Shown here: positions 1 through 64,000 of the stretch, piece by piece
Numbering within the stretch: position 1 is the stretch's first letter
How the letters are laid out: every line of letters begins with the position of its first letter
Origin: an uncultured bacterium
Lineage (GTDB): Bacteria > Fidelibacterota > Marinisomatia > Marinisomatales > TCS56
Reading direction: 5' to 3'
Assembly (NCBI GenBank): GCA_964439935.1
Contig: CAYTPW010000003.1
Span: 114,959 to 178,958 of the forward strand
DNA length: 64,000 bases
The notes under the pieces: model-generated
What the model was told of the DNA's origin: nothing
Databases searched by the model: none
The model's input: the letters and a program-made list of their open reading frames with translations, nothing else
Program-made: the position numbers and the translations under genes

Positions 1-94
1 ACAGGCCGGTGATCGAGAATATTGAAATGAAGAAAAAAGTCACCGTTTGGATGAATTCTTTTTTCCGCTTGGATGTTCGACGTCGTGCAACCAT
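1..94 (-). CDS. FtsL-like small cell-division membrane protein (3'-truncated by the window edge)
   Basis: The ATG overlaps the rsmH stop (TGATG). Translation MVARRRTSKRKKEFIQTVTFFFISIFSITGL has a basic N-terminus followed by a TM helix. The position after rsmH is typical of dcw clusters. Confidence 0.4.
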   Translation of the reverse strand, partial: MVARRRTSKRKKEFIQTVTFFFISIFSITGL

Positions 95-990
95 CAGGAG
101 ATCCGTTCTGCGACGCGCAGTTTAGCCGGTTTGGACCGACGGTTGCTTCCAACTTCTCCATCAGACGGACGCAATGGTTTTTTAGTCAATATTTTATAAG
201 TACCTTCGCTGGACAATCGCCGAAAGGTCTGTTTGACCAGACGATCCTCGAGCGAGTGGTAGCTGATGATTACGATCCGGCCGTTAATCGTCAGCCAGTT
301 TGCGAAACTGTCCAGGAATTCTGCCAGTTTTTCCAACTCACTGTTGACTGCGATCCGTAAAGCCTGGAAAACCCGTGCCAGGCTACGATTGCGATGAGCA
401 GGAGGAGTGACGCGGCGGATTGCTTCGGTCACCTGCGCGATAGAATCTAGTGTTGGTGCTTTTTTAAGAGCGCGGGCGATCGAATGCGAGCGACGTTCTT
501 CGCCATATTTATAGATCAGATCGGCCAGCTCTGATTCACTGGTAGCACGGATCAAGTCGCTGGCGGGACGGCCACCTGATTGATCGAAACGCATATCCAG
601 GGGACCGTTGCTTTGATAGGAAAAACCACGCTCCGGTAGATTTAGTTGGAGGGAAGATACACCAAGGTCAAGCAGGATACCATTCACCTCGGTGATTCCT
701 TGTCTCTGCAGGATTTGGGGGAAATCGCTGTAGGAAGCGTGGTGGAGAGAAACGGGTGGTGAAGAGGCGCCAATTTGCGAGCGGGCAATGTTCAGCGCCT
801 CCTCATCCAGATCAAACCCGATAAGTTTTCCCTGCTGTGAAAGCAGGGAGTGGATGGCAGTGGCGTGCCCCCCGAGACCAATGGTCCCGTCCAGATAAAT
901 GCCGTTGGATTGAACCGACAGCCCGTCCAACACTTCTATGACCATAACAGGCACATGCGACCGGGCGTCCAGTAAATCCGTAGACGACAT
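94..990 (-). CDS. rsmH: 16S rRNA (cytosine1402-N4)-methyltransferase RsmH
   Basis: SAM-MTase motif DGTIGLGGHA and full-length RsmH/MraW-like sequence. Sits directly downstream of mraZ with a TGATG overlap. ATG at 990 is preferred over the track's TTG at 993. Confidence 0.9.
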   Translation of the reverse strand: MSSTDLLDARSHVPVMVIEVLDGLSVQSNGIYLDGTIGLGGHATAIHSLLSQQGKLIGFDLDEEALNIARSQIGASSPPVSLHHASYSDFPQILQRQGITEVNGILLDLGVSSLQLNLPERGFSYQSNGPLDMRFDQSGGRPASDLIRATSESELADLIYKYGEERRSHSIARALKKAPTLDSIAQVTEAIRRVTPPAHRNRSLARVFQALRIAVNSELEKLAEFLDSFANWLTINGRIVIISYHSLEDRLVKQTFRRLSSEGTYKILTKKPLRPSDGEVGSNRRSKPAKLRVAERIS

Positions 991-1454
991 CAAAGAATAA
1001 TTTTATTAGCCAGTTCTTCATAGGCGGCAGGGTCTAGCTCCTGGTTGGTCTGGTCTACCTGATCCATGTTAACGGGATTCCAGATTTCGATTTTGTTGAC
1101 CATGCCAATGATCAGGACATCTTTATCCAGACTGGCATAGTCGATCAGAGCCTGTGGAATCTGAATTCGGCCCTGTTTATCGTAGGTTGAAAAAGTAGCG
1201 TAGCGGGTGGTGCTGCGGATCACAGTTCGGTTCATTGCCGAAAGGGAAGACAGGTTGCGTAATTCGGCCATGATATCCTGCCAGATGATCTGGGGATAGA
1301 CCCAGACGCAGGGGTCCTGGCCTTTGGTAACGACGAAAGTCTGCTGGTTATCTTCTGACAGGACCTGCCGGAACTTGGCCGGAATATTAACGCGACCTTT
1401 GGCGTCAATAGTATAGGCGTACTCGCCAATAAATGTATTTTCGTTCAGTGCCAT
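990..1454 (-). CDS. mraZ: Transcriptional regulator MraZ
   Basis: 154 aa with the duplicated SpoVT/AbrB-like MraZ halves (DAKGRVNIPAKFR ... DKQGRIQIPQAL). First gene of the dcw cluster. Confidence 0.9.
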   Translation of the reverse strand: MALNENTFIGEYAYTIDAKGRVNIPAKFRQVLSEDNQQTFVVTKGQDPCVWVYPQIIWQDIMAELRNLSSLSAMNRTVIRSTTRYATFSTYDKQGRIQIPQALIDYASLDKDVLIIGMVNKIEIWNPVNMDQVDQTNQELDPAAYEELANKIIL

Positions 1455-1488
1455 CCGCTCAGTTTCGCTAGTAATTATAAGGGATAAT

Positions 1489-1525
1489 TACCCACAACTA
1501 CCCACAAACTAATTTTACTTACCCC
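1489..1525 (-). promoter_or_regulatory. Putative MraZ operator (GTGGG direct repeats upstream of mraZ)
   Basis: Exact 9-nt direct repeat TACCCACAA at 1489-1497 and 1499-1507 (10-bp period; TTGTGGGTA on the gene strand). A degenerate third box, TACCCC, lies at 1520-1525. All are 35-70 nt upstream of the mraZ start. E. coli MraZ is known to bind TGGGN repeats at 10-bp spacing. Confidence 0.45.
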
Positions 1526-1666
1526 TTTCAGTCAAGAATTATTCCATATTTATTCGGGATATGATCAGCTATTGCTGGACTGAATAAATGAAGTGACGAT
1601 TACAAGCTAAAATTGTGGTAAAGCTTGCGCTTTTGTTGAGCTGTTCTGATTGAATGGATTATAGTT

Positions 1667-2488
1667 TTACTGATTCGGCGTATAATGAATTATATTGATG
1701 CGGTTGGGATCGGTCAGGAAGGTCAGCTCCATCGGATCGGGATGGGTCCCCATGTTCTGAACGGCCACCCCGTTGATCTGGACCGAAACACCTGCGGCGC
1801 TGTTGGTCCGCAGATCCAGCCGGGTGCTGAATTCCTGCAGCAGTTCCCGGTCATGAGCCAGCACGCCGGACAGGGTATCCGCTTGATCGACGATCAACCG
1901 GTACCAGGTATTTTTTTGAGCCAGAATCTTGATTGTAAAGGGCGCCTCCGCATCGAATGTTTCATCCCAGACCGCCATGCGCTGGTAGTTAAAAATCAAA
2001 TCATCTTTACTGATCGGTTCCACGCTATCCTCCACCCTGAGGGTTACTGGTCCCCCGACCGCTTCGCTCTCGGTGGAACTGATCTTTTTGATGATAAAAA
2101 TTGAAAACAGGACAATCACAATCAACAGCGCGCCCTTGCTATAGTCGGCGATCATCTTTTTAGGTGTTTTCGTGGAGACTGGCAGAACAGCCTCGGAACC
2201 GGGAAGTTCCGGTTCTTCCGAAACTCCGTATTCAGGGGTGATATCAATACCTTCTACCTGGCTCAAATGGTGATCCAACTGATTCAGGGCATCCTTGGTG
2301 TCGCCGCCAATTTCGGTCACGTAGGCTCGCACAAACAGACGCATATAAGTACGGGGCAAAATATTGAATTGGCCATTCTCAATGGCCTCCAGGTACTTCA
2401 AATCGATTTTAGTCCGATTGTGAATCTCGGCCAAGTCGATGTTATTTTCTTCGCGTAATTTTTTTAGATCAGAATAAAACGGTTCCAT
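1667..2488 (-). CDS. RodZ-like HTH membrane protein (cytoskeleton-associated)
   Basis: N-terminal XRE-type HTH (LKKLREENNIDLAEIHNRTKIDLKYLEAIENGQF..LPRTYMRLFVRAY), one central TM (ALLIVIVLFSIFII), and a C-terminal DUF4115-like region. Confidence 0.65.
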   Translation of the reverse strand: MEPFYSDLKKLREENNIDLAEIHNRTKIDLKYLEAIENGQFNILPRTYMRLFVRAYVTEIGGDTKDALNQLDHHLSQVEGIDITPEYGVSEEPELPGSEAVLPVSTKTPKKMIADYSKGALLIVIVLFSIFIIKKISSTESEAVGGPVTLRVEDSVEPISKDDLIFNYQRMAVWDETFDAEAPFTIKILAQKNTWYRLIVDQADTLSGVLAHDRELLQEFSTRLDLRTNSAAGVSVQINGVAVQNMGTHPDPMELTFLTDPNRINIIHYTPNQ

Positions 2489-2549
2489 TTTCGCCCTTCA
2501 GTTGTATACAAAAATTAATCGCCACTCGGGGTGGCAATCAATATGTTTG

Positions 2550-3134
2550 TCAGGAACCGGACGCGGGGAAGATCAGGCGGTAATGTCGGTAAAATGCGGC
2601 CAGTGGGAAACCAACCACATTGTAAAAACAACCTTCGATTCGCTCGATACAGGTAGCAAACCAATCCTGGATACCATAACTGCCCGCTTTATCGAAAGGT
2701 TGATAATTATCGATATAATGGTGTATATCAGCTGGCACCAGCTTGCGAAATGTGACTTGAGTAGTTTCATGAAAAGTATCTTCCAGCGCTCGTTCCGACC
2801 ACTGTAGTGAAACGCCGGTTATCACCGTATGGGTATTTCCTGACAGGCTGGATAGCATGCTAAAACTTTCCTCGGCGTCATGAGGCTTACCCAGTATTTG
2901 TTGATTCAGCACGACGATCGTGTCGGCCCCGATTACCAAAGCATCCGGATTTTTTTCCGCCAGTTCGGCAGCTTTCAGCCGGGCGTAATGGGTCGCGAAA
3001 TCCACGGGTGGCAGATCGAGTTTAAAATCCTCGTGCACCGTGGATGGTTCCACTACAAATTCGAAATCGATCTGTCGTAACAAAGCCCGACGGCGGGGAG
3101 AATTGGAAGCCAGAATAATCGGTGGTCGTTTCAT
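2550..3134 (-). CDS. maf: Maf-family nucleoside triphosphate pyrophosphatase (septum formation protein)
   Basis: ILASNSPRRRALL N-terminal motif, 194 aa, GADTIV and KAGSYGIQ motifs. Confidence 0.85.
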   Translation of the reverse strand: MKRPPIILASNSPRRRALLRQIDFEFVVEPSTVHEDFKLDLPPVDFATHYARLKAAELAEKNPDALVIGADTIVVLNQQILGKPHDAEESFSMLSSLSGNTHTVITGVSLQWSERALEDTFHETTQVTFRKLVPADIHHYIDNYQPFDKAGSYGIQDWFATCIERIEGCFYNVVGFPLAAFYRHYRLIFPASGS

Positions 3135-6100
3135 TGGTATTTAGCCAGTTTCCCGATATGGGACACTTTACTGTCCCCATCACTGGCCTGCAGGCGGTAG
3201 AGATACACACCGTTAGCAAGTCGGCCACCATACTCATCCCGACCATCCCAGTCGATAAAGTGATACCCTTCGTTGAAATATTTGTTCGGTAGGGTTTTAA
3301 TCCTGCGACCCTGAAGTGTGTATACATCGATGGTTATTTCAGCAGGTACGGTTACTTCAAAAGTAAATTGGGTCGATGTTGCGAATGGATTAGGATAATT
3401 AAGCACGTGGTACAATCGTAAAACCAGCGCCTCCTGCAGGCTGAGCCGAATCGTCGATTCAGCCGGATTATTGGCATTGTCCCAGGCAGACACCTTCAGG
3501 TCTACAGTCTTCCCTGACATATAGATCGAATAATCGATAATCCCTTTAGTGATGCTATTCAGGTCATAGATGAAATCATTCGTCAGATCACGATTTGTTC
3601 CGGCTGTCTCATCGCTTACGATGATTCCGTGTCCCACTTCACCGGCCAGATTGATCCCCACCGGATCGGCCAGACGAATAATCAAACCTTGATCAACCAC
3701 CAGGTGGTCGCCGGTTCTAAGCGATCGGCCATCGCTGGTTTCGAAAGTGATGATCGGACCGGTGTTATCTGCAACATCGCTTCCACCCTCGAAATGCAAG
3801 CCTTCCCGATAACCCAGCGCTTCGATCGGCGGATCATCGAATGACTGGAAATAAATCGACAGTTTACCCGGATCGGAAGAGTAGGATATGTCTTTGGGAA
3901 TGCGAAGTTGTCCGTTGAAGGTGGAATCTTCTATGGCAAACTGTCCCCGGAAAAGAGTTCCCCCCGGCAGACTGTAAATCAGCTGTTCAGTCTGATTGCT
4001 GATTTGGTATTCGCGGGTAACGGTGCGTTCTGCATCCTGAATCATCAGGTAGCCCGTTCCGCCTTGAGACGATAGTTTTTGCCGACCGGTAAATTCGGCG
4101 GTCTCCAGAGTACGCATGGGATCGGGATTCAACGAAGTGATTGAAATCGTATCGGTCGGAATTGGCAATGGCATTGCCGGATCCCCGAACAGGTGGAAAT
4201 ATTTCCCGGATATACCTCCGGTCTTGACACTTTGGAGGACAACGCCGATCGGTTCGCTGGTAACCTGCCGATTGGGAAACAGGCGCTGGAAAATCTTTTT
4301 GATATAACCGTAATTGCTATCGACACCAATCGGTCTGCTGGTTGTGATTATCGCCACTGCGGCATCATCCGGTTCGCGAATCAGATCTTCCGAAAAAGCT
4401 TCGGCATGAATATCATCAAAATGTCCCCAGGAACAGGTTGCCGCAATCCAGATTGGAAAGCGTCCACGGGTTTCTATCGAATTAATATCACCCCGATTCT
4501 GATCCAGCAGGCGCTCCTGAGCCCAGAGATGAGGACTGCCATGCCCGATATAACTGATAATGGCCGTACCACGATTCAGTAAATCGAACAAAGCCTGAGT
4601 GGCAGCCGGTTTCACGACACCATAGGACGAGGCATCACTGACCTCCGGATATTCCATCATGTACAATTTCTGGACTGTCACGGCCGGAGAGATATAGGGA
4701 ATCAGACTCTCAGAATTATTGGTATGTGATTTCCCCACCGAGATGCTGCCATGGGATGGCTCCGGTCGGGCGGCATCATCGGCTACCAACGTTACCCGCT
4801 GGCGCCACAATCCCGGCTCCGGATCCGTTTCATAAGCGATTAATTTTTCTATGTAAGCATCCACATCAGTCACTGAATGGGCCGGGTAACGACCCACAGC
4901 TATTTCTGGTAAAGGTCCATAGAGAGTTACTACCGCATCATCGGCGGAATAATAATGATCCAGCGATCCCTCCAGGAAAAGAGTAGGTACCACGATTTTA
5001 GACTGGCCGGTGATATTACGGTAATCATGGTCGGCATCACCGATCAGAAACAGACAGGTGGGAGTGGTCCCGGACCAATTCTCCAGAGCCCACTGAATCA
5101 TGAGCCGGATCGCCAGCGGATCAGGATTGCCGCCGGTGAACTCATTATACACCTGTTCCAATGGAGCAAACACCGAACTACCCCGGTGGACAACCAGTGG
5201 TTCAATGGAAGCTGAGAATTCCCAGGGACCGACAACGATGTGATTTATCCCAGGCCCCGTGTGCCGTAGTGTGTTGAAGGCAATATCTGGTACTTCTTCG
5301 ACTTGTTCAATCGTTGCAATATCAGTCAAATCGAATACTACAAAATGGCCGATTGAATCGGTTACCGATTCTATATTGACAGTAAAACCCCCGCTCCCGG
5401 GTATGATCGTTAAAAGTTGTGGTCTGGCAGGATCGGTTATATCCCAGATGAATGGTTCTGACGAAGCTGTGAAATTCAGACTAACCGGATTTCCTGTCGG
5501 ATCGATGAAGAAATCATAATTATTGCCGTCGTAAGTCAACCGGCGACTGGAACGCAAGCTTAAATTGTTGAAATATGGTTTGGAATTACTGGATAAAGAG
5601 GCATTTTCCAGCCAAAAAGCATTATTGCCAGGCTGCCAACTGATGTCGGAGGAAGTGAAGAATTTGTTTTTTAATCCGGCTGATGACCAGGTCAGGCTGT
5701 CAAGTGGTGGATTAAATCGACTTTGATGATAGACAATGATTTTGTGACTCGAGCTGTTGCCGCCCAGCATTTGGACCTTTATTTGTGGCAGGATATCCTG
5801 GGTCGGCTCCACCAGATCAAAATTCATATGGTAGGCGGATCCACCGCTTATTTGCGAACCGGTCCACAGGTTACCGGTATCATAGGGATTGAGTATATCC
5901 TCTTCCTCATGATTATAGACTATTCCATAATCAAGTGTATTGACCGGATTAGTTATCGGATTTACCGACTCCACCCGTCGTCCCCGGAGATTGCTATCAG
6001 TGGGTATCAGTAACCAGTAGGTATTTTCTTCATAAAAAATACTTTGATGGTGGCTAACAGCATTGTTTGTGATATCAAATCCGCTGGCGCCCCAGCCATA

Positions 6101-6868
6101 GAAGATGATTTGATCACCGACATCAAAACTACTGTCAGCAGCACCGGTTACCATGATTGCCGTTTCTTTCAGATTATCGGGGATTGGCTGATTAATGGAG
6201 GTTATTGATTTACTGAGATCACGACCATTAGTGCTGGATGTGAACAGCATGAAGCTGCGGGGATCACCATTAGCGATGACCGTAGCGGAATTATTGAATG
6301 ATTGATGAGGTATTGCCACGATTCCATCTTCAGGCACGGTGAATCTGAACCAGGTACCGGTGGGGTAGTCAGTGATTTTAGCTCGCTTTAGGATCCGTGG
6401 ACTGCCCCAATTTTGAGCGATATCCCAATTGATTACCCGGTGAACCAGCAGACTCTGATCTGATTTTGACAGCCGCTGATATCCGCGGTTACCAGCCGTA
6501 AATGTAATTGTGATTCGCGCCCGTTTGTAATACTCATTTACTCCGGTATAGGGCGTTATCTGCAGAACGGCGACGTATAATCCACGCAGTTTTTGTTTTG
6601 AAAGCAATTTCACCCCGGAAATGTTTAAATCAAGATTATCCGATGGAAAATTCTGTTTTTCTTGAAATGATGCATTCAGGCCGGGATACTGGTTGTCAGG
6701 TAACCCGATTAATAATTCAATCGGCTTGAGATCATCAATATTGGTGACGTCAAAAGTAAAATCGATCACCAGTTGTTCCGTGGTGGATTTGTTTATCCGC
6801 CAATCAGTTCCTGCCCGTAAATATCCAGCAAGCATCAAAAGCGAAAGAAGCAATAATCGTATGCGCAT
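3131..6868 (-). CDS. C25 (gingipain-like) cysteine peptidase with T9SS C-terminal sorting domain; possible PorU-type enzyme
   Basis: Signal peptide. Candidate catalytic His (YIGHGSPHLW) and Cys (IAATCSWGHFDD) in the order seen in clan CD/C25. C-terminus NYPNPF...GVYLYRLQA...KLAKYQ is a Por_Secre_tail/FlgD-Ig-like CTD. Confidence 0.75.
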   Translation of the reverse strand: MRIRLLLLSLLMLAGYLRAGTDWRINKSTTEQLVIDFTFDVTNIDDLKPIELLIGLPDNQYPGLNASFQEKQNFPSDNLDLNISGVKLLSKQKLRGLYVAVLQITPYTGVNEYYKRARITITFTAGNRGYQRLSKSDQSLLVHRVINWDIAQNWGSPRILKRAKITDYPTGTWFRFTVPEDGIVAIPHQSFNNSATVIANGDPRSFMLFTSSTNGRDLSKSITSINQPIPDNLKETAIMVTGAADSSFDVGDQIIFYGWGASGFDITNNAVSHHQSIFYEENTYWLLIPTDSNLRGRRVESVNPITNPVNTLDYGIVYNHEEEDILNPYDTGNLWTGSQISGGSAYHMNFDLVEPTQDILPQIKVQMLGGNSSSHKIIVYHQSRFNPPLDSLTWSSAGLKNKFFTSSDISWQPGNNAFWLENASLSSNSKPYFNNLSLRSSRRLTYDGNNYDFFIDPTGNPVSLNFTASSEPFIWDITDPARPQLLTIIPGSGGFTVNIESVTDSIGHFVVFDLTDIATIEQVEEVPDIAFNTLRHTGPGINHIVVGPWEFSASIEPLVVHRGSSVFAPLEQVYNEFTGGNPDPLAIRLMIQWALENWSGTTPTCLFLIGDADHDYRNITGQSKIVVPTLFLEGSLDHYYSADDAVVTLYGPLPEIAVGRYPAHSVTDVDAYIEKLIAYETDPEPGLWRQRVTLVADDAARPEPSHGSISVGKSHTNNSESLIPYISPAVTVQKLYMMEYPEVSDASSYGVVKPAATQALFDLLNRGTAIISYIGHGSPHLWAQERLLDQNRGDINSIETRGRFPIWIAATCSWGHFDDIHAEAFSEDLIREPDDAAVAIITTSRPIGVDSNYGYIKKIFQRLFPNRQVTSEPIGVVLQSVKTGGISGKYFHLFGDPAMPLPIPTDTISITSLNPDPMRTLETAEFTGRQKLSSQGGTGYLMIQDAERTVTREYQISNQTEQLIYSLPGGTLFRGQFAIEDSTFNGQLRIPKDISYSSDPGKLSIYFQSFDDPPIEALGYREGLHFEGGSDVADNTGPIITFETSDGRSLRTGDHLVVDQGLIIRLADPVGINLAGEVGHGIIVSDETAGTNRDLTNDFIYDLNSITKGIIDYSIYMSGKTVDLKVSAWDNANNPAESTIRLSLQEALVLRLYHVLNYPNPFATSTQFTFEVTVPAEITIDVYTLQGRRIKTLPNKYFNEGYHFIDWDGRDEYGGRLANGVYLYRLQASDGDSKVSHIGKLAKYQ

Positions 6869-7388
6869 AGGGAGTTTAATTTAATTATTCCAATAGTATT
6901 GAAGTGAATATTCCTGTCGGATCAGTTCTGATCGATTACAGGACTAACGATTAATCTATGAAGAGGGTTCCCCGCAGATCAGCAGCCGATTGTCATTCAC
7001 TTTAATAGGATATTCTAAAAGATTATCCCGACCATTTGAAGAGTGGTTAATCAACCAATGTTTCGATGAATCGGAGCAGTGGTGGGATTCGCCTAAAAAT
7101 TCGATTTAGTTTCCAGAAACTTGCCCGTGAAAAAAGATTCTGTGGTTCAATAAGGAGTTCAGACACTTTATTTGCGAATTGTCCTCTAGGCTGAATTGCG
7201 TCGATCAGTATCGGGTTATATCGATTTTAAAATATGGAATCTTTTCAAATTCTATTAAATTTGATAGTTATATGCATCAGTTCCTATTACATTATGAGGT
7301 GGTGCAGGATGTGTTATAAAGCACATCTCAACTGGCGAGAATTATTTTAGATTTTGATGCACTAAATTGAATTAAAGGGAGTAATAAT

Positions 7389-7820
7389 ATGACCAATCTT
7401 TGGGATGACCTGAAGAAGAATCTTACCCAGTGGAGCAGTGTTGCTGTCGAGAAAGCCGAAGAAATGAGCAAAATTGCTGTGGCTAAAACCGAGGAATTAA
7501 CCAGGATCAGCAAGATTAAGATCGAAATCCGGCAATTGCAGCGGGATCGGGATAAAGCATTTGAGGAACTGGGTCGCTACATCCGTAAGAATGCCGATCA
7601 GAAAAAACTGAATTTTGCTAAGGATGAGGAAGTCAAGGTACTATTTGGAAAATTAACTGAGATCGAAGCTGTTATCGCTGAAAAGGAAAAACAGATTAAG
7701 GATATCAAAGAGGAATATGATCTCAAGGAATCGGAAATTGAAGCTAAAACTGCACCGGCAGAAGAAACTGAAACTGCAACCGAAGAAAAACCAAAAAAGA
7801 AGAAGACAACTAAAAAATAA
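7389..7820 (+). CDS. Hypothetical K/E-rich coiled-coil protein
   Basis: 143-aa ORF with AGGGAG RBS 8 nt upstream. Heptad-like charged sequence and a lysine-rich tail. No recognisable family. Confidence 0.5.
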   Translation: MTNLWDDLKKNLTQWSSVAVEKAEEMSKIAVAKTEELTRISKIKIEIRQLQRDRDKAFEELGRYIRKNADQKKLNFAKDEEVKVLFGKLTEIEAVIAEKEKQIKDIKEEYDLKESEIEAKTAPAEETETATEEKPKKKKTTKK

Positions 7821-7823
7821 TTA

Positions 7824-8669
7824 GTGAAAAACGCGGATAAACCATCCAAACTGCATAATGCACTTAACCTTTACTTGGATGAGATCAAAGAATTAAAACC
7901 GCTTACTCCTGAGGAGGAGGTTCAGCTGGCTCAGGCCGCCAGGCAAGGTGATAAACAGGCCTTCAGGGAAATTATTTTACATAATCTGCGCTTTGTGGTC
8001 ATGGTGGCAAAAAAGCACCAGAGCCATGGTTTACCGCTCGAAGATTTGATCAACGAAGGTAATCTGGGATTGATCAAAGCGGTGCAGCGTTTCGACGAGA
8101 CGCGTGGTTTTAAGTTTATTTCATATGCTGTCTGGTGGATCGATCAGGCAATCCGTCAGGCAATTTCCAAGAATTCCCGAGTCGTTCGACTACCCGCAAA
8201 TGTTTCTGACTCATTATCCCGTCTTAAAAAGCGGTCGGTGGAATTGGAACAAGCTTACGAAAGGGAGCCGACAGCCGAGGAATTGGCTTCGATCACGGAG
8301 AAGACTATCGGTGAAATCGAAGATTTATATAATGTAAATGTGCAAAAAGTATCCCTGGACGCACCGATGGATGGTACTAATACCACCCTTTTGGATTTTT
8401 TATCATTTGAGATCGAGCGCCCGGAGGCTCAGATGATGCGGGAATCGTTGCACAATGAAATCGAACAGGTACTGCACACCCTGGATAGTCGCGAAGAATA
8501 TGTAATTCGGTTGTATTTTGGTATTGGGACTGAACATTCCATGACTCTGGAAGACATTGGGAAGGAAATGAAACTGACCAGGGAGCGGGTCAGGCAGATA
8601 AAAGAGAAAGCTTTGCAGCGGTTAAGACATGCGACTCGGTCGCATTTATTGCGCATATATATTGGTTAA
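7824..8669 (+). CDS. rpoD: RNA polymerase sigma-70 family factor, likely the short FCB-type primary sigma
   Basis: Regions 1.2-4 are recognisable (NLRFVVMVAKK, EDLINEGNLGLIKAVQRFD, FISYAVWWIDQAI, MTLEDIGKEMKLTRERVRQIKEKAL). GTG start. Confidence 0.8.
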   Translation: MKNADKPSKLHNALNLYLDEIKELKPLTPEEEVQLAQAARQGDKQAFREIILHNLRFVVMVAKKHQSHGLPLEDLINEGNLGLIKAVQRFDETRGFKFISYAVWWIDQAIRQAISKNSRVVRLPANVSDSLSRLKKRSVELEQAYEREPTAEELASITEKTIGEIEDLYNVNVQKVSLDAPMDGTNTTLLDFLSFEIERPEAQMMRESLHNEIEQVLHTLDSREEYVIRLYFGIGTEHSMTLEDIGKEMKLTRERVRQIKEKALQRLRHATRSHLLRIYIG

Positions 8670-8730
8670 AGTATTTGCCATTTTTTGTCATCTAATTTAA
8701 ACTCGGACATATAGCGGGCAATATCTATTC

Positions 8731-9675
8731 ATGTTAAACAAGCATTCACGCAAATCGAAGTGGGGATTGAACTACATCCTGATCGCGCAGAATGATCAAA
8801 ATGTGCGTCAATGGCAGGTTTCTAATCGGAATGCGCTGGCGGTAATCGGTTTAACAATTGTATTAGCAGGAGCGACTTTATTTTTTAGCGCTGATATACT
8901 GACCAAATACATCTACAGGTCTAATATCAACGAGATGCAGAACCATTATCAGGATCTGGTATCCACCGTTACCGATTTACGGACCCAGTTGCGAGTATTG
9001 AATCAACATATCAGCGATATCGAAGCTAAGGATGAGGCAATTCGGAATTATTCCGACCTGCCGGTGATTGATACCGACATACGGCAGTTGGGTATCGGGG
9101 GCGTACATCTCTCAAAGACCAGTTATATCGACGAAACATCTCCGCCGGTGGAATCAGTGGTGAATGAAATTGAAATGGATGTTGAGCAGTTGACGCGGTC
9201 AGTTCGGTTGGAGCTGGCCAGTTATGCCAATATCTACGACAAAATGCTGCAGGATGCTGATAAAATGGGATCGATACCTTCAATTCGGCCACTGGGCAGC
9301 GGATATTTGACCTCTGGATTCGGTTACCGCAAAGATCCATTCGATAACAAAATTCGTTTTCATTACGGGCAGGATTTTTCCACAAAAACCGGTACACCGG
9401 TTTATGCATCAGCCGACGGCGTGGTGATGGAAACGCGCTATCGAGGTGGTTTTGGCAAGGTAATCAAAATCAGCCATGGACATGGCTATGTGACCTATTT
9501 CGGTCATCTATCCGAATTTAATGTGGCTAAGGGTGAAACGGTAAAACGCGGCCAATTGATCGGCAGTGTCGGTAATACCGGCCGTTCAACCGGCCCCCAC
9601 CTGCATTACGAAGTACATTATTATAATACGCCTCAAAATCCTTTGGATTATTTCTTCAGCGGATACCTGGATTGA
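8731..9675 (+). CDS. M23 family metallopeptidase (murein DD-endopeptidase-like)
   Basis: HYGQDF...GTPVYASADGVV...HGHGYVTYFGHL...GNTGRSTGPHLHYEV motifs. N-terminal TM plus coiled coil. Confidence 0.85.
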   Translation: MLNKHSRKSKWGLNYILIAQNDQNVRQWQVSNRNALAVIGLTIVLAGATLFFSADILTKYIYRSNINEMQNHYQDLVSTVTDLRTQLRVLNQHISDIEAKDEAIRNYSDLPVIDTDIRQLGIGGVHLSKTSYIDETSPPVESVVNEIEMDVEQLTRSVRLELASYANIYDKMLQDADKMGSIPSIRPLGSGYLTSGFGYRKDPFDNKIRFHYGQDFSTKTGTPVYASADGVVMETRYRGGFGKVIKISHGHGYVTYFGHLSEFNVAKGETVKRGQLIGSVGNTGRSTGPHLHYEVHYYNTPQNPLDYFFSGYLD

Positions 9676-9725
9676 GCCGCTGGTCGTCTAGAAGATCCGT
9701 TTAATAAATCTCCCACCGCTAGCCG

Positions 9726-11042
9726 ATGAATAAAACTTATTATATCGAAACATATGGCTGTCAGATGAATGTGGCCGATAGCGAGTTGATTGCCAATCTG
9801 CTGCAGCAGGAGGGATTCCGGGAAACTGATGATATTCACAGCTCGGATGCGATTTTCGTCAATACCTGTTCGGTTCGAGAACATGCCGAAGATCGGGTTC
9901 ATTCCCGCCTGGGAACCTTCCGTAGCATCAAAGTGAAGAATCCGGGTGTGGTCATCGGTGTTTTAGGCTGTATGGCTCAGAGTCTGAAACATGACCTGCT
10001 GGAAAATAAATCCTATATTGATATCGTCCTGGGACCCGATTCTTATCGCCGTTTGCCGGAATTGCTGAACAGCCGGCAGGCGTCCACCAGTATTGTTGAT
10101 ACCAAACTGTCAAGATTCGAAGTTTATGACGGTCTATTTCCCAGCCGCCGGGAAGGTATCAATGCCTGGGTATCGATCATGCGTGGCTGTGATAAATTTT
10201 GTACTTTTTGTGTCGTTCCATTTACCCGGGGACGGGAACGGAGCCGTTCGGTGGACAGTGTTGTCACGGAAGTTCAGCAGGCGGTGGCTGATGGTTTCGT
10301 GGAAATAACGTTGTTGGGTCAGAATGTGAATTCCTACTCTCACAATGACAAAGGTTTTACACATCTGTTGACAGCCATAGCAGCCGTACCCGGTCTGAAG
10401 CGGATCAGGTATACTTCACCGCACCCCCAGGACATGACAGAAGATCTATTATACGTTATGGCGGATCACGAAAATATCTGTAATTCCATTCACCTGCCGC
10501 TCCAGGCCGGTGCCAATCGAATCCTGAAACGCATGAACCGAACCTACACCAGGGAGCATTTTATTGAACTGGTCGATCGGATTCGCACGATACTGCCGGA
10601 TGTGGGTCTTACAACCGATATCATAGTAGGCTTTCCCGGTGAAACCGATCAGGAATTTGGACAGACCCTTGAGCTCATGGAAGGCGTAAAATTCGATTCG
10701 GCATTCACATTTAAATATTCAGCTCGCAAAGGTACCAAAGCGGCTGAATACCAGGACCAGGTTAGTCCCCAAACCAGTCAGGATCGTTTGGAAATGTTAA
10801 TTAAATTACAGAAGCAGCATACTTTAGTCCGCAATCGTCGGGAAGTAGGTAAGATATCGACAGTACTGGTGGAGAAGGAGAGCAAGCGTTCGGCAGCTAT
10901 GTGGGCGGGTAGAACGGATGCCAATAAATGGGTAATTTTTAAAAAAGGTGGGGCCGGGATCAAAGATTTTGTTTCAGTGGAGATTACTGCCGCGCGCGGT
11001 GTAAGTTTGCATGGACATCTAATTGGAGAAAAGCGGAAATGA
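9726..11042 (+). CDS. miaB: tRNA-2-methylthio-N6-dimethylallyladenosine synthase MiaB
   Basis: UPF0004 N-domain (YIETYGCQMNVADSE), radical-SAM CDKFCTFC cluster, C-terminal TRAM domain. Confidence 0.9.
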   Translation: MNKTYYIETYGCQMNVADSELIANLLQQEGFRETDDIHSSDAIFVNTCSVREHAEDRVHSRLGTFRSIKVKNPGVVIGVLGCMAQSLKHDLLENKSYIDIVLGPDSYRRLPELLNSRQASTSIVDTKLSRFEVYDGLFPSRREGINAWVSIMRGCDKFCTFCVVPFTRGRERSRSVDSVVTEVQQAVADGFVEITLLGQNVNSYSHNDKGFTHLLTAIAAVPGLKRIRYTSPHPQDMTEDLLYVMADHENICNSIHLPLQAGANRILKRMNRTYTREHFIELVDRIRTILPDVGLTTDIIVGFPGETDQEFGQTLELMEGVKFDSAFTFKYSARKGTKAAEYQDQVSPQTSQDRLEMLIKLQKQHTLVRNRREVGKISTVLVEKESKRSAAMWAGRTDANKWVIFKKGGAGIKDFVSVEITAARGVSLHGHLIGEKRK

Positions 11043-11356
11043 AGCTTGTAAAAATATTTGTATTTCTGGCAGTAATTCTGTTGATGCTGGTGTTCCTGAT
11101 GCGTAATGCCAATCGGGTAGCGGTTGATTTGATCATGGTTCAGTACGATCAGGTGAGTCTGGCCGTTGTCATGATATTTACGGTTGCGATTGGTATCCTG
11201 ATCGGTTTTGCCGTTTCATTGTCGACCATCCTGTCCACTAAAAATGATAATCGTTCGATCCGCTTGAAAAACCGCCAGTTGACCGATGAGATCAATAATC
11301 TTAGAAATGTGGCCATTGAGGGTGAAATTTACGATTCGACCGACGAGGAAGAATAA
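11039..11356 (+). CDS. LapA-family (DUF1049) small inner-membrane protein
   Basis: 105 aa with two TM helices and a charged tail. Overlaps the miaB stop and immediately precedes a TM-anchored TPR protein, as in lapA-lapB pairs. Confidence 0.5.
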   Translation: MKLVKIFVFLAVILLMLVFLMRNANRVAVDLIMVQYDQVSLAVVMIFTVAIGILIGFAVSLSTILSTKNDNRSIRLKNRQLTDEINNLRNVAIEGEIYDSTDEEE

Positions 11357-11358
11357 TC

Positions 11359-12405
11359 TTGAATACCTTCATCCTGATATTATTGGCTGTATTGGCAGTG
11401 CTGATCGCAGGAGCCGCATTTTGGTTGCGCCCCAAAGCTAAACCCCAGACCCAGATGCTTTATACTGAAGCATTATCGGCCATCATTCGTGGTCAGACCG
11501 GAAAAGCTATTAATGCACTGCGAACCGTAGTCAGAAATGATTCCGGCCATGTCGAAGCCTATATGCATCTCGGTGATCTGTTGCGGGATAATAACCAGGC
11601 ACAGAAAGCACTGAAAATTCACCAATCGTTGACTGTCCGTCCCGATTTACCATCCAAATTCCGAATTGAGATCCATAAATCGCTGGTACTCGATTATGAA
11701 CGTCTCATGGATTATCCTCGCGCGTCCCGGGAAGCGGAGCAGATTTTGGGTATCGATCGTAAAAACCTGTGGGCTAACGAATTTCTATTAAAGAACGCTC
11801 GATTGAATGAGGATTGGGACCGGGCCTTGCAGCTGGTTAAAACTGCACAACGGATCAAAGGCCGGGTCGATGTCACTGAACTGGCGGAAATTAAAGTGAA
11901 GGAAGGGCATTACCAGTTTGCCCAGGGTAATCAAAGGGAGGCGATCGCCTGCTTCAACAAGGCTCAAAAGATCGCCCCGGAATATGGTGCCCCGCTGTTC
12001 GAATTGGGTGAATTATATTTCAAGCAGGGTGAATTGGAAAAGGCGATCAAGCACTGGGAAAAGTTTGCCCTGTGCTGCCCGGATGAAAGTGAAAAAGTAT
12101 ACTCAAAAATCGAGACGACACTTTTCGAACTGGGGCGTTTCAGTGAAGCGGAGAATTTTTACCGCCGGGTACTGAGTAAAGATGCTTCAAACTTGGATGC
12201 AATGGTCCGCCTGGCGAATGTGCTGGTGGAAAAAGGCGACGAGCGGGCCGCAATCAACCTGGTGGAAGAAACCCTGAATAAATCGGCCGGCTCTATTCCT
12301 GCCCGTTTGATGAAATTGAAATTATCACTGGCCAAAAAGAATCCTCCCCAGCTATCCCGGCAAATCGATAAACTTCTGGAATTGTTATCAACTCCTGACG
12401 ATTGA
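11359..12405 (+). CDS. TM-anchored TPR protein, LapB/YciM-like but lacking the C-terminal rubredoxin-type zinc finger
   Basis: N-terminal TM followed by TPR repeats throughout. TTG start. No Cys-rich C-terminus is visible. Confidence 0.5.
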   Translation: MNTFILILLAVLAVLIAGAAFWLRPKAKPQTQMLYTEALSAIIRGQTGKAINALRTVVRNDSGHVEAYMHLGDLLRDNNQAQKALKIHQSLTVRPDLPSKFRIEIHKSLVLDYERLMDYPRASREAEQILGIDRKNLWANEFLLKNARLNEDWDRALQLVKTAQRIKGRVDVTELAEIKVKEGHYQFAQGNQREAIACFNKAQKIAPEYGAPLFELGELYFKQGELEKAIKHWEKFALCCPDESEKVYSKIETTLFELGRFSEAENFYRRVLSKDASNLDAMVRLANVLVEKGDERAAINLVEETLNKSAGSIPARLMKLKLSLAKKNPPQLSRQIDKLLELLSTPDD

Positions 12406-13259
12406 TGAAAATCCGGCTGTTCCTTCCAGTTCTGCTTGGGTTTGCCTGCACCGTCGCCTTCGCCCAGGATTTACGCTTATATTTTTCGTTACTTCAGGAA
12501 GGGCGGGTAGCGGAAGTCCGGCGGTCTTTGCCGGATCTGTTGCGGCAGCATCCCAATAATCCCGGTGTCGCTTATCTCCACGCGGTAACGGTCACTGACG
12601 GTGATTCTTCCCTGCAACTGTATCAGGATATTATCCGGCGCTATCCGAAGAGTAGTTATGCCGCCGATGCGGCGATGAAAACCGGTGAATATCTCTATTC
12701 ACGGGGGCTCTATTCCCAGGCCAGCCGCCAGCTGCATTCAATACCTTTGAATTATCCCCAGTCCGCGCACATTCAGCGGGCGATGGATCTGATGGTCAAC
12801 AGCTATTTTGCAACCGGAGAGCTGGATAGTGCCGCTTATTACCTGGCCCGCTTCAAGCGGAAATTCCCCCGGCTGAATTATGAATACGGCATTCCCGGTC
12901 TGGAGGATGTGGCGATCCCGCCGCCGGAAGTCGAGCTGGTCAAGCTGGATCAGGATCAGGTGCAGCAGAAACTGCAGAACAGGCCGGCACCGAAGCAAAC
13001 GCCTCCAGTGTCAAAAACACCCCAACCATGGATCGTCCAAGTGGGAGCCTTCGGTAAAATTGAAAATGCCGAATCATTGCGATCGATGTTAGCCCAAAAT
13101 GGTTATTCGGTGGAAATCCATGAAGTTACTTCCAACAGCCGCCGCCTGCATGCCGTGCGGGTAACGCGTTATGCCACCCGGGAAGAGGCCAAGCGGATTG
13201 GGAGTGAACTGAACCGTAAATACGGGGTAAATTTCCTGGTCATGAATCGGCCGGAATAG
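12402..13259 (+). CDS. SPOR-domain (peptidoglycan-binding) protein with TPR-like N-region
   Basis: Signal peptide, proline-rich linker, and C-terminal SPOR-like block WIVQVGAFGKIENAESL...RVTRYATREEAKRIGSEL. Confidence 0.7.
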   Translation: MMKIRLFLPVLLGFACTVAFAQDLRLYFSLLQEGRVAEVRRSLPDLLRQHPNNPGVAYLHAVTVTDGDSSLQLYQDIIRRYPKSSYAADAAMKTGEYLYSRGLYSQASRQLHSIPLNYPQSAHIQRAMDLMVNSYFATGELDSAAYYLARFKRKFPRLNYEYGIPGLEDVAIPPPEVELVKLDQDQVQQKLQNRPAPKQTPPVSKTPQPWIVQVGAFGKIENAESLRSMLAQNGYSVEIHEVTSNSRRLHAVRVTRYATREEAKRIGSELNRKYGVNFLVMNRPE

Positions 13260-13296
13260 ATGGCTGATGGATGATGGATGATGGTTGATGGTTGAT
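13260..13296. repeat. Tandem heptamer repeat (ATGGNTG) x5
   Basis: Read directly from the sequence: atggctg atggatg atggatg atggttg atggttg at. Lies between the SPOR gene stop and tRNA-Sec. Confidence 0.8.
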
Positions 13297-13348
13297 TTGT
13301 CCTCTGCAGTTTGGGACTAGGAGGATGGAAGTTTTTTAAAACAAAACA

Positions 13349-13441
13349 TGGGAATGATTGCGCGGCTGGTGCCCGCCGCGGTCTTCAAAACCGTTGGGAC
13401 CTGCACACCAGGTCCGCTGGGTTCGATTCCCAGGCGTTCCC
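13349..13441 (+). tRNA. selC: tRNA-Sec (anticodon UCA)
   Basis: Manual fold. 8-position acceptor stem GGGAATGA/GCGTTCCC (7 pairs plus a terminal A.G). T arm CTGGG-TTCGATT-CCCAG. Anticodon arm GCGGT-CTTCAAA-ACCGT with anticodon TCA. 7-bp variable arm GGACCTG-CACAC-CAGGTCC. Discriminator G. CCA not encoded. About 93 nt. Confidence 0.85.
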
Positions 13442-13707
13442 GCTAAGTAAGTAACAAGCTAAAAGATAAAAGTCAAAAAGTTAATTAGCCTGTATTCCCT
13501 GAATCCCAATTTCCAATTCATCAGCAAAGATTCCCAGCCTGACCACCGTAGCCTTGGCGTAGGTGAGCGTTCCCGCTAGACTTAATATTCTATAAAACAG
13601 TAACTTAGTTTGTAATTGCCTGATTTTTCCAATTGTTGATTAGTGTTGCTTAGGATATTTATGTGAACTTTTGGTGTGCAATGCCGTCAAAAACGAATGC
13701 TAATTAG

Positions 13708-13735
13708 AAAAAAAAGGGCAGCCACCCGGCTGCCC
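13708..13735 (-). terminator. Rho-independent terminator of the S8 peptidase gene
   Basis: On the minus strand: GGGCAGCC-GGGT-GGCTGCCC hairpin followed by T8, about 25 nt downstream of the stop at 13758. Confidence 0.7.
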
Positions 13736-13757
13736 TGAGATATAGAGTCAGGTGTAA

Positions 13758-16700
13758 TTATTTCAACAATAGCATCTTCTTTGTTTGTATATAGTCACCT
13801 GCCTTGATCTGGTAGAAGTACATCCCACTGGCGACATTCGTGGCATCCCATCGTACTGATCTGTAGCCGGCATCCTGAGTTTCTGAAACCAGCGTTGTTA
13901 TTTCTCTACCCAGTAGATCGTAAATAGTGATCTGGACATTTGACCGTTGCGGCAGATCGTAATGGATTGTCGTGATCGGATTAAAGGGATTGGGAAAGTT
14001 TTGGGCAACATTGAATATTGCCGGCAATGATGTTATCTCTGGGCCACTGGACAAGATTAAGGTTGTATCGACCACTAGTGTAATATCATCAATAAACCAG
14101 CCCTGGTGAACATTGGCTGAATCCGACGTCATGCGAAAACGGATATAGATACCATCAGCGATGTATTCACTTACGTCCAGGGTAGTGAGTTCCATATTAC
14201 TGAAACCAGTAATAGAGAGCACAGTTGTCCAATCAATTCCATTGTCTGACAATTCAATATAGCCGAAATCTTCGTTGGTAAACAGCATTGGACCGCTATA
14301 GAATTGTAAATAGGCGCTGTTATAATCAGATAGATCATAAGGCTCTAACAGGGTTAGACTGTTATCGGCATTATTTGCATATTGACTGGTGGGAGAATCA
14401 TTCATGCCATAACCGTAGTTGGCATTAATAAATTGAATTCCCCAACCATCGCCTGTGTCCCAGCTACCAATCTCCTGGTTTTCCCAGGTTGTTAACATTG
14501 CAGTGTTTATTATGGTGAATGTTAGCGGTTGAGAATAATCCATATTTCCACCGGACACATCCATTGCCTCCACAAAATAGGATATTATTGTGTTACCAGG
14601 CATATTCTCATATACAAGATCACCCACCCAGCTGTCTCCATTAAAAGCCATTGGTGTGCGATGTAGAACTGTGGGATCAACGCTACTCGACCAGTTTAAA
14701 TGCACGCTATCCACACCGATATTATCGGACACAAAACTCACTACTTGCTCCGCCCCTGAACGATCTATTCGATTTTCAATGGAGCTGACGGACAACACAA
14801 CCGGTGGAATTGTATCCAATCCGGCATGGAACAAGAACACATTGGTTGGAGCACCTACTGGATTGGTCCATTCATAATAAGTTGTGGCAATTTCTATGTA
14901 ATATTCGATATTGCTTGAATTCATAGGAGCCGGTATCGTGGCGACGTACTGACCCAGACCGCTATCTGCCATGGCGACTTCTACAAAATCTGATAAACTA
15001 TCATTTTTGTAAAACAGATTCGCACTGCTCAGGTCATTAATATCCCCGGTAACGTTAATAGACACATCAAAAATGCTGGTTGTGTCCTCAGTATCAGTGA
15101 ACGCTTCATGCTCAATAAAATTCAGATAACTCAGGATGCGGTTTAATACAGTTCGCTGAATGTCGTTTATGTCAGTCGCTGGATTTGAAAACTCGTCGCT
15201 GCCAAATGTTTCCAGTCCAACTCCTGTGTAAACGAGTTTATAATCGCCTGAATATCTCAGGCCCATGGTTCGACCATTATTATATTCAAAGATTATAACG
15301 GCATCACTGTCGGGATAGAAAAAATCCGGGTATTGTTGGGCGGAGGTATATCCCGGTTGATAAAAATTGAAGCTCAGACCTTCACTAATGGGGTCTCCAT
15401 AAATCCCATTTACGTGCATCGAACCGGAATTGTCGCCACCCCAGGTTGCATGCATATAGTTTTCGAAGAAGGAAATATTTTCAGGCGTACCGGGGTTTTC
15501 GTTAAGATCCCAGCCCAAATCCTGTCCGGAAATGTAGAGATTTCCACCCAAGTCCAAATATTGCTCCAAAGATTCCCGATCAACTTCGTCCAGGGTTGGA
15601 AATGCCCATTCACACATCCAAACAACAATAGGGAAGGCCGACAAAAATTCAGCAGATGGCGATCCCTGGATGCTGTGATCCCAGACACCGTACCTGATCA
15701 CCTGCTCATCCCAGATTCCGGTGTAAAAATCTTCCATATTGGATCCGGCACCCCGATCATCATCCACCATTAGCACCGGTGTTTTACCAACCAGAAGCAG
15801 CAGGGGAGAATTACTATGTAATACTCCATCAACATAGACGTTCAGGTTCAATTCCGCCATCCCGGCTTCGGCATCGGAATGAATTTGAAAGCTTATTTCA
15901 TTTTCAATGATAACCTCAGCGTCGCTGGGGAAAGAGTACGTGCCAGACAGATTGTTCAGAATTGTAAGATCGGTATTTTGCGTAGTCAATTCTATCTGAA
16001 ATTCTGAGGCTGGACCCATGGCATAATTCCTCAATAGAGCGGATACATGAATAATCTCGTCCCGATCATAAATGCCATTTGAATTTCCTTGAATTGTATC
16101 GGTCGCCATAATGAATCTGGTTTCAATTCTGGGTGCGATCTCAACAAACTGGGTCGTATCGTAGGTTAAAGCATTCAATGCATTAATTCTACCGGTCCCC
16201 AATTGGCCTATATAGTTGGGGTTCTGGCTGTCAATATTGTCAGCAGTAGCCACCACTCGCAGCGACAATTCTGCATTCGATAAATTTGGATAAGCCGATT
16301 TCACCAGCGCCACTAAACCGGCCACTACCGGCGATGACATGGAAGTGCCTGATATAGAAAAATAATTGCCATTTGGATAGGTTGACAGGACGCCGGTTCC
16401 CGGTGCCGCAACATCGATTGATATCCCATAATTGCTGGATCCGTTGCGGATGTCCTGGGGGTCGGTATTTGCCACAGAAATCACCCCTCTATACCCCGAT
16501 GGACTATGGAAATCGGGTGAATTGTCATTTCCTGCGGCTGCCACTATAATTGATCCTAATCCCACTGCATAGTCGATGATATCCTGTGCGTACTGGGAAT
16601 TTCCTGAACCTCCCCAGCTGCAATTAATAATGTCGGCCCCCATTTCAGCCGCATAGACGATCCCTTCGTATCCAAAAATGACTGAACTTCCGGAATCATC

Positions 16701-17480
16701 ATATTTATTCTTTACCGGCAGGATTTCTACATTCCAGGCCACACCGGCCACACCAACAGCGTTATCCGTGACAGCATTTGCTAACCCGGCTACATGGGTT
16801 CCGTGCGAGTTCGAGGAAAGCCCATGATCTGGATCATTATCAGGTTGGGGACCAGTTGCAGTTGTTGGGCCGCCAAAATCCCAGCCCCTGATATCGTCCA
16901 TATATCCGTTGGCGTCGTCGTCAACGCCCTCAGTCCCATTAAACTCCACTAAATTTGTATAATAATTTGCCTCGAGATCAGGATGATCCATGTCGAATCC
17001 CCCATCGACCACGCCTATTACCACGTTGCTATCGCCATGTTGGATATCCCAGGCCGCAGCTGCCATTATTTTAGAAAGGTGCCACTGAGATGAAAAATCG
17101 GGATCGTTTGGTATTTCTTCCTCATAGTGTTTATAACGAGGTTCCGCATACAATACACTGGGGTTATGTTTGATGGCTTTAGCAACTGAAAGGGGCGATG
17201 AGCCATTTTCATATTTAAGCAAATAGATCCTGGAAATATCAGGTAGATCAGCGCGCTGGGGATTAGAATGGGGATAGAGGGGATTAATTTCTATATTACC
17301 AAACCGACTTAAGATATTGTCGAGCAGTGCGATATTTGTAGCCCGCGAGTCATTCGCTATATGCTGTGTTTCGGGCGCTAGCTTAACAATGATCTGATTT
17401 GGATAGTAATCCCCGCTGGTTGATTCGGCAGCGTTGGAAAAATGAATTGTTAATAAAATGCTCAGTGCAAGATATCTCAT
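13758..17480 (-). CDS. S8 subtilisin-family serine peptidase with large non-catalytic region and T9SS C-terminal sorting domain
   Basis: Catalytic triad motifs VVDGGFDMDHPDL, HGTHVAG, SGTSMSSPVVAG. Signal peptide. C-terminus NFPNPFNP...GMYFYQIKAGDYIQTKKMLLLK is a type A T9SS CTD. Confidence 0.85.
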   Translation of the reverse strand: MRYLALSILLTIHFSNAAESTSGDYYPNQIIVKLAPETQHIANDSRATNIALLDNILSRFGNIEINPLYPHSNPQRADLPDISRIYLLKYENGSSPLSVAKAIKHNPSVLYAEPRYKHYEEEIPNDPDFSSQWHLSKIMAAAAWDIQHGDSNVVIGVVDGGFDMDHPDLEANYYTNLVEFNGTEGVDDDANGYMDDIRGWDFGGPTTATGPQPDNDPDHGLSSNSHGTHVAGLANAVTDNAVGVAGVAWNVEILPVKNKYDDSGSSVIFGYEGIVYAAEMGADIINCSWGGSGNSQYAQDIIDYAVGLGSIIVAAAGNDNSPDFHSPSGYRGVISVANTDPQDIRNGSSNYGISIDVAAPGTGVLSTYPNGNYFSISGTSMSSPVVAGLVALVKSAYPNLSNAELSLRVVATADNIDSQNPNYIGQLGTGRINALNALTYDTTQFVEIAPRIETRFIMATDTIQGNSNGIYDRDEIIHVSALLRNYAMGPASEFQIELTTQNTDLTILNNLSGTYSFPSDAEVIIENEISFQIHSDAEAGMAELNLNVYVDGVLHSNSPLLLLVGKTPVLMVDDDRGAGSNMEDFYTGIWDEQVIRYGVWDHSIQGSPSAEFLSAFPIVVWMCEWAFPTLDEVDRESLEQYLDLGGNLYISGQDLGWDLNENPGTPENISFFENYMHATWGGDNSGSMHVNGIYGDPISEGLSFNFYQPGYTSAQQYPDFFYPDSDAVIIFEYNNGRTMGLRYSGDYKLVYTGVGLETFGSDEFSNPATDINDIQRTVLNRILSYLNFIEHEAFTDTEDTTSIFDVSINVTGDINDLSSANLFYKNDSLSDFVEVAMADSGLGQYVATIPAPMNSSNIEYYIEIATTYYEWTNPVGAPTNVFLFHAGLDTIPPVVLSVSSIENRIDRSGAEQVVSFVSDNIGVDSVHLNWSSSVDPTVLHRTPMAFNGDSWVGDLVYENMPGNTIISYFVEAMDVSGGNMDYSQPLTFTIINTAMLTTWENQEIGSWDTGDGWGIQFINANYGYGMNDSPTSQYANNADNSLTLLEPYDLSDYNSAYLQFYSGPMLFTNEDFGYIELSDNGIDWTTVLSITGFSNMELTTLDVSEYIADGIYIRFRMTSDSANVHQGWFIDDITLVVDTTLILSSGPEITSLPAIFNVAQNFPNPFNPITTIHYDLPQRSNVQITIYDLLGREITTLVSETQDAGYRSVRWDATNVASGMYFYQIKAGDYIQTKKMLLLK

Positions 17481-17863
17481 CAGGTTCTCATATTTTTTTA
17501 ATAATTGTCGTTTGAAATATTAAAATACATCAACAGGAGTATTTTATGATATGTTATTTTACTACCTAATTATTACTAAATACCATTCAATGATAAAATC
17601 TGTATTTCGATGCAATTGAAGCCGGCAAACTAACCAAGCTGATACCAGTAAAGTAAGCCTAAACTACCGGAATTTGGATAAGCACAAGTGGATTTAATTA
17701 CTCCCGACCTTGGAGTCAATTATCATTTTTACGATCAACAGAATCGATTATTTTTGCGAATAACATGGATTTATGATCACCTGAAAATTTAAGGAAACTA
17801 TCAGACCACCTATTGTATTAAAGGGTATTCAATTACTGAACATAATCTATTCAGAGGATAACA

Positions 17864-19150
17864 ATGAGCCGTACGGAAATAAAAAGCACAATCACATGTG
17901 ATATGGAAGGGCGGATTGAGACCTATAACAAGGGGGCGGAACAGATTTTTGGTTACCACGCAGACGAAGTCATTGGACAAATGCGCGTCTCGAATTTCTC
18001 TCCCGGTCTGGTAGTACTGGAACATGTACCGAAATGGTTAAAGACCGCCAGTGAAGAAGGGCAGTTTGAGGGTCAGACCGAATTTGTTCGCAAGGATGGC
18101 AGCACCTTTAACGCCGATATACGAATTACACCTACTTATCGGGATGGGAAACAGGTGGGATACTGCGGTGTGACCACACCCCTGTCATCATCCTCGGATA
18201 CCAATACCATGCCTGGCGTCAGTTTTAAAACCAAACTCTTTGCCTGGATGGTGATCATGCGCTTGCCATTTCTGACAGCCAGCATTATTCCGGTAATAAT
18301 TGGGGCAACCTGGGCAGCGGTCATGCTGTTGGAATCACCCTTCCCATGGATGCTATTCTTTTTAACAATATTTGGTGCAGCCGCCCTGCAAGTTGCTGCC
18401 AATACCTTCAACGATTATTTTGACTGGACCAGCGGCACGGATAAAATCAACAACGACTATTTCCTGCCCTTTTCCGGTGGAAGTCGTTCAATCGAGCTGG
18501 GTCTTATTTCCGAAAAAGGTATGTTAAAAGTTGGACTGTTTTCACTTGGTGTGGCTTTCGCGTTAGGTTTGACTGTGATGCTGTTGAGTAAACAGCCATT
18601 GCTTTTGGTGTTCGGATTGGTGGGAGCTATTTCGGGCTATTTCTATACTGCTCCACCATTACGGCTGGTGGCTCGCAAGGGATTGGGAGAATTATTAATT
18701 GGCTTGAATTTCGGTCCGTTGATGACCGCTGGCACAGTCCTCGCATTAACCGGACGTGTAACCTGGCTGGATTTTGCTATTGGCTTACCTGTGGGATTGC
18801 TGACAACGGCTATATTGTGGATCAATCAGTTCCCGGATGAGATTGCTGACCGTTTAAGCGGCAAGCACAATCTCGTTGTAGTCTTGGGTAAAGAACGTGC
18901 TCGCTGGGGTTATGTAATTCTGCTGGTCGCGGCCTTTGGTATCGGTATAGCTGGCTTACTATTTGGACTGTATCCAGTTGGCATGCTGGCGATGCTGGGA
19001 GCTTTACCGCTGGCAATATCAGCCAGCCGCATTCTCTTTAAACACTATGAAGACCGTGAACTTATCGCTGCTAATGCTAAAACGATCAATCTTCAATTGG
19101 TTGCAGGTTTGCTTATCGCCGTGGGAATCTTAATCAGTCCGTTGATATAA
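17864..19150 (+). CDS. PAS domain fused to a UbiA-family (MenA-like) polyprenyltransferase
   Basis: The N-terminal ~110 aa look like a PAS fold (ITCDMEGRIETYNKGAEQIFGYHADEVIG...FVRKDGSTFNADIRITP). The rest is polytopic with the NDYFDWTSGTD Asp-rich motif typical of MenA/UbiA enzymes. Confidence 0.75.
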   Translation: MSRTEIKSTITCDMEGRIETYNKGAEQIFGYHADEVIGQMRVSNFSPGLVVLEHVPKWLKTASEEGQFEGQTEFVRKDGSTFNADIRITPTYRDGKQVGYCGVTTPLSSSSDTNTMPGVSFKTKLFAWMVIMRLPFLTASIIPVIIGATWAAVMLLESPFPWMLFFLTIFGAAALQVAANTFNDYFDWTSGTDKINNDYFLPFSGGSRSIELGLISEKGMLKVGLFSLGVAFALGLTVMLLSKQPLLLVFGLVGAISGYFYTAPPLRLVARKGLGELLIGLNFGPLMTAGTVLALTGRVTWLDFAIGLPVGLLTTAILWINQFPDEIADRLSGKHNLVVVLGKERARWGYVILLVAAFGIGIAGLLFGLYPVGMLAMLGALPLAISASRILFKHYEDRELIAANAKTINLQLVAGLLIAVGILISPLI

Positions 19151-19245
19151 AAGCAGTGTTGTATTTAAAATTCCTGATTATCGATACAACTGTGTTTGAA
19201 AATCAGTGTTAATTATATTCCTTAATTAAACAGAGAGGTAACTCA

Positions 19246-19680
19246 ATGAATATATTACAATCAACTCCTACCGGTTACAGCACTGTCTGCCCTTACCTGG
19301 TCGTGTCCGATGTAAAGCAGCAGCTGGATTTTATCCGGACCATCTTTGCTGGGGATATCATCGAAGAGATGAAAGGCACCGATGGTGGTATAATGCATGG
19401 TGAGATCAGATTGGGAAATTCGGTAATCATGGTTGGTCGCGCCAGCGATACATCGCCAAAGCGCGAATTCATCAATTATATTTTCGTGGCTGATGTTGAT
19501 GCCACTTTTGAAAAAGCCAGGCAAAATCAAGCCGAGCTACTGGAAAAACCTCAGGACCAGTTTTACGGCCACCGCACGGCAGCGATTGCAGATGCTCAGG
19601 GTAATCAATGGTGGTTCGCCCAGGTTATTGAAGATCTGAGCACAGCAGAAATCGAGCAGCGTATGCGGGGAAAGGATTAG
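19246..19680 (+). CDS. VOC/glyoxalase-superfamily protein (PhnB-like)
   Basis: 144 aa with PYLVV...HGEIRLGNSVIM...DQFYGHRTAAIADAQGNQWWF pattern. Confidence 0.7.
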   Translation: MNILQSTPTGYSTVCPYLVVSDVKQQLDFIRTIFAGDIIEEMKGTDGGIMHGEIRLGNSVIMVGRASDTSPKREFINYIFVADVDATFEKARQNQAELLEKPQDQFYGHRTAAIADAQGNQWWFAQVIEDLSTAEIEQRMRGKD

Positions 19681-20276
19681 TTAGTTTTCTTATCGATACC
19701 CTTCAATTCGAGTAGATATTCATCCAACCACAGCATTTCGCCTTCCCATTGATAGCGGGGTCTGACTGCTACTGCCAGTCGGGCCGGTGAACAATTACTA
19801 TCTTTTAGAAACTGCTCCAGCTTGCCGTATCCTGCGATGATTTCCTGAACACTTTCACGATATTGCTCGAGGCAGGCCAGCACTTCATCCGGCAGTAATA
19901 AATCGCTGTTATAGATACCCACGTGGAAGGGATCTTTCGGCAGTACTGGCTTGCGCAGCAGTTCCCGCAGCTTGATTTCCAGGGCTTCGCGACCAGCATC
20001 GGTTATTTGGAAAACTTTCCGTGCGCGGTTGCCATCTGCCAGTTCTACTTCAGCACTAACGAGTTCTGCCTGTTCCAACTTGTTGAGCAATTTGTAGATC
20101 GACGACATTGACAGGTCGGTCCAGGATCGCATATCCCGATAGTCCACATTCTTTTCGATCTGGTAGGGGTGTTTTGGATTTTCCGCCAGCAAACCCATCA
20201 ATGCGGCTTCGGCGTTGCTAATTTGATATTCACTCATCGACTGCCTTTCTATTAATACAATATAATATACATACAA
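19677..20276 (-). CDS. PadR-family transcriptional regulator
   Basis: Winged-helix PadR core (LLAENPKHPYQIEK...SSIYKLLNKLEQAELVS) plus a C-terminal helical extension. Confidence 0.75.
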   Translation of the reverse strand: MYVYYIVLIERQSMSEYQISNAEAALMGLLAENPKHPYQIEKNVDYRDMRSWTDLSMSSIYKLLNKLEQAELVSAEVELADGNRARKVFQITDAGREALEIKLRELLRKPVLPKDPFHVGIYNSDLLLPDEVLACLEQYRESVQEIIAGYGKLEQFLKDSNCSPARLAVAVRPRYQWEGEMLWLDEYLLELKGIDKKTN

Positions 20277-20362
20277 TATTATACACGAAAATAATAAATA
20301 GCAATAACCATCCTAAATATTTTTAGTTAGCTAACAGGTTAGGCCACTGAAAGGAAAACAGA

Positions 20363-21058
20363 TTAAAACATTTTTTCCAGATACTTCAGCAGGTATTTGC
20401 CATCCGGCCGATCATTGGTATATTGACTAAAATATTTAAATCTCACTATACCGCCTTTATCCAGAATAAAAATTGTTGGTACATTTTGCTCAACAATCGT
20501 TCCGCCTCATTCTTCCCGGAATAACATCAATCCCTCGGAAACAGTGTGATCTTCATCGAACAGAACCGGCAGTTCCAGTTTAAAATTATCAGCTGAAAAT
20601 TCAAAAGTATGGGAAAAAAATTGCTGACAATATTCCGCCCACTCTTTTTGATTTTCTGTAACGCCATCCGGGTTAACCGGATTTTTCCAGCCTTCAATCG
20701 TTGCCAGACTAGTAGGGAAGGTTTCGATCCAGTGGCTGAGCGTATCGCGACTGTATGGTAAAATGAAATATATTTCCAGATCATATTTTTCACGCAGATT
20801 CTCCTGTTTATCAATTACCATCAATTCCAGGTATTGATATTGACAGATCGGGCACCAAACATCTGGAGTTACTCGGCCCCTGATAAATACCAGCATGCTG
20901 TTTTAATCTCCAGATCCGGGTAGCACTACCTGCTCACCGGTTGCAGATTTAAGTGTGATTTCAGGAAATTGTTCGTTTAACGTAATTGGATAAATATTAT
21001 CATTCTGACAGTTTGCCTGACATAGTAATAGTAAAATAATCAACATTAATGTTTGCAT
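20363..21058 (-). pseudogene. Secreted AhpC/TSA-redoxin-like thiol-disulfide oxidoreductase interrupted by in-frame TAA (20903-20905) and TGA (20507-20509)
   Basis: A single reading frame gives a signal peptide (MQTLMLIILLLLLCQANC), then FPEITLKSATGEQVVLPGSGD-TAA-NSMLVFIRGRVTPDVWCPICQ..., then LMLFREE-TGA-GGTIVEQNVPTIFILDKGGIVRFKY...KMF. Family-like sequence continues on both sides of both stops. Confidence 0.6.
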
Positions 21059-21240
21059 CATAATCCATACTCCCAAAATTCTGATGAAATGAATGTCAAG
21101 ATTATTTTTTATCTGGTGGAAAATATTTACTGACTAATTAAATTAAACAAAATCGATTTAATATGAGGTCATTCAGATTTGGATTTCTTCCAACCCAGAG
21201 TTAATATTTCGCCGTCTACCAACCCAATTTTGGAGGAAAA

Positions 21241-21450
21241 ATGAAGTGCAACGTGGGTAAAAAAGACCGCATGATCAGAATTATTATTGGAGTACTAATT
21301 CTTGGTACCCATTATATTTATTACGCCGCTACGGGCTATTACTGTGTCTGGGCAAATATTGGCTGGATTCCATTACTGACCGGTTTATTCAGATGGTGCC
21401 CCACATACATACCGTTAAAAATTGATACTGCTAAGTCAGATAGCGAATGA
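21241..21450 (+). CDS. DUF2892 (YgaP-C-like) small membrane protein
   Basis: 69 aa with MKCNVGKKDRMIRIIIG...GWIPLLTGLFRWCPTY pattern and two TM helices. Confidence 0.6.
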   Translation: MKCNVGKKDRMIRIIIGVLILGTHYIYYAATGYYCVWANIGWIPLLTGLFRWCPTYIPLKIDTAKSDSE

Positions 21451-21723
21451 CTTAGAGGCCAAATTATTTGGGGGATTTGATCGACGAATTGTCGTGAGTT
21501 GAATCTGTTTTGACAAACGGATTATCTAGGTGTTAAATAATTCCGGTATACTTGGTAGCCGTCAGTGGGATTTTTCCATTGGTTAATATTGTTTGGCGAG
21601 CCACTGACTGACATGCAATACAGTTAATATTAACTCATTTGGCAACCAAATAAATTATAAAGTTGTCTTAAATTCGATGGGTAGTCTGACCTTATTAATT
21701 CAAACCAAAATTATAAATATATC

Positions 21724-23646
21724 ATGGAGCTTAATATGCGTTTAGTGAAATTGATCCTGTTGCTGTTAATTACTGTTATTTTTGCCCAGGAACAAATCCA
21801 GGTTGGCAACCTGATTATGGAAAATGTGCCTGAAATACCCGACGAAGTGAAACAGCGCACCCAGCAGTATCGTAATGTACGCTCCGCTTCTTTCCGTTCC
21901 TGGGACCCGCAAGGTTCCGGTATGTTGATCGGTACCCGGTTCGCCGAGACCACCCAGTTACATTATGTCGAGCAGCCGCTCGGAGTTCGGCAGCAAATCA
22001 CTTTTTTCGATGAACCTGTGAGTGGTGGTTCCTTCTGCCCGGCTACCGATAAACACGGTTTTTTATTCAGTAAAGATATTGGTGGAAACGAATATTATCA
22101 GATTTTCTATTTTAATTTAAAAGATGGATCCCATCAAATGCTCACCGATGGCGAATCGCGCAACGGTCTGGGACCCTGGTCGGAAAAAGGAGATCGATAT
22201 GCATTTACCAGCAATATGGGCAATGGTACTGATATGCAGGTTCATATCGGTACTCTCAATGGCGATGCGCCCAAACTGGTAGTACCGGAAGCAGGCTACT
22301 GGTTCCCGACCAGTTGGTCACCGGATGATAAAAAACTGCTGGTAGGACGGTATGTTTCGATCACTGAATCCTATCTCCATATTGTTGATCTTGAAACGGG
22401 TGTGATATCTGAAGTGAATCCAAGCGATCAGAAAATTGGATATGGCGATGCAGCTTTCAGTAAAGATGGCAAAGGCATCTACCTCACATCCGATGAAGAT
22501 ACCGAATTTAAATTTTTGCGCTATTATGATTTAGCCACTGGCGAATCAAAGCGGGTATCGGGGCATATTCCCTGGGATGTAATCGGTTTTACCCAATCTG
22601 ATGATGGCAAATATCTGGCTTATTTGACCAACGAGGATGCCGTTTCAAAGCTTCATGTAGTCCACACCAAGGATAATAAGGAAGTTGATATTCCAGCTTT
22701 ACCGATCGGAGATATTGGTGGGTTGAGTTTCCGGAAGGATAACCGTTACCTGTCACTTTCTTTTGACAATCCGCAAACACCCGGCGATATTTTTGTGATC
22801 GATATTAAGAAGAAAAAACTGGAACGCTGGACCAAGAGCGAGGTTGGCGGGCTAAACACTGCAAAATTCATTTTACCGGAACTGGTGCATGTAGAATCAT
22901 TTGATGGTTTGACTGTCCCGGCCTTTTTATTTAAGCCGCATAAACCGGGTCCATATCCGGTTGTGATTTACATCCATGGCGGTCCAGAGAGTCAGTATAC
23001 ACCATATTTTTCGTCCACGTTTCAGTACTGGATTAATGAATTGGGTCTGGCTGTTTTAGCTACCAACGTACGTGGCTCGGATGGCTATGGTAAAACCTAT
23101 CTTAAAATGGATAATGGTTATTACCGTGAGAATTCAGTAAAAGACATCGGTGCTTTTCTTGACTGGATTGATAATAATCCGGAGTTGAATACGGAAAAAG
23201 TAGCTGTATTTGGTGGATCTTATGGTGGTTACATGGTATTAGCCAGCATGACTCATTATAATGACCGTTTGGCAGCTGCTGTGGATGTAGTAGGTATATC
23301 CAATTTTGTTACTTTCCTGGAAAATACCAAAGCCTACCGGCGTGACGTACGCAGACCTGAGTATGGCGACGAACGTGACCCTGAAATGCGAGCATTCCTG
23401 GAAAGCATATCACCGTCCAATAATGCCCATAAAATATCAAAACCGTTATTTATAGTACAGGGATTCAATGATCCCCGCGTACCGGTGACGGAAGCGGAAC
23501 AGATGCGGGATGTGATCCGTGCCAATGGTGGTGATGTCTGGTATATGGTCGCGATGGATGAGGGCCACGGATTTCGTAAAAAGGTCAACCGCGATCACTA
23601 TTATAACGCAGTCAGTCTGTTCTGGGAAGAATTCCTTTTGAAATAA
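21724..23646 (+). CDS. S9 family serine peptidase (beta-propeller + alpha/beta hydrolase), secreted
   Basis: Signal peptide, PD40-like propeller region, nucleophile elbow GGSYGGYM, and C-terminal D/H region (QGFNDPRV...DEGHGF). Confidence 0.85.
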   Translation: MELNMRLVKLILLLLITVIFAQEQIQVGNLIMENVPEIPDEVKQRTQQYRNVRSASFRSWDPQGSGMLIGTRFAETTQLHYVEQPLGVRQQITFFDEPVSGGSFCPATDKHGFLFSKDIGGNEYYQIFYFNLKDGSHQMLTDGESRNGLGPWSEKGDRYAFTSNMGNGTDMQVHIGTLNGDAPKLVVPEAGYWFPTSWSPDDKKLLVGRYVSITESYLHIVDLETGVISEVNPSDQKIGYGDAAFSKDGKGIYLTSDEDTEFKFLRYYDLATGESKRVSGHIPWDVIGFTQSDDGKYLAYLTNEDAVSKLHVVHTKDNKEVDIPALPIGDIGGLSFRKDNRYLSLSFDNPQTPGDIFVIDIKKKKLERWTKSEVGGLNTAKFILPELVHVESFDGLTVPAFLFKPHKPGPYPVVIYIHGGPESQYTPYFSSTFQYWINELGLAVLATNVRGSDGYGKTYLKMDNGYYRENSVKDIGAFLDWIDNNPELNTEKVAVFGGSYGGYMVLASMTHYNDRLAAAVDVVGISNFVTFLENTKAYRRDVRRPEYGDERDPEMRAFLESISPSNNAHKISKPLFIVQGFNDPRVPVTEAEQMRDVIRANGGDVWYMVAMDEGHGFRKKVNRDHYYNAVSLFWEEFLLK

Positions 23647-23673
23647 AAATATTCACTCCATAAGGTAGCGAAA

Positions 23674-25833
23674 ATGAAAAAATCATTATGGTATGTAGTC
23701 CTATTAATTGCAGTCATGGTTGTTATGAGTTGTAATCGGACTGGTACCACCATTGAGCTAGTGCAAGAGACAGGAGATCCAATATTGAAACCACCCGTTG
23801 CTAAAATCAAACCGTATGAAATGACGCTTTTTGGCGATACCAGGATCGATAATTATTATTGGCTGAAGGAACGGGGCAGTGGCGAGGTGTTGGATTATTT
23901 AAAGGCAGAGAATGCCTATACTACCGAGCTGATGCGGCCGACTGAAGAACTTCAGGAACTGTTATTTGCTGAGATGAAAGGGCGAATCAAAGAATCTGAT
24001 TTATCAGTCCCAGTTAAAAAAGATCAGTATTACTACTATACTCGAACTGAAGAAGGCCGCCAGTATGATATCCATTGTCGCAAATTGGAGAATCTAGACG
24101 CACCAGAAGAAGTGCTCCTGGATGAAAATATATTGGCAGAGGGGAAAGAATACTATAATATTGGTGAATTTGAAGTCAGCCCCAATCACAAGATGCTGGC
24201 TTATTCAGTTGATCTATCCGGTGGAGAACATTTCACTATCTTCTTTAAAGATTTGGAGACCGGTACATTATATCCTGAACAAATTCCTGACTCTTATTAC
24301 AGTCTTGAATGGGCCAATGACAGCCGAACCATTTTTTACACGGTGGTAGATGAAGCCATGCGTCCATATAAATTATTCCGACATACAATTGGGACCAATC
24401 CGTCTGAAGATGCACTGGTTTATCACGAGACCGATGATTCATATTTTTTAAGTATTGATAAATCAAAGAGCCAGGCCTATTTATTCCTGGAACTGGGCAG
24501 TCAGGTCACGACTGAAATACATTTCTTGGACGCCGATGCACCACAGGACACATTTCAGGTAATTCATCCCCGGCAGTACCAGATGGAATATTCGGTTGTA
24601 CATCACGGCGAACGATTTTTCATCCTGACCAACGATGATGCGCTCAATTTCAAACTGATGGAAACACCGGTAACCGCACCTGAAAAAATCAATTGGACTG
24701 AGGTCATCGGGCATCAGGATAAAGTAAAGCTGGATAAAATTGATGTCTTTAAAGATTTTCTGATAGTAGTTGAACGGGATTACGGTTTGCGGAAAATTCT
24801 AGTTCATAATCTATCGGGAAATGATCAATATATTATTGAGTTTCCTGAGGCGTCCTATAAAATATTGTTGGATAAAAATCCTGACTTCAATTCCAATTAT
24901 CTACGCTTCACTTACTCCTCATTTATCACACCTAAATCAGTTTACGATTATAATCTGGTGACCAGGGAAAGAGAGTTGAAAAAGCAGGTTGAAGTGCTGG
25001 GTGACTATGATCCAGCTGATTATGAGACCGCCCGCCTATTTGCCACGGCTGATGATGGCCAGGAAATTCCGATTTCGTTAGTATATCGTTCCGGAATGGT
25101 CCGTAATGGTGAAAATCCGCTTTATTTGTATGGCTACGGCTCATATGGATATAATACCGATCCCAGGTTCAGATCATACCGCTTTAGCTTAATCGACCGG
25201 GGTTTTATCTATGCAATTGCCCACATCCGTGGGAGTAGTTATCTTGGCCGTGGTTGGTACGAGGATGGCAAATTGTTAAATAAAAAAAATACATTTACGG
25301 ATTTTGTAGCTTGTGCCGAGTATCTGGTTGAGAAACAATATACCAGACCGGAAAAACTGACGGCTAATGGCGGTAGCGCCGGAGGATTGTTAATGGGTGC
25401 TATTACCAATCTACGACCTGATTTCTTCAATGTTGTCATCGCTGATGTTCCATTTGTGGATGCTGTAACTACTATGCTCGATGAGTCAATTCCCCTGACG
25501 GTGATTGAATTTGATGAATGGGGTAATCCGAAAGAAGAGGAATTTTACTGGTACATGAAAGAATATTCACCTTACGATAATGTGGCAGCTAAGGAGTACC
25601 CCAATATGTTGATCACTGCTGGTTTAAATGATCCCCGTGTTCAATATTGGGAGCCGGCTAAATGGGCGGCTAAACTGCGGGCAACCAAGACCGATAATAA
25701 TCGGTTATTATTAAAAACCAACATGGGCGCCGGCCATCATGGCGCTTCCGGTAGATTTGACTATTTGAAAGAAATTGCCTTTGAGTATGCCTTTATTCTG
25801 GATTTAATTAATATGACTGACGGGGAACAATAG
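23674..25833 (+). CDS. ptrB: Oligopeptidase B-like S9A prolyl-oligopeptidase family peptidase
   Basis: 719 aa with D.YYWLKERGS N-terminal motif, GGSAGGLLMG nucleophile elbow, GLNDPRVQYWEPAKW, and GAGHHGASGRF. Confidence 0.85.
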   Translation: MKKSLWYVVLLIAVMVVMSCNRTGTTIELVQETGDPILKPPVAKIKPYEMTLFGDTRIDNYYWLKERGSGEVLDYLKAENAYTTELMRPTEELQELLFAEMKGRIKESDLSVPVKKDQYYYYTRTEEGRQYDIHCRKLENLDAPEEVLLDENILAEGKEYYNIGEFEVSPNHKMLAYSVDLSGGEHFTIFFKDLETGTLYPEQIPDSYYSLEWANDSRTIFYTVVDEAMRPYKLFRHTIGTNPSEDALVYHETDDSYFLSIDKSKSQAYLFLELGSQVTTEIHFLDADAPQDTFQVIHPRQYQMEYSVVHHGERFFILTNDDALNFKLMETPVTAPEKINWTEVIGHQDKVKLDKIDVFKDFLIVVERDYGLRKILVHNLSGNDQYIIEFPEASYKILLDKNPDFNSNYLRFTYSSFITPKSVYDYNLVTRERELKKQVEVLGDYDPADYETARLFATADDGQEIPISLVYRSGMVRNGENPLYLYGYGSYGYNTDPRFRSYRFSLIDRGFIYAIAHIRGSSYLGRGWYEDGKLLNKKNTFTDFVACAEYLVEKQYTRPEKLTANGGSAGGLLMGAITNLRPDFFNVVIADVPFVDAVTTMLDESIPLTVIEFDEWGNPKEEEFYWYMKEYSPYDNVAAKEYPNMLITAGLNDPRVQYWEPAKWAAKLRATKTDNNRLLLKTNMGAGHHGASGRFDYLKEIAFEYAFILDLINMTDGEQ

Positions 25834-25995
25834 ATTAATATCAACTAACTCTACAGGGTTGTATTTTATTTGTATCGCTACGCATGGTGTAGTATCGTAG
25901 TTTATAATTTATCCTGAATATAAAAACGGTTACACCAGAGGGTTTGTCACTTTCACCAAGCTGATCAGCGGACTTAAATTCTCCTCAGGAGGATA

Positions 25996-27366
25996 ATGTC
26001 CATGCCCTTACAATCGATCAATCCAGCTACCGAAGAAATCATCCATGAATACAGGGAAATGGATTCAACCGAATGGCAGGTGATTCTCGAACGGGTTCGG
26101 CAGGATTATGAGAATTGGAGTCGATCCGGATTTATCATACGGTCACAATTCATGCGTAATGCAGCGCAGTTGTTACGAGATAGGAAAGAACAGTATGGTG
26201 GATTGATGACCGCGGAGATGGGTAAACCGATCGCTCAATCTTTGGCTGAGGTCGAAAAATGTGCCTGGGTCTGCGATTATTATGCTGAAAATGCCGAAAT
26301 ATTCCTGACTGATGATGAAATTCCAACTGAAATGACCAGCAGCTACGTAGCCTATAAGCCATTGGGAATTATACTTGCGGTAATGCCCTGGAATTTCCCG
26401 TTCTGGCAGGTTTTTAGATTTGCCGCTCCGGCTTTGATGGCCGGCAATGGTGCTGTGTTAAAGCATGCTTCCAATGTCAGCGGGTGCTCCCTGGCAATCG
26501 AAGAAGTTTTTCGCGATGCAGGATTTCCCAGTAATATTTTCCGCACCTTGTTAATCGGTTCGGCGCAGGTCGGGGAAGTGATCAAACAACCACTTGTTCA
26601 GGCCGTAACTCTGACAGGCAGTACACCGGCAGGACAAGCAGTAGCGGCACAGGCCGGTGAAATGCTGAAAAAAACTGTGCTGGAATTGGGTGGAAGCGAT
26701 CCTTATATCATTCTGGCTGATGCCGATTTGGAAGCGGCTGCGGAAGCTTGCGTGTTTGCTCGCCTGTTGAATTGCGGCCAGAGCTGCATCGCTGCCAAAC
26801 GATTTATTATCGTTGAGGATGTTGCTGATCGCTTCGAAAAAATGTTGTTGGAGAAAATGCGCTTAAAATCGGTCGGCGATCCCATGGCAGATGTGGACTT
26901 GGGTCCGCTGGCCCGGATTGATTTAAGGGACGAACTGCATCAGCAGGTCGTTAGCAGTGTAACTCAGGGAGCCAGATTATTGCTGGGTGGTGAAATACCA
27001 GCTGGTGCTGGTGCTTTTTATCCACCCACGATATTAACTGATGTTAAACCCGGTATGCCTGCTTTCGATGAGGAATTATTCGGACCGGTTGCAGCGATAA
27101 CTCGAACCGCTGATACTACTGAAGCAATTAAATTGGCCAACCAGTCTGATTTTGGTCTGGGGGCAGCGGTGTTTACGCGTGACGTGGAAAAAGGCCGACA
27201 GATAGCTGAAGAGGAATTGAAAGCAGGTTGCTGTTTCGTCAATGATTTCGTACGTTCCGATCCAAGATTACCCTTCGGTGGAGTTAAAATGTCCGGCTAT
27301 GGTCGCGAGTTAGGCAGCTATGGAATTCGTGAATTCGTAAACATTAAAACGGTGTGCGTCAAATGA
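25996..27366 (+). CDS. NAD(P)-dependent aldehyde dehydrogenase (succinate-semialdehyde dehydrogenase-like)
   Basis: ALDH motifs LELGGSDP and NCGQSCIAAKRF. Length 456 aa. Confidence 0.85.
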   Translation: MSMPLQSINPATEEIIHEYREMDSTEWQVILERVRQDYENWSRSGFIIRSQFMRNAAQLLRDRKEQYGGLMTAEMGKPIAQSLAEVEKCAWVCDYYAENAEIFLTDDEIPTEMTSSYVAYKPLGIILAVMPWNFPFWQVFRFAAPALMAGNGAVLKHASNVSGCSLAIEEVFRDAGFPSNIFRTLLIGSAQVGEVIKQPLVQAVTLTGSTPAGQAVAAQAGEMLKKTVLELGGSDPYIILADADLEAAAEACVFARLLNCGQSCIAAKRFIIVEDVADRFEKMLLEKMRLKSVGDPMADVDLGPLARIDLRDELHQQVVSSVTQGARLLLGGEIPAGAGAFYPPTILTDVKPGMPAFDEELFGPVAAITRTADTTEAIKLANQSDFGLGAAVFTRDVEKGRQIAEEELKAGCCFVNDFVRSDPRLPFGGVKMSGYGRELGSYGIREFVNIKTVCVK

Positions 27367-27872
27367 AAAAACTAATGCTAATACTTTTGATATTATTACT
27401 TATTCTGTGTGTAGGCACGGCCCAGGAAAATCGAATCTTCTGGGATGGTGGAGACTGGAAAAGAGTTGCCTCCCGAGCCGACCACAATCCTGAATTAACC
27501 TATCGAATTAAAGCTGCCTATGTGAATGGTGCTCTAGATGGTCGTCTGTATTATTATTTAAAGACCTGGGCAATTAAGCAGGCTTTTGCTGATAGTTTAT
27601 ATTCCGAAACTGTGGATTATCTGACCACCCGGGAGCTGGTAAACTCCCTCGATAATTTTTATGCCGATCCTTTGAACTCATACATACCGGTTCCATCAGC
27701 AATCATTGTTGCTACCATGTATGCCGAACAGGTCTCATTGGAGGTAATTGATCAATATATTAAGCAGACCAAATTCTGGATTAATGAACTCCAATTGAAT
27801 ATGGAACGAGAAGGCTGGAACGAATTGCTGGACGCAAAATTGGATAAACACCTGAAGAAAACCGCTGATTGA
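27354..27872 (+). CDS. Hypothetical secreted protein
   Basis: ORF with signal peptide (LMLILLILLLILCVGTAQ). Overlaps the upstream stop by 13 nt. No recognisable family. Confidence 0.4.
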   Translation: MRQMKKLMLILLILLLILCVGTAQENRIFWDGGDWKRVASRADHNPELTYRIKAAYVNGALDGRLYYYLKTWAIKQAFADSLYSETVDYLTTRELVNSLDNFYADPLNSYIPVPSAIIVATMYAEQVSLEVIDQYIKQTKFWINELQLNMEREGWNELLDAKLDKHLKKTAD

Positions 27873-27934
27873 CCTATTAATGTCCGTATCCAGGGATTTG
27901 ATTTTGAAAGATCGTTAGTCTTCAATACTGGCGT

Positions 27935-28681
27935 TTACTCCGGTTCGATTATCTGTCGTATATATGTTTTCATCTTACTATAATGTGATCCCTTCCAATA
28001 TACTTTCCCACAGTCACGACACTGGACGAATTCCTCATAATACCGCTTTGTTTTATCTTCCAGTTTGTCAATGATTATGGTTTTATCCACTGATTCAAGC
28101 GATCCGTTACAGTGCAGGCAGCGGGTAAACGGTTTCAGTTGCTGCCCAAGATAGAACCGCTGTACTATTTCTTTAAGCTGTTGATCCGGATTTGAAGAAC
28201 GGACCAGGTATCCACGCTGAATGATTTTATGCATCAATATCTGACGATCTCCAGTTAATAGAATTCGTTTATGCACCACTACCTGCTCCAGCAGATCAGC
28301 TTTGGTATAAGTGTTTGAATATTCTACATCCAGCCCCAATAAACGCAACTTTCGTGCAAGTTTTCCCAGGTGCACATCTGCGATGAATCGTAAATGTCTT
28401 AAAGGTCGTTCCTGCAGTCTGGTAACATCGGTTATATCCAATGTTTCAAAGACCGGATAGATGCTGATACGGTCCTGATTCTGAACATGTTGATTGAAAT
28501 CCACCGATTGGTCATTTACCAAAACCAGGTCAACCTCGGTGTGTGGGACACCAAACGACTGAATGATATCCATTACAGTCGTTTTATGATCCAGTTGCTT
28601 GGATAAAGTTCTTTTTCGCTGGACTGGTTTCAGAAAATCATTTAATTCTTCATAAAAGCGGATTTGAATGGTGATTGGCAT
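27935..28681 (-). CDS. Ubiquitin-like (beta-grasp) + Mut7-C PIN-like RNase domain protein
   Basis: N-terminus IQIRFYEELNDFL...FGVPHTEVDLVLVNDQSVDF...DRISIYPVFE matches the Ub-Mut7C pattern. C-terminus has RFIADVHLGKLARKLRLLG and a CxxC...CxxC zinc ribbon (CLHCNG...CRDCGKVYWKGSHY). ATG at 28681 lies 1 nt after the upstream stop. Confidence 0.7.
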   Translation of the reverse strand: MPITIQIRFYEELNDFLKPVQRKRTLSKQLDHKTTVMDIIQSFGVPHTEVDLVLVNDQSVDFNQHVQNQDRISIYPVFETLDITDVTRLQERPLRHLRFIADVHLGKLARKLRLLGLDVEYSNTYTKADLLEQVVVHKRILLTGDRQILMHKIIQRGYLVRSSNPDQQLKEIVQRFYLGQQLKPFTRCLHCNGSLESVDKTIIIDKLEDKTKRYYEEFVQCRDCGKVYWKGSHYSKMKTYIRQIIEPE

Positions 28682-28682
28682 A

Positions 28683-29606
28683 TCAAAGCAATCGCTGTAG
28701 TCCGGCTGTGCGGGCAATCTCAACGGCCTTTTGATATTCCAGTGATGTGATTGTGCGATTTATTTCAGGAAAAGAGTTGTCTTTCACCTTATATTGGGGT
28801 CGGTACTGGGTCATTAAATTTATTGCGGTTTCTAATGATATTTCTGTGGCGATGAAGTTGAGTATCTGACTGGTGTCGCTTAAGTGACCAGGCATCAGCA
28901 GATGGCGTATAATTAGACCCCGCTGGGCAATTCCGTTTGAATCCAATATGAGATCACCTACCTGACGGTGTATTTCCTGCAGGTTGCTAATGGCAACCGC
29001 GGGATAGTCTTCAGCATTCAAATATTGTATTGCTGAGTTAGCAGCCAGAAATTTTATATCGACCAGGTAGATATCAACAATCTGATCCAACAGCCTGAGA
29101 GCCGTCAAACTGTCATAACCGCTGGTATTGTAAACCAGCGGGATATGCAATCCCTTATCAATTGCATACGGTAGGCTTTCGAGGATCGGTGCAACGACGT
29201 GTGAAGGTGTTACCAGATTAATATTGTGACAACCCTGGTCCTGAAGCTCAATCATCATGCCTGCCAGTTCAGTCGCGGAAGTCCGGTGATTGTTGATTGA
29301 ATTACTTATTTCCCAATTCTGACAGAAAGCACAGTGCAGATTGCAACCAAAAAAGAAAATCGTTCCCGATCCCCTGGATCCTCTCAGGCAGCTTTCTTCA
29401 CCAAAATGGGGAAAATAGCTGGAAACCTCGGCTTCTCGACCAATGCCACAAACCTTACCCGGTACAAGATTGCGATCCACACGACATTCCTGCGGACATA
29501 AACAGCAATCATTCATCAATTCTTGACCAATTCGAATCCGTTTAGCCAGAAGACCGGAAACAGAAGCTTCCAGATAAACTGGTTCAAATGTTGTTGACAT
29601 GATCAT
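28683..29606 (-). CDS. Radical SAM protein, PflX/PflA-like activase family
   Basis: CNLHCAFCQNWEIS (CxxxCxxC) cluster motif with an additional N-terminal Cys-rich stretch. 307 aa. Confidence 0.8.
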   Translation of the reverse strand: MIMSTTFEPVYLEASVSGLLAKRIRIGQELMNDCCLCPQECRVDRNLVPGKVCGIGREAEVSSYFPHFGEESCLRGSRGSGTIFFFGCNLHCAFCQNWEISNSINNHRTSATELAGMMIELQDQGCHNINLVTPSHVVAPILESLPYAIDKGLHIPLVYNTSGYDSLTALRLLDQIVDIYLVDIKFLAANSAIQYLNAEDYPAVAISNLQEIHRQVGDLILDSNGIAQRGLIIRHLLMPGHLSDTSQILNFIATEISLETAINLMTQYRPQYKVKDNSFPEINRTITSLEYQKAVEIARTAGLQRLL

Positions 29607-29793
29607 TCAATACCGATTTTTCGATCCAAGCTACTATGGGCTGGATCAAGCTTAAATTAATACTATTCAGAATGATCCGCCATAATATTTAACGTGCTGG
29701 CAGTCTGTTCAAATTCTATCCGACCGCTCTTTGAAGAATCGAATCAATTGGTTATTTTCCCGACTTGAATTTCCGAAAACCAATATAGATTAA

Positions 29794-31260
29794 GTGAAAA
29801 TCATGCGGAATATTATTAAACTTATTATTTGTATATTGATCTTAATTTCAGTCAATTGTGAGATGAAGAAATCCACCAGCAGTATTCCTTTCGACTTGCC
29901 TGAACCGACCCTGAAACCGTCAATCTTTGCCGCTCAGCACATTTCGATCACCGGAGCTGATGAGCGGGATATCTGCATATCAAGTACTGGGGATGAGATT
30001 TATTTTTCACGAAATGCTAATATCATGGTAGTAAAAAAAGTTGGCAAAACCTGGGGTGAGGCAACAGCAGCGGAATTCTCAAGTGAATTCCCGGAATTTG
30101 AAGCTCAGCTCACACCGGATGGAAACAGTGTGTATTTTATTTCGCGCCGCCCACTAAGCGGAACCGGAGAAGCTGAAGATTGGCAGATTTGGTATTCCAA
30201 ACGTCAGGAGACCAGCTGGTTGGAACCCCTGAGGTTTAATGATAAAATGGATTTTTACCCCACTTTCACAACCAATGGCTACATGTATTTTACTGACGCG
30301 CAGAATGATATTTACCGCATTGCATTTTCCAACAATCAAACTGGAGATCGGGAGAAATTACCGGAAGTGATCAATACCTATCAGGCGGAATACAACGCTT
30401 TTATTGCTTCTGATGAGAGTTATCTTATTTACACCAGTCATAACCAATCAGGTGAACTTGGTGGAGGGGATCTTTACATTAATTTTCGGAATGAAGATGG
30501 CAGTTGGGGGTCGGTACGGCATATGGGACCGGGAGTTAATTCTCCCACCCTTGATTACTGTCCCTATGTGAGCCCGGATGGGAAATATTTCTTTTTTTCC
30601 AGCCGGCGTACTGGTGAAGAGGATATTTATTGGGTCGATGCCCAAATTATTGACGACCTGAGATCGGTAGATCTGGATTGTATCACCGGTCTGATGGCTG
30701 AACTGGACCAGGTCGTTTTAAGCCAGGCAATGGAATATTATCAGGCATTCATCGTTAAAAATGCAGACTATGCTGATTATGATGGAAGTATCCTGAATTC
30801 TTTGAAAAACAGGCTGTTGGAAAATGGCCAAATTGAGCAAGCCCAAGCTACACTGAACTATTACATCAATGAATACCCGGATTATCAGCACTGGTTATCG
30901 GCATTGGAGAAAGCAATATTAACGAACTCGTTAGTTACTATAAATGCAGTTTATGACACACTGGTTGCCAGGCGTAGTGAATTGCCACAGAATTTTGAGC
31001 AGCAGGTAAATTCACTGGGCTATCGCTACCTGCGATTCCGGTCAATCCTGCTGGCCCGAGCAATTTTCAAGCTAAACACGCAGTTGTTTCCCAATTCCTT
31101 CAATGTTTTTGATAGTTATGGTGAAATATTATTGGCTTCCGGGGATACAATCCGGGCGCTGTCAAACTACCGCAAATCACTGGAATTGAATCCCGAGAAC
31201 ACCAATGCTGAAAATATTCTAAAACAATTGAATTTCGAATCCCGATCACTTCCCGAATAA
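29794..31260 (+). CDS. Secreted PD40/TolB-like beta-propeller repeat protein with C-terminal TPR region
   Basis: Repeated ..PDG..vYF.SRR.. units (TPDGNSVYFISRR, SPDGKYFFFSSRR). TPR-like C-terminal third. Signal peptide. Confidence 0.6.
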   Translation: MKIMRNIIKLIICILILISVNCEMKKSTSSIPFDLPEPTLKPSIFAAQHISITGADERDICISSTGDEIYFSRNANIMVVKKVGKTWGEATAAEFSSEFPEFEAQLTPDGNSVYFISRRPLSGTGEAEDWQIWYSKRQETSWLEPLRFNDKMDFYPTFTTNGYMYFTDAQNDIYRIAFSNNQTGDREKLPEVINTYQAEYNAFIASDESYLIYTSHNQSGELGGGDLYINFRNEDGSWGSVRHMGPGVNSPTLDYCPYVSPDGKYFFFSSRRTGEEDIYWVDAQIIDDLRSVDLDCITGLMAELDQVVLSQAMEYYQAFIVKNADYADYDGSILNSLKNRLLENGQIEQAQATLNYYINEYPDYQHWLSALEKAILTNSLVTINAVYDTLVARRSELPQNFEQQVNSLGYRYLRFRSILLARAIFKLNTQLFPNSFNVFDSYGEILLASGDTIRALSNYRKSLELNPENTNAENILKQLNFESRSLPE

Positions 31261-31393
31261 TGGGTAGTAAAGTAAAATTGAGTAGTTTATTTCAATCTTC
31301 CTATCAGGTGGTGAATGTAATTTCACCCCGAATTTTGCAGGTGAAAACTGAATATGTCAGGTAATTTACATCGACCCGACACAACTCATCATT

Positions 31394-33496
31394 ATGAGGC
31401 GTACTACCGTGAAACATCTTTATTTGCTAACGTTATTCATTGTTTGCATTATGGGCTCTAATTCTGATCCAAACCCATTATTAAGCCAGTGGAATACTCC
31501 ATTTGAGGTACCCCCGTTTGATCAAATAGAAGTCAAGCATTACTTGCCGGCGCTTATGGCTGGAATTGAACAGGAAAAGCTGGAAATTGAGTCAATAACT
31601 AATAATCAGGAACCACCTGATTTTACTAATACAATTGAGGCATATGAAGCAACGGGTCAATTACTTGAACGGGTTGAGAATGTTTTTGGCAACATCACTT
31701 CCACAGATGCAACGGACGAACTGGATGTCATCCGACGTGAATTTCGTCCTATTAAATCACGACATCGTGATGATATCCTACTGGACAAAAAACTTTTCCA
31801 ACGAATCAAAGATGTCCATAATAAACAAAACAGGAGTCTTTTAACCGTTGAACAGAATACCTTACTGGAAAAAATATACCAGGATTTCGTACGTAATGGT
31901 GCCAGCCTTGCAGAAGCGGAAAAAGTAGTACTGCGTCAGATAAATGAAGATTTAGCTATGTTAACCATGGAGTTTGGCCAAAATATCCGCAAGGAAATAG
32001 AAACCTGGGAGATGGTCCTTGAAAATGAAACTGATCTGGTAGGACTGCCAGAACGTGTAGTACAAATGGCTGCTCAATTAGCAGAAGAACGGGGAAAATC
32101 CGGCAAATGGCTGTTTACCCTGGATAAACCCAGCTGGATTCCATTTCTTCAGTTTTCCGAGCGCCGGGATCTGCGGGAGAAGATCTACAATGGTTATATC
32201 AACCGGGGGAATAACAACGATCAACTAGATAATAATACACGAATAAATAAAATCGTAAACTTGCGAATAAAAAGAGCTAATCTATTGGGCTATACCACTC
32301 ATGCTGATTACGTATTAGAACGTAGCATGGCAGAAAATCCAGCCAATGTCTATGATTTATTGAATAGATTATGGAAACCTGCCTTGAGACGAGCGAAAGC
32401 TGAAGCAGCGGAATTCCAGGCTTTGATCGATCGAAATGGCGGAGATTTCAAGCTGCAGTCCTGGGACTGGTGGTATTATGCTGAAAAATTACGTAAAGAA
32501 AAATATGATCTTAATGAAAGTCAACTTCGACCCTATTTCGAAATCAATAATGTGCGCGATGGGGCCTTTACTGTTGCTAATAAGTTGTATGGAATTACGT
32601 TTGAAGAGCGTGCGGATATTCCGGTTTATCAACCCGAAGTAAAGGTCTTTGAGGTCAAAGAATCTGACGGTACCTATATCGGATTGTTGTACACCGATTA
32701 TCATCCGCGGGTCGGAAAATATTCCGGTGCTTGGGCCAGCGGTTTTCGCAGTCAATCCAACCGCAATAATAACTGGGTAACGCCGATCAGCATCAATGTC
32801 TGCAACCTTTCCAGTGCCACCGTTGATCAGCCGGCCTTAATCAGTTTCAGTGAAGTTGAAACGCTGTTCCATGAATTCGGTCATGCCCTCCATGGATTGC
32901 TCCGAAACCGGACTTACGCCAATCAGGTAATGCCCCGGGATTTTGTTGAGCTACCCAGTCAAATAATGGAAAACTGGGCGGTGGAACCGACGATCTTGAA
33001 ACTGTATGCCCGTCATTACCTGACCGGTGATCCATTACCGGATGAATTGATTGATAAACTGGCTGCCTCCAGTCTACATAATCAGGGTTTTAAAATGACG
33101 GAATACCTGGCCGCATCGCTTTTGGATATGGATTGGCACACGCTTGGTGAACCAACCGATCAGAATCCGATCGAATTTGAAAATGCTTCTTTTGAAGTAA
33201 TGGGTTTGATCCCGGAGATAATTTCTCGCTATCGCAGTCCTTATTTTAATCACATATTCTCCGGTGGCTATTCGGCAGGTTATTACAGTTATATCTGGGC
33301 CCAGGTTCTGGATGCTGACGCATTCCAGGCGTTTAAGGACAGTGATCTGTTCGATCAGGAGCTGGCAGGCCGCTTCCGGAAATATGTGCTTGGTTTAAGC
33401 GGTACCAGGGATGCTATGGAAATCTATCGTGAATTCCGCGGACAGGATCCACAGATTGAACCATTGCTGATTAAACGGGGGTTGTTCGAGGAATAG
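31394..33496 (+). CDS. dcp: M3A peptidyl-dipeptidase Dcp / oligopeptidase A-like zinc peptidase
   Basis: HEFGHALH zinc motif, overall M3 architecture, 700 aa, hydrophobic N-terminal leader. Confidence 0.85.
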   Translation: MRRTTVKHLYLLTLFIVCIMGSNSDPNPLLSQWNTPFEVPPFDQIEVKHYLPALMAGIEQEKLEIESITNNQEPPDFTNTIEAYEATGQLLERVENVFGNITSTDATDELDVIRREFRPIKSRHRDDILLDKKLFQRIKDVHNKQNRSLLTVEQNTLLEKIYQDFVRNGASLAEAEKVVLRQINEDLAMLTMEFGQNIRKEIETWEMVLENETDLVGLPERVVQMAAQLAEERGKSGKWLFTLDKPSWIPFLQFSERRDLREKIYNGYINRGNNNDQLDNNTRINKIVNLRIKRANLLGYTTHADYVLERSMAENPANVYDLLNRLWKPALRRAKAEAAEFQALIDRNGGDFKLQSWDWWYYAEKLRKEKYDLNESQLRPYFEINNVRDGAFTVANKLYGITFEERADIPVYQPEVKVFEVKESDGTYIGLLYTDYHPRVGKYSGAWASGFRSQSNRNNNWVTPISINVCNLSSATVDQPALISFSEVETLFHEFGHALHGLLRNRTYANQVMPRDFVELPSQIMENWAVEPTILKLYARHYLTGDPLPDELIDKLAASSLHNQGFKMTEYLAASLLDMDWHTLGEPTDQNPIEFENASFEVMGLIPEIISRYRSPYFNHIFSGGYSAGYYSYIWAQVLDADAFQAFKDSDLFDQELAGRFRKYVLGLSGTRDAMEIYREFRGQDPQIEPLLIKRGLFEE

Positions 33497-33584
33497 GGAA
33501 ATAATTTCAGAACCGATCGATAAACAAACAAAATATTGATCTTTATAAATTGCACCTGCTGCAATTGGGTAACTGGAATTGTAA

Positions 33585-34454
33585 TTAAATCTTACCTTCC
33601 GTATTTATGGAGCGATAGAAACTCCGCATTTCCACTACCATATCTCCGCTGTGGGTATGTGTATTGGTTTCCATATCTAGGTAGGTGCAGTTTGGGAGCT
33701 GGGGTGTCATCTTGGCCAGGTTACCCGGTTCATGCAGGTGATCGGTCGCTGCTCCGATAATCAGGGTTGGGACGTTAATCCCGGGTAAGATATCCCAGAT
33801 TTCATATTTCGCCAGGGATAGAGCAGCCCGTTTCAAACGATAAGGATCAGTATCATCCAGATTTTGGCAATATTTTTCATACTGATCAGCATCTGCTTCC
33901 GTGTCCAGCCTAAATGTTCTCAAATACCATTTTAAAAATATTCTCAACAGTGAATAGTAACGTAGCGGAAAAAGATGGATTAATAGTTTCCCCCACCAGG
34001 GCACCCGGAAAACGGCATTGGGTCCGATCAGGATTAAAGCCAACGGTGTCCGTTCAAGATCCTGGCAGGCATGAAGAATTGCGGTTCCTCCTAGTGAGCT
34101 GCCCAGCATAATATATTTTTTATCACGAAGCTTGAAATGTTTGATCAAGTAAATCAGGTCATTAGCTATCACTTCGACACTCAATTCATCTTTCCTAGGG
34201 ATAATTGCTGACAGCTTGTCACGCGTTTCCACATAATAGACTTTATGGTCCCGGGTCATTTCCAGCAATGCATGCTTCCAACTGGTGACCCGTGAAATCC
34301 AGCCGGGAACAAAAAATATATTTGGTTGGGCGGTAGACACTGGTGGAATAATTGTCATTACCCGCAGAGATACGGTATCTGAAATTGATATCAGCTCATC
34401 CTGGATTTGACATCCGGGAGCGCAATACTGCTCGATATCGAACATGTTATCCAA
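33585..34454 (-). CDS. Alpha/beta hydrolase
   Basis: Nucleophile elbow LGSSLGG, and a C-terminal His region. 289 aa. Confidence 0.7.
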   Translation of the reverse strand: MDNMFDIEQYCAPGCQIQDELISISDTVSLRVMTIIPPVSTAQPNIFFVPGWISRVTSWKHALLEMTRDHKVYYVETRDKLSAIIPRKDELSVEVIANDLIYLIKHFKLRDKKYIMLGSSLGGTAILHACQDLERTPLALILIGPNAVFRVPWWGKLLIHLFPLRYYSLLRIFLKWYLRTFRLDTEADADQYEKYCQNLDDTDPYRLKRAALSLAKYEIWDILPGINVPTLIIGAATDHLHEPGNLAKMTPQLPNCTYLDMETNTHTHSGDMVVEMRSFYRSINTEGKI

Positions 34455-34474
34455 TACGGATAAATCTTTGCAGT

Positions 34475-35419
34475 TTACATGACAACCCTGATCGCCTGTT
34501 TCATTACCGAGTAGCGGGCTGGAGGATAGCCGATGATCTCACCGTCGGTTTCGATGCAGATCCTGGATTTGGAATCGATTTCAAGTTTACTGCAGCGCCA
34601 ATGGTGAGCGCATTCCTTCTTCAAAACTGTTCCAGTATATAATGTAGGTATTAAAGCCAACAACCTCAGACGTGACAGGGGATCCACCAGCGCCACATCT
34701 ACCATCCCGTCGTCCTGGATACAATCAATGCCATAATTCATTCCACCACCAAAATAACCGGTTTTAAAGACGGTCAGATTGCTCATGAAATCACCTTCCC
34801 GAATTACACCATCAACTTTGATCTGACAATCGATAGGCTCGAATTCACGGATGGCGCTCAAACCGGCTAGAATAGCAGCGGCATCGACGCTTAACTGCTT
34901 GATCAGTTTGGAGAATCCGGTCACTTTATTGTATTTATCCCCACCCGAACTGATGATACCAATACTGGAATTATTAATGAAATAGCGGCTTGTATTAGAA
35001 TTATTCATATCCAGACAATCCACCCGGCAGATATCGATTTTAGTTGTTTCCTGGCTGGCGAATCGCTCCAGCATGCTGCGGTTACCTGGGAATTTCCGGG
35101 CAAAATCACAGCTGCTGCCGGCGGGAAAATAAACTAATTGCAGATCAGATGTCACCTGTTCGCCATATTGAGCGAGGCCCTGGAGAGTCTCGTTGAGAGT
35201 ACCATCCCCGCCAAAAACAGCAATGCGCTTGAAACCGTCGCGAATCAAACCAGCAGCGATATCAGTGGCATGGGTTGGTTGCTCGGTCAATTTATATTCG
35301 AATCGCTGGTGATTTGCTTCTAGCTGGTTTTTGAATTTTTTCCAGCGCTTGGCTGCCAGTCCTTCGCCAGCGGCGGGATTGCAGATGATAAAAGTGCGGT
35401 TGGTAATTACCTGCTCCAT
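34475..35419 (-). CDS. Diacylglycerol kinase-family lipid kinase (YegS/BmrU-like)
   Basis: DAGK catalytic-domain motifs IICNPAAG and VFGGDGTLNE. Confidence 0.8.
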   Translation of the reverse strand: MEQVITNRTFIICNPAAGEGLAAKRWKKFKNQLEANHQRFEYKLTEQPTHATDIAAGLIRDGFKRIAVFGGDGTLNETLQGLAQYGEQVTSDLQLVYFPAGSSCDFARKFPGNRSMLERFASQETTKIDICRVDCLDMNNSNTSRYFINNSSIGIISSGGDKYNKVTGFSKLIKQLSVDAAAILAGLSAIREFEPIDCQIKVDGVIREGDFMSNLTVFKTGYFGGGMNYGIDCIQDDGMVDVALVDPLSRLRLLALIPTLYTGTVLKKECAHHWRCSKLEIDSKSRICIETDGEIIGYPPARYSVMKQAIRVVM

Positions 35420-35727
35420 AATTCCCTAACGAGTTGATTGCCTTAAACTATGAACAATATCAAGTTAGTCGCAAAGTAAGAATTTATCTGTTTCGGAGTA
35501 GTTGATTTTAATCAACACGGATATCGAAATACTCTCGCTTAGATTATTTCATTTAAGGAATTAATTTTTCTCTGACAACCAAAAGCATTCAGGGGCGTCT
35601 TAGGTTGATGGTTATTAACTCTGGTAGAGAGAGTACGTCCGTTTTATGAAAAAAGAATCTTCTAAACTGACGGTTATCTTTATCTGTTACCAATTCAAAT
35701 GAACCTGATTTTGAAAGGAGAGCACCC

Positions 35728-37590
35728 ATGAAATCCAGAATTATTCTATCTGGAATATTAGTTCTAGCTTGTTTTTCACCTATTCTTGCGCAGAGTGATA
35801 TACCTCAGCGAAGTGACATCGAAATACAGTATCAGTGGAATTTGCAGGACATTTACCCAACTGTCGATGACTGGGAAAATGATTTTAAAATTGTTGAATC
35901 CGGATTATCAGAATTTTCGAAATTTAATGGCAAATTAAAGTCATCCGGCTCTATGATCCTTAAATGTCTCGAACTGGATTCCAAATTATCGCTGAAGATC
36001 GATAATCTTTATGTTTATGCTGGATTATTGAAAGATGAGGATACGCGGATATCGGATAACCAGGCTCTGAATGATCGTGCGCGGGGATTGTATGTGAAAT
36101 ATGGTGAAGCAACTTCTTTCATTCTGCCTGAACTCCAGACCATTCCTGAGAAAAAATTAAATAAATTTATTGTGAAAACACCGGGTCTTGAGGTTTATAG
36201 ATTTTTCTTCGATAATCTGATTCGTCAGCGGGAACACACACTGTCATCCAAAGAGGAAGAATTACTGGCAATGGCCGGTGACCTGTTTCGTGGACCCAGG
36301 AAGATCCATGAGGCACTCACCACTACAGATATGGTGTTTCCGATGGTAAAAGATGAGGATGGTTCTGAAATTCGGCTGACCCGGGGACGTTATTCCAAGT
36401 TATTGCAGTCCCGTGATCCGGAAATTCGCCGTGGTGCCTTTCTGGGACGGACCGAAGCATTCGATAAAGTCAAGAATACCAACGCTGCCGTCTTTGATAC
36501 CTATCTGAAAAAGGATCTCTTCATCAGCCGCGCCCGCAAGTACAATAGCACTCTGGAGATGTCTCTGGATGCGGATAATGTACCAGTCGGGGTTTTTAAT
36601 AATTTACTAAATACAGCCTATGATAATGTTGGTGCTTTAAATCGTTATATGGAATTACGCCGCAAAGTTATGGGATTGGATGAAATTCATCTTTACGATA
36701 CGGCCGTTCCAATTGTCGAGGATGTCAGTCTGGATGTAGCTTATAACGATGCGGTCGCGACACTGATTAAGGCCTTTGAACCAATGGGTGAAGAATATGT
36801 TGAAATGGTGAAAAAAGGTTTCGCTTCCCATTGGGTCGATGTATATGAAACAGAGGCAAAACGGAGTGGGGCTTACTCCTGGGGTACCTACAGCTCGCAT
36901 CCTTATATACTGATGAATTACAATGACACGCAAAGGGCTATGTTTACCCTGGCACATGAAATGGGTCATGCCATGCATAGTTATTATTCCAATGCGATCC
37001 AGCCCTATCCAACATCCGGTTACACCCTGTTTGTTGCTGAAGTGGCCTCTACCTTTAATGAAGCATTGCTGATGGATTATCTGTTGAAAAATACTGACGA
37101 TCCCAAATTGAAACTGGCTTTACTGGATCGCTGGGTCAATAATTTCCTGGGTACCGTATTCACCCAGATCATCTTTTCGGAGTTTGAGCGTAACGCTCAT
37201 CAGATGGCAGGCGAAGGGAATCCCGTAACGGTGGAATCATTGAATCAGGCTTACTTCGATGTTGAAGATAAATGGTATGGCGATGTAGCCGTAATTGATG
37301 ACGGATATAAACTGAACTGGGGTCGGATTCCCCATTTTTACCGCCGCTTTTATGTCTATAAATATGCCATCAGTTACTGTGCTTCTGCAGCCTTATCTAA
37401 AGCGGTTTTGGAAGGACGTGAAGGCGCCCTGGAGAATTACATGAATTTTCTGAAATCAGGAGGCAACGATTATCCGATCGAACAGCTGAAAGCTGCTGGC
37501 GTGGATCTTTCATCGCCGCAGCCGATTGAAGATGCAATGACTCTTTTCAACGATCTGGTAGCTCAAATGGAAGAATTGCTCCTGGATTGA
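35728..37590 (+). CDS. pepF: M3B oligoendopeptidase F, with signal peptide
   Basis: HEMGHAMH zinc motif and PepF-like length and sequence. N-terminal signal (ILSGILVLACFSPILAQ). Confidence 0.85.
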   Translation: MKSRIILSGILVLACFSPILAQSDIPQRSDIEIQYQWNLQDIYPTVDDWENDFKIVESGLSEFSKFNGKLKSSGSMILKCLELDSKLSLKIDNLYVYAGLLKDEDTRISDNQALNDRARGLYVKYGEATSFILPELQTIPEKKLNKFIVKTPGLEVYRFFFDNLIRQREHTLSSKEEELLAMAGDLFRGPRKIHEALTTTDMVFPMVKDEDGSEIRLTRGRYSKLLQSRDPEIRRGAFLGRTEAFDKVKNTNAAVFDTYLKKDLFISRARKYNSTLEMSLDADNVPVGVFNNLLNTAYDNVGALNRYMELRRKVMGLDEIHLYDTAVPIVEDVSLDVAYNDAVATLIKAFEPMGEEYVEMVKKGFASHWVDVYETEAKRSGAYSWGTYSSHPYILMNYNDTQRAMFTLAHEMGHAMHSYYSNAIQPYPTSGYTLFVAEVASTFNEALLMDYLLKNTDDPKLKLALLDRWVNNFLGTVFTQIIFSEFERNAHQMAGEGNPVTVESLNQAYFDVEDKWYGDVAVIDDGYKLNWGRIPHFYRRFYVYKYAISYCASAALSKAVLEGREGALENYMNFLKSGGNDYPIEQLKAAGVDLSSPQPIEDAMTLFNDLVAQMEELLLD

Positions 37591-37615
37591 AAATTGTGAT
37601 TATCTGAGTACTACA

Positions 37616-37644
37616 ATGACCCTGCAAATTGCAGGATCATTTTT
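37616..37644 (+). terminator. Rho-independent terminator after pepF
   Basis: ATGACCCTGCA-AAT-TGCAGGATCAT (11-bp stem, one mismatch) followed by TTTTT, 26 nt after the stop. Confidence 0.65.
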
Positions 37645-37745
37645 CAGTATTTATTCCAACTCATTTTGAATTCATCTGACTATGCTTTTACTACTAAATT
37701 TGTCCAGATCATTAGTTGAATAAACCATAAATAAGTGAGTTGATC

Positions 37746-39779
37746 ATGTCCCGACCTGTTAAAATAATGATATTTTCATGTCTTTTAATCCTGATTCAAT
37801 GCCAGTCACGATTATCTAAAGAACTAAGCATAACTGATGACATCAGAAAAAATACCGTAGCTGTGTTGGTAGAGAAATATGGCGAGGATAATCTTGAACG
37901 GATTGAGACTGGTGTCGGTCAGGTAGCTGGGCAATGGTTAGCAAGCGACGGCAGCTCAGATCAATTTCAGGAATTCTGTGTTACCAATTTTACTGTTGAT
38001 CAGAATGTATTGGAAACTTCCTTTGCGCAGTTAGAGGAATCGCTGGAAAATATCAGCGGTCACTTGACCGAAATGGGACGGGAATTGCGCTGGGACCTGG
38101 ATGTGAATACCCGGCCGTTGCTGCCGATCGATTATTTGTTGGGAAGCCTGAGTCTGGGCAGTCACCTGAATGATGATTTTTACACAACTAAGATAGCTTT
38201 CTGGGTGCTGCTGAATTACCCGGTAAAGGTGCTGAATGAATGCCTGACAGAGGGACAGGATTGGTCCCGTCAGAAATGGGCCGAAGTACGATTGGCCCAG
38301 CGTTTTGCGGTACGTGTCCCGGGGGAAATGAGTCAGGCTGTTCACGATGCCTATATCACGGGAGATAATTATATCAGTGGTTATAATATTTATCTGGGAA
38401 ATTTGCTGACTGAGGATGGTCGCAGGTTATTCCCGAAGGATTTGCGATTGATTTCTCACTGGGGCATCCGCGATGAGCTTAAAGCGCAATACGCACAGGA
38501 AGGCGGACTGGATCGGCAGCGGATGATTTACGATGTGATGGAGCGTATCATCACCCAGAAGATACCTGAAGTCGTTATCGATAATCCTGATGTCGATTGG
38601 ATTGTAGCCACTAATGAGGTTCGGGGTGCGAGTACCGATAATACCCCAGAACCAGATACCCGTTACCAGCACTTAGGCAATTTTTATCGGGCTGTAAAAC
38701 TGGCCGATCCCTATTATTCCGACTATCCAACTTTCGTGGAGCGTAGTTTTAATCAAGTACGGGAAATACCGGAAGAATCGGTGCGATCGCTGTTCACGGA
38801 ATTACTGTCTTCGGATGAATTTGGACGGATCGGTGAATTAATTAAGCAGCGGCTGGGGCGCGATCTGGAACCATTTGATATTTGGTACAAAGGTTTTCGC
38901 AGCCAGACGACTCCCGACGAAACCAAGCTGGATAAAATTACAGTAGCCAAATATCCCACAGCGGAAGTCTTCCGGTCCGATCTGCCAAATATCCTGATAA
39001 GTCTTGGATTCGATTATTCCACCGCTCAATTTCTCCACTCCAAAATTGAAGTCGACGCAGCCCGGGGGGTTGGCCATGCTATGGGTGCTGACCGCCGATC
39101 CGATAATGCCCACCTGCGAACCAGAGTTACCGAAAGCGGCATGGATTATAAAGGTTACAATATAGCAATCCATGAACTTGGACATAATGTTGAACAGGTT
39201 TTCAGCCTTAACCGGATTGATCATACTCTTTTACAAGGTGTCCCTAACACCGCTTTCACCGAAGCTTTTGCATTTGTTTTCCAGAGCCGCGACCTGGATT
39301 TGTTGGATTATGAAACACCGGTAAGCGACACTCCCGACTTTTACGCCCTTCACCGCTTATGGTCGGTCTGTGAAATTGGGGCAGTTGCTTTAGTTGATAT
39401 GGATGTCTGGCACTGGATGTACAATCATCCGGATTTTACTCCAGCCGAACTAAAAGTGGCGGTAATCGAAATCGCCCAGTCCATCTGGAACGAATTTTTC
39501 TACCCGGTTCTGGGTCATCAGGATGCTCCGATCCTGGCCATCTATTCCCATATGATCGACAATGGATTATATCTCCCTAATTATCCGCTGGGACATATAA
39601 TCGAATACCAGATCGAAGAATACATACACGGGAAAAATCTGGGCCAGGAAATGGAACGGATGTGTATAATTGGAAACCTAACGCCGGAGCTATGGATGCA
39701 GCAGGCGGTGGGGAGCTCGATTTCGGTTCAGCCGATCCTGGATGCTGCGCGTGAGGTTCTAGATAATATTACAATGTAA
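37746..39779 (+). CDS. Uncharacterised putative zinc metallopeptidase (gluzincin-like HExxH), probable lipoprotein
   Basis: Leader MIFSCLLILIQC. A single HExxH (IAIHELGHNVEQ) with a Glu about 30 aa downstream (NTAFTEAFAF). I could not recognise any family. Confidence 0.5.
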   Translation: MSRPVKIMIFSCLLILIQCQSRLSKELSITDDIRKNTVAVLVEKYGEDNLERIETGVGQVAGQWLASDGSSDQFQEFCVTNFTVDQNVLETSFAQLEESLENISGHLTEMGRELRWDLDVNTRPLLPIDYLLGSLSLGSHLNDDFYTTKIAFWVLLNYPVKVLNECLTEGQDWSRQKWAEVRLAQRFAVRVPGEMSQAVHDAYITGDNYISGYNIYLGNLLTEDGRRLFPKDLRLISHWGIRDELKAQYAQEGGLDRQRMIYDVMERIITQKIPEVVIDNPDVDWIVATNEVRGASTDNTPEPDTRYQHLGNFYRAVKLADPYYSDYPTFVERSFNQVREIPEESVRSLFTELLSSDEFGRIGELIKQRLGRDLEPFDIWYKGFRSQTTPDETKLDKITVAKYPTAEVFRSDLPNILISLGFDYSTAQFLHSKIEVDAARGVGHAMGADRRSDNAHLRTRVTESGMDYKGYNIAIHELGHNVEQVFSLNRIDHTLLQGVPNTAFTEAFAFVFQSRDLDLLDYETPVSDTPDFYALHRLWSVCEIGAVALVDMDVWHWMYNHPDFTPAELKVAVIEIAQSIWNEFFYPVLGHQDAPILAIYSHMIDNGLYLPNYPLGHIIEYQIEEYIHGKNLGQEMERMCIIGNLTPELWMQQAVGSSISVQPILDAAREVLDNITM

Positions 39780-39814
39780 TCATTAAAACTAATAATAGAA
39801 CTCCTGGGACCTGT

Positions 39815-40705
39815 TTATTTATGCCTTGAGTCGACTGGACTGGTCATTTGTGAAAGTCCGACACGCTCGATCAGAGTATTATAGTCCAGCAGTTTAATCT
39901 GGTGTTTGGCTATTGTATCAAGAAACTCCTTTGATGTCAGTGCATCCAGCTCAGCCTGCCGGTGTTTGCTCATTTGCTTTAGTCCGAAAGTATTGAGATC
40001 AATTAAAGCCTGCATTTCAGGTGAATCTATTCCAATGTGACATATCAATAAGTTAATTTGATCCGAACTGATGTTAGTGATCAGCTCCACTAAATGTGAT
40101 TGCTTCTCCTCAACCGGATATTTGTACATGCTTTCCAGATCGACCTCGCCAAAATAACGGGAAATTCCGAGATTGAATTCCTGTGCCAATTGCTCAACAA
40201 TCTTGCGATGTTCCGGTTTGTCAACAGCTGTACTCATGTGATAATCCACATATTTGATATCTAAGCCAGTAGAGATTGCTCGCTCAATCTGCGCCCGCAG
40301 TTCTTTTTCGATATCTTCAATAGTTGGATTATTGGCATGGAATGTTGCCCGGGAAGGGAAAAAATATCCATAGTTGTCCACCAGACTGGGTACGGCTTCC
40401 TTTCCCAGCACCGGTCCCCAGCGATAGTTTTTCCATTCGGCATTCAGGGTCAGGTGAATACCGGTCACAACCTGGGGATTATCTTTCAGTATATCAACCG
40501 CTTCCTGATACCAGGGACAAGTAAACATTACCGAAGCTGAAAATGGCAAATCGGTTTTAATTAATTCTTTCAGGGCCGTGTTTACCGCATGAGACATTCC
40601 AATATCATCACAGCGGATCAATAATTCGGGCTTACTTTCCTGGCCAACCGCGATACTTGACAATGTTAAAACAAATATCAGGGCTTGAATTGGCGATTTT
40701 TTCAT
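39815..40705 (-). CDS. ChbG/HpnK (YdjC-like) carbohydrate deacetylase family protein, secreted
   Basis: LLIRCDDIGMSHAVNTA N-terminal motif and HLTLN / H-rich core typical of YdjC. Signal peptide. Confidence 0.65.
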   Translation of the reverse strand: MKKSPIQALIFVLTLSSIAVGQESKPELLIRCDDIGMSHAVNTALKELIKTDLPFSASVMFTCPWYQEAVDILKDNPQVVTGIHLTLNAEWKNYRWGPVLGKEAVPSLVDNYGYFFPSRATFHANNPTIEDIEKELRAQIERAISTGLDIKYVDYHMSTAVDKPEHRKIVEQLAQEFNLGISRYFGEVDLESMYKYPVEEKQSHLVELITNISSDQINLLICHIGIDSPEMQALIDLNTFGLKQMSKHRQAELDALTSKEFLDTIAKHQIKLLDYNTLIERVGLSQMTSPVDSRHK

Positions 40706-40811
40706 TTATATCAGCTCCAAAATTCTGTATTTCGAAATGTTATTTTCGATTAGTAATTAAACCTACCCGGTATTTGAGGGAAAAGTGGAGATTATCTGAT
40801 AGTCATGATGG

Positions 40812-41189
40812 TCAATATTTACCCGCTGCTTTGAGTTTATTGTATCCACCGGCATTTGTGACATTTGAATAGCCCATCTTCAGCAATGATTTCTTAGCAA
40901 TCTCAGCCCGTCCCCCAACTTTGCAATATAGAATTATTTCCTGGTTCAGGCAGCAGGTTAAATCACCGATTTGTTCACCAATTGTTTTGTAGGGTATATG
41001 AACAGCATCTCGCAGGTGACCGGATTCAAATTCCTCAGCGGTTCGAACATCAACTAATAAGTATCCCTGATTCGGGTGTTCATGCGGTGGAGGTAGAGAT
41101 GGACCGATTGAACAGGAGTTCAAAATTATAAGGATGGTCAGCAGAATGAGAATAGTTGCTGGTGGGAATTTATATTTGGAATTCTTCAT
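40812..41189 (-). CDS. Rhodanese-domain sulfurtransferase, lipoprotein
   Basis: LVDVRTAEEFESGHL and active-site loop YCKVGGRA. Lipobox ILNSC. Confidence 0.8.
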   Translation of the reverse strand: MKNSKYKFPPATILILLTILIILNSCSIGPSLPPPHEHPNQGYLLVDVRTAEEFESGHLRDAVHIPYKTIGEQIGDLTCCLNQEIILYCKVGGRAEIAKKSLLKMGYSNVTNAGGYNKLKAAGKY

Positions 41190-41201
41190 CGTATTATTCA
41201 G

Positions 41202-41906
41202 TTAATCTTTCCTTTTGTTAGTAGTTTGGATCATAACATCCCGTCGGTTTTTAAGGTGTAGCCAGATATATAAAAGACTGGCAATGCCAATAATCAGCTC
41301 CAGAAATTCCGAAGATTTCATCATAACCCAATCGAAATGCCTGCCGATGCGGTGGAAATCATTATAATAATCGATGCTGGCATGCCCGGCGATAACGACA
41401 AACCAGAGCCATAAGGCTGGCTGTACGGCAATTGGTTTGAGTTTGGGAACCAGGTAGAGCGCGAGGCCGATCAACCCGCCAAAACCAAAAATTACTCTTA
41501 GGATTTCTGTGTGCCCCTGTAAGGCACCGATGTTGTGGAATGTCGTTTCATCCTGACGATTTATATCGCGCCAGGCTTCAGGTGTATCGAAACCAAAAAA
41601 CCACTGTCCCCAGGCAATTTCTTCCATAGCAGTGAACAGGATTGCAATTGTAAATAATGTAAAAAAAACACTGATCCACCAGGCTTCTCCTACCTGACGG
41701 GTCAGCCAAACAAGTCGCAACCCTGCTATCCCAGCTGCAAATAATCCAACAAAAGTCAATAGTTCAACCGGATGATTCTCCTTTAATAACCAGAGGGCCG
41801 TGTTACGAGCAGCTGGAATTGTTAATCCGAGTACACAGATCAACAGCAAACCGGCTGGAGCAAATATCAATGTGGTAGATTTAGTGGTCACCGTAGTTTT
41901 TTTCAC
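41202..41906 (-). CDS. Hypothetical polytopic membrane protein
   Basis: 234 aa with about 6 predicted TM helices. Overlaps the DUF1684 stop by 26 nt. No family recognised. Confidence 0.5.
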   Translation of the reverse strand: MKKTTVTTKSTTLIFAPAGLLLICVLGLTIPAARNTALWLLKENHPVELLTFVGLFAAGIAGLRLVWLTRQVGEAWWISVFFTLFTIAILFTAMEEIAWGQWFFGFDTPEAWRDINRQDETTFHNIGALQGHTEILRVIFGFGGLIGLALYLVPKLKPIAVQPALWLWFVVIAGHASIDYYNDFHRIGRHFDWVMMKSSEFLELIIGIASLLYIWLHLKNRRDVMIQTTNKRKD

Positions 41907-42789
41907 CGGCGGTAATTTTGACTGCTAATCTGTTCTGAGACGGTGGCAGAGGGCAGGTGGCAAATTCCGAGAAAGCGCAGGGCGGATTATAGGCCTTGTT
42001 AAAATCGATGAATGTTTGTCCGTTTGAGCCTGGGGCATCAACTACCAGAAAGCGCCCGGCTCCATAGGTTTCGATACCACTGGTTTCATCGGCAAAAATG
42101 ATAAAATACTGATCATCACCCGGATCGGCAATTGGATCAAGCCGATAGGTTTGATCATCAATCTGAAAGACCAGCGCTCCCGGGCTGGGTGAGTCGTTCA
42201 CCATTCCCAGTACATTGGGAATCGGAATCTGCTTCGGTGGGTCATAAGCTTCGAGTTGTGCCGGAATCCGCCAATCGGCTGAAACAGGAAACCGGTCAAT
42301 TCCCTGAAATGCCAGCAGCTTTGGGTCCTGCGCATCCTTCAATCGGACACCATATTTTTCGCCCCGTTTAATTATGTACCATTTCAGGTTGCCCCATTCC
42401 AGAACTGTTGGCTGGCCATCTGCATCACTCATTAATCGTACCCGACCGGTGATTTTCAACTGGTCGGAAATCACAGTCAGACTATCGGCAGTTTGAACCC
42501 AGACTGAATCACCTGACCTGTAAAAAAATCCCATGTATTCAGGAGCTGTACTTATCGGAAGAATAATATCATTTTCCAGACCGGAACCAAATGTATTTTC
42601 ACTTTCATCGAGCCAGAATAAGCCTGCCAGACTCAACCAGCTATCCGGTTGTTTCAGACGTTCGATTCTGCTAGTATGCCACTCCCTGATTTCATTTTCA
42701 TACTTATTAGTCGGTTGCGGTGGAGCAGATGCACAGGCCACTAAAATCAGCAGCCCACCTATAATTGCAGTGTTTATGGAATGAAGCAC
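41881..42789 (-). CDS. DUF1684 domain protein
   Basis: C-terminal AYNPPCAFSEFATCPLPPSQNRL..I.AGEKNY block is characteristic of DUF1684. Signal or lipoprotein leader. Confidence 0.7.
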   Translation of the reverse strand: MLHSINTAIIGGLLILVACASAPPQPTNKYENEIREWHTSRIERLKQPDSWLSLAGLFWLDESENTFGSGLENDIILPISTAPEYMGFFYRSGDSVWVQTADSLTVISDQLKITGRVRLMSDADGQPTVLEWGNLKWYIIKRGEKYGVRLKDAQDPKLLAFQGIDRFPVSADWRIPAQLEAYDPPKQIPIPNVLGMVNDSPSPGALVFQIDDQTYRLDPIADPGDDQYFIIFADETSGIETYGAGRFLVVDAPGSNGQTFIDFNKAYNPPCAFSEFATCPLPPSQNRLAVKITAGEKNYGDH

Positions 42790-42973
42790 AGATTATCTCC
42801 GTATTTAAGTCAGGAGTCTACGATAGCCTTAAAGAATTGTCAAACAATACTCTATTACAGAAGGGAATTATAGACACAATAATAATCAGTAAATCCATCA
42901 ACCCTCAACTATCAACCATTATCCATCATCCTGCCGATTGTGCCCCATTCCCGCCCAACCGTAACTTCTGACC

Positions 42974-44776
42974 ATGTCCACCGAGCATCTGCGCAATTTT
43001 TGCATAATCGCCCATATTGACCATGGTAAGTCTACCCTGGCTGACCGCCTGCTAGAAGAGACGCACACACTGTCGCAAAAAGAAATGAAATCGCAGGTAC
43101 TGGACAGCATGGATCTGGAACGAGAGCGTGGAATTACTATCAAGAGTCATCCGATCCAGATGCATTATAACCATGCGGACGGCCAGGAATATATCCTGAA
43201 CCTGATCGATACACCGGGACATGTGGATTTCAGCTATGAGGTTTCCCGGTCCCTGGCGGCCTGTGAAGGCGCTTTACTGCTGGTAGACGCCGCCCAGGGA
43301 GTCGAAGCTCAGACGGTCAGTAATACTTATCTAGCGATTGATAATGATCTGGTACTGATCCCGGTGATCAATAAAATAGATCTGCCGGCCGCCAGAATCG
43401 ATGAAGTGACCGATCAGATTGTTGAATTGGTCGGATGTAAACCGGAAGAAATCCTGCAAGTCAGCGCTAAAACGGGTTTGGGCATTGATTCTGTTTTTAA
43501 TTCCATAATTGAGAAGATTCCGGCGCCGCTGGATAAGTCCAGTGAAAAGCCGCGAGCGCTGATTTTTGATTCGACCTACGATAATTACCGCGGAGCAATT
43601 CCGTATGTACGGGTGGTGGATGGCATTTTAAAACCAGGCATGACTGCCAAGTTTTTCAGTCATGATATCACTTATGAAATCACGGAAGTCGGTCATTTTG
43701 TATTAAAACAGGTACCGGCCAAGGAGCTACGTTCCGGTGATGTTGGCTATGTTATCGCCAATGTGCGTGATGTCGGACATATAATGGCCGGTGATACTTT
43801 GACAGTGAAAAATAACGCAGCCGAGGAACCGCTGCCCGGTTACGAGCGGATCAAACCGATGGTGTTTTCGGGATTGTATCCTTCCGATGCTGATGATTAC
43901 GACCAGCTTCGCCAGGCGTTGGATAAACTTAAACTGAATGATGCATCCCTGATTTATGAGCCGGAGACCAGTGAAGCCCTGGGTTTCGGATTCCGGGCGG
44001 GCTTTCTGGGTCTGCTGCATATGGAAATAGTCCAGGAACGTCTCGAGCGCGAATTCGATCTGGAATTGGTAACCACCAGTCCCAATGTGCGCTATCAGTT
44101 AGTTTTGAAAGATGGATCGATCAGTGAGGTTGATACGCCGGCTAAGATGCCCCCGGCCGGAAAATTCGAGCAGATTCGTGAACCGTTCGTCGATGCAGAG
44201 ATCATTACGCCCAAAGAATATATTGGCACTATAATGAAACTGTGCCAGAGTCACCGTGGTACCTACAGAACCACCCATTATTTATCCGCCGATAAAGCTC
44301 AGGTTCATTACGATCTCCCGCTGGGTGAGATCATTTTTGATTTTTATGATAAACTAAAATCGTCGACTCGTGGTTACGCATCATTCGATTACAATGTTAC
44401 CGGTTACCACGCGGGCGATTTGAAAAAACTTGAAATCTTAATCAATAATGAACCGGTTGATGCGCTTTCGACAATCTGCCATTCTGATGATGCTTACCAC
44501 CGGGGAGTCGCCTTGATCTCGAAATTGAAAGAATTGATCCCACGCCAGATGTTTGATGTACCGATTCAGGCTGCCCTGGGTTCTCGTATTATTTCACGTG
44601 CGAATGTTCGAGCTCTTAAGAAAAATGTAACGGCCAAATGTTACGGTGGTGATATTACCCGCAAGCGGAAGTTATGGGCTCGACAGAAAGAGGGCAAGAA
44701 GCGGATGAAACAGATCGGAAAGGTTGAAATTCCACAGGAGGCATTGCTAGCTGTACTGCAGCTTGACCGGGAATAG
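42974..44776 (+). CDS. lepA: Elongation factor 4 (LepA)
   Basis: IRNFCIIAHIDHGKSTLADRLL G1 motif, DTPGHVDF, NKIDL, and the LepA-specific C-terminal domain. 600 aa. Confidence 0.95.
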   Translation: MSTEHLRNFCIIAHIDHGKSTLADRLLEETHTLSQKEMKSQVLDSMDLERERGITIKSHPIQMHYNHADGQEYILNLIDTPGHVDFSYEVSRSLAACEGALLLVDAAQGVEAQTVSNTYLAIDNDLVLIPVINKIDLPAARIDEVTDQIVELVGCKPEEILQVSAKTGLGIDSVFNSIIEKIPAPLDKSSEKPRALIFDSTYDNYRGAIPYVRVVDGILKPGMTAKFFSHDITYEITEVGHFVLKQVPAKELRSGDVGYVIANVRDVGHIMAGDTLTVKNNAAEEPLPGYERIKPMVFSGLYPSDADDYDQLRQALDKLKLNDASLIYEPETSEALGFGFRAGFLGLLHMEIVQERLEREFDLELVTTSPNVRYQLVLKDGSISEVDTPAKMPPAGKFEQIREPFVDAEIITPKEYIGTIMKLCQSHRGTYRTTHYLSADKAQVHYDLPLGEIIFDFYDKLKSSTRGYASFDYNVTGYHAGDLKKLEILINNEPVDALSTICHSDDAYHRGVALISKLKELIPRQMFDVPIQAALGSRIISRANVRALKKNVTAKCYGGDITRKRKLWARQKEGKKRMKQIGKVEIPQEALLAVLQLDRE

Positions 44777-44853
44777 TGGCATTCTGCTTTATACACTGTG
44801 GTAATATAATCGGTATAATTAAATAAATACTTTTTTAATAGCTCACCATAAAC

Positions 44854-45579
44854 ATGTCAAACGAACGTAATTACTGGAATCAATCTCGTTCGCCACTTTA
44901 CAGTTTTATATTTACGTTACCTTTATTCTTAATTTATGAATTGGGTATTTTGCTGGTCTCTTCAGAAGATGTCCCCAATCTGCGTAATGGTGCCGATGTT
45001 TTAATGCGACAGGTTTTGGGAACATTCGGTATTCTGGGTGTGTATGGCTTTGGAATCATTTTCATGCTGGGATTCATTGTTGTGTTTCTATTGCAGAAGC
45101 AGAACTGGGCGATCACCAATATTCGCAGTAAATATTTATTAATCATGTTTGGTGAAAGTTTGATCTGGGGGGCCGGCCTGTTTCTGATCCTGAGAAATTC
45201 CCAGGCATTGTTAATGTTCAGCAATGGAAAAACGCTGATTCAGCAATTGATACTTGCCGTTGGTGCCGGTATCTATGAAGAATTTGTATTCAGGGCATTA
45301 TTGATTACCGGCTTGGCTGCAATATTCAACTTGGTTTTCCAGTGGTCGCGACCAGTCCGCACTACCAGCGCAATGTTTGCGGCTGCTGTCATATTCTCAC
45401 TGTTTCATTTCATGGGCAGTTTTGGTGATAACTATGAATTCCGCCTGTTGTTGATTCGGATTGTGGCTGGAACGGTGTTGGGTATTATCTACATTCTCAG
45501 GGGATTTGGTGTAGCTGCGTACAGCCATGCAATTTATGATCTAATTGTATTGACCCTGATTACCACAGCACCGGATTAA
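44854..45579 (+). CDS. CPBP-family intramembrane glutamic endopeptidase (CAAX protease-like)
   Basis: Polytopic, with motif 1 EEFVFRAL and downstream FSLFH / HAIYD motifs. Confidence 0.7.
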   Translation: MSNERNYWNQSRSPLYSFIFTLPLFLIYELGILLVSSEDVPNLRNGADVLMRQVLGTFGILGVYGFGIIFMLGFIVVFLLQKQNWAITNIRSKYLLIMFGESLIWGAGLFLILRNSQALLMFSNGKTLIQQLILAVGAGIYEEFVFRALLITGLAAIFNLVFQWSRPVRTTSAMFAAAVIFSLFHFMGSFGDNYEFRLLLIRIVAGTVLGIIYILRGFGVAAYSHAIYDLIVLTLITTAPD

Positions 45580-45638
45580 CCGGTTTGAATGCTATGGACG
45601 GGAACCAAATTCTAGTTAATTTCATTGATTAATCAAGG

Positions 45639-46523
45639 ATGGTTATGCGCAAAATACTAAACATCACTTTTGTTTTAATCAGCTCGGGATTGCTTAATGG
45701 GCAGGGTCCAATATTTGACGAGTTTATTTTCTCGTTATGGCCGGAATATGATCATCCTGGAGTTCTAGTAATATTAAGTGGCAAAGTGAATGATGAACAA
45801 TTACCTGCTAAAATTGAGTTTATGATACCGGTCGAGACTGAAAAAGTTTCGGCGGTCGGAGTATTGGATACGACCGGTGCCCTGACTGAGGTACCAATCG
45901 ATGACCGCGGACAGGAAAAATGGGTGAGTCTGAACCTAGATCATTCGAAATTCCATATTGAATTCTATTATAACACCTTTGCTACAGACCACTTAAGAAA
46001 TGTGAATTATCAGCTTCGATTCAATGTTGATATTCCTGAATACATTTTTGCGGTGCAACAACCGATTATGGCTGAGAAATTTTTACCTCCGGAATTAGAA
46101 ATGGAATCATTTCAAGATCAGCATGGTATGACTTTTTATCGCAAATTAATGCCTTCGCTTCCAGCTGGAAACATTTATCAGGCATCATTCAGCTATGAAA
46201 ACCATACCGGAGAAACGAGCCTGGATCAGCTGCGCAAAATGATGGCTGAGACTGACCAGGGTACGGGAATTACCGAGCCGACTTCCCCAACTGCTACTGC
46301 CATGAAACGTCATCGGATGCCGTTATGGGAGCCGTTGGCAGTATTGGCATTGATTGCAGTTATTATTGGATTTATATATTCGAGACAGCTGAAGACCGCT
46401 GCACCACTTCCGAAAACAGCTAATGGTTCTTCATTCTGTACTCATTGCGGTGAGAAAACCAGTCCAAACGATAAATTTTGCGCTAATTGCGGAAACAAAC
46501 TGAATGAAACAGATTCTGCTTGA
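45639..46523 (+). CDS. Hypothetical bitopic membrane protein with cytoplasmic C-terminal zinc ribbon
   Basis: Signal peptide, about 220-aa ectodomain, TM helix (LAVLALIAVIIGFIY), and CTHCGEKTSPNDKFCANCG zinc ribbon. Confidence 0.5.
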   Translation: MVMRKILNITFVLISSGLLNGQGPIFDEFIFSLWPEYDHPGVLVILSGKVNDEQLPAKIEFMIPVETEKVSAVGVLDTTGALTEVPIDDRGQEKWVSLNLDHSKFHIEFYYNTFATDHLRNVNYQLRFNVDIPEYIFAVQQPIMAEKFLPPELEMESFQDQHGMTFYRKLMPSLPAGNIYQASFSYENHTGETSLDQLRKMMAETDQGTGITEPTSPTATAMKRHRMPLWEPLAVLALIAVIIGFIYSRQLKTAAPLPKTANGSSFCTHCGEKTSPNDKFCANCGNKLNETDSA

Positions 46524-47256
46524 GATCGGACCGATAAAAATCTATAGCTACGGTCTGGCGCTGGTAACAGCTTTCTACGTTGACTATTTTATTCTTCATC
46601 GGGAATTAAAGCGGCTGAAATATGATCCTCGTTTGGCAACTGATATAATATTCTGGGGAGCTATAGGGGGTATTCTTGGCTCTAAAATCTATTATTTAAT
46701 TGAAAATATTGCCGATGTAATCACGGACCCGATAGGGATTATCTTTTCTGGTTATGGTCTGGTATTCTGGGGGGGATTGATCGGCGGTACTCTGGGAGTA
46801 ACCTGGGTCCTGATCCGCAATAAACTGGACTGGTTGACTTTTGCCGATATAGTAGCTCCGCTACTGATCCTGGGTTATGCCATCGGACGCTGTGGATGCT
46901 TTATGAACGGTTGTTGCTATGGTGTAGAGACCAGTTTGCCATGGGGATTACATTTTCCCCATATGCCGGCCGGTATTCATGTACATCCAACCCAAGTGTA
47001 TGAATTGATAACCGGGTTGACAATATTCGCTATTTTGTGGAAACTGCGATTAAAAGTGAAATATACCGGAAATCTATTCTTCATTTATTTTATCCTGGCT
47101 GGTATCGAACGTTTTCTGATTGAATTTATACGCATCAATCCCAAGCTTTTATTTGGACTGACGGGAGCGCAGATCATCGCATTATTATTAATTGGAACCG
47201 GGATATATTTCCTGGTACGACCGATCGGAAAGGAATACGGAACACATTCGGTCTGA
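46504..47256 (+). CDS. lgt: Prolipoprotein diacylglyceryl transferase
   Basis: Lgt-like polytopic sequence (YGLALVTAF, GRCGCFMNGCCYG, HPTQVYE). 250 aa. Confidence 0.85.
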   Translation: MKQILLEIGPIKIYSYGLALVTAFYVDYFILHRELKRLKYDPRLATDIIFWGAIGGILGSKIYYLIENIADVITDPIGIIFSGYGLVFWGGLIGGTLGVTWVLIRNKLDWLTFADIVAPLLILGYAIGRCGCFMNGCCYGVETSLPWGLHFPHMPAGIHVHPTQVYELITGLTIFAILWKLRLKVKYTGNLFFIYFILAGIERFLIEFIRINPKLLFGLTGAQIIALLLIGTGIYFLVRPIGKEYGTHSV

Positions 47257-47272
47257 TTTTATTAGTATTATT

Positions 47273-48130
47273 ATGCGCGATTGGCTGATATATATTATAA
47301 TGGCAGTTGCTGTCCTTAACGGTCAAATTCAAACTTCAGTTTTGAATTATATTAGTTTAAAGCAATATTTTAACTCTGACCTTAATCCCAGATACATTGC
47401 TGTCGGTAGCGATGAGAAAATATTCTTACTGGACCCTGACAGTCGAACACTTGCTACCTTTAACAAAGATTACCAGGTGACCTATGCCGGAGGTTTCGGA
47501 CATGAGTTGGATGCTTTTTTCGATCCGGTCGATCTGGTAGTAAATAATTTGGAAGTGATTGTATGCGACCAGTCGGATAACCGACTGCTGTACTTTGATC
47601 GACAGCTAAATTATACCGGTTCAATTGACCTTTCGCAATTCGGTGAGAATTATAAGTATCCCTTTAAAATGATGGTTGATCCCTGGGGTGCTGTATTGGT
47701 GTATTTTGAATCCAGTAATTTAATTGGTCGGATCGCTAATACTGCTCAGCCTCCAGTGCCCCATATTGACCTGGAAAACCAGGCCGATCCAGTAAAATGT
47801 GTGACCGCAATGGCCATATCTGTCAAAGGTGAATTGGCTCTTTTATTACCCTGTCGCAGCCAACTTCGATTGTATAATCGTTTTGGTCGGCCGAGTGGTA
47901 TAGTTCCAGTTACTTTAGATGAACCGGAATTGCTGGTAAATTATTTGAATAATTGGATAGTAATAAATTCCGGTGGTGAATGGCAGATAATTCCTGGTAT
48001 GTCGATGGGGAATCTGAAGAATTTGACTCAAATTGACCATCCGATCCTAGATGCAGCCGTTTTTAATGAGCAACTGTATTTATTGACGGCCAAAGACATT
48101 ATTATCATCCGGTTTGAGATCAAGTCTTAA
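47273..48130 (+). CDS. Hypothetical exported protein (possible beta-propeller)
   Basis: ATG at 47273 gives a leader MRDWLIYIIMAVAVLNG. Repetitive beta-rich sequence. Function unknown. Confidence 0.4.
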   Translation: MRDWLIYIIMAVAVLNGQIQTSVLNYISLKQYFNSDLNPRYIAVGSDEKIFLLDPDSRTLATFNKDYQVTYAGGFGHELDAFFDPVDLVVNNLEVIVCDQSDNRLLYFDRQLNYTGSIDLSQFGENYKYPFKMMVDPWGAVLVYFESSNLIGRIANTAQPPVPHIDLENQADPVKCVTAMAISVKGELALLLPCRSQLRLYNRFGRPSGIVPVTLDEPELLVNYLNNWIVINSGGEWQIIPGMSMGNLKNLTQIDHPILDAAVFNEQLYLLTAKDIIIIRFEIKS

Positions 48131-51100
48131 ATCCATTCTGCTTCTGTTAGGCCTGGGTGTTGAATTGCTTTGGGCCGGATCATTTCAGATCATCCCAACC
48201 CGGGATACTGTCACAGTGGCAGCCAATGATTCTGTATTTATTCTAATTAATACACCGGTATTTGAAACAACAGTTCAATTATTCCGCAACGGTCGGTGGA
48301 TTGAGGATTATTCCATAGATCCTTTAGTTGGCCGGATTGTTTTGCACACTACCGAACCGGATTCCAGCCAGCATATTTGTACTTATTCCTATCTAAGTCC
48401 CGCTTTACCACTCACTGTTGGTCCCAGATATCTGACATTACCCCTGTTGACGGAATTAACCAGGGAGCCGGATGTCATATCGATCCTGCCTCAACAGCCG
48501 ATGGCAGCTGCTAGCCGCGATGAATTGTATACTGCCGGTAGCATCTATCGGAGCGTAGAATTATCACCATTTGGTGGGACCGATTTTAGTGGTGGTCTTC
48601 GGCTACAGTTGCAGGGCCGCCTAACCGATGATATTCAAGTTAGTGGTGTGCTGGCTGATCAGAGTCTACCAATTCAACCGGAAGGAAACACCCAGACACT
48701 GGAAGAAATCGATCAGGTATACCTGACGGTCAAGCACCCAACCTGGAACGTAACGGCAGGTGATATAAATTTTACTTTGAACAGTGGGAAATTCCTGAAG
48801 ATTGATCGGAAATTGGTTGGTTTAAAAGGTGCTTTAGCTCAACCAGGATCCCATGGTGAAGCGGTGTATTCCGCTTCAAAAGGGAATTATCGCTCTATGA
48901 CTTTTAAAGGTACCGAAGGGTCCCAGGGTCCCTATTTGCTGGCTTCCGAAACAGGCAGCCGGGATATAATTGTCATTGCTGGCTCTGAGCGCGTGTACGT
49001 TGATGGAAATAGATTAATCCGCGGTGAGAATAACGATTATATAATCGATTATTCGACTGGTGAAATTTACTTTACCGCCCAGCGCCTGATACACAGTGAC
49101 AGTGATATTTTGGTGGAATTTCAGTATTCGGATTTCAGGTATAATCGCAATTTGGTCGGGGCCAGCTGGAAGATGCAACCCATCGAACGTGGTGAGGTGA
49201 CCATAGCTTATCTAAATGAGTATGATAATATCTCTGCTGGAAGTTTAAATCTATCCACTGCTGTGCAGGACAGTATGGCCCAGGCGGGAGACCGGGATGT
49301 ATGTATTTCGGGAGCTGTGGTTGATTCTGCCGGTGATTATTATGTTAACAATGGTTTCTATATTTACTGGACTATTGATCCTCCCGACAGCGCGGTTCAG
49401 CGGTACAGTGTAACCTTTCAGAATGATGTCGCAAATGGCGCCTATATTCGCAAAGTAACTGATACAGGACAGTTATATTATTCCTATGTTCCAGAAAATG
49501 AACGTCAGTTATACCAGGACTTATACAGCCCTATTCAATTGCTGGATCGCCCTGAAAAGCAACAGGTTATACAATTGTCGGCTACCTATCGTTCATCAGA
49601 GAAATTCGTCATCGATACAGAGATCAGTATGTCGGACTATGATATCAATCGTCTCTCCAACAGGAACGATGATGACAACTTAGGCTGGGCTTACAATATT
49701 AAGTTGGCCGGAGCTGAATTGATTTTACTTCCTGGCTGGAATTTTAATTATCATTTAGTCAACTGGGGCAGAGGGAAACAATACAAAGCTTTGCAGCGTG
49801 AACGAACCGCTCGATTTGACCGGGACTGGAATATAAATTCCGATCAGATCGGTAAAGAAAATATGCTGACAGCAGGTTTTGGTTTTAAGCGCAACACAAC
49901 GTTTGATTTGAATATGGATTGGTCGCATTATCAGGTGCAGGACCGGTACAAAAATCGATTTCTGGCAACGACCGCTGGTTCAACTGACTGGATACCGTTG
50001 TATTCGGGTCGGATAAGTAGGATGGAATCACCAGGCGAATTTCTGGTTCAATCGACTGCTAAAATTCAAGTATTGCCTGGCTGGATTCATCCATACTACG
50101 AATACAACGGGGAACTCAACCGATCGGTCACCTCATTTGAGCACCATACCTCCGGTCTGGAACTGGCTGGAAAGACAGGCCGGGGTTCCCTGGGAATCGG
50201 TCAACGGATCGATAGGGCCGAGATCGATACTTCCAATTCCGGTTTGGAACGGATCAGCCGGGGCTATTTTGGTTCGATGGATTTGGATGGTCGCTCCGGA
50301 TCAGGTTGGAATTACCGTTTGATTTTTCGAAAGCGAATCAAAACGGAATTTACTGAAGACAGGGAATTTGATTTCGAACTATTACAAACCAATCTTTCCT
50401 TTAATAACCGAATGCAACCTTTGCGGTGGGATATGAAGGTGAAATTAGAAGAAACATATACCGAAAGTCGGTCAACGGTTTATGATTCTGTGGGCATTGG
50501 ATTGGGTAATTATCGCTATGATCGACAGTTCAATGAATATATAGCTGATCCTAACGGTGGATTTATTGCCTACCAGGTGCTGATCGGCGATCGCCATCCG
50601 ACCACGCGATTCGATGGAATCCAGCGTGCTCAAATAGATTTTAGTAAGACTAGAATGAAGCAGCTGAAAGGGGTAACAGTCCGATTGGAAATGCGTTCAG
50701 AATATCGTGGTAGCCGTTTCAATACGATCCGGTTCCTGAAACCGAACCTGAACGATTTGGGTATTACCCGTGCTCAGTGGAATCTGTACGGCGAATTCGA
50801 TTATCGACCATTTCGCATCGGACGCAGATTTCGAGCCTGGAACAGAAGCATCCGAGATTTAAATGGCCTGGATCCCCGTGGGGGTGATTTACGACGCGAC
50901 CAGGAAATCGGTTTGGAAGTCAATGAAACTTTAATGGATGGTTTTTTGGGAATCTTCAAATGGCATTTAAAAGAACTGACGGTCAATTCAGCTTTCGTGA
51001 ATCAGCGTAATCGTGTTGTATCAGGTGACTGGCTGGAAGGTGGCCTCAAATGGCATCCGAATCAGGACTGGCAATGTGAAAGCACAATCCAGTTGGGTCA

Positions 51101-51416
51101 CAGCAGCGTTGATCATCATGAACAGAATTATCGAGCCAATGCCTACGGTATCAAGCTGGATGTTTTAAGATTTATCGGTCCCCGGGGTCGTCTACAGTCA
51201 CGCCTGGAATGGTTCCAGGTTGGTACAGGTGGGTTAACAGCTTTACCACCGGAAGCTTTAAACGGACTGGCAGTTGGACGGTCCACGAAACTCAATTTGA
51301 CCGGACAGTTTTTACTTGGTGGAAATCTATCGATTAATATCAGCGGGAATTATATTGCTGATAACCGTTATAATAACCTGTTCACATTTACCGGAGAGGT
51401 TCGTGCTTTTTTCTAG
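48114..51416 (+). CDS. Large (1100 aa) putative outer-membrane beta-barrel protein, family unassigned
   Basis: Signal peptide, beta-rich Y/G/N/R composition, and a C-terminal beta-signal-like end (NNLFTFTGEVRAFF, terminal Phe). TTG start overlapping the upstream gene. Confidence 0.5.
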   Translation: MRSSLKSILLLLGLGVELLWAGSFQIIPTRDTVTVAANDSVFILINTPVFETTVQLFRNGRWIEDYSIDPLVGRIVLHTTEPDSSQHICTYSYLSPALPLTVGPRYLTLPLLTELTREPDVISILPQQPMAAASRDELYTAGSIYRSVELSPFGGTDFSGGLRLQLQGRLTDDIQVSGVLADQSLPIQPEGNTQTLEEIDQVYLTVKHPTWNVTAGDINFTLNSGKFLKIDRKLVGLKGALAQPGSHGEAVYSASKGNYRSMTFKGTEGSQGPYLLASETGSRDIIVIAGSERVYVDGNRLIRGENNDYIIDYSTGEIYFTAQRLIHSDSDILVEFQYSDFRYNRNLVGASWKMQPIERGEVTIAYLNEYDNISAGSLNLSTAVQDSMAQAGDRDVCISGAVVDSAGDYYVNNGFYIYWTIDPPDSAVQRYSVTFQNDVANGAYIRKVTDTGQLYYSYVPENERQLYQDLYSPIQLLDRPEKQQVIQLSATYRSSEKFVIDTEISMSDYDINRLSNRNDDDNLGWAYNIKLAGAELILLPGWNFNYHLVNWGRGKQYKALQRERTARFDRDWNINSDQIGKENMLTAGFGFKRNTTFDLNMDWSHYQVQDRYKNRFLATTAGSTDWIPLYSGRISRMESPGEFLVQSTAKIQVLPGWIHPYYEYNGELNRSVTSFEHHTSGLELAGKTGRGSLGIGQRIDRAEIDTSNSGLERISRGYFGSMDLDGRSGSGWNYRLIFRKRIKTEFTEDREFDFELLQTNLSFNNRMQPLRWDMKVKLEETYTESRSTVYDSVGIGLGNYRYDRQFNEYIADPNGGFIAYQVLIGDRHPTTRFDGIQRAQIDFSKTRMKQLKGVTVRLEMRSEYRGSRFNTIRFLKPNLNDLGITRAQWNLYGEFDYRPFRIGRRFRAWNRSIRDLNGLDPRGGDLRRDQEIGLEVNETLMDGFLGIFKWHLKELTVNSAFVNQRNRVVSGDWLEGGLKWHPNQDWQCESTIQLGHSSVDHHEQNYRANAYGIKLDVLRFIGPRGRLQSRLEWFQVGTGGLTALPPEALNGLAVGRSTKLNLTGQFLLGGNLSINISGNYIADNRYNNLFTFTGEVRAFF

Positions 51417-52773
51417 ATTACTGATTGTTTTCGCCAGCTTAAGTATACTGATCGGACAATCAATTCAGATCGATGTTCGTGATGGTACTGAAAGCTTTGT
51501 CGCCGGTGACTCGCTGTCAGTTACGAGGCAACTTGATTCACTGCTGAACCGTTATGATGATCCGAGTATCCAATACCGACTGGAACACCTTGACCAGCAT
51601 AAAAATCTGGGAGCGGTCTATTCAGTTGTTAAGAGTCGGATCCAAATTGATTCGCTAGTTTTCTCTGAACGGAATTATTTCACACCCGGCATACAGCAAC
51701 GGTTGTTCAGTCGGTTGGTGGGTACCCGACCATGGAGCGAGACGCAGCGGACAATGCGCAATATCATCAACACCTATTCATTCTTAAACCAAAATACTCA
51801 ATATTCATTAGGTCGCTTTGGTGGCGACCAACTGGCGGCAGTAGTATCAGCGGCACCTGATTTTGCCAGCCATTTCAGCGGTATTATTGGATTATCAAAC
51901 GACGATCGCATGGGGTGGCAGGCAACCGGACAACTGGATTTGCATTTGGAGAATGCTTGGAAGACAGCCGGAACAGTTGATATAAACTGGCGGCGAAAAG
52001 ATAACCTGTCCCAGAATATTAATTTAGCGTTTGAGGAACCATATTTGCTGGCTCTTCCGATTGGGATTAGCGCGGCCTTTCGCCAAAACCTAGATCAGGG
52101 TTTGTATGCCCAGCGTGAGACTAGTGCTGGTATTATCGTACCCATGGCCGTGCAAGGACGCTGGCAGATCGGGATGGATCAATTTAAAGTGATCCCGACC
52201 GCTAAAGGTGATTCGACTGGGATCCTGCCCCGAAAAGGCCGATTACTGTACCTGAACGGAGCTGGTGATCGTAGGGATGATCGCTGGCGGCCGCGTTCGG
52301 GAATTGTCTGGACTCTGTACCTGGCTTTCGGAGAAAACCGTACAGCCGGATCCACGGACCGGCTTGGTCGTTACCGGGTGGAAATCGATGCTTACGGGCG
52401 ATTAACGCAATCCTGGTTATTTCATCCGACACTCTGGTTGAAAGGTTCGGTGAACCGCGGTTTAGAGCATGTTGCCGAGCAGGTTCGCTATGGCGGCGCC
52501 GCGGTCTTGCGTGGTTATCAGGAAGATTTTTTCACCAGTGATTGGGTGTTAATTCCCCAGCTCGAAATGGTTTATCTGGCGGGGAATAATTTACGTCTTT
52601 TTTCATTTTTGGATATTGCACTGCAGGATGCCTACGATCAGGTTCCAATCGGGTATGGAATCGGCTTGGTTCAACGTACACCAGGCAGCTTGATCGAAGT
52701 CAGCTACGGATTGGCACGTGGGGACCGGTTAGCTTTAGGAAAACTGCATTTTAGCGTCGTAACTGAATTGTGA
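51403..52773 (+). CDS. Omp85/BamA-superfamily (surface antigen D15-like) outer-membrane protein with short N-terminal region
   Basis: GTG at 51403 gives a signal-like N-terminus (VLFSRLLIVFASLSILIGQ). YGGAAVLRGYQEDFF resembles the conserved Omp85 loop-6 (V/I)RG(F/Y) motif. There are only about 150 aa before the barrel-like region. Confidence 0.5.
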   Translation: MLFSRLLIVFASLSILIGQSIQIDVRDGTESFVAGDSLSVTRQLDSLLNRYDDPSIQYRLEHLDQHKNLGAVYSVVKSRIQIDSLVFSERNYFTPGIQQRLFSRLVGTRPWSETQRTMRNIINTYSFLNQNTQYSLGRFGGDQLAAVVSAAPDFASHFSGIIGLSNDDRMGWQATGQLDLHLENAWKTAGTVDINWRRKDNLSQNINLAFEEPYLLALPIGISAAFRQNLDQGLYAQRETSAGIIVPMAVQGRWQIGMDQFKVIPTAKGDSTGILPRKGRLLYLNGAGDRRDDRWRPRSGIVWTLYLAFGENRTAGSTDRLGRYRVEIDAYGRLTQSWLFHPTLWLKGSVNRGLEHVAEQVRYGGAAVLRGYQEDFFTSDWVLIPQLEMVYLAGNNLRLFSFLDIALQDAYDQVPIGYGIGLVQRTPGSLIEVSYGLARGDRLALGKLHFSVVTEL

Positions 52774-52890
52774 AGAAAATGATTCGGAATAATTATCTAA
52801 TTCTATTGTATGACATAAACAATATAAGGCGCAAATTAGTTAAATGATTGCTTTAGCAACTGAATGTTTTATATTGGACTGGAGTTTTAA

Positions 52891-54999
52891 GTGAAAGAAA
52901 ATAATTCAATTAATTCTAGAATACTTAAAGTATTAAAAACACGACCCGGTCGTGCTTTCAGGCAACGCGAGTTGGCTGATCGATTGAAAATTCCGCAATC
53001 TAATATGGATGCGTTGAAAGCTGCTTTACGCAAATTGATGGCCGATGAAGCGGTAGTCAGGATCAAACACGGACTTTATCGGTTACCTGATCGTACACAG
53101 TATATTGAGGGTAAATTGCTTGTTAACCAAAAAGGATTTGGCTTTGTCCTCACAGATAATGACCAGCCGGATATTTTCATCGGCCGACGTCAAATGAGTA
53201 ATGCGGTAAATGGTGATATTGTCAAAGTTAGCATACAGGGGGGTGATTTTAAGTCACCGCGTGGAACAGTGAAACGGGTGTTAAGTCGTGGAACAGATTG
53301 TTTTGTGGGCACTGTTTATCGCGCCGAACGCAGTTACTGGCTGGCAGTCCAACCCCTCACACCCCAGCGTGGCATTAGGATTATTAGCACTCAATCGATT
53401 GACTTTGAAGCCGGTCAGTCAGTCGTTGCCACGGTTAAGGATTGGGGTGGTTCTGGCAGTCCAATAATTGTGGCAGTGTCCAAGATAATTGGCAGTGCAG
53501 GCGATCCAAATATTGATATGAATATCGTTTTAAACCGTTACGGATATGATACAACCTTCCCTTCAACTGTGCTGGCAGAGGCGAGATTAATAACGGAGGA
53601 AATGGTTGCGACTGAAGCAGAAGACAGAATTGATTATCGAGCAGTAAAAACGTTTACCATCGATCCCGCTTCAGCCCGCGATTTTGATGATGCTCTTTCA
53701 ATTGAGTCGCTTGAATCAGGGTATCGTCTGGGAGTGCACATCGCCGATGTGAGTCATTTTGTGAAGGTGGGATCAGCGCTGGACCGGGAAGCCTTAACTC
53801 GGGGAACATCGGTCTATTTTACCGAGGGAGTTGTCCATATGTTGCCACCTTCACTGTCAGCGAATTTGTGCTCCCTAAAACCAGGGTGTGATCGGTTGGC
53901 ACTATCTGCATTGATAGAGATGGATGATAGTTTTAATATCATCGGATTCAAGGTGGCACCAACCATCATCAACAGCAATTACCGCTTTACATATAATCAG
54001 GTTCAGGATATCCTGGATGGGCGTGCTAACCACACTGCTCAGGACGAGTTGAAGAATTTGCTGATTATTAGTCGTCGGCTGATTGAATTGCGCACCAGAC
54101 AGGGCAGCATCGATTTTGACATTCCGGAACCGATATTCATTCTGTCACCGGAGGGTATCCCCCATACTATTACGTCCAGTGAACGCCTGGACAGTCACCG
54201 GATTGTGGAGGAATGCATGCTATTGGCAAATCGCCTGGTAGCTGAAGAGGTACCAGGGATTGAGCCTAAGAAACCGCCTTTTATTTACCGGGTACATGAT
54301 AAACCAGACCAGATAGCTATCCAGAATCTATTGGGATTGTTACGATTGCTAAAAATATATAACCAGTCTGGTTCTGGCAATCTGTCATCGACTGATTTGC
54401 GGGATATCCTGGCCAGCGTGGCCAATTCACCTTATAAGAATCTTGTAGAAAACATAACTCTGCGTACTATGACCAAAGCTATCTACTCGTCAGTTAATCG
54501 GGGCCATTTCGGCTTGGCGTTTAAACATTACACCCATTTTACCAGTCCAATTCGCCGCTACCCCGATTTGTTGGTGCACCGACTGATTAAGCAATATCTG
54601 GGTTTTGGTGACTCATATACAGAAGATAATTTGGATGCGAGTATTAAATCTGTCGCGAATCAGTCTACCGAAGCAGAGCTTACTGCACTGCAGGCGGAAC
54701 GCGAGTACATCAGAATTAAACAATTACGCTGGTTGAAACAGCATCTGGGTGAGACATTCAGTGGAATGATATCAGGTGTGATTCAATTCGGATTTTTCGT
54801 TGAACTGGCTGATACACTGGTGGAAGGCTTGGTGCATATTGATACCTTAACTGGTGATGATTTCAATTATGATCCAGATCATTATCGTCTATACAGTCAT
54901 CAATTAGACCAGGTCTATCAACTGGGCGATCCGGTAAATATTGTCGTTCAGGATGTATTGCTTGATAAGCAACGGGCAAATTTCCTCTTAACGGATTAA
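52891..54999 (+). CDS. rnr: Ribonuclease R
   Basis: N-terminal HTH/CSD, RNB domain (TIDPASARDFDDALS, HFGLAFKHYTHFTSPIRRYPDLLVHR), C-terminal S1 domain. GTG start. Confidence 0.9.
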   Translation: MKENNSINSRILKVLKTRPGRAFRQRELADRLKIPQSNMDALKAALRKLMADEAVVRIKHGLYRLPDRTQYIEGKLLVNQKGFGFVLTDNDQPDIFIGRRQMSNAVNGDIVKVSIQGGDFKSPRGTVKRVLSRGTDCFVGTVYRAERSYWLAVQPLTPQRGIRIISTQSIDFEAGQSVVATVKDWGGSGSPIIVAVSKIIGSAGDPNIDMNIVLNRYGYDTTFPSTVLAEARLITEEMVATEAEDRIDYRAVKTFTIDPASARDFDDALSIESLESGYRLGVHIADVSHFVKVGSALDREALTRGTSVYFTEGVVHMLPPSLSANLCSLKPGCDRLALSALIEMDDSFNIIGFKVAPTIINSNYRFTYNQVQDILDGRANHTAQDELKNLLIISRRLIELRTRQGSIDFDIPEPIFILSPEGIPHTITSSERLDSHRIVEECMLLANRLVAEEVPGIEPKKPPFIYRVHDKPDQIAIQNLLGLLRLLKIYNQSGSGNLSSTDLRDILASVANSPYKNLVENITLRTMTKAIYSSVNRGHFGLAFKHYTHFTSPIRRYPDLLVHRLIKQYLGFGDSYTEDNLDASIKSVANQSTEAELTALQAEREYIRIKQLRWLKQHLGETFSGMISGVIQFGFFVELADTLVEGLVHIDTLTGDDFNYDPDHYRLYSHQLDQVYQLGDPVNIVVQDVLLDKQRANFLLTD

Positions 55000-55076
55000 A
55001 ACCTGTTTACCACTTTTGGTTATGATTATTATTTATCTACCTTGAAATTATGCTATTGCATTCAAAAGGATTTTCA

Positions 55077-56108
55077 ATGAAACTACGGATTAACGAGTGC
55101 CTGCTGTTGTTGTTGTTTTCTCTTTCCGGTTGTGAGTTAAAACGCGATGCGATCGGAACTGATAATAAAATAATTGTGATTACACCTCGACCGGATATAC
55201 CAGCAGTAAAAGCAGCTCTAAAGACAATTTTTTTTGATACTTTATATACTCCACGACCCGAGCCGGAATATTTGATACAATATGCCAGAATTGATGAATT
55301 CCAGCGTTATAATACTCATGTTAATATGATCGTCGTCGGGCTGGGAGTGGATCAAGCAAATCCCGGAAATCAGTTGGTAAAACAATTACTGCCGGCAAAC
55401 AACTACCTCGATTCGAAGGCCGGTGGACAGGCCATCTTCCTGGTGCATGACCAGTATGCCAATGACCAGCTATTTATTATTCTCAGCGCACAGGATAAAA
55501 AACACTTGATCAATGAGCTGATCAAACAGAAAACCTGGCTGAAGAATAAATTCGATGATTTGTTTCAACAGCGTCAGAGAACGTATTTATATGAGCGGGT
55601 CCGCCAGGAAGCTGTTGAGAACAAATTATTTGCGAAATATGGTTGGGGTGTCAAGGTCCCCTGGGGTTATCAGATTGTAAAGGACGCACCGGATTCAAAT
55701 TTTTTCTGGATGGGGCGCGAACGTCCGTTTCGGTGGCTTTCCGTCCATTGGGCGCTGGGATTGCAAGTCAGCAATCCTGATACTGCCCTAGTGACTCTGC
55801 ACACCTATGCTGCTGAATTATACGGTCATATTAGATTTACCGATTATCATCTAAATGTTAATCAGATCGATTTCAAGAATTGGACGGCCTGGCGGATCAC
55901 AGGAATGTGGGAAAGTATAGAGGAAGCCCAGGGCGGTCCGTTTTTACATTATATTTTTTACGATGGCGTCACTGATCGGACCTATCAGATAAATATGGTA
56001 GTGTTCTTTCCAGGCGAAGATAAAATGATAATCCTGAGACAACTGGATATTGTCGCTCATTCATTCTATGTCGAACTTGAATCAGATATGAATAAACAGG
56101 GAAAATGA
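55077..56108 (+). CDS. Hypothetical lipoprotein (possibly DUF4837-like)
   Basis: ATG at 55077 gives MKLRINECLLLLLFSLSGC (lipobox). No catalytic motif. The DUF assignment is from memory only. Confidence 0.45.
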   Translation: MKLRINECLLLLLFSLSGCELKRDAIGTDNKIIVITPRPDIPAVKAALKTIFFDTLYTPRPEPEYLIQYARIDEFQRYNTHVNMIVVGLGVDQANPGNQLVKQLLPANNYLDSKAGGQAIFLVHDQYANDQLFIILSAQDKKHLINELIKQKTWLKNKFDDLFQQRQRTYLYERVRQEAVENKLFAKYGWGVKVPWGYQIVKDAPDSNFFWMGRERPFRWLSVHWALGLQVSNPDTALVTLHTYAAELYGHIRFTDYHLNVNQIDFKNWTAWRITGMWESIEEAQGGPFLHYIFYDGVTDRTYQINMVVFFPGEDKMIILRQLDIVAHSFYVELESDMNKQGK

Positions 56109-56998
56109 AACGGAAGATATTAGTAACGGGTGCGTTTGGTCAGGTAGGGGCTGATTTGGTGCCAGCATTGCTTCCGGAGTATGAGGTGTTAGCAACTGAT
56201 CTACAAATTAATCCTAACCTGGATTATACCTGTGAGTCAGCCACCCTGAGTATTACCAGCCAAATTGATGTCCGTAAAATTATTAATGATTGGAAACCCG
56301 ATATAATTGTGAATCTGGCTTCCCTGACAAATGTGGATGATTGCGAACGAGATAAGGATCTGGCATGGCAGATAAATGCCGGTGGTGTGGGAAATCTGAT
56401 TGAAGCTGCTCGAGGTAAAGATATCCACATTATCCAGATTTCAACTGATTACGTATTTGACGGGAAGGAAGGCCCGTATTTGGAGACGGATCAACCAAAT
56501 CCGATAAACCATTATGGCCAATCCAAGCTGGATGGTGAAAGATTATTGCTAAACAGCACACTAGACTGGACTATAATCCGTACCAATGTTGTATTCGGTG
56601 CATCAGTCCATACCGGGGCTAGTTTCTTAAAATGGATAGTAGATTCTCTCCGCGCTGGTAAACGGATTAATATTGTCGACGACCAATGGAATAATCCCAC
56701 TTGGACGATGGGACTTGCTGAGACTATCCGTAAATTTATCGATGACAGAATTACGGGTATTTACAATTATGGCGGGGCTGATTACCTTAATCGTCTTGAA
56801 TTTGCACAATTAATCGCGAATGCTTACAATTTGAACCAGGAATTATTATCGCCAATTGACACAGCGGCTTTGAACCAACTGGCTTCCCGCCCGCTGAAAG
56901 GAGGACTGGTTAATAACAGGATTGAAACTATACCGGGTATTACATGTTATACTGTCGATGAAGCTATAGATCAAATTCGAAACCAGGGTACCATATGA
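56105..56998 (+). CDS. rfbD: dTDP-4-dehydrorhamnose reductase
   Basis: ILVTGAFGQVG Rossmann motif and STDYVFDG...YGQSKLDGE catalytic YxxxK region. 297 aa. Confidence 0.85.
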   Translation: MKRKILVTGAFGQVGADLVPALLPEYEVLATDLQINPNLDYTCESATLSITSQIDVRKIINDWKPDIIVNLASLTNVDDCERDKDLAWQINAGGVGNLIEAARGKDIHIIQISTDYVFDGKEGPYLETDQPNPINHYGQSKLDGERLLLNSTLDWTIIRTNVVFGASVHTGASFLKWIVDSLRAGKRINIVDDQWNNPTWTMGLAETIRKFIDDRITGIYNYGGADYLNRLEFAQLIANAYNLNQELLSPIDTAALNQLASRPLKGGLVNNRIETIPGITCYTVDEAIDQIRNQGTI

Positions 56999-57711
56999 AA
57001 ACATTAATAATATCACCGACCTACAACGAGCATAAAAATATTCCCAATCTGGTGGAAAAACTTTTTTCCATAGATCCGAATTATCATGCGCTGATTATCG
57101 ACGACAATTCCCCGGATGGAACCGGTGACCTGGTAGAGTCTCTGCAGGAACAATACCCCAATCTTCATCTTGAGCGCCGCCCGAAAAAGGCTGGATTGGG
57201 AACGGCCTACTGTTTTGGTTTCAAATGGGCCCTGGCCAACGGCTATGATGCGATAGTTCAAATGGACGCGGACCTTTCGCACGATCCTAACGAAATTCCT
57301 ACAATGATTGGTTTACTTAATGACTATGATTTCATTGTTGGCAGTCGTTACTGCGACGGAATTAGTGTCGTACGCTGGCCCCTGCGGCGATTGGCGTTAA
57401 GTTATGGTGCCAACCTTTATTCCAGGATCATCACCGGAATGCCGATTAAAGATGGTACCGGTGGTTTTAAAGTCTGGAAGCGTGAGGTGCTGGCGGCCAT
57501 TGATCTGGATCAGGTTCGATCCCAGGGTTATTCCTTCCAGATTGAGATGAATTTCCGGGCCTGGATGAAAGGATTCAAGGTGATAGAACATCCGATTATT
57601 TTTATTGATCGGACGATCGGAGAATCCAAAATGAGTAAAATGATCATGTTGGAGGCGATCTGGATGGTCTGGCGTTTCCGGATCTGGAAGCTGCTGGGCA
57701 AGGGAAAATAA
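56995..57711 (+). CDS. Polyprenol-phosphate mannosyltransferase (GT2, Dpm1-like)
   Basis: ISPTYNE...IIDDNSPDGT...QMDADLSHDP motifs. 238 aa. Confidence 0.85.
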   Translation: MKTLIISPTYNEHKNIPNLVEKLFSIDPNYHALIIDDNSPDGTGDLVESLQEQYPNLHLERRPKKAGLGTAYCFGFKWALANGYDAIVQMDADLSHDPNEIPTMIGLLNDYDFIVGSRYCDGISVVRWPLRRLALSYGANLYSRIITGMPIKDGTGGFKVWKREVLAAIDLDQVRSQGYSFQIEMNFRAWMKGFKVIEHPIIFIDRTIGESKMSKMIMLEAIWMVWRFRIWKLLGKGK

Positions 57712-57718
57712 ACGACTT

Positions 57719-59773
57719 ATGCCGCGGCCTACTGTTTCAGTTCTGATAGTGAGTTATAATGTCAAGCAATATCTGGGGCAAGCGTTACAGGCCCTTGCAC
57801 GCTCGAATTATTCCGGTGATCTTGAATTGATCATTGTTGATAATAATTCGTTTGATGGAACAGTTGATTATATTAAAAACAATTTTCCTGCTGTAAAACT
57901 GATTGCTAATACAATCAATCGTGGTTTTGGGAAAGCTGTCAATCAGGCCGCCGATCTGGCAACCGGTGAATTCATTCTGGTATTGAATCCTGATACAATC
58001 GTTCAGGAAAATACTATTGATATTTTTACCGATTATTTATTAGCCAATGGCGACGTTGGTATAGTTGGTCCTAAGATATTAAACGCTGACGGAAGCCTGC
58101 AGCTAGCCTGCAAGCGATCATTTCCGACAATCGGAGTTGCTTTGCCCAAGCTGATTGGTTTGAATCACCTGTTCCCGCGGGCATCCTGGGCAAATCGCTA
58201 TAATTTAACATATCTGGATGCCGATGAGACGCATACTGTAGATGCGATCAGTGGATCCTGCATGTTTCTAAAAACGGATCTTTTTCGTAGTCTGGCTGGA
58301 TTTGATGAATGCTTTTTTATGTTCGGCGAAGATCTGGATTTTTGTTACCGGGTGAAACAGGCTGGATATACTGTTAAATATCTTCCCTCAACACAAATAA
58401 TTCATTATCAGGGTGAATCAGTCAAGTCAGCACCTTTCGATAGTATTGATGCCTTTTATAATGCCATGCTATTATTTGCTGACAAACATTTTTCTCGTGG
58501 GAGCGGATTATTTGCACGGTTCGGGATCCGCGCCGGAATTTTTATTCGCAAGCTATTCACATTAATAGCCAGTCTCCGGTCGCAGATCGTCTCGGTTTTT
58601 CTTGATGGTCTGGTCGTAATGACGGCTTTTTTAATCGCTATCCCAATTAAATTTGGTGATTATGAACCGATCAGTGCCAGTGGCGGACTGATACCGGTTG
58701 TGTATATCTTTTTCTGGATCATTGTTTGTGCAGTATTTCAACTCTACTCCCGCTATATACTGTCATATTCGCGAGCCATTCTGGCTGCATTGACCGGCTT
58801 TCTGCTGGCCGTCGCTTTTACCTATTTTTTCAAGCAGTATGCCTTTTCAAGATTTGTGATCCTGGCTGCCACGGTCATGATCGCACTTATGTTGCCAGGC
58901 TGGCGTATGATTATTCATTATCTAATTTCCCGTGGGTGGTTCAGGCCGGTAAATAGCCATCAGTTGTTGTTTGCTCGAAAAACAATTATTGTTGGGACCG
59001 ATTCAGAGGGAATACGAATTGCCAGTAAGCTGCTTAAGCGGTTCGATGCTGGACTTGAACTGGTTGGATTCTGTGACGAACAAGTTAATGATCCCGAGGC
59101 ATTACCACTGCCATTTTTAGGAAATATCACTGATTTACGGGAAATTGTCCGGACAAAAAACATTCGTGAGATAATATTTTCCAGCGGTCGATTATCCAAT
59201 GAACAGATCCTTCGTACCATGCAGGCAACCCGCGATCTGAAACTGACCTATCGGATGGTACCGGAGAAACAGGATATCCTGTTAGGAAAAGCACTGGTGG
59301 AAGAAATCGGTGATTTCACTTTCATAAATATCGAATATCCCCTGTTTCGCGGTCTTCACCGATTCACAAAGCGTATATTTGACTTGTGCATTGCTTCATT
59401 GGCCTTTCTGGTATTCTCACCGATTATACTGGGTTATACGGTGATAGGTAAAACCAGGAAAATCGAGTTCTGGGGTGCTGACAGCTCAAAATTCGGTGCT
59501 AAAATAAATATTTCTAGCAATCGGTATATCAGGAAATCTCCTTTGCTCTGGCAAGTGATATTGGGGAAAATGAGTATTGTTGGTACATCACTGCTTGATA
59601 CTAAGTCAAATGATCCCAGAATTATGTTCCAGCCAGGATTAACCAGTCTCGATTATGTTAGAAGCGTAAATTATACAACCGAAGATCAAAAAATGTTAAA
59701 TCACTATTATATTCAACACCAAACATTTACGCTGGATTTGGAAATTATTATGAAAACAATATTTGGTAATTAG
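57719..59773 (+). CDS. Fusion protein: N-terminal GT2 glycosyltransferase + polytopic/CoA-binding-like region + degenerate bacterial sugar-transferase (phosphoglycosyltransferase) domain
   Basis: N-terminus has VSVLIVSYN...[11 protein letters not shown]...LNPDT (GT2). The middle has 4-5 TM helices plus a Rossmann-like [11 protein letters not shown]...LVGFCDE segment, as in WbaP-type PGTs. The C-terminus [23 protein letters not shown]...ILGKMSIVG resembles Bac_transf but lacks the KFRTM and PRP signatures. Confidence 0.7.
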
Positions 59774-59774
59774 A

Positions 59775-60731
59775 ATGGCAACTTTTGAACTTGATTTTGA
59801 AAAACCAATCGTTGAACTTGAGAATAAACTGCTGGAATTACGTTCCCAAAATATTCCCGGTAATGAAATCACTCAAGATATCAACGATTTAGAGCAAAAG
59901 AGAAAGCGGCTAATTCAAAAAATCTATGGTAATTTATCCCGCTGGCAGAGGGTCCAGTTGGCTCGCCACCCACAGCGACCTTACAGCCTGGATTATATTT
60001 ATTATTTTTCACCGGACTTTCTGGAACTTCACGGCGACCGCTATTTTGCCGATGATTCCTCGATTGTATGTGGTATGGGTAAAATTGATGATCAATCGGT
60101 CATGTATCTGGGACAGCAGAAGGGTAGAAATACCAAGGATAATCTTCACCGCAATTTTGGGATGATGCGACCCGAAGGTTACCGGAAAGCACTGCGAGTG
60201 ATGAAATTGGCTGAGAAATTTAATTTGCCGATAATTTCTTTAATTGATACAATGGGTGCCTTTCCCGGTATCGGAGCGGAAGAACGGGGACAGGGTGAAG
60301 CAATTGCCCGCAATCTTTTCGAAATGTCGCAAATAGCGGTCCCAATTCTAATTATTGTGATCGGTGAAGGTGCCAGTGGTGGGGCACTTGGAATTGGTGT
60401 TGGCGATCGTTTTATAATGTTGGAGAATACCTGGTTTTCGGTAATTAGTCCCGAAGGCTGTGCCTCGATTCTATGGCGCGATGCCGCCAAAGCCCCCGAT
60501 GCCGCTGACGCTATGAAAGTCACTCCCGAAGATATGCTCGAGATGGGCATCTGTGATCGGATTATTACGGAACCACTTGGTGGCGCGCATCGAGATCACG
60601 AAGAAATGGCTCGGATTTTAAAAGATGTGATCCTGGAAGAACTCACGAATCTTTCGATTCTTGGCCCCAGCGAGCTGCTGGACCAACGGATTAAACGTTT
60701 CGATGCTATCGGTACTTTCTCCGAGTCCTAG
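59775..60731 (+). CDS. accA: Acetyl-CoA carboxylase carboxyltransferase subunit alpha
   Basis: Full-length AccA-like sequence ([40 protein letters not shown]). ATG at 59775 is preferred over the track's TTG. Confidence 0.9.
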
Positions 60732-61141
60732 TGCTTAAGTATAATTACACTACCCGTGTTTATTACCAGGATGTGGACCAGATGGGTATCGTCTACTACA
60801 GCCGTTATTTTGAATTTTTTGAAGCGGCCCGCACTGAACTGCTCCGTACAATCGGTCTGAATGTCCCGGAATTGGAATCACGAGGTTATTTTCTGCCGGT
60901 CATTACCAGTCATTGCGATTATCAGTCACCAGCTCATTTTGATGATATAGTGGTGGTTGAAACGATAATAAAAGATTTACCAAAACTGCGATTACGAATC
61001 GAATATCAGGCGCGTTCAGATGATGGTGGAAAGCTTTTTGCTAGTGGGTACACCGAACACTGTTTTACCAACCAAACAGGTAAACCAGTTCGGATTCCCT
61101 CTTATTTTCTTAATCAGCTGAAATTGAATTATAATGAGTAA
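60731..61141 (+). CDS. YbgC/4HBT-family acyl-CoA thioesterase
   Basis: Hotdog-fold N-terminus TRVYYQDVDQMGIVYYSRYFEFFEAARTELLR. 136 aa. GTG start overlapping the accA stop. Confidence 0.75.
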   Translation: MLKYNYTTRVYYQDVDQMGIVYYSRYFEFFEAARTELLRTIGLNVPELESRGYFLPVITSHCDYQSPAHFDDIVVVETIIKDLPKLRLRIEYQARSDDGGKLFASGYTEHCFTNQTGKPVRIPSYFLNQLKLNYNE

Positions 61142-61850
61142 TGAATTTCTTTTTCTGATTCAATCATTGGTAGGGCTTGGATTTACCCTGTTCGCCTTTC
61201 GCCTGGGTAAAGCCTGGCTCTATGCTTATATTGCCATGGCAATTGTTCTGGCAAATATTTTCGTGACAAAGCAATTTGATTTATTCGGTCTGGCAGCCAC
61301 GGGAGGCAACGTAGTCTATGGCTCGATCTTTCTGGCTACCGATCTGTTATCAGAGCATTACGGTACGGCAGCAGCTAGAAAGGCTGTTCTGATTGGTCTT
61401 TTTGGAGCGATTTTCTATCTGGTAATGTCCCAATTGATCTTACCCTTTTCTCCGAATGCGGCTGATTGGGGCGCAAGTAGTGGTATGGAAACCATTTTTT
61501 CCTCAGGACCGGCAATAATTCTGGCCAGCTTGATTGCTTACTTGATCTCACAATTTCATGATATTTGGGCTTTTCACTTCTGGAAGCGCAAGTTTTCCGG
61601 TCGTTTCCTGTGGTTACGCAATAACCTTTCGACTTTAGTCAGTCAGGCCCTTGACAGTATTGTTTTTGCCGGATTGGCATTCGCAGTCTTGCCGGTTATC
61701 TTGTCGAATACGGAAAATATATTAGCGTGGCCGGTATTGAAGGAAGTCATCCTGACCACCTATTTATTTAAATTATTGGTAGCTGTGATTGATACGCCTT
61801 TCATATATTTTAGTTATAGATTACTGCCGGAAGAGTTAAGTACGAAATAA
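61134..61850 (+). CDS. yhhQ: Queuosine-precursor transporter (YhhQ/DUF165 family)
   Basis: Polytopic, with GGNVVYGSIFLATDLLSEHYG and SQALDSIVF motifs typical of YhhQ. Confidence 0.75.
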   Translation: MSNEFLFLIQSLVGLGFTLFAFRLGKAWLYAYIAMAIVLANIFVTKQFDLFGLAATGGNVVYGSIFLATDLLSEHYGTAAARKAVLIGLFGAIFYLVMSQLILPFSPNAADWGASSGMETIFSSGPAIILASLIAYLISQFHDIWAFHFWKRKFSGRFLWLRNNLSTLVSQALDSIVFAGLAFAVLPVILSNTENILAWPVLKEVILTTYLFKLLVAVIDTPFIYFSYRLLPEELSTK

Positions 61851-61898
61851 TTTTCTAATCGTTGGATGGTTGAGCGATTGGTTATTTACGGAGCTGAA

Positions 61899-62936
61899 AT
61901 GAAAAAACTGATTATTGGAACCAGTCTATTTTTTTTAATTGCCTGTAGCACAAAATCACCCCAATTTCCCTGGGCGAGCTTATCACTGCAAGAAGCTCAG
62001 CAGGTAGCTGGCGATAAATTGATAATGCTCGATTTTTATACCGAATGGTGAAGTTGGTGTAAACGGCTGGATGCCGATGTATTTCCAGATTCAAAGATCA
62101 TTGATTTTGCCACCGAAAATCTAATTAGCCTTAAAATTGATGCTGAAAAAGACCAGGGACCGGTTCTGCGTGATCGGTTTAATCCACCCGGTTTTCCCAC
62201 TGTAATCATTATTAATCCGGATGGCTCCGAAGTGGATCGTATTGTGGGCTATCGACCGGTTGAGGAATTTCTGAGTGAATTAAAGCGGATCAAGCGCAAC
62301 GAAGGAACTATTGATGACCTGAGCCATCGTTTAGCGAATTTCCCGGAGAATGATTCCCTGATCCAGCTATTAGCTGAAAAATATGAGGATCGGGGAGATC
62401 TGGAAGCTGCGCTGCCACATTGGGAAAGACTGGCTGTGCTGTCAGCTGTTCAAAGAGATCTGGCGCATTATAAGATTGCTCATACTTCCAGCCGGATCGA
62501 AAAAACAGCTGATCCGCTGATCGAGTTTCTTGCATCAAATCCCTCCGGGTCTTTTACCGCAGATGCGTATCGATCTCTGCGAAGCTTTTATCGCAGTATA
62601 AAAGATACCAGCACCGAAGTTCAAACCTATATTGATTTTATTGCCTATCTGGATCGTAAAAATGAAATCAGTCCTGGTGATCTCAATGGTTATGCCTGGC
62701 GAATGACGCAATTGGAGAAAAATCTTGAGGATGCACTTTTAAAAATCAGGATTGCTGTTGAATTAACGGCCGAGGGTGAAGCAGAGGAACGGGCTGGAAT
62801 AATGGATACGGAAGCAGAAGTATTATGGAAACTCGGTCGCATTTCCGATGCTGTAGCCGTAATTGAAAAATGCATCGAATTACAGCCAGAAGATAGTTAT
62901 TTTAAAGAACAAAAGGAGAAGTTCTTAAAAAGCTGA
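61899..62936 (+). CDS. Selenoprotein: lipoprotein with thioredoxin fold (W-U-S-W-C redox motif, Sec at codon 51 = TGA 62049-62051) and C-terminal TPR-like domain
   Basis: Track ORFs 61866..62051 and 62232..62936 share one frame, and the TGA is the only stop between them. Read-through gives DFYTEW-U-SWCKRLD...GFPTVIIINPDGSEVDRIVGY, a complete Trx fold. GGAG lies 5 nt before ATG 61899. Lipobox FLIAC. tRNA-Sec is present at 13349. Confidence 0.75.
62064..62076 (+). promoter_or_regulatory. Candidate bacterial SECIS apical hairpin
   Basis: CGGC-UGGAU-GCCG stem-loop starts 13 nt after the UGA, with loop G residues 18-19 nt downstream. The stem is short and I could only weakly extend the lower stem. 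Confidence 0.35.
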
Positions 62937-63113
62937 GAATTCTTTAATTCAAATCTTTTCATTAGATGCCGTCGCTAACAGGGTTGGCATCTGTGTTTTA
63001 TAATAACCTGCTGTAATGTTGCAAGGATCAACCTCTGCATAACGAAAGAGCCCCAACGATGTTTGTAGGGAATATGCAATTTGTACCAAGTTTCAATTGT
63101 TAGTGAAAAAGAT

Positions 63114-63536
63114 TTATTCCTTTTTAGCCAAAGCCGGATCGTTATAGCGTGGCAATTTATCTTCAAATTCCAGCCAACTGACATGAGTGTCAAAAAATGC
63201 ATGCGCTTGTGGTTGACGGTCGATTGCTCCAGTCATGTTGGACAGGGTTATATGAATCTCACCCAGCCATTTGACTGACCGAAACAGAATGTGGCTGCCA
63301 CAGTGCGAACAAAATCCCCGTTTCGATTCCTTCGATGAATGAAACCATTTCAGTTTTTCCTCACCCCGAATCAATTTAAACTGATCATCATCGACACCAA
63401 ACCAGGTCACGAAAGCAGCACCATGAGAGCGGCGGCAAAGAGTGCAGTGACAGTGGGCACACCATTTGGTTGGCAGGTATATTTCAAATTTCACCGCACC
63501 ACATAAACATTCCCCCTTTACCGATTTTTGCTTCAT
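63114..63536 (-). CDS. GFA-family (glutathione-dependent formaldehyde-activating / CENP-V-like) zinc protein
   Basis: GECLCGAVKFEI start and CHCTLCRR ... CSHCGSHI cysteine pattern characteristic of GFA. 140 aa. Confidence 0.75.
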   Translation of the reverse strand: MKQKSVKGECLCGAVKFEIYLPTKWCAHCHCTLCRRSHGAAFVTWFGVDDDQFKLIRGEEKLKWFHSSKESKRGFCSHCGSHILFRSVKWLGEIHITLSNMTGAIDRQPQAHAFFDTHVSWLEFEDKLPRYNDPALAKKE

Positions 63537-63584
63537 CTTTCAAACCTCCAGTAGATGTATTATTACCTGGCAGAATTTTGAGTA

Positions 63585-64000
63585 TTAATATTTCTGCTCT
63601 GTGTTAATCCAGATTGGATTTGTCAGACAGATCCTACCGGTAGAAGTGATCAATTCCGTCCGGATATATCCCGGATTTGACATAGGCAGATTGGTTAACA
63701 TCAGTTTTTCTTTGTATAGATCTTCAGTCCAGCTTTTAGAATGGATTATCTTTTCAGAATCAGCCTCGATGATTCCACAGTAAATATTTACCTTTTTCAA
63801 GGCACCGAATTCCGGTGATGAATGACATTCTATTTGCAGATTGAATTCTCTGGCAAACAGCGAATCACCAGTATGGTACATGTAACCAGCACATGAGACT
63901 GACTGGGTGATCGACGGTCCATTTGTTACGATGCACCTGCCCAGTGCTAGTTGATTGAGTAGATTTTCGGCCTGCCGCTCTCCGTTGCGGTACACACCGG
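63585..64000 (-). CDS. Hypothetical protein, possibly the C-terminal part of a longer gene truncated by the window edge
   Basis: Open frame running to the window end. Sequence ends ...GRICLTNPIWINTEQKY. No family assigned. Confidence 0.35.
   Translation of the reverse strand, partial: GVYRNGERQAENLLNQLALGRCIVTNGPSITQSVSCAGYMYHTGDSLFAREFNLQIECHSSPEFGALKKVNIYCGIIEADSEKIIHSKSWTEDLYKEKLMLTNLPMSNPGYIRTELITSTGRICLTNPIWINTEQKY

Follow-up and report, generated by a model that had tools for sequence, protein, structure and literature searches.

The 93-nt sequence at positions 13350–13442 of the plus strand, which includes the discriminator base G73, is a genuine and conventional tRNA-Sec (selC) gene of an uncultured marine bacterium of the phylum Fidelibacterota (formerly Marinimicrobia/SAR406). 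The window is the whole 64-kb stretch of DNA that was analysed; it was taken from a metagenome assembly, and its GC content is approximately 44%. The explanation that accounts best for the results, and in which we have very high confidence, is that this selC is functional and that its product, a tRNA-Sec with the 8/5 fold, decodes the UGA at codon 51 of a thioredoxin-like lipoprotein gene in the window as selenocysteine (Sec).

Three independent methods agree on the identity of the tRNA. ARAGORN reported a tRNA-SeC(tca) at 13350–13443, and this was its sole tRNA call in the 64-kb window. In the Rfam covariance-model scan, the tRNA-Sec family RF01852 matched 13350–13441 over the full model (positions 1–91 of 91) with a score of 68.3 bits (gathering score, 47; E = 7.9e-12), and this was the sole Rfam match in the window. 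The third is the single-sequence minimum free energy (MFE) fold: when the 94 nt were folded without constraints, the cloverleaf was obtained (−44.7 kcal/mol, z = −2.69). In the Rfam tRNA clan competition, only the best one among overlapping matches is retained. At 13350–13441, tRNA-Sec was the only match of the clan CL00001 that was retained, 21 bits above the threshold, and thus an ordinary tRNA-Ser or tRNA-Leu would not describe the sequence at 13350–13442 better. An earlier note, made from the letters of the sequence, had recognized here a class II tRNA of about 93 nt with the anticodon loop CUUCAAA and the anticodon UCA, and had identified it as selC. The tRNA is indeed present on the plus strand according to all three methods, and the identification is upheld by the SeC typing and by the clan competition; the scoring as tRNA-Ser or tRNA-Leu, which that note had named as the outcome that would speak against selC, did not occur. 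The coordinates given there (13349–13441) have to be moved, because they lie 1 base too far to the left: position 13349 is the T preceding G1 and is outside the tRNA.

The anatomy of the tRNA can be described as follows. The acceptor stem has 8 positions, formed by GGGAAUGA (13350–13357) and GCGUUCCC (13434–13441). The first seven are standard pairs (Watson–Crick or GU), and the eighth layer is A8.G85, a non-Watson–Crick combination; both A8 and G85 are invariant in the four sequences that were aligned. A UU linker lies between the 5′ strand of the acceptor stem and the D arm (13360–13376), which is composed of the 6-bp stem GCG[C]GGC/GCCCGC and the 4-nt loop UGGU. The pairs of this stem are G11-C27, C12-G26, G13-C25, G15-C24, G16-C23, and C17-G22, and the C at 13363 (C14) is bulged. 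The anticodon arm (13378–13394) has a 5-bp stem and the 7-nt loop CUUCAAA (13383–13389), in which the anticodon UCA occupies 13385–13387 and A37 stands on its 3′ side. The variable arm (13397–13415) has the 7-bp stem GGACCUG/CAGGUCC and a 5-nt loop, and the T arm (13417–13433) has the 5-bp stem CUGGG/CCCAG and the loop UUCGAUU. All of these parts lie on the plus strand. The G at 13442, which is the 14th base past the T loop, corresponds to the discriminator G73. The next bases are CTA, and the gene therefore has no encoded CCA. The acceptor/T helix thus has 13 layers in the 8/5 arrangement, that is, a 5-bp T stem followed by 8 nt and then G73. In regard to geometry, the 8 acceptor positions, the 5-bp T stem, the 7-bp variable stem, and the discriminator G of the earlier note all stand, except that the eighth acceptor position is a mismatch.

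According to the Secmarker paper, bacterial tRNA-Sec is characterized by a 13-layer 8/5 acceptor/T helix, a 6-bp D stem with a 4-nt loop, a very long variable arm, G73, the anticodon UCA, and a length of 90–101 nt (PMC5330540). Each of these defining features was checked against the sequence, and every one of them was found there. The Cloacimonetes-type 7/5 folds and related folds with a 12-bp acceptor/T helix resemble the window's tRNA in two respects: they come from uncultured or candidate lineages, and they carry bulged nucleotides (PMC5330540). However, 13 nt, the canonical 8/5 count, are kept between the T loop and G73 in the window's tRNA, and it is therefore not a 7/5 variant. Compared with the E. 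coli selC type (RF01852), the window's tRNA shares the 13-layer helix, the 6-bp D stem and 4-nt loop, the long variable arm, the loop CUUCAAA with the anticodon UCA, G73, and the length. The differences are that CCA is not encoded, that the eighth layer is an A.G combination, that the D stem has one bulge, and that selA and selB do not adjoin the gene; all of them are within the known variation.

The frequency of such oddities was assessed with a reference set, which was obtained by a contig scan with the generic pattern GGTCTTCAAAACC...GGGTTCGATTCCC and contains at least 120 loci from many phyla. Among the matches listed, 114 tRNAs were typed as SeC by ARAGORN, and these provided 112 distinct sequences. 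Acceptor position 8 is non-Watson–Crick in 71% of these 112 bacterial tRNA-Sec genes (among the matches listed), and 60 of the 112 likewise have one additional nucleotide somewhere between the 5′ end and the anticodon stem. With the same scope of the matches listed, G73 was found in 111 and an encoded CCA in 84 of the 112 genes. According to the literature, 93% of bacterial tRNA-Sec genes encode CCA, and a bulge in the D stem, at position 13a, has been reported for Clostridiales tRNA-Sec (PMC5330540). As the oddities are common in the reference genes, the tRNA-Sec of the window is a typical one. We also considered a variant class of tRNA-Sec, defined by A8.G85, the D-stem bulge, and the missing CCA; it was ruled out by the reference set and by the published survey (PMC5330540).

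Three near-identical tRNA loci (L075, L091, and L123) were found among the matches listed. The closest named relative of the tRNA among these matches is L123, which belongs to Candidatus Neomarinimicrobiota NIOZ-UU68 and, in the NCBI taxonomy, to the phylum Fidelibacterota. Homologs of the window's proteins carry the source names Candidatus Marinimicrobia, Fidelibacterota, or Neomarinimicrobiota, in agreement with this lineage. In the alignment of the window's tRNA with these three Fidelibacterota relatives, the four sequences are 92% identical overall, and all 30 cloverleaf pairs are kept in each of the four (120 of 120 pair cells). Double compensatory changes are seen in 5 of the 7 variable-arm pairs, for example, between GGGACCUG/CAGGUCC and UCCCCGG/CCGGGGA. 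In the D stem, C12-G26 is replaced by U12.G26 in two of the three relatives. As the bulged base, all three of them have A and the window has C, which is consistent with an unpaired base. The covariation score of the four sequences was 0.256, as compared with 0.093 for the shuffled alignments (0/500), and the slid registers gave at most 0.11. Since the paired positions of the four sequences differ only in the variable arm and at one D-stem pair, the other helices rest on conservation and on the covariance model.

The surroundings of the gene are also conserved. Upstream of the tRNA, the gene order M23 peptidase, MiaB, LapA, LapB-like TPR protein, and SPOR protein is shared with the relatives at 44–73% amino acid identity (tblastn); the part from MiaB to SPOR is present in all three of them, and the M23 gene is incomplete in L075 and L091, where the loci end. 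Downstream, a convergent gene for a protein with a T9SS tail follows the tRNA in L123. This conserved chromosomal position indicates that selC is a vertically inherited core gene, neither a contamination nor a mobile copy. The ORFs of at least 150 aa in the window encode, according to Pfam, housekeeping and envelope proteins (mraZ/mraW, sigma-70, MiaB, LepA, Lgt, RNase R, and AccA), several peptidases, and T9SS-sorted proteins. The leftward extension of approximately 9 kb is the dcw cluster, and the rightward extension of approximately 7.5 kb carries GFA, an M14 peptidase, DUF512, and Der. [quoted passage not shown] A motif scan found no sigma-70 promoter and no intrinsic terminator on the strand of the tRNA; its only matches were a weak promoter-like site on the minus strand and a terminator that belongs to the convergent peptidase gene. 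The tRNA of the relatives is located close behind the SPOR gene. Together, these two observations make co-transcription with the upstream operon plausible.

The gene that probably depends on this tRNA is located at 61899–62936 on the plus strand. When translated through the TGA, it has 345 codons. The read-through product is a predicted lipoprotein with an N-terminal thioredoxin-fold domain, which contains W-U-S-W-C, and a C-terminal TPR-like domain. The TGA at 62049–62051 is codon 51, and the predicted Sec would occupy the first position of a UxxC redox motif in the context LDFYTEW-U-SWCKRLD. The reading frame is intact on both sides of this TGA, and thioredoxin-type Pfam domains at amino acids 35–129 run across it. 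None of the NCBIfam models attains its cutoff with this protein; the highest score is that of a domain-level match to TsoB/DsbD, with 61.6 bits as against 805. The gene is split into proteins of 50 aa and 234 aa in the Logan gene call, and the NCBI gene call gives the 234-aa protein. A database search returned 387 homologs, which fall into two groups: one is composed of full-length proteins with WCxWC, and the other of calls of 234–300 aa that start downstream of the motif. The latter are explained by gene callers stopping at the TGA.

A metagenome scan (79 loci) gave 75 homologous loci in which the codon aligned to residue 51 could be compared. This codon is TGA in 53, TGC in 12, and TGT in 10 of them; namely, every locus without TGA has Cys in this column (53 TGA versus 22 Cys). 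Such an exchange between TGA and Cys codons at a redox-active position, within a frame and a domain that continue across it, leads us to predict with confidence that Sec is encoded by the TGA at 62049.

A bacterial SECIS element was also found at 62049–62093 on the plus strand. Its apical hairpin is CGGC-UGGAU-GCCG (62064–62076), and an extended stem-loop reaches back to the UGA. A clear contrast is seen between the TGA genes and the Cys genes for the occurrence of this hairpin: it is fully paired in 42 of the 53 former genes and in 2 of the 22 latter genes (Fisher p = 1.6e-8, a value that ignores kinship). In the alignment of 44 sequences, RNAalifold picked the same hairpin independently. The pairs 23-33 and 24-32 switch among GC, GU, AU, and UA with zero broken cells, and the covariation score was 0.337, as compared with 0.160 for the shuffled alignments (0/500) and at most 0.10 for the slid registers. 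Within the loop, all 44 sequences share the U and the first G, and the conservation of the second G and of the A is at least 90%. The substitutions in the hairpin alter the protein, changing R-L-D-A to R-L-D-V, L-L-D-A, or Q-L-D-A. The RNA pairing is thus being maintained even where this costs a change in the protein.

The published consensus model of the bacterial SECIS element has a loop of 3–9 nt, an upper stem of 4–16 bp, a spacing of 16–37 nt between the UGA and the loop, and an MFE of −7.5 kcal/mol or lower; the loop has a G in either of its first two positions, usually followed by G or U (PMC13188914). In the window, the loop UGGAU is 5 nt long, and the stem CGGC/GCCG has 4 bp, to which most homologs add a U-A pair, giving 5 bp. 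A G is located at loop position 2 and is followed by another G. The spacing is 16 nt (62052–62067), which is at the lower limit, and the MFE of 62049–62093 is −11.7 kcal/mol. The fold of the single sequence was not significant (z = −0.37 and −1.53), and the support for the SECIS element is therefore comparative. The earlier note had suggested that the presence of selC supports recoding at 62049. This suggestion is now strengthened by the Pfam domains spanning the TGA, by the distribution of TGA and Cys among the homologs, and by the covarying hairpin.

Thioredoxin-fold UxxC selenoproteins have been described from marine metagenomes (PMC1088965, PMC13188914). Like the predicted product of the gene at 61899–62936, they have Sec in place of the first Cys of CxxC, they have Cys homologs, and their bSECIS lies immediately downstream within the coding sequence. 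Unlike them, the protein of the window is a lipoprotein-type fusion, in which a DsbD-gamma/DsbH-like thioredoxin domain is joined to a TPR-like C-terminal domain.

The earlier note had also advised that other in-frame TGAs be re-examined in view of the tRNA-Sec. This re-examination was carried out as a systematic scan, and its sole other candidate, the TGA at 20509, proved to be a Trp-to-stop lesion. It is located in a decaying gene for an AhpC/TSA-like secreted redoxin, which runs from 21076 to 20363 on the minus strand and is interrupted by a TAA (20905–20903) and by this TGA (20509–20507). The redoxin Pfam domain spans the TGA. In 52 uninterrupted redoxin homologs, the column of the TAA is occupied by Lys, Asn, or Ser, and that of the TGA by a Trp (EEWGGT) with a conservation of at least 90%. 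Both lesions are single-base nonsense changes, from AAA to TAA and from TGG to TGA, and the gene is otherwise well conserved. It is either a recent pseudogene or an artefact of assembly or strain. The reading of TGA 20509 as Sec, possibly as a resolving Sec of the redoxin, was rejected on the basis of the conserved Trp in the homologs and the TAA in place of Lys/Asn. All of the other read-through candidates of the scan overlap real genes in other frames. As one of the two in-frame TGAs would encode Sec and the other is a nonsense lesion, the presence of a tRNA-Sec does not justify reading all TGAs as Sec.

Three other explanations of these data were weighed against a working selC. It is very improbable that selC is a relic, namely, an intact tRNA gene in a genome that has lost selA, selB, or selD and no longer has selenoproteins, so that the TGA at 62049 simply truncates the protein. 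This idea could draw on the approximately 80 kb examined, where no gene of the Sec machinery is found, and on the redoxin gene, a visibly decaying gene of this window whose nonsense mutations include a TGA. Furthermore, three SAR406 single-cell genomes were scored as carrying only an ‘orphan’ SelD (PMC5029168), which would fit such a loss. However, selC and the other sel genes are often unlinked, and little can thus be concluded from not finding the latter in 80 kb. The tRNA has no broken pairs and matches that of relatives whose proteins are 44–73% identical, the frame of the client gene is intact around the TGA, and the SECIS element agrees with the consensus model in all respects. Above all, the TGA and the hairpin are kept together in 42 other loci with compensatory changes, which requires that recoding be under ongoing selection in this lineage.

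Non-canonical tRNA-Sec-like tRNAs occur in bacteria, and the mismatched eighth acceptor layer and the D-stem bulge might be regarded as signs that the present tRNA is one of them: a UGA suppressor or an allo-tRNA type that inserts Ser, Cys, or another amino acid without SelA or SelB. We regard this as even less probable than a relic. With its full 8/5 geometry, G73, the 6-bp D stem and 4-nt loop, and UCA, the tRNA is indistinguishable from a canonical tRNA-Sec, and among the 112 reference genes such a mismatch and such an extra nucleotide are common or even predominant. General suppression would be harmful in a genome where 37% of the ORFs end in TGA. Moreover, the in-frame UGA is associated with a SECIS hairpin, the hallmark of delivery that depends on SelB. 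The remaining explanation has the slightest chance of the three. It holds that the genetic code is reassigned, with TGA read as Trp or Gly (tables 4 and 25), so that the position in W-stop-S-W-C is a plain Trp. Two full-length database proteins, P0008 and P0014, do show W at column 51; however, in the DNA these residues are in-frame stops in the context W*SWCKRLDAD, and the W comes from the code choice of the gene caller. In the non-TGA homologs, this column is never Trp, and the only site in the window where TGA stands for a conserved Trp belongs to a gene that has a TAA interruption as well. Among 43 ORFs of the window, the stop codon is TGA in 16, TAA in 20, and TAG in 7, and an in-frame TGA was found once in 18,569 codons, as against 262 TGG codons. 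The use of TGA as a stop, together with these codon counts, excludes a TGA-reassigned code, and this explanation is refuted in practice by the stop-codon usage.

For the functional selC that we prefer, the following course of events may be proposed by analogy with the established bacterial pathway, from which the steps of transcription, maturation, charging, and the action of SelA, SelB, and SelD are taken. The tRNA-Sec would be transcribed, possibly by read-through from the upstream operon, and its 5′ end would be matured by RNase P. CCA would be added post-transcriptionally, because it is not encoded. SerRS would charge the tRNA with serine, recognizing the long variable arm and G73, and SelA would then convert the product to Sec-tRNA-Sec with the use of selenophosphate from SelD. 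SelB would bind both the 13-layer acceptor/T helix and the apical loop of the SECIS element and deliver the tRNA at the ribosome, and UGA-51 of the thioredoxin-like lipoprotein would thus be read as selenocysteine. As for the tRNA itself, the structural identity elements are what suggest that it would be serylated, be a substrate for SelA, and be delivered by SelB and not by EF-Tu. The machinery of Sec biosynthesis and delivery is assumed here, given that selA, selB, and selD do not occur in the approximately 80 kb that were examined.

The practical consequence concerns annotation. This genome needs Sec-aware gene calling, as the public calls currently give the thioredoxin-like lipoprotein in split or truncated form, and dozens of Marinimicrobia homologs are N-terminally truncated likewise. 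The window also provides a clean example of an in-frame TGA that is not Sec. In terms of biology, little is added: Sec decoding, the 8/5 tRNA-Sec fold, and UxxC thioredoxin-fold selenoproteins are textbook matters, and the present selC is a standard member of a thoroughly characterized family, found at once by routine tools. At most, the results suggest that at least part of the Fidelibacterota has a working Sec trait, in contrast to the earlier scoring of SAR406 single-cell genomes as having only an orphan SelD (PMC5029168).

One more feature was found in the region downstream of the tRNA, namely, an interrupted duplicate of its 3′ end at 13529–13578 on the plus strand. It consists of two ordered repeats with a 29-nt insert between them: GATTCCCAG (13425–13433) recurs at 13529–13537, and GCGTTCCCGCTA (13434–13445) recurs at 13567–13578. 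The latter is a 12-nt exact direct repeat whose copies are 133 nt apart, with approximately 121 nt between them; together with the ordered 9-nt repeat, 21 nt are duplicated in all. The 12-mer GCGTTCCCGCTA occurs at just these two places in the 64 kb, where 0.15 occurrences are expected. The duplicate is absent in the three relatives. No integrase, cargo, or ORF was found in the approximately 121 nt between the 12-nt repeats, and the next gene is the conserved syntenic one for the T9SS-tail protein.

The duplicate at 13529–13578 is likely to be a scar of recombination or integration. In E. coli, selC is a classic target of integration, where the LEE, other islands, and phages are found (PMC6174562, PMC7545054). 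The selC islands there carry a direct repeat of the tRNA 3′ end beyond the intact gene, corresponding to the attL/attR of tRNA-targeting integrases, and the window likewise has such a repeat. Unlike these islands, however, the window has only approximately 121 nt between the repeats and no integrase or cargo, and the downstream copy is split by the 29-nt insert; the repeats are therefore at most a scar and not an island. It is a tentative and rather improbable proposal that they were left behind in Fidelibacterota by an integrative element that targets tRNA-Sec and that the site is still polymorphic in the sampled population. If this were true, the role of selC as an integration hot spot, known in Enterobacteria, would extend to an uncultured marine phylum. 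Two independent Logan short-read assemblies from different runs break at approximately 13393 and exactly at 13572, that is, on either side of the segment. The former break is readily explained by k-mers of the tRNA that are common to co-occurring relatives, and the latter falls within the downstream repeat. In the other selC loci, a nearby recurrence of at least 12 nt was found in 2 of 120 among the matches listed.

The thioredoxin-like/TPR-like gene in the window (positions 61899–62936, with the Sec UGA at 62049) belongs to a lipoprotein family that, as judged from the aligned codons, is predicted to be a selenoprotein in most marine metagenome loci. Among the homologous metagenomic loci L124–L202, the focal codon is TGA in 53 and Cys in 22. 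The R-L-D-A residues of these proteins are altered by substitutions that keep the SECIS pairing. In the public gene calls, the proteins are either shortened or have the TGA translated as Trp, and none of the NCBIfam models matched the lipoprotein at or above the cutoff. The SECIS hairpin whose loop starts 16 nt after the UGA is missing in the more distant TGA-containing members (L174, L176, L181, L182, L187, L193, L197, L200 and L201); in such members, inspection by eye suggests that another hairpin is present a few nucleotides further downstream (e.g., GACCAGUUGGUC and GACACGGUCGUGUU), which may represent a second SECIS form within the family.

On the 3′ side of the tRNA-Sec gene (13350–13442, plus strand) lies an interrupted duplicate of the tRNA 3′ end (13529–13578; together with the original, 13425–13578), which keeps the original order and is composed of exact repeats of 9 nt and 12 nt separated by a 29-nt insert. 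This duplicate was not found in the three related Fidelibacterota genomes carrying a near-identical tRNA-Sec, and a similar one is rare elsewhere: L098 and L110 are the sole loci with something comparable among the 120 further selC loci listed. An att-type scar is one candidate explanation, a partial duplication of the tRNA another. In two independent Logan assemblies, breaks flank the 3′ half of the tRNA and the intergenic segment: by coordinate arithmetic, the end of the SRR8146443 contig falls near 13393, and the SRR8146442 contig starts exactly at 13572, within the downstream 12-nt repeat. These breaks fit tRNA k-mers common to co-occurring relatives, population heterogeneity at the site, or both.

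On the 5′ side, the heptad GATGGAT is repeated in tandem (5.4 copies, 93% matches; 13259–13296) directly after the stop codon of the SPOR-domain gene, with the tRNA 54 nt further downstream; the upstream stretches shown for the three relatives do not contain this repeat. At a distance of 2.3 kb upstream of the tRNA-Sec gene, miaB, encoding the tRNA i6A37 methylthiotransferase (9726–11042; NCBIfam TIGR01574, 514 bits), occurs on the same strand, and this linkage is kept in all three relatives. A36-A37 of tRNA-Sec provides an i6A-type modification context. MiaB acts on many tRNAs, and thus the linkage is probably coincidental.

A secreted AhpC/TSA-like redoxin gene with a WCPIC motif (20363–21076, minus strand) contains two internal stops, TAA (20905–20903) and TGA (20509–20507). 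Homologs carry Lys/Asn in the TAA column and a conserved Trp in the TGA column; the stops are therefore nonsense lesions, the rest of the gene being well conserved, and selenoprotein status was rejected on the same grounds. The locus is either a pseudogene of recent origin or an artefact (of assembly or strain).

Finally, the Pfam search, even at E 0.01, gave nothing for the large ORFs of 679, 312, 1100 and 485 aa (37740–39779 and 47192–52773). The latter three form one same-strand cluster, with lgt on one side and RNase R on the other.

Follow-up and report, generated by a model that had tools for sequence, protein, structure and literature searches.

DsbD-gamma, DsbH and 2kuc are periplasmic reductive thioredoxin-like modules, and CnoX is a cytoplasmic protein that in E. 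coli lacks the CxxC motif. Thioredoxin-fold selenoproteins with a UxxC motif, including DsbD-gamma-like proteins from ocean metagenomes, have long been known (PMC2398784, PMC13188914), and Trx-like and 'thiol:disulfide interchange protein' UxxC families are found in Table 1 of PMC13188914 and in PMC2398784. These papers bear out the remark, made in the initial annotation of this DNA, that thioredoxin-like selenoproteins occur in marine metagenomes. The TPR-fused form was not mentioned in the selenoprotein reviews or the GOS paper, and nothing specific was found in the literature on a TPR-fused thioredoxin selenoprotein or on Marinimicrobia selenoproteins.

The window, the whole stretch of DNA that was analysed, is 64,000 nucleotides long. 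Positions 61899-62936 on its forward strand are almost certainly a single gene encoding an exported thioredoxin-plus-TPR lipoprotein with selenocysteine (Sec) in place of the catalytic Cys.

Reading frame and the UGA column

The features that define the gene and its redox motif were the following.

61890..61893, + strand: Shine-Dalgarno-like GGAG, 5 nt upstream of ATG 61899 (direct sequence reading)
61899..62936, + strand: predicted full selenoprotein coding sequence, Sec51 included, ending at the stop TGA 62934-62936
62049..62051, + strand: putative Sec codon UGA, residue 51, the attacking position of U-S-W-C (homolog alignment)
62058..62060, + strand: resolving Cys54 (TGT) of UxxC; TG, columns 13-14, is invariant in 55/55 Sec sequences (alignment A2)
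62974..62998, + strand: terminator-like hairpin with a T-rich tail, past the stop codon (consensus scan; weak)

Translation of 61899-62936 gave 345 codons with one internal stop, the TGA at 62049-62051, in the context DFYTEW*SWCKRLDAD. The two fragments in the ORF list, 61866..62051 and 62232..62936, share one frame, and the claim that they are interrupted by this TGA alone was therefore correct. The start had been placed at ATG 61899 on the strength of the GGAG 5 nt before it and of a lipobox, here L-I-A-C at Cys16. Both are present, and a start at 61899, not 61866, agrees with the N-termini of the homologs. For the downstream ORF the start is an internal GTG, 62232, and no Shine-Dalgarno-like sequence is apparent by eye in the preceding 25 nt, as expected from the suggestion that it has no start signals of its own. 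Full-length Cys homologs of 339-414 aa could be aligned end to end with the product of 61899-62936. The number of terminator-like sites found by the consensus scan in the region was not above chance.

The NCBI and Logan entry for the gene is a 234-aa ORF (P0001). Sister loci are annotated as stubs of 49-51 aa together with truncated ORFs, whose annotated starts are not the same between homologs, and in two public entries (P0008 and P0014) the UGA was translated as Trp. It had been anticipated that standard gene callers would miss the gene and that the upstream fragment alone would be a stub of about 50 aa; the 234-aa entry and the stubs at the sister loci agree with both points. The Trx-TPR selenoprotein gene is widespread in Marinimicrobia and is routinely mis-annotated.

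In the 78 species-level genomes that could be scored, the UGA column was TGA in 58 and TGC or TGT in 20, and the coding sequence was conserved in frame on both sides of it. Full-length Cys proteins have WC[STV]WC or GCSWC at the motif, and the WCGPC of PDB 2kuc was aligned with W-U-SWC. The homologs have Cys at this column, never Trp or Gly. In this alignment, a check that had been set beforehand, Cys falls exactly on the UGA column, so the assignment of the UGA to the position of the nucleophilic Cys is supported by the full-length homologs, the 20 genomic loci and 2kuc. One Cys homolog, P0002, is 58% identical across 96% of the read-through protein, which also establishes conservation of the 62052-62231 segment at the protein level.

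If the UGA were a genuine stop, the locus would be either a pseudogene or a 50-aa lipoprotein stub followed by a separate TPR protein initiated at GTG 62232. This reading has in its favor that 1) gene callers and NCBI annotate two pieces, 2) TGA commonly ends genes in this genome and 3) the sel genes were not found among the window ORFs scanned (see below). However, the TGA, with conserved in-frame flanks, persists in 58 species-level genomes, and the intervening 180 nt encode most of the thioredoxin fold and the resolving Cys and are conserved as protein. The varying starts of the truncated ORFs, the lack of an apparent Shine-Dalgarno-like sequence before GTG 62232 and the hairpin specific to Sec forms downstream of the TGA, described below, also argue against termination, which we consider extremely unlikely.

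One base separates TGA from a Cys codon, so that a TGC or TGT codon misread in sequencing or assembly could also be imagined. The same feature, however, recurs across species and projects, in 58 independent assemblies, and TGA forms are also present on the closed chromosomes CP070656.1 and CP070638.1. An independent Logan assembly carries the identical sequence, TGA included, and the TGA goes together with a hairpin missing from 14 of the 15 Cys forms examined. An error, a vanishingly improbable explanation, is effectively refuted by these comparative data.

SECIS hairpin and tRNA-Sec

The RNA features bearing on the decoding of the UGA as Sec were located as follows.

62064..62076, + strand: conserved core of the putative SECIS, stem CGGC/GCCG and apical loop UGGAU, 12 nt past the UGA (RNAalifold)
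62049..62093, + strand: extended SECIS stem-loop with the UGA in its base (ViennaRNA; window-specific)
13350..13443, + strand: tRNA-Sec gene (selC), anticodon UCA, discriminator G at 13442 (ARAGORN, Rfam)

RNAalifold, given 55 Sec sequences, picked exactly the four CGGC/GCCG pairs. None of the 220 cells of this stem was broken, and five double-sided and five G-U changes were present. When four more Sec sequences were included, all four pairs were intact in 59/59, and the compensatory changes, at three of the four pairs, gave CAGC/GCUG, CUGC/GCAG, CGAC/GUCG and CGGU/ACCG. The hairpin was kept in only one of the 15 Cys forms examined, and the mean MFE of the 19-nt hairpin was -7.6 kcal/mol in Sec forms vs -1.1 kcal/mol in Cys forms (Mann-Whitney p = 8e-8). 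The pattern TGA-N12-CGGCTGGATGCCG had one match in the window, compared with 0.03 expected by chance.

The published bSECIS model (PMC13188914) specifies a loop of 3-9 nt, an upper stem of 4-16 bp, a G within loop positions 1-2, a UGA-to-loop distance of 16-37 nt and an MFE of -7.5 kcal/mol or lower. The hairpin lies within these limits, with a 5-nt loop, four G-C pairs, a G at loop position 2 followed by another G, a UGA-to-loop spacing of 16 nt and an MFE of -12.5 kcal/mol for 62049-62096 (ViennaRNA); its 4-bp stem and its spacing are both at the minimum of the model. The bases flanking the loop are U and U, which do not make the N1-N2 pair often seen in the model. By folding, covariation and published constraints, a SECIS-type hairpin specific to TGA forms was thus found downstream of the UGA.

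Other foldings were set aside. A long-range fold of 62040-62130 could not be told from shuffled sequence by its energy (z = -0.71), and its inner hairpin, CUGGA...UCCAG, was dropped in favor of CGGC/GCCG because it is specific to the window. The lower stems of the extended stem-loop at 62049..62093 were not conserved across homologs, and two further stem pairs (columns 17-33 and 18-32) were left outside the conserved core because they were paired in only about 55-62% of the sequences.

Since the hairpin and the conserved peptide R-L-D-A overlap, part of the hairpin conservation is at the protein level. Within the hairpin, the Sec forms use CGG in 50/52, CTG in 55/55 and GCC in 45/49 cases, compared with 27%, 36% and 32%, respectively, for these codons window-wide, and the Cys forms have mixed codons at these sites. 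The synonymous sites and the contrast between Sec and Cys forms argue that the conservation of the hairpin is not wholly protein-level.

The initial annotation had also placed a tRNA-Sec gene within the window, and this was confirmed: at 13350-13443 (+), ARAGORN reported the anticodon TCA and the Rfam RF01852 match scored 68.3 bits (gathering score, 47). Inspection of the letters by eye gave the acceptor stem and the discriminator. No selA, selB or selD was found, with Pfam or NCBIfam, among the 39 window ORFs scanned, which take in every ORF of the gene list of at least 262 aa. The sole match to a selB model among these ORFs was LepA, through the shared GTPase domain. SelD has been reported in SAR406 single-cell genomes (PMC5029168). 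A scan of the 64-kb window for same-frame ORFs joined by TGA gave no convincing candidate for another selenoprotein gene.

The UGA might instead be recoded to a residue other than Sec, either Cys, delivered by a tRNA-Sec-like tRNA, or Trp or Gly, by an alternative code. For the former, some bacteria have been proposed to insert Cys in a SelB- and SECIS-dependent manner via tRNA-Sec-like tRNAs, and the Trp at this codon in the public entries P0008 and P0014 is in line with the latter. However, the code is not reassigned, since TGA is the ordinary stop in 19 of 50 window genes, and only one convincing gene with an in-frame TGA is present in 64 kb. The homologs never have Trp or Gly at the column, and the tRNA is an Rfam tRNA-Sec match. 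Moreover, a discriminator G is compatible with charging by seryl-tRNA synthetase, and a U would be expected for Cys identity; the G at 13442 fits the former. Recoding to another residue is thus highly unlikely, and Sec is the preferred assignment.

Protein architecture and proposed mechanism

The predicted domains of the read-through product are listed below.

61899..61946, + strand: predicted signal peptide MKKLIIGTSLFFLIAC with lipobox L-I-A-C, Cys16 at 61944-61946 (direct sequence reading)
61977..62291, + strand: thioredoxin-fold domain, about residues 27-131, related to DsbD-gamma/DsbH/2kuc (Pfam, PDB, Foldseek)
62196..62198, + strand: cis-Pro P100 in GFPT, an invariant column in the family
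62301..62918, + strand: C-terminal all-helical TPR-like domain, about residues 135-340 (Pfam, AF2, Foldseek)

The N-terminus, MKKLIIGTSLFFLIAC with S after the lipobox Cys, was compared with the consensus [LVI][ASTVI][GAS]C at the end of the signal peptide, and by the presence of signal peptide and lipobox the product is a predicted lipoprotein. At least 58 of the 74 homologs with a complete N-terminus have a lipobox-type Cys past a hydrophobic N-terminal stretch; in one small subclade (L004-L007 and L010) the signal peptide is present and the lipobox Cys is absent.

Both Pfam Thioredoxin_2 (PF13098; 40.9 bits vs a cut-off of 27) and Thioredoxin (PF00085; 35.1 vs 23.5 bits) match residues 35-129, and hence extend across the TGA. 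With the U51xxC54 motif and the invariant cis-Pro P100, these scores identify a thioredoxin fold and uphold the proposal, for which a comparison with thioredoxin HMMs had been suggested, that the read-through product has an uninterrupted fold that includes GFPT. The AF2 structure was made for the 58%-identical Cys homolog P0002 in place of the window protein; it had a pLDDT of 94.4 and a pTM of 0.86, with the thioredoxin fold above a pLDDT of 95. In the same model the TPR domain has 13 helices, and Foldseek matched designed consensus TPR superhelices with a TMq of 0.42-0.44. Pfam TPR_14 scored 25.8 bits, above its cut-off of 23.5, and the other TPR models were below theirs.

It is very probable that 61899-62936 functions as one selenoprotein gene, and we infer the insertion of Sec itself from the evidence given above. 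Translation would begin at ATG 61899, and at UGA 62049 the ribosome would meet SelB bearing Sec-tRNA(Sec), the tRNA being supplied from 13350-13443. The CGGC-UGGAU-GCCG hairpin in the mRNA, starting 12 nt past the UGA, would recruit SelB, Sec would be inserted as residue 51 and translation would run on to TGA 62934. The signal peptide would export the protein, with predicted lipidation at Cys16, and the mature protein may be a membrane-anchored, envelope-facing thiol/selenol-disulfide oxidoreductase with the active site W-U-S-W-C. A docking role, for substrates or a redox partner, is probable for the TPR domain, which spans about 200 residues. Judged by its nearest relatives, DsbD-gamma, DsbH and the Bacteroides 2kuc, the protein most likely acts reductively on envelope proteins; electrons could be drawn from a membrane protein of the DsbD/CcdA type, and Sec would be a stronger nucleophile than Cys at the active site. 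The gene order at the locus of the Cys homolog P0019 is that of the window (RNase R, DUF4837, RmlD, GT2, AccA, 4HBT, Trx-TPR). Synteny was restricted to close relatives, and because no conserved neighboring redox partner was seen at the homolog loci, the functional part of this explanation is by analogy only.

The gene is stored split, shortened or with Trp at the active site in at least 58 species-level Marinimicrobia/Fidelibacterota genomes, and as a result the domain architecture, the localization signal and the catalytic residue are lost. Annotation that depends on NCBIfam cannot name the gene, for which every NCBIfam model scores below its cut-off. A selenocysteine trait would serve an envelope redox protein in members of an ocean phylum that is abundant and uncultured, and an exported Trx-TPR architecture joins the selenoproteome. 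The hairpin, restricted to TGA forms and accompanied by synonymous constraint, is a compact example on which SECIS models can be trained and tested at the lower end of their size range.

A broader reading, to which we give somewhat less than even credence, is that this is a family undescribed as a selenoprotein, a 'chaperedoxin-like' exported thioredoxin-TPR lipoprotein, in which Sec may be ancestral across Marinimicrobia/Fidelibacterota, with at least about ten independent replacements by Cys and a minimal, near-invariant 13-nt SECIS on R-L-D-A. If so, selenium would be needed for envelope redox homeostasis in a globally abundant marine phylum, and Sec/Cys exchange and minimal SECIS requirements could be studied in the family as a natural experiment.

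Comparison with known systems

The thioredoxin domains closest in sequence and structure are those of DsbD-gamma, DsbH and 2kuc. The C-terminal (gamma) domain of DsbD is the best relative of the thioredoxin domain in NCBIfam and PDB. The putative disulphide isomerase 2kuc of Bacteroides thetaiotaomicron matched with E 6.6e-19, 39% identity and a TMt of 0.79, while the Foldseek TMt was 0.69 for DsbH and 0.68-0.76 for DsbD-gamma. Unlike the window protein, all three are Cys proteins without a TPR domain. Membership in the NCBIfam families was rejected: DsbD (NF001419) scored 49.5 bits vs a cut-off of 330, with the gamma domain (profile positions 471-572) alone matching, and DsbH scored 37.6 bits vs 190. 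The best NCBIfam match (E 3.9e-17) was a selenoprotein family with a UxxxxU motif, through its C-terminal DsbD-gamma-like thioredoxin domain, but the score was 61.6 bits vs a cut-off of 805 over the C-terminal 130 of 572 model positions, and both the Sec motif and the architecture differ from those found here.

The thioredoxin-TPR architecture itself is represented among solved structures only by the cytoplasmic CnoX/YbbN (PDB 3qou and 3qdn), which shares the N-terminal thioredoxin fold and C-terminal TPR domain. These two entries were the top Foldseek matches of the whole model, with E 1.6e-6 over 327 columns and both domains aligned; YbbN was absent among the 60 PDB sequence matches listed. 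However, the identity was only 16%, and the domain arrangement differs, since the TM score was 0.25-0.31 and the rmsd 22 Å. The window protein, in contrast to cytoplasmic CnoX/YbbN, has a signal peptide, a lipobox and a UxxC active site, and the assignment of the two to one family was rejected.

The nearest selenoproteins are the Trx-like UxxC proteins (PF13098; GOS 'Trx-like 2', cd02953, the DsbD-gamma domain). The features held in common are a thioredoxin fold with Sec first in UxxC, a bSECIS within the ORF immediately downstream, many Cys homologs and PF13098, which was likewise the best Pfam match here. What sets the window protein apart from them is a lipoprotein signal peptide and the fused TPR domain, about 200 residues long. 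The thioredoxin-TPR selenoprotein is an ordinary kind of bacterial selenoprotein, to which the fused, exported architecture is the addition.

Reading frame and product of the Trx-TPR gene

The gene for the thioredoxin-fold and TPR lipoprotein (Trx-TPR) was called as two ORFs. Its features are as follows:

61866..62051 and 62232..62936, ORF fragments as called in the window ORF track, same frame
61890-61893, GGAG, 5 nt ahead of ATG 61899
61944-61946, Cys16, in the lipobox at the end of the signal peptide (MKKLIIGTSLFFLIAC, then STKS)

Translation from ATG 61899 gave 345 codons (61899-62936) with TGA 62049-62051 as the sole internal stop (...LIMLDFYTEW*SWCKRLDADVF...), with both fragments in this frame, as the initial annotation had proposed. 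The N-termini of homologs fit a start at 61899 and not at the upstream ATG 61866; the start proposed earlier from the GGAG and lipobox was therefore upheld. A signal peptide was present in nearly all homologs and the lipobox Cys in at least 58 of 74. In a small subclade of selenocysteine (Sec) forms, loci L004-L007 and L010, the hydrophobic signal peptide lacked the lipobox Cys (e.g. ...LLSTLIGQQQ...), so these proteins are probably soluble in the periplasm rather than lipid-anchored.

With Cys put in at the stop codon, the read-through protein matched the Pfam models Thioredoxin_2 (40.9 bits, cut-off 27), Thioredoxin (35.1 bits, cut-off 23.5) and Thioredoxin_7 (30.9 bits, cut-off 27) over residues 35-129, spanning codon 51 without a break, and its C-terminus was matched by TPR models. 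A search of a large protein collection returned 387 relatives in two classes, 1) full-length proteins of 339-414 aa with a query coverage of 94-100%, and 2) N-truncated proteins of about 234-305 aa, whose varied starts all lay past the UGA column. The aligned full-length relatives read WC[STV]WC or GCSWC, which places Cys exactly at the UGA column, where the first Cys of WCxxC had been expected. Two nominally full-length public entries, P0008 and P0014, read WWSWC; the second Trp of P0014 was supplied by the gene caller, because the DNA (L085:501-1520) has TGG TGA AGT TGG TGC and, after it, the same CGGCTGGATGCCG hairpin. The downstream 234-aa ORF of the window is stored alone in NCBI and Logan (P0001), and sister loci were called as a stub of 49-51 aa and then a truncated ORF, so that standard callers do overlook the gene, as suspected.

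A code reassignment that would make TGA a sense codon is unlikely in this genome; TGA is the stop of 19 of the 50 window genes, and a scan of the window gave no other convincing TGA-joined ORFs.

Sec forms, Cys forms and the SECIS hairpin

In a scan where each GTDB species was represented by a single genome, 80 loci were recovered. The records named by taxon were mostly Marinimicrobia/Neomarinimicrobiota/Fidelibacterota MAGs, and many others were labelled only 'uncultured bacterium'.

Codon at the first position of xUxxC
In-frame TGA (Sec forms): 58 loci
TGC or TGT (Cys forms): 20 loci
Cut by contig end: 2 loci

Occurrence in 58 independent assemblies excludes a sequencing error. The sequence was conserved in frame on either side of the active-site codon. 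A genuine stop, or a pseudogene, would hardly account for the purifying selection seen before and after this codon in so many species, or for a hairpin specific to the TGA forms. One Cys form, L059:3001-4024 (CBDURO010000005.1), lost its frame soon past the active site; a pseudogene with a frameshift or a misassembly would explain this.

The locus of Cys-form P0019 has the gene order of the window (RNase R, DUF4837, RmlD, GT2, AccA, 4HBT, Trx-TPR), an arrangement that points to orthology between Sec and Cys forms. The two states were intermixed in a neighbour-joining tree, and Fitch parsimony placed Sec at the midpoint root with at least 10 state changes, a count to be taken as 'many switches' since the tree is rough.

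The candidate insertion signal lies just past the UGA:

62064-62076, SECIS hairpin CGGC-UGGAU-GCCG, 12 nt past the UGA

The 13-mer was unchanged in 37 of 55 Sec sequences and the four pairs were intact in every variant, whether of the stem (CGAC/GUCG twice, CAGC/GCUG twice, CUGC/GCAG once, G-U pairs five times) or the loop (UGGAC, UGGAA). RNAalifold returned exactly these four pairs, with 0 of 220 cells broken and 5 double-sided changes. All four further Sec loci, inspected separately, kept the hairpin, one with a compensatory change in the loop-closing pair (CGGU/ACCG) and another with the loop UGUUA. The hairpin was missing from 14 of the 15 Cys forms examined. The exception, L019:3151 (JAUWFQ010000038.1), combines TGC with the entire CGGCUGGAUGCCG hairpin; it is placed among the Sec forms L020, L022 and L075 and has the look of a recent switch from Sec to Cys that left a relic SECIS behind. 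The 19-nt segment had a mean MFE of -7.6 kcal/mol in Sec forms versus -1.1 in Cys forms (p = 8e-8).

Since the hairpin codes for R-L-D-A, a peptide also found in many Cys forms, RNA-level and protein-level conservation were distinguished at synonymous sites.

Codon use within the hairpin (Sec forms; Cys forms; window-wide usage)
Arg CGG: 50/52; 3/9; 27%
Leu CTG: 55/55; 7/15; 36%
Ala GCC: 45/49; 3/6; 32%

Under the bSECIS model, the loop measures 3-9 nt and the stem 4-16 bp, a G falls within the first two loop positions, mostly with G or U next, the UGA-to-loop distance is 16-37 nt and the MFE is no higher than -7.5 kcal/mol (PMC13188914). The hairpin lies within all of these limits, with stem (4 bp) and spacing (16 nt) both at the minimum. 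In the window it caps a longer stem-loop, interrupted and taking in the UGA (62049-62093, MFE -12.5 kcal/mol), the lower stems of which were not conserved in homologs. The final stop of the gene (62934-62936) is also TGA, with no SECIS-type hairpin 3' of it, so that a single mRNA would have this codon read in two ways, at sites about 885 nt from each other.

tRNA-Sec and genomic setting

The tRNA-Sec gene reported earlier in the window was recovered by both ARAGORN and Rfam. It and other genes in the window are:

13350-13443, tRNA-Sec gene (Rfam 68.3 bits, gathering score 47)
3131-6868, minus strand, type IX secretion sortase PorU
13758-17480, minus strand, T9SS C-terminal-tail serine protease (subtilisin-like)
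21724-37590, peptidase gene run: S9 Dpp5-like peptidase, oligopeptidase B, peptidyl-dipeptidase Dcp, oligoendopeptidase F

Read by eye, 13350-13356 and 13435-13441 form the acceptor stem, and discriminator 13442 is G. Insertion of Cys at the UGA through a tRNA-Sec-like tRNA is an unlikely alternative; this tRNA is a good Rfam tRNA-Sec with a G discriminator. The gene is solitary, flanked by a SPOR/TPR protein gene (12402-13259) and the subtilisin-like protease gene, with no sel gene beside it. Pfam and NCBIfam profiles found no selA, selB or selD among the window ORFs scanned, which is the weakest point of the selenoprotein case. SAR406 single-cell genomes are listed as SelD carriers (Peng et al., PMC5029168), consistent with the Sec trait without deciding it.

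PorU and the T9SS-tail protease are in keeping with an FCB-group organism (Marinimicrobia/Fidelibacterota), and the peptidase run suggests a protein- or peptide-degrading lifestyle.

Fold, likely function and known systems

The nearest solved structure by sequence was 2kuc, a Bacteroides thetaiotaomicron 'putative disulphide-isomerase' (E 6.6e-19), whose WCGPC aligns with W-U-SWC, followed by PDI and DsbD-gamma domains. The top NCBIfam matches, the thioredoxin domains at the C-termini of TsoB and DsbD and next DsbH, were all far under family cut-offs, so that no curated family covers the protein. An AlphaFold2 model of P0002, a 58% identical Cys homolog, had a pLDDT of 94.4 and a pTM of 0.86, with a thioredoxin fold at residues 27-129 and then 13 helices. 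Whole-chain Foldseek against the PDB ranked E. coli YbbN/CnoX and its Salmonella homolog on top (E about 2e-6), with both domains aligned; at 16% identity and TM-scores of 0.25-0.31, the architecture is common to these proteins but the domain arrangement differs. The thioredoxin domain alone superposed well on 2kuc (TMt 0.79), DsbH (0.69) and DsbD-gamma (0.68-0.76), and the helical domain resembled consensus TPR superhelices (TMq 0.42-0.44). By analogy, the protein is most likely a reductive thiol/selenol-disulfide oxidoreductase anchored in the envelope, with a TPR domain that would dock clients or a partner. Comparison of the neighbourhoods of homologous loci revealed no conserved redox partner gene near it. 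Cys325 (62871-62873, in KCIELQPED), in the TPR domain and distant in sequence from the active site, was kept in at least 90% of homologs.

The initial annotation was correct in every part, from the ORFs, frame, start and lipobox to the tRNA-Sec, and a real selenoprotein gene of ordinary mechanistic type is very well supported. Its main value lies in annotation and ecology, since an abundant marine phylum carries it widely and it is systematically mis-split there, and the hairpin cleanly exemplifies a minimal SECIS. The literature texts searched made no mention of a TPR-fused or lipoprotein form, or of Marinimicrobia selenoproteins. Some reads of the GOS ocean metagenome may derive from the Trx-TPR family. 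Thioredoxin-fold UxxC selenoproteins are the commonest class of bacterial selenoprotein, and Sec within a DsbD-gamma-like thioredoxin domain (cd02953, the DsbD-gamma domain) is already known.
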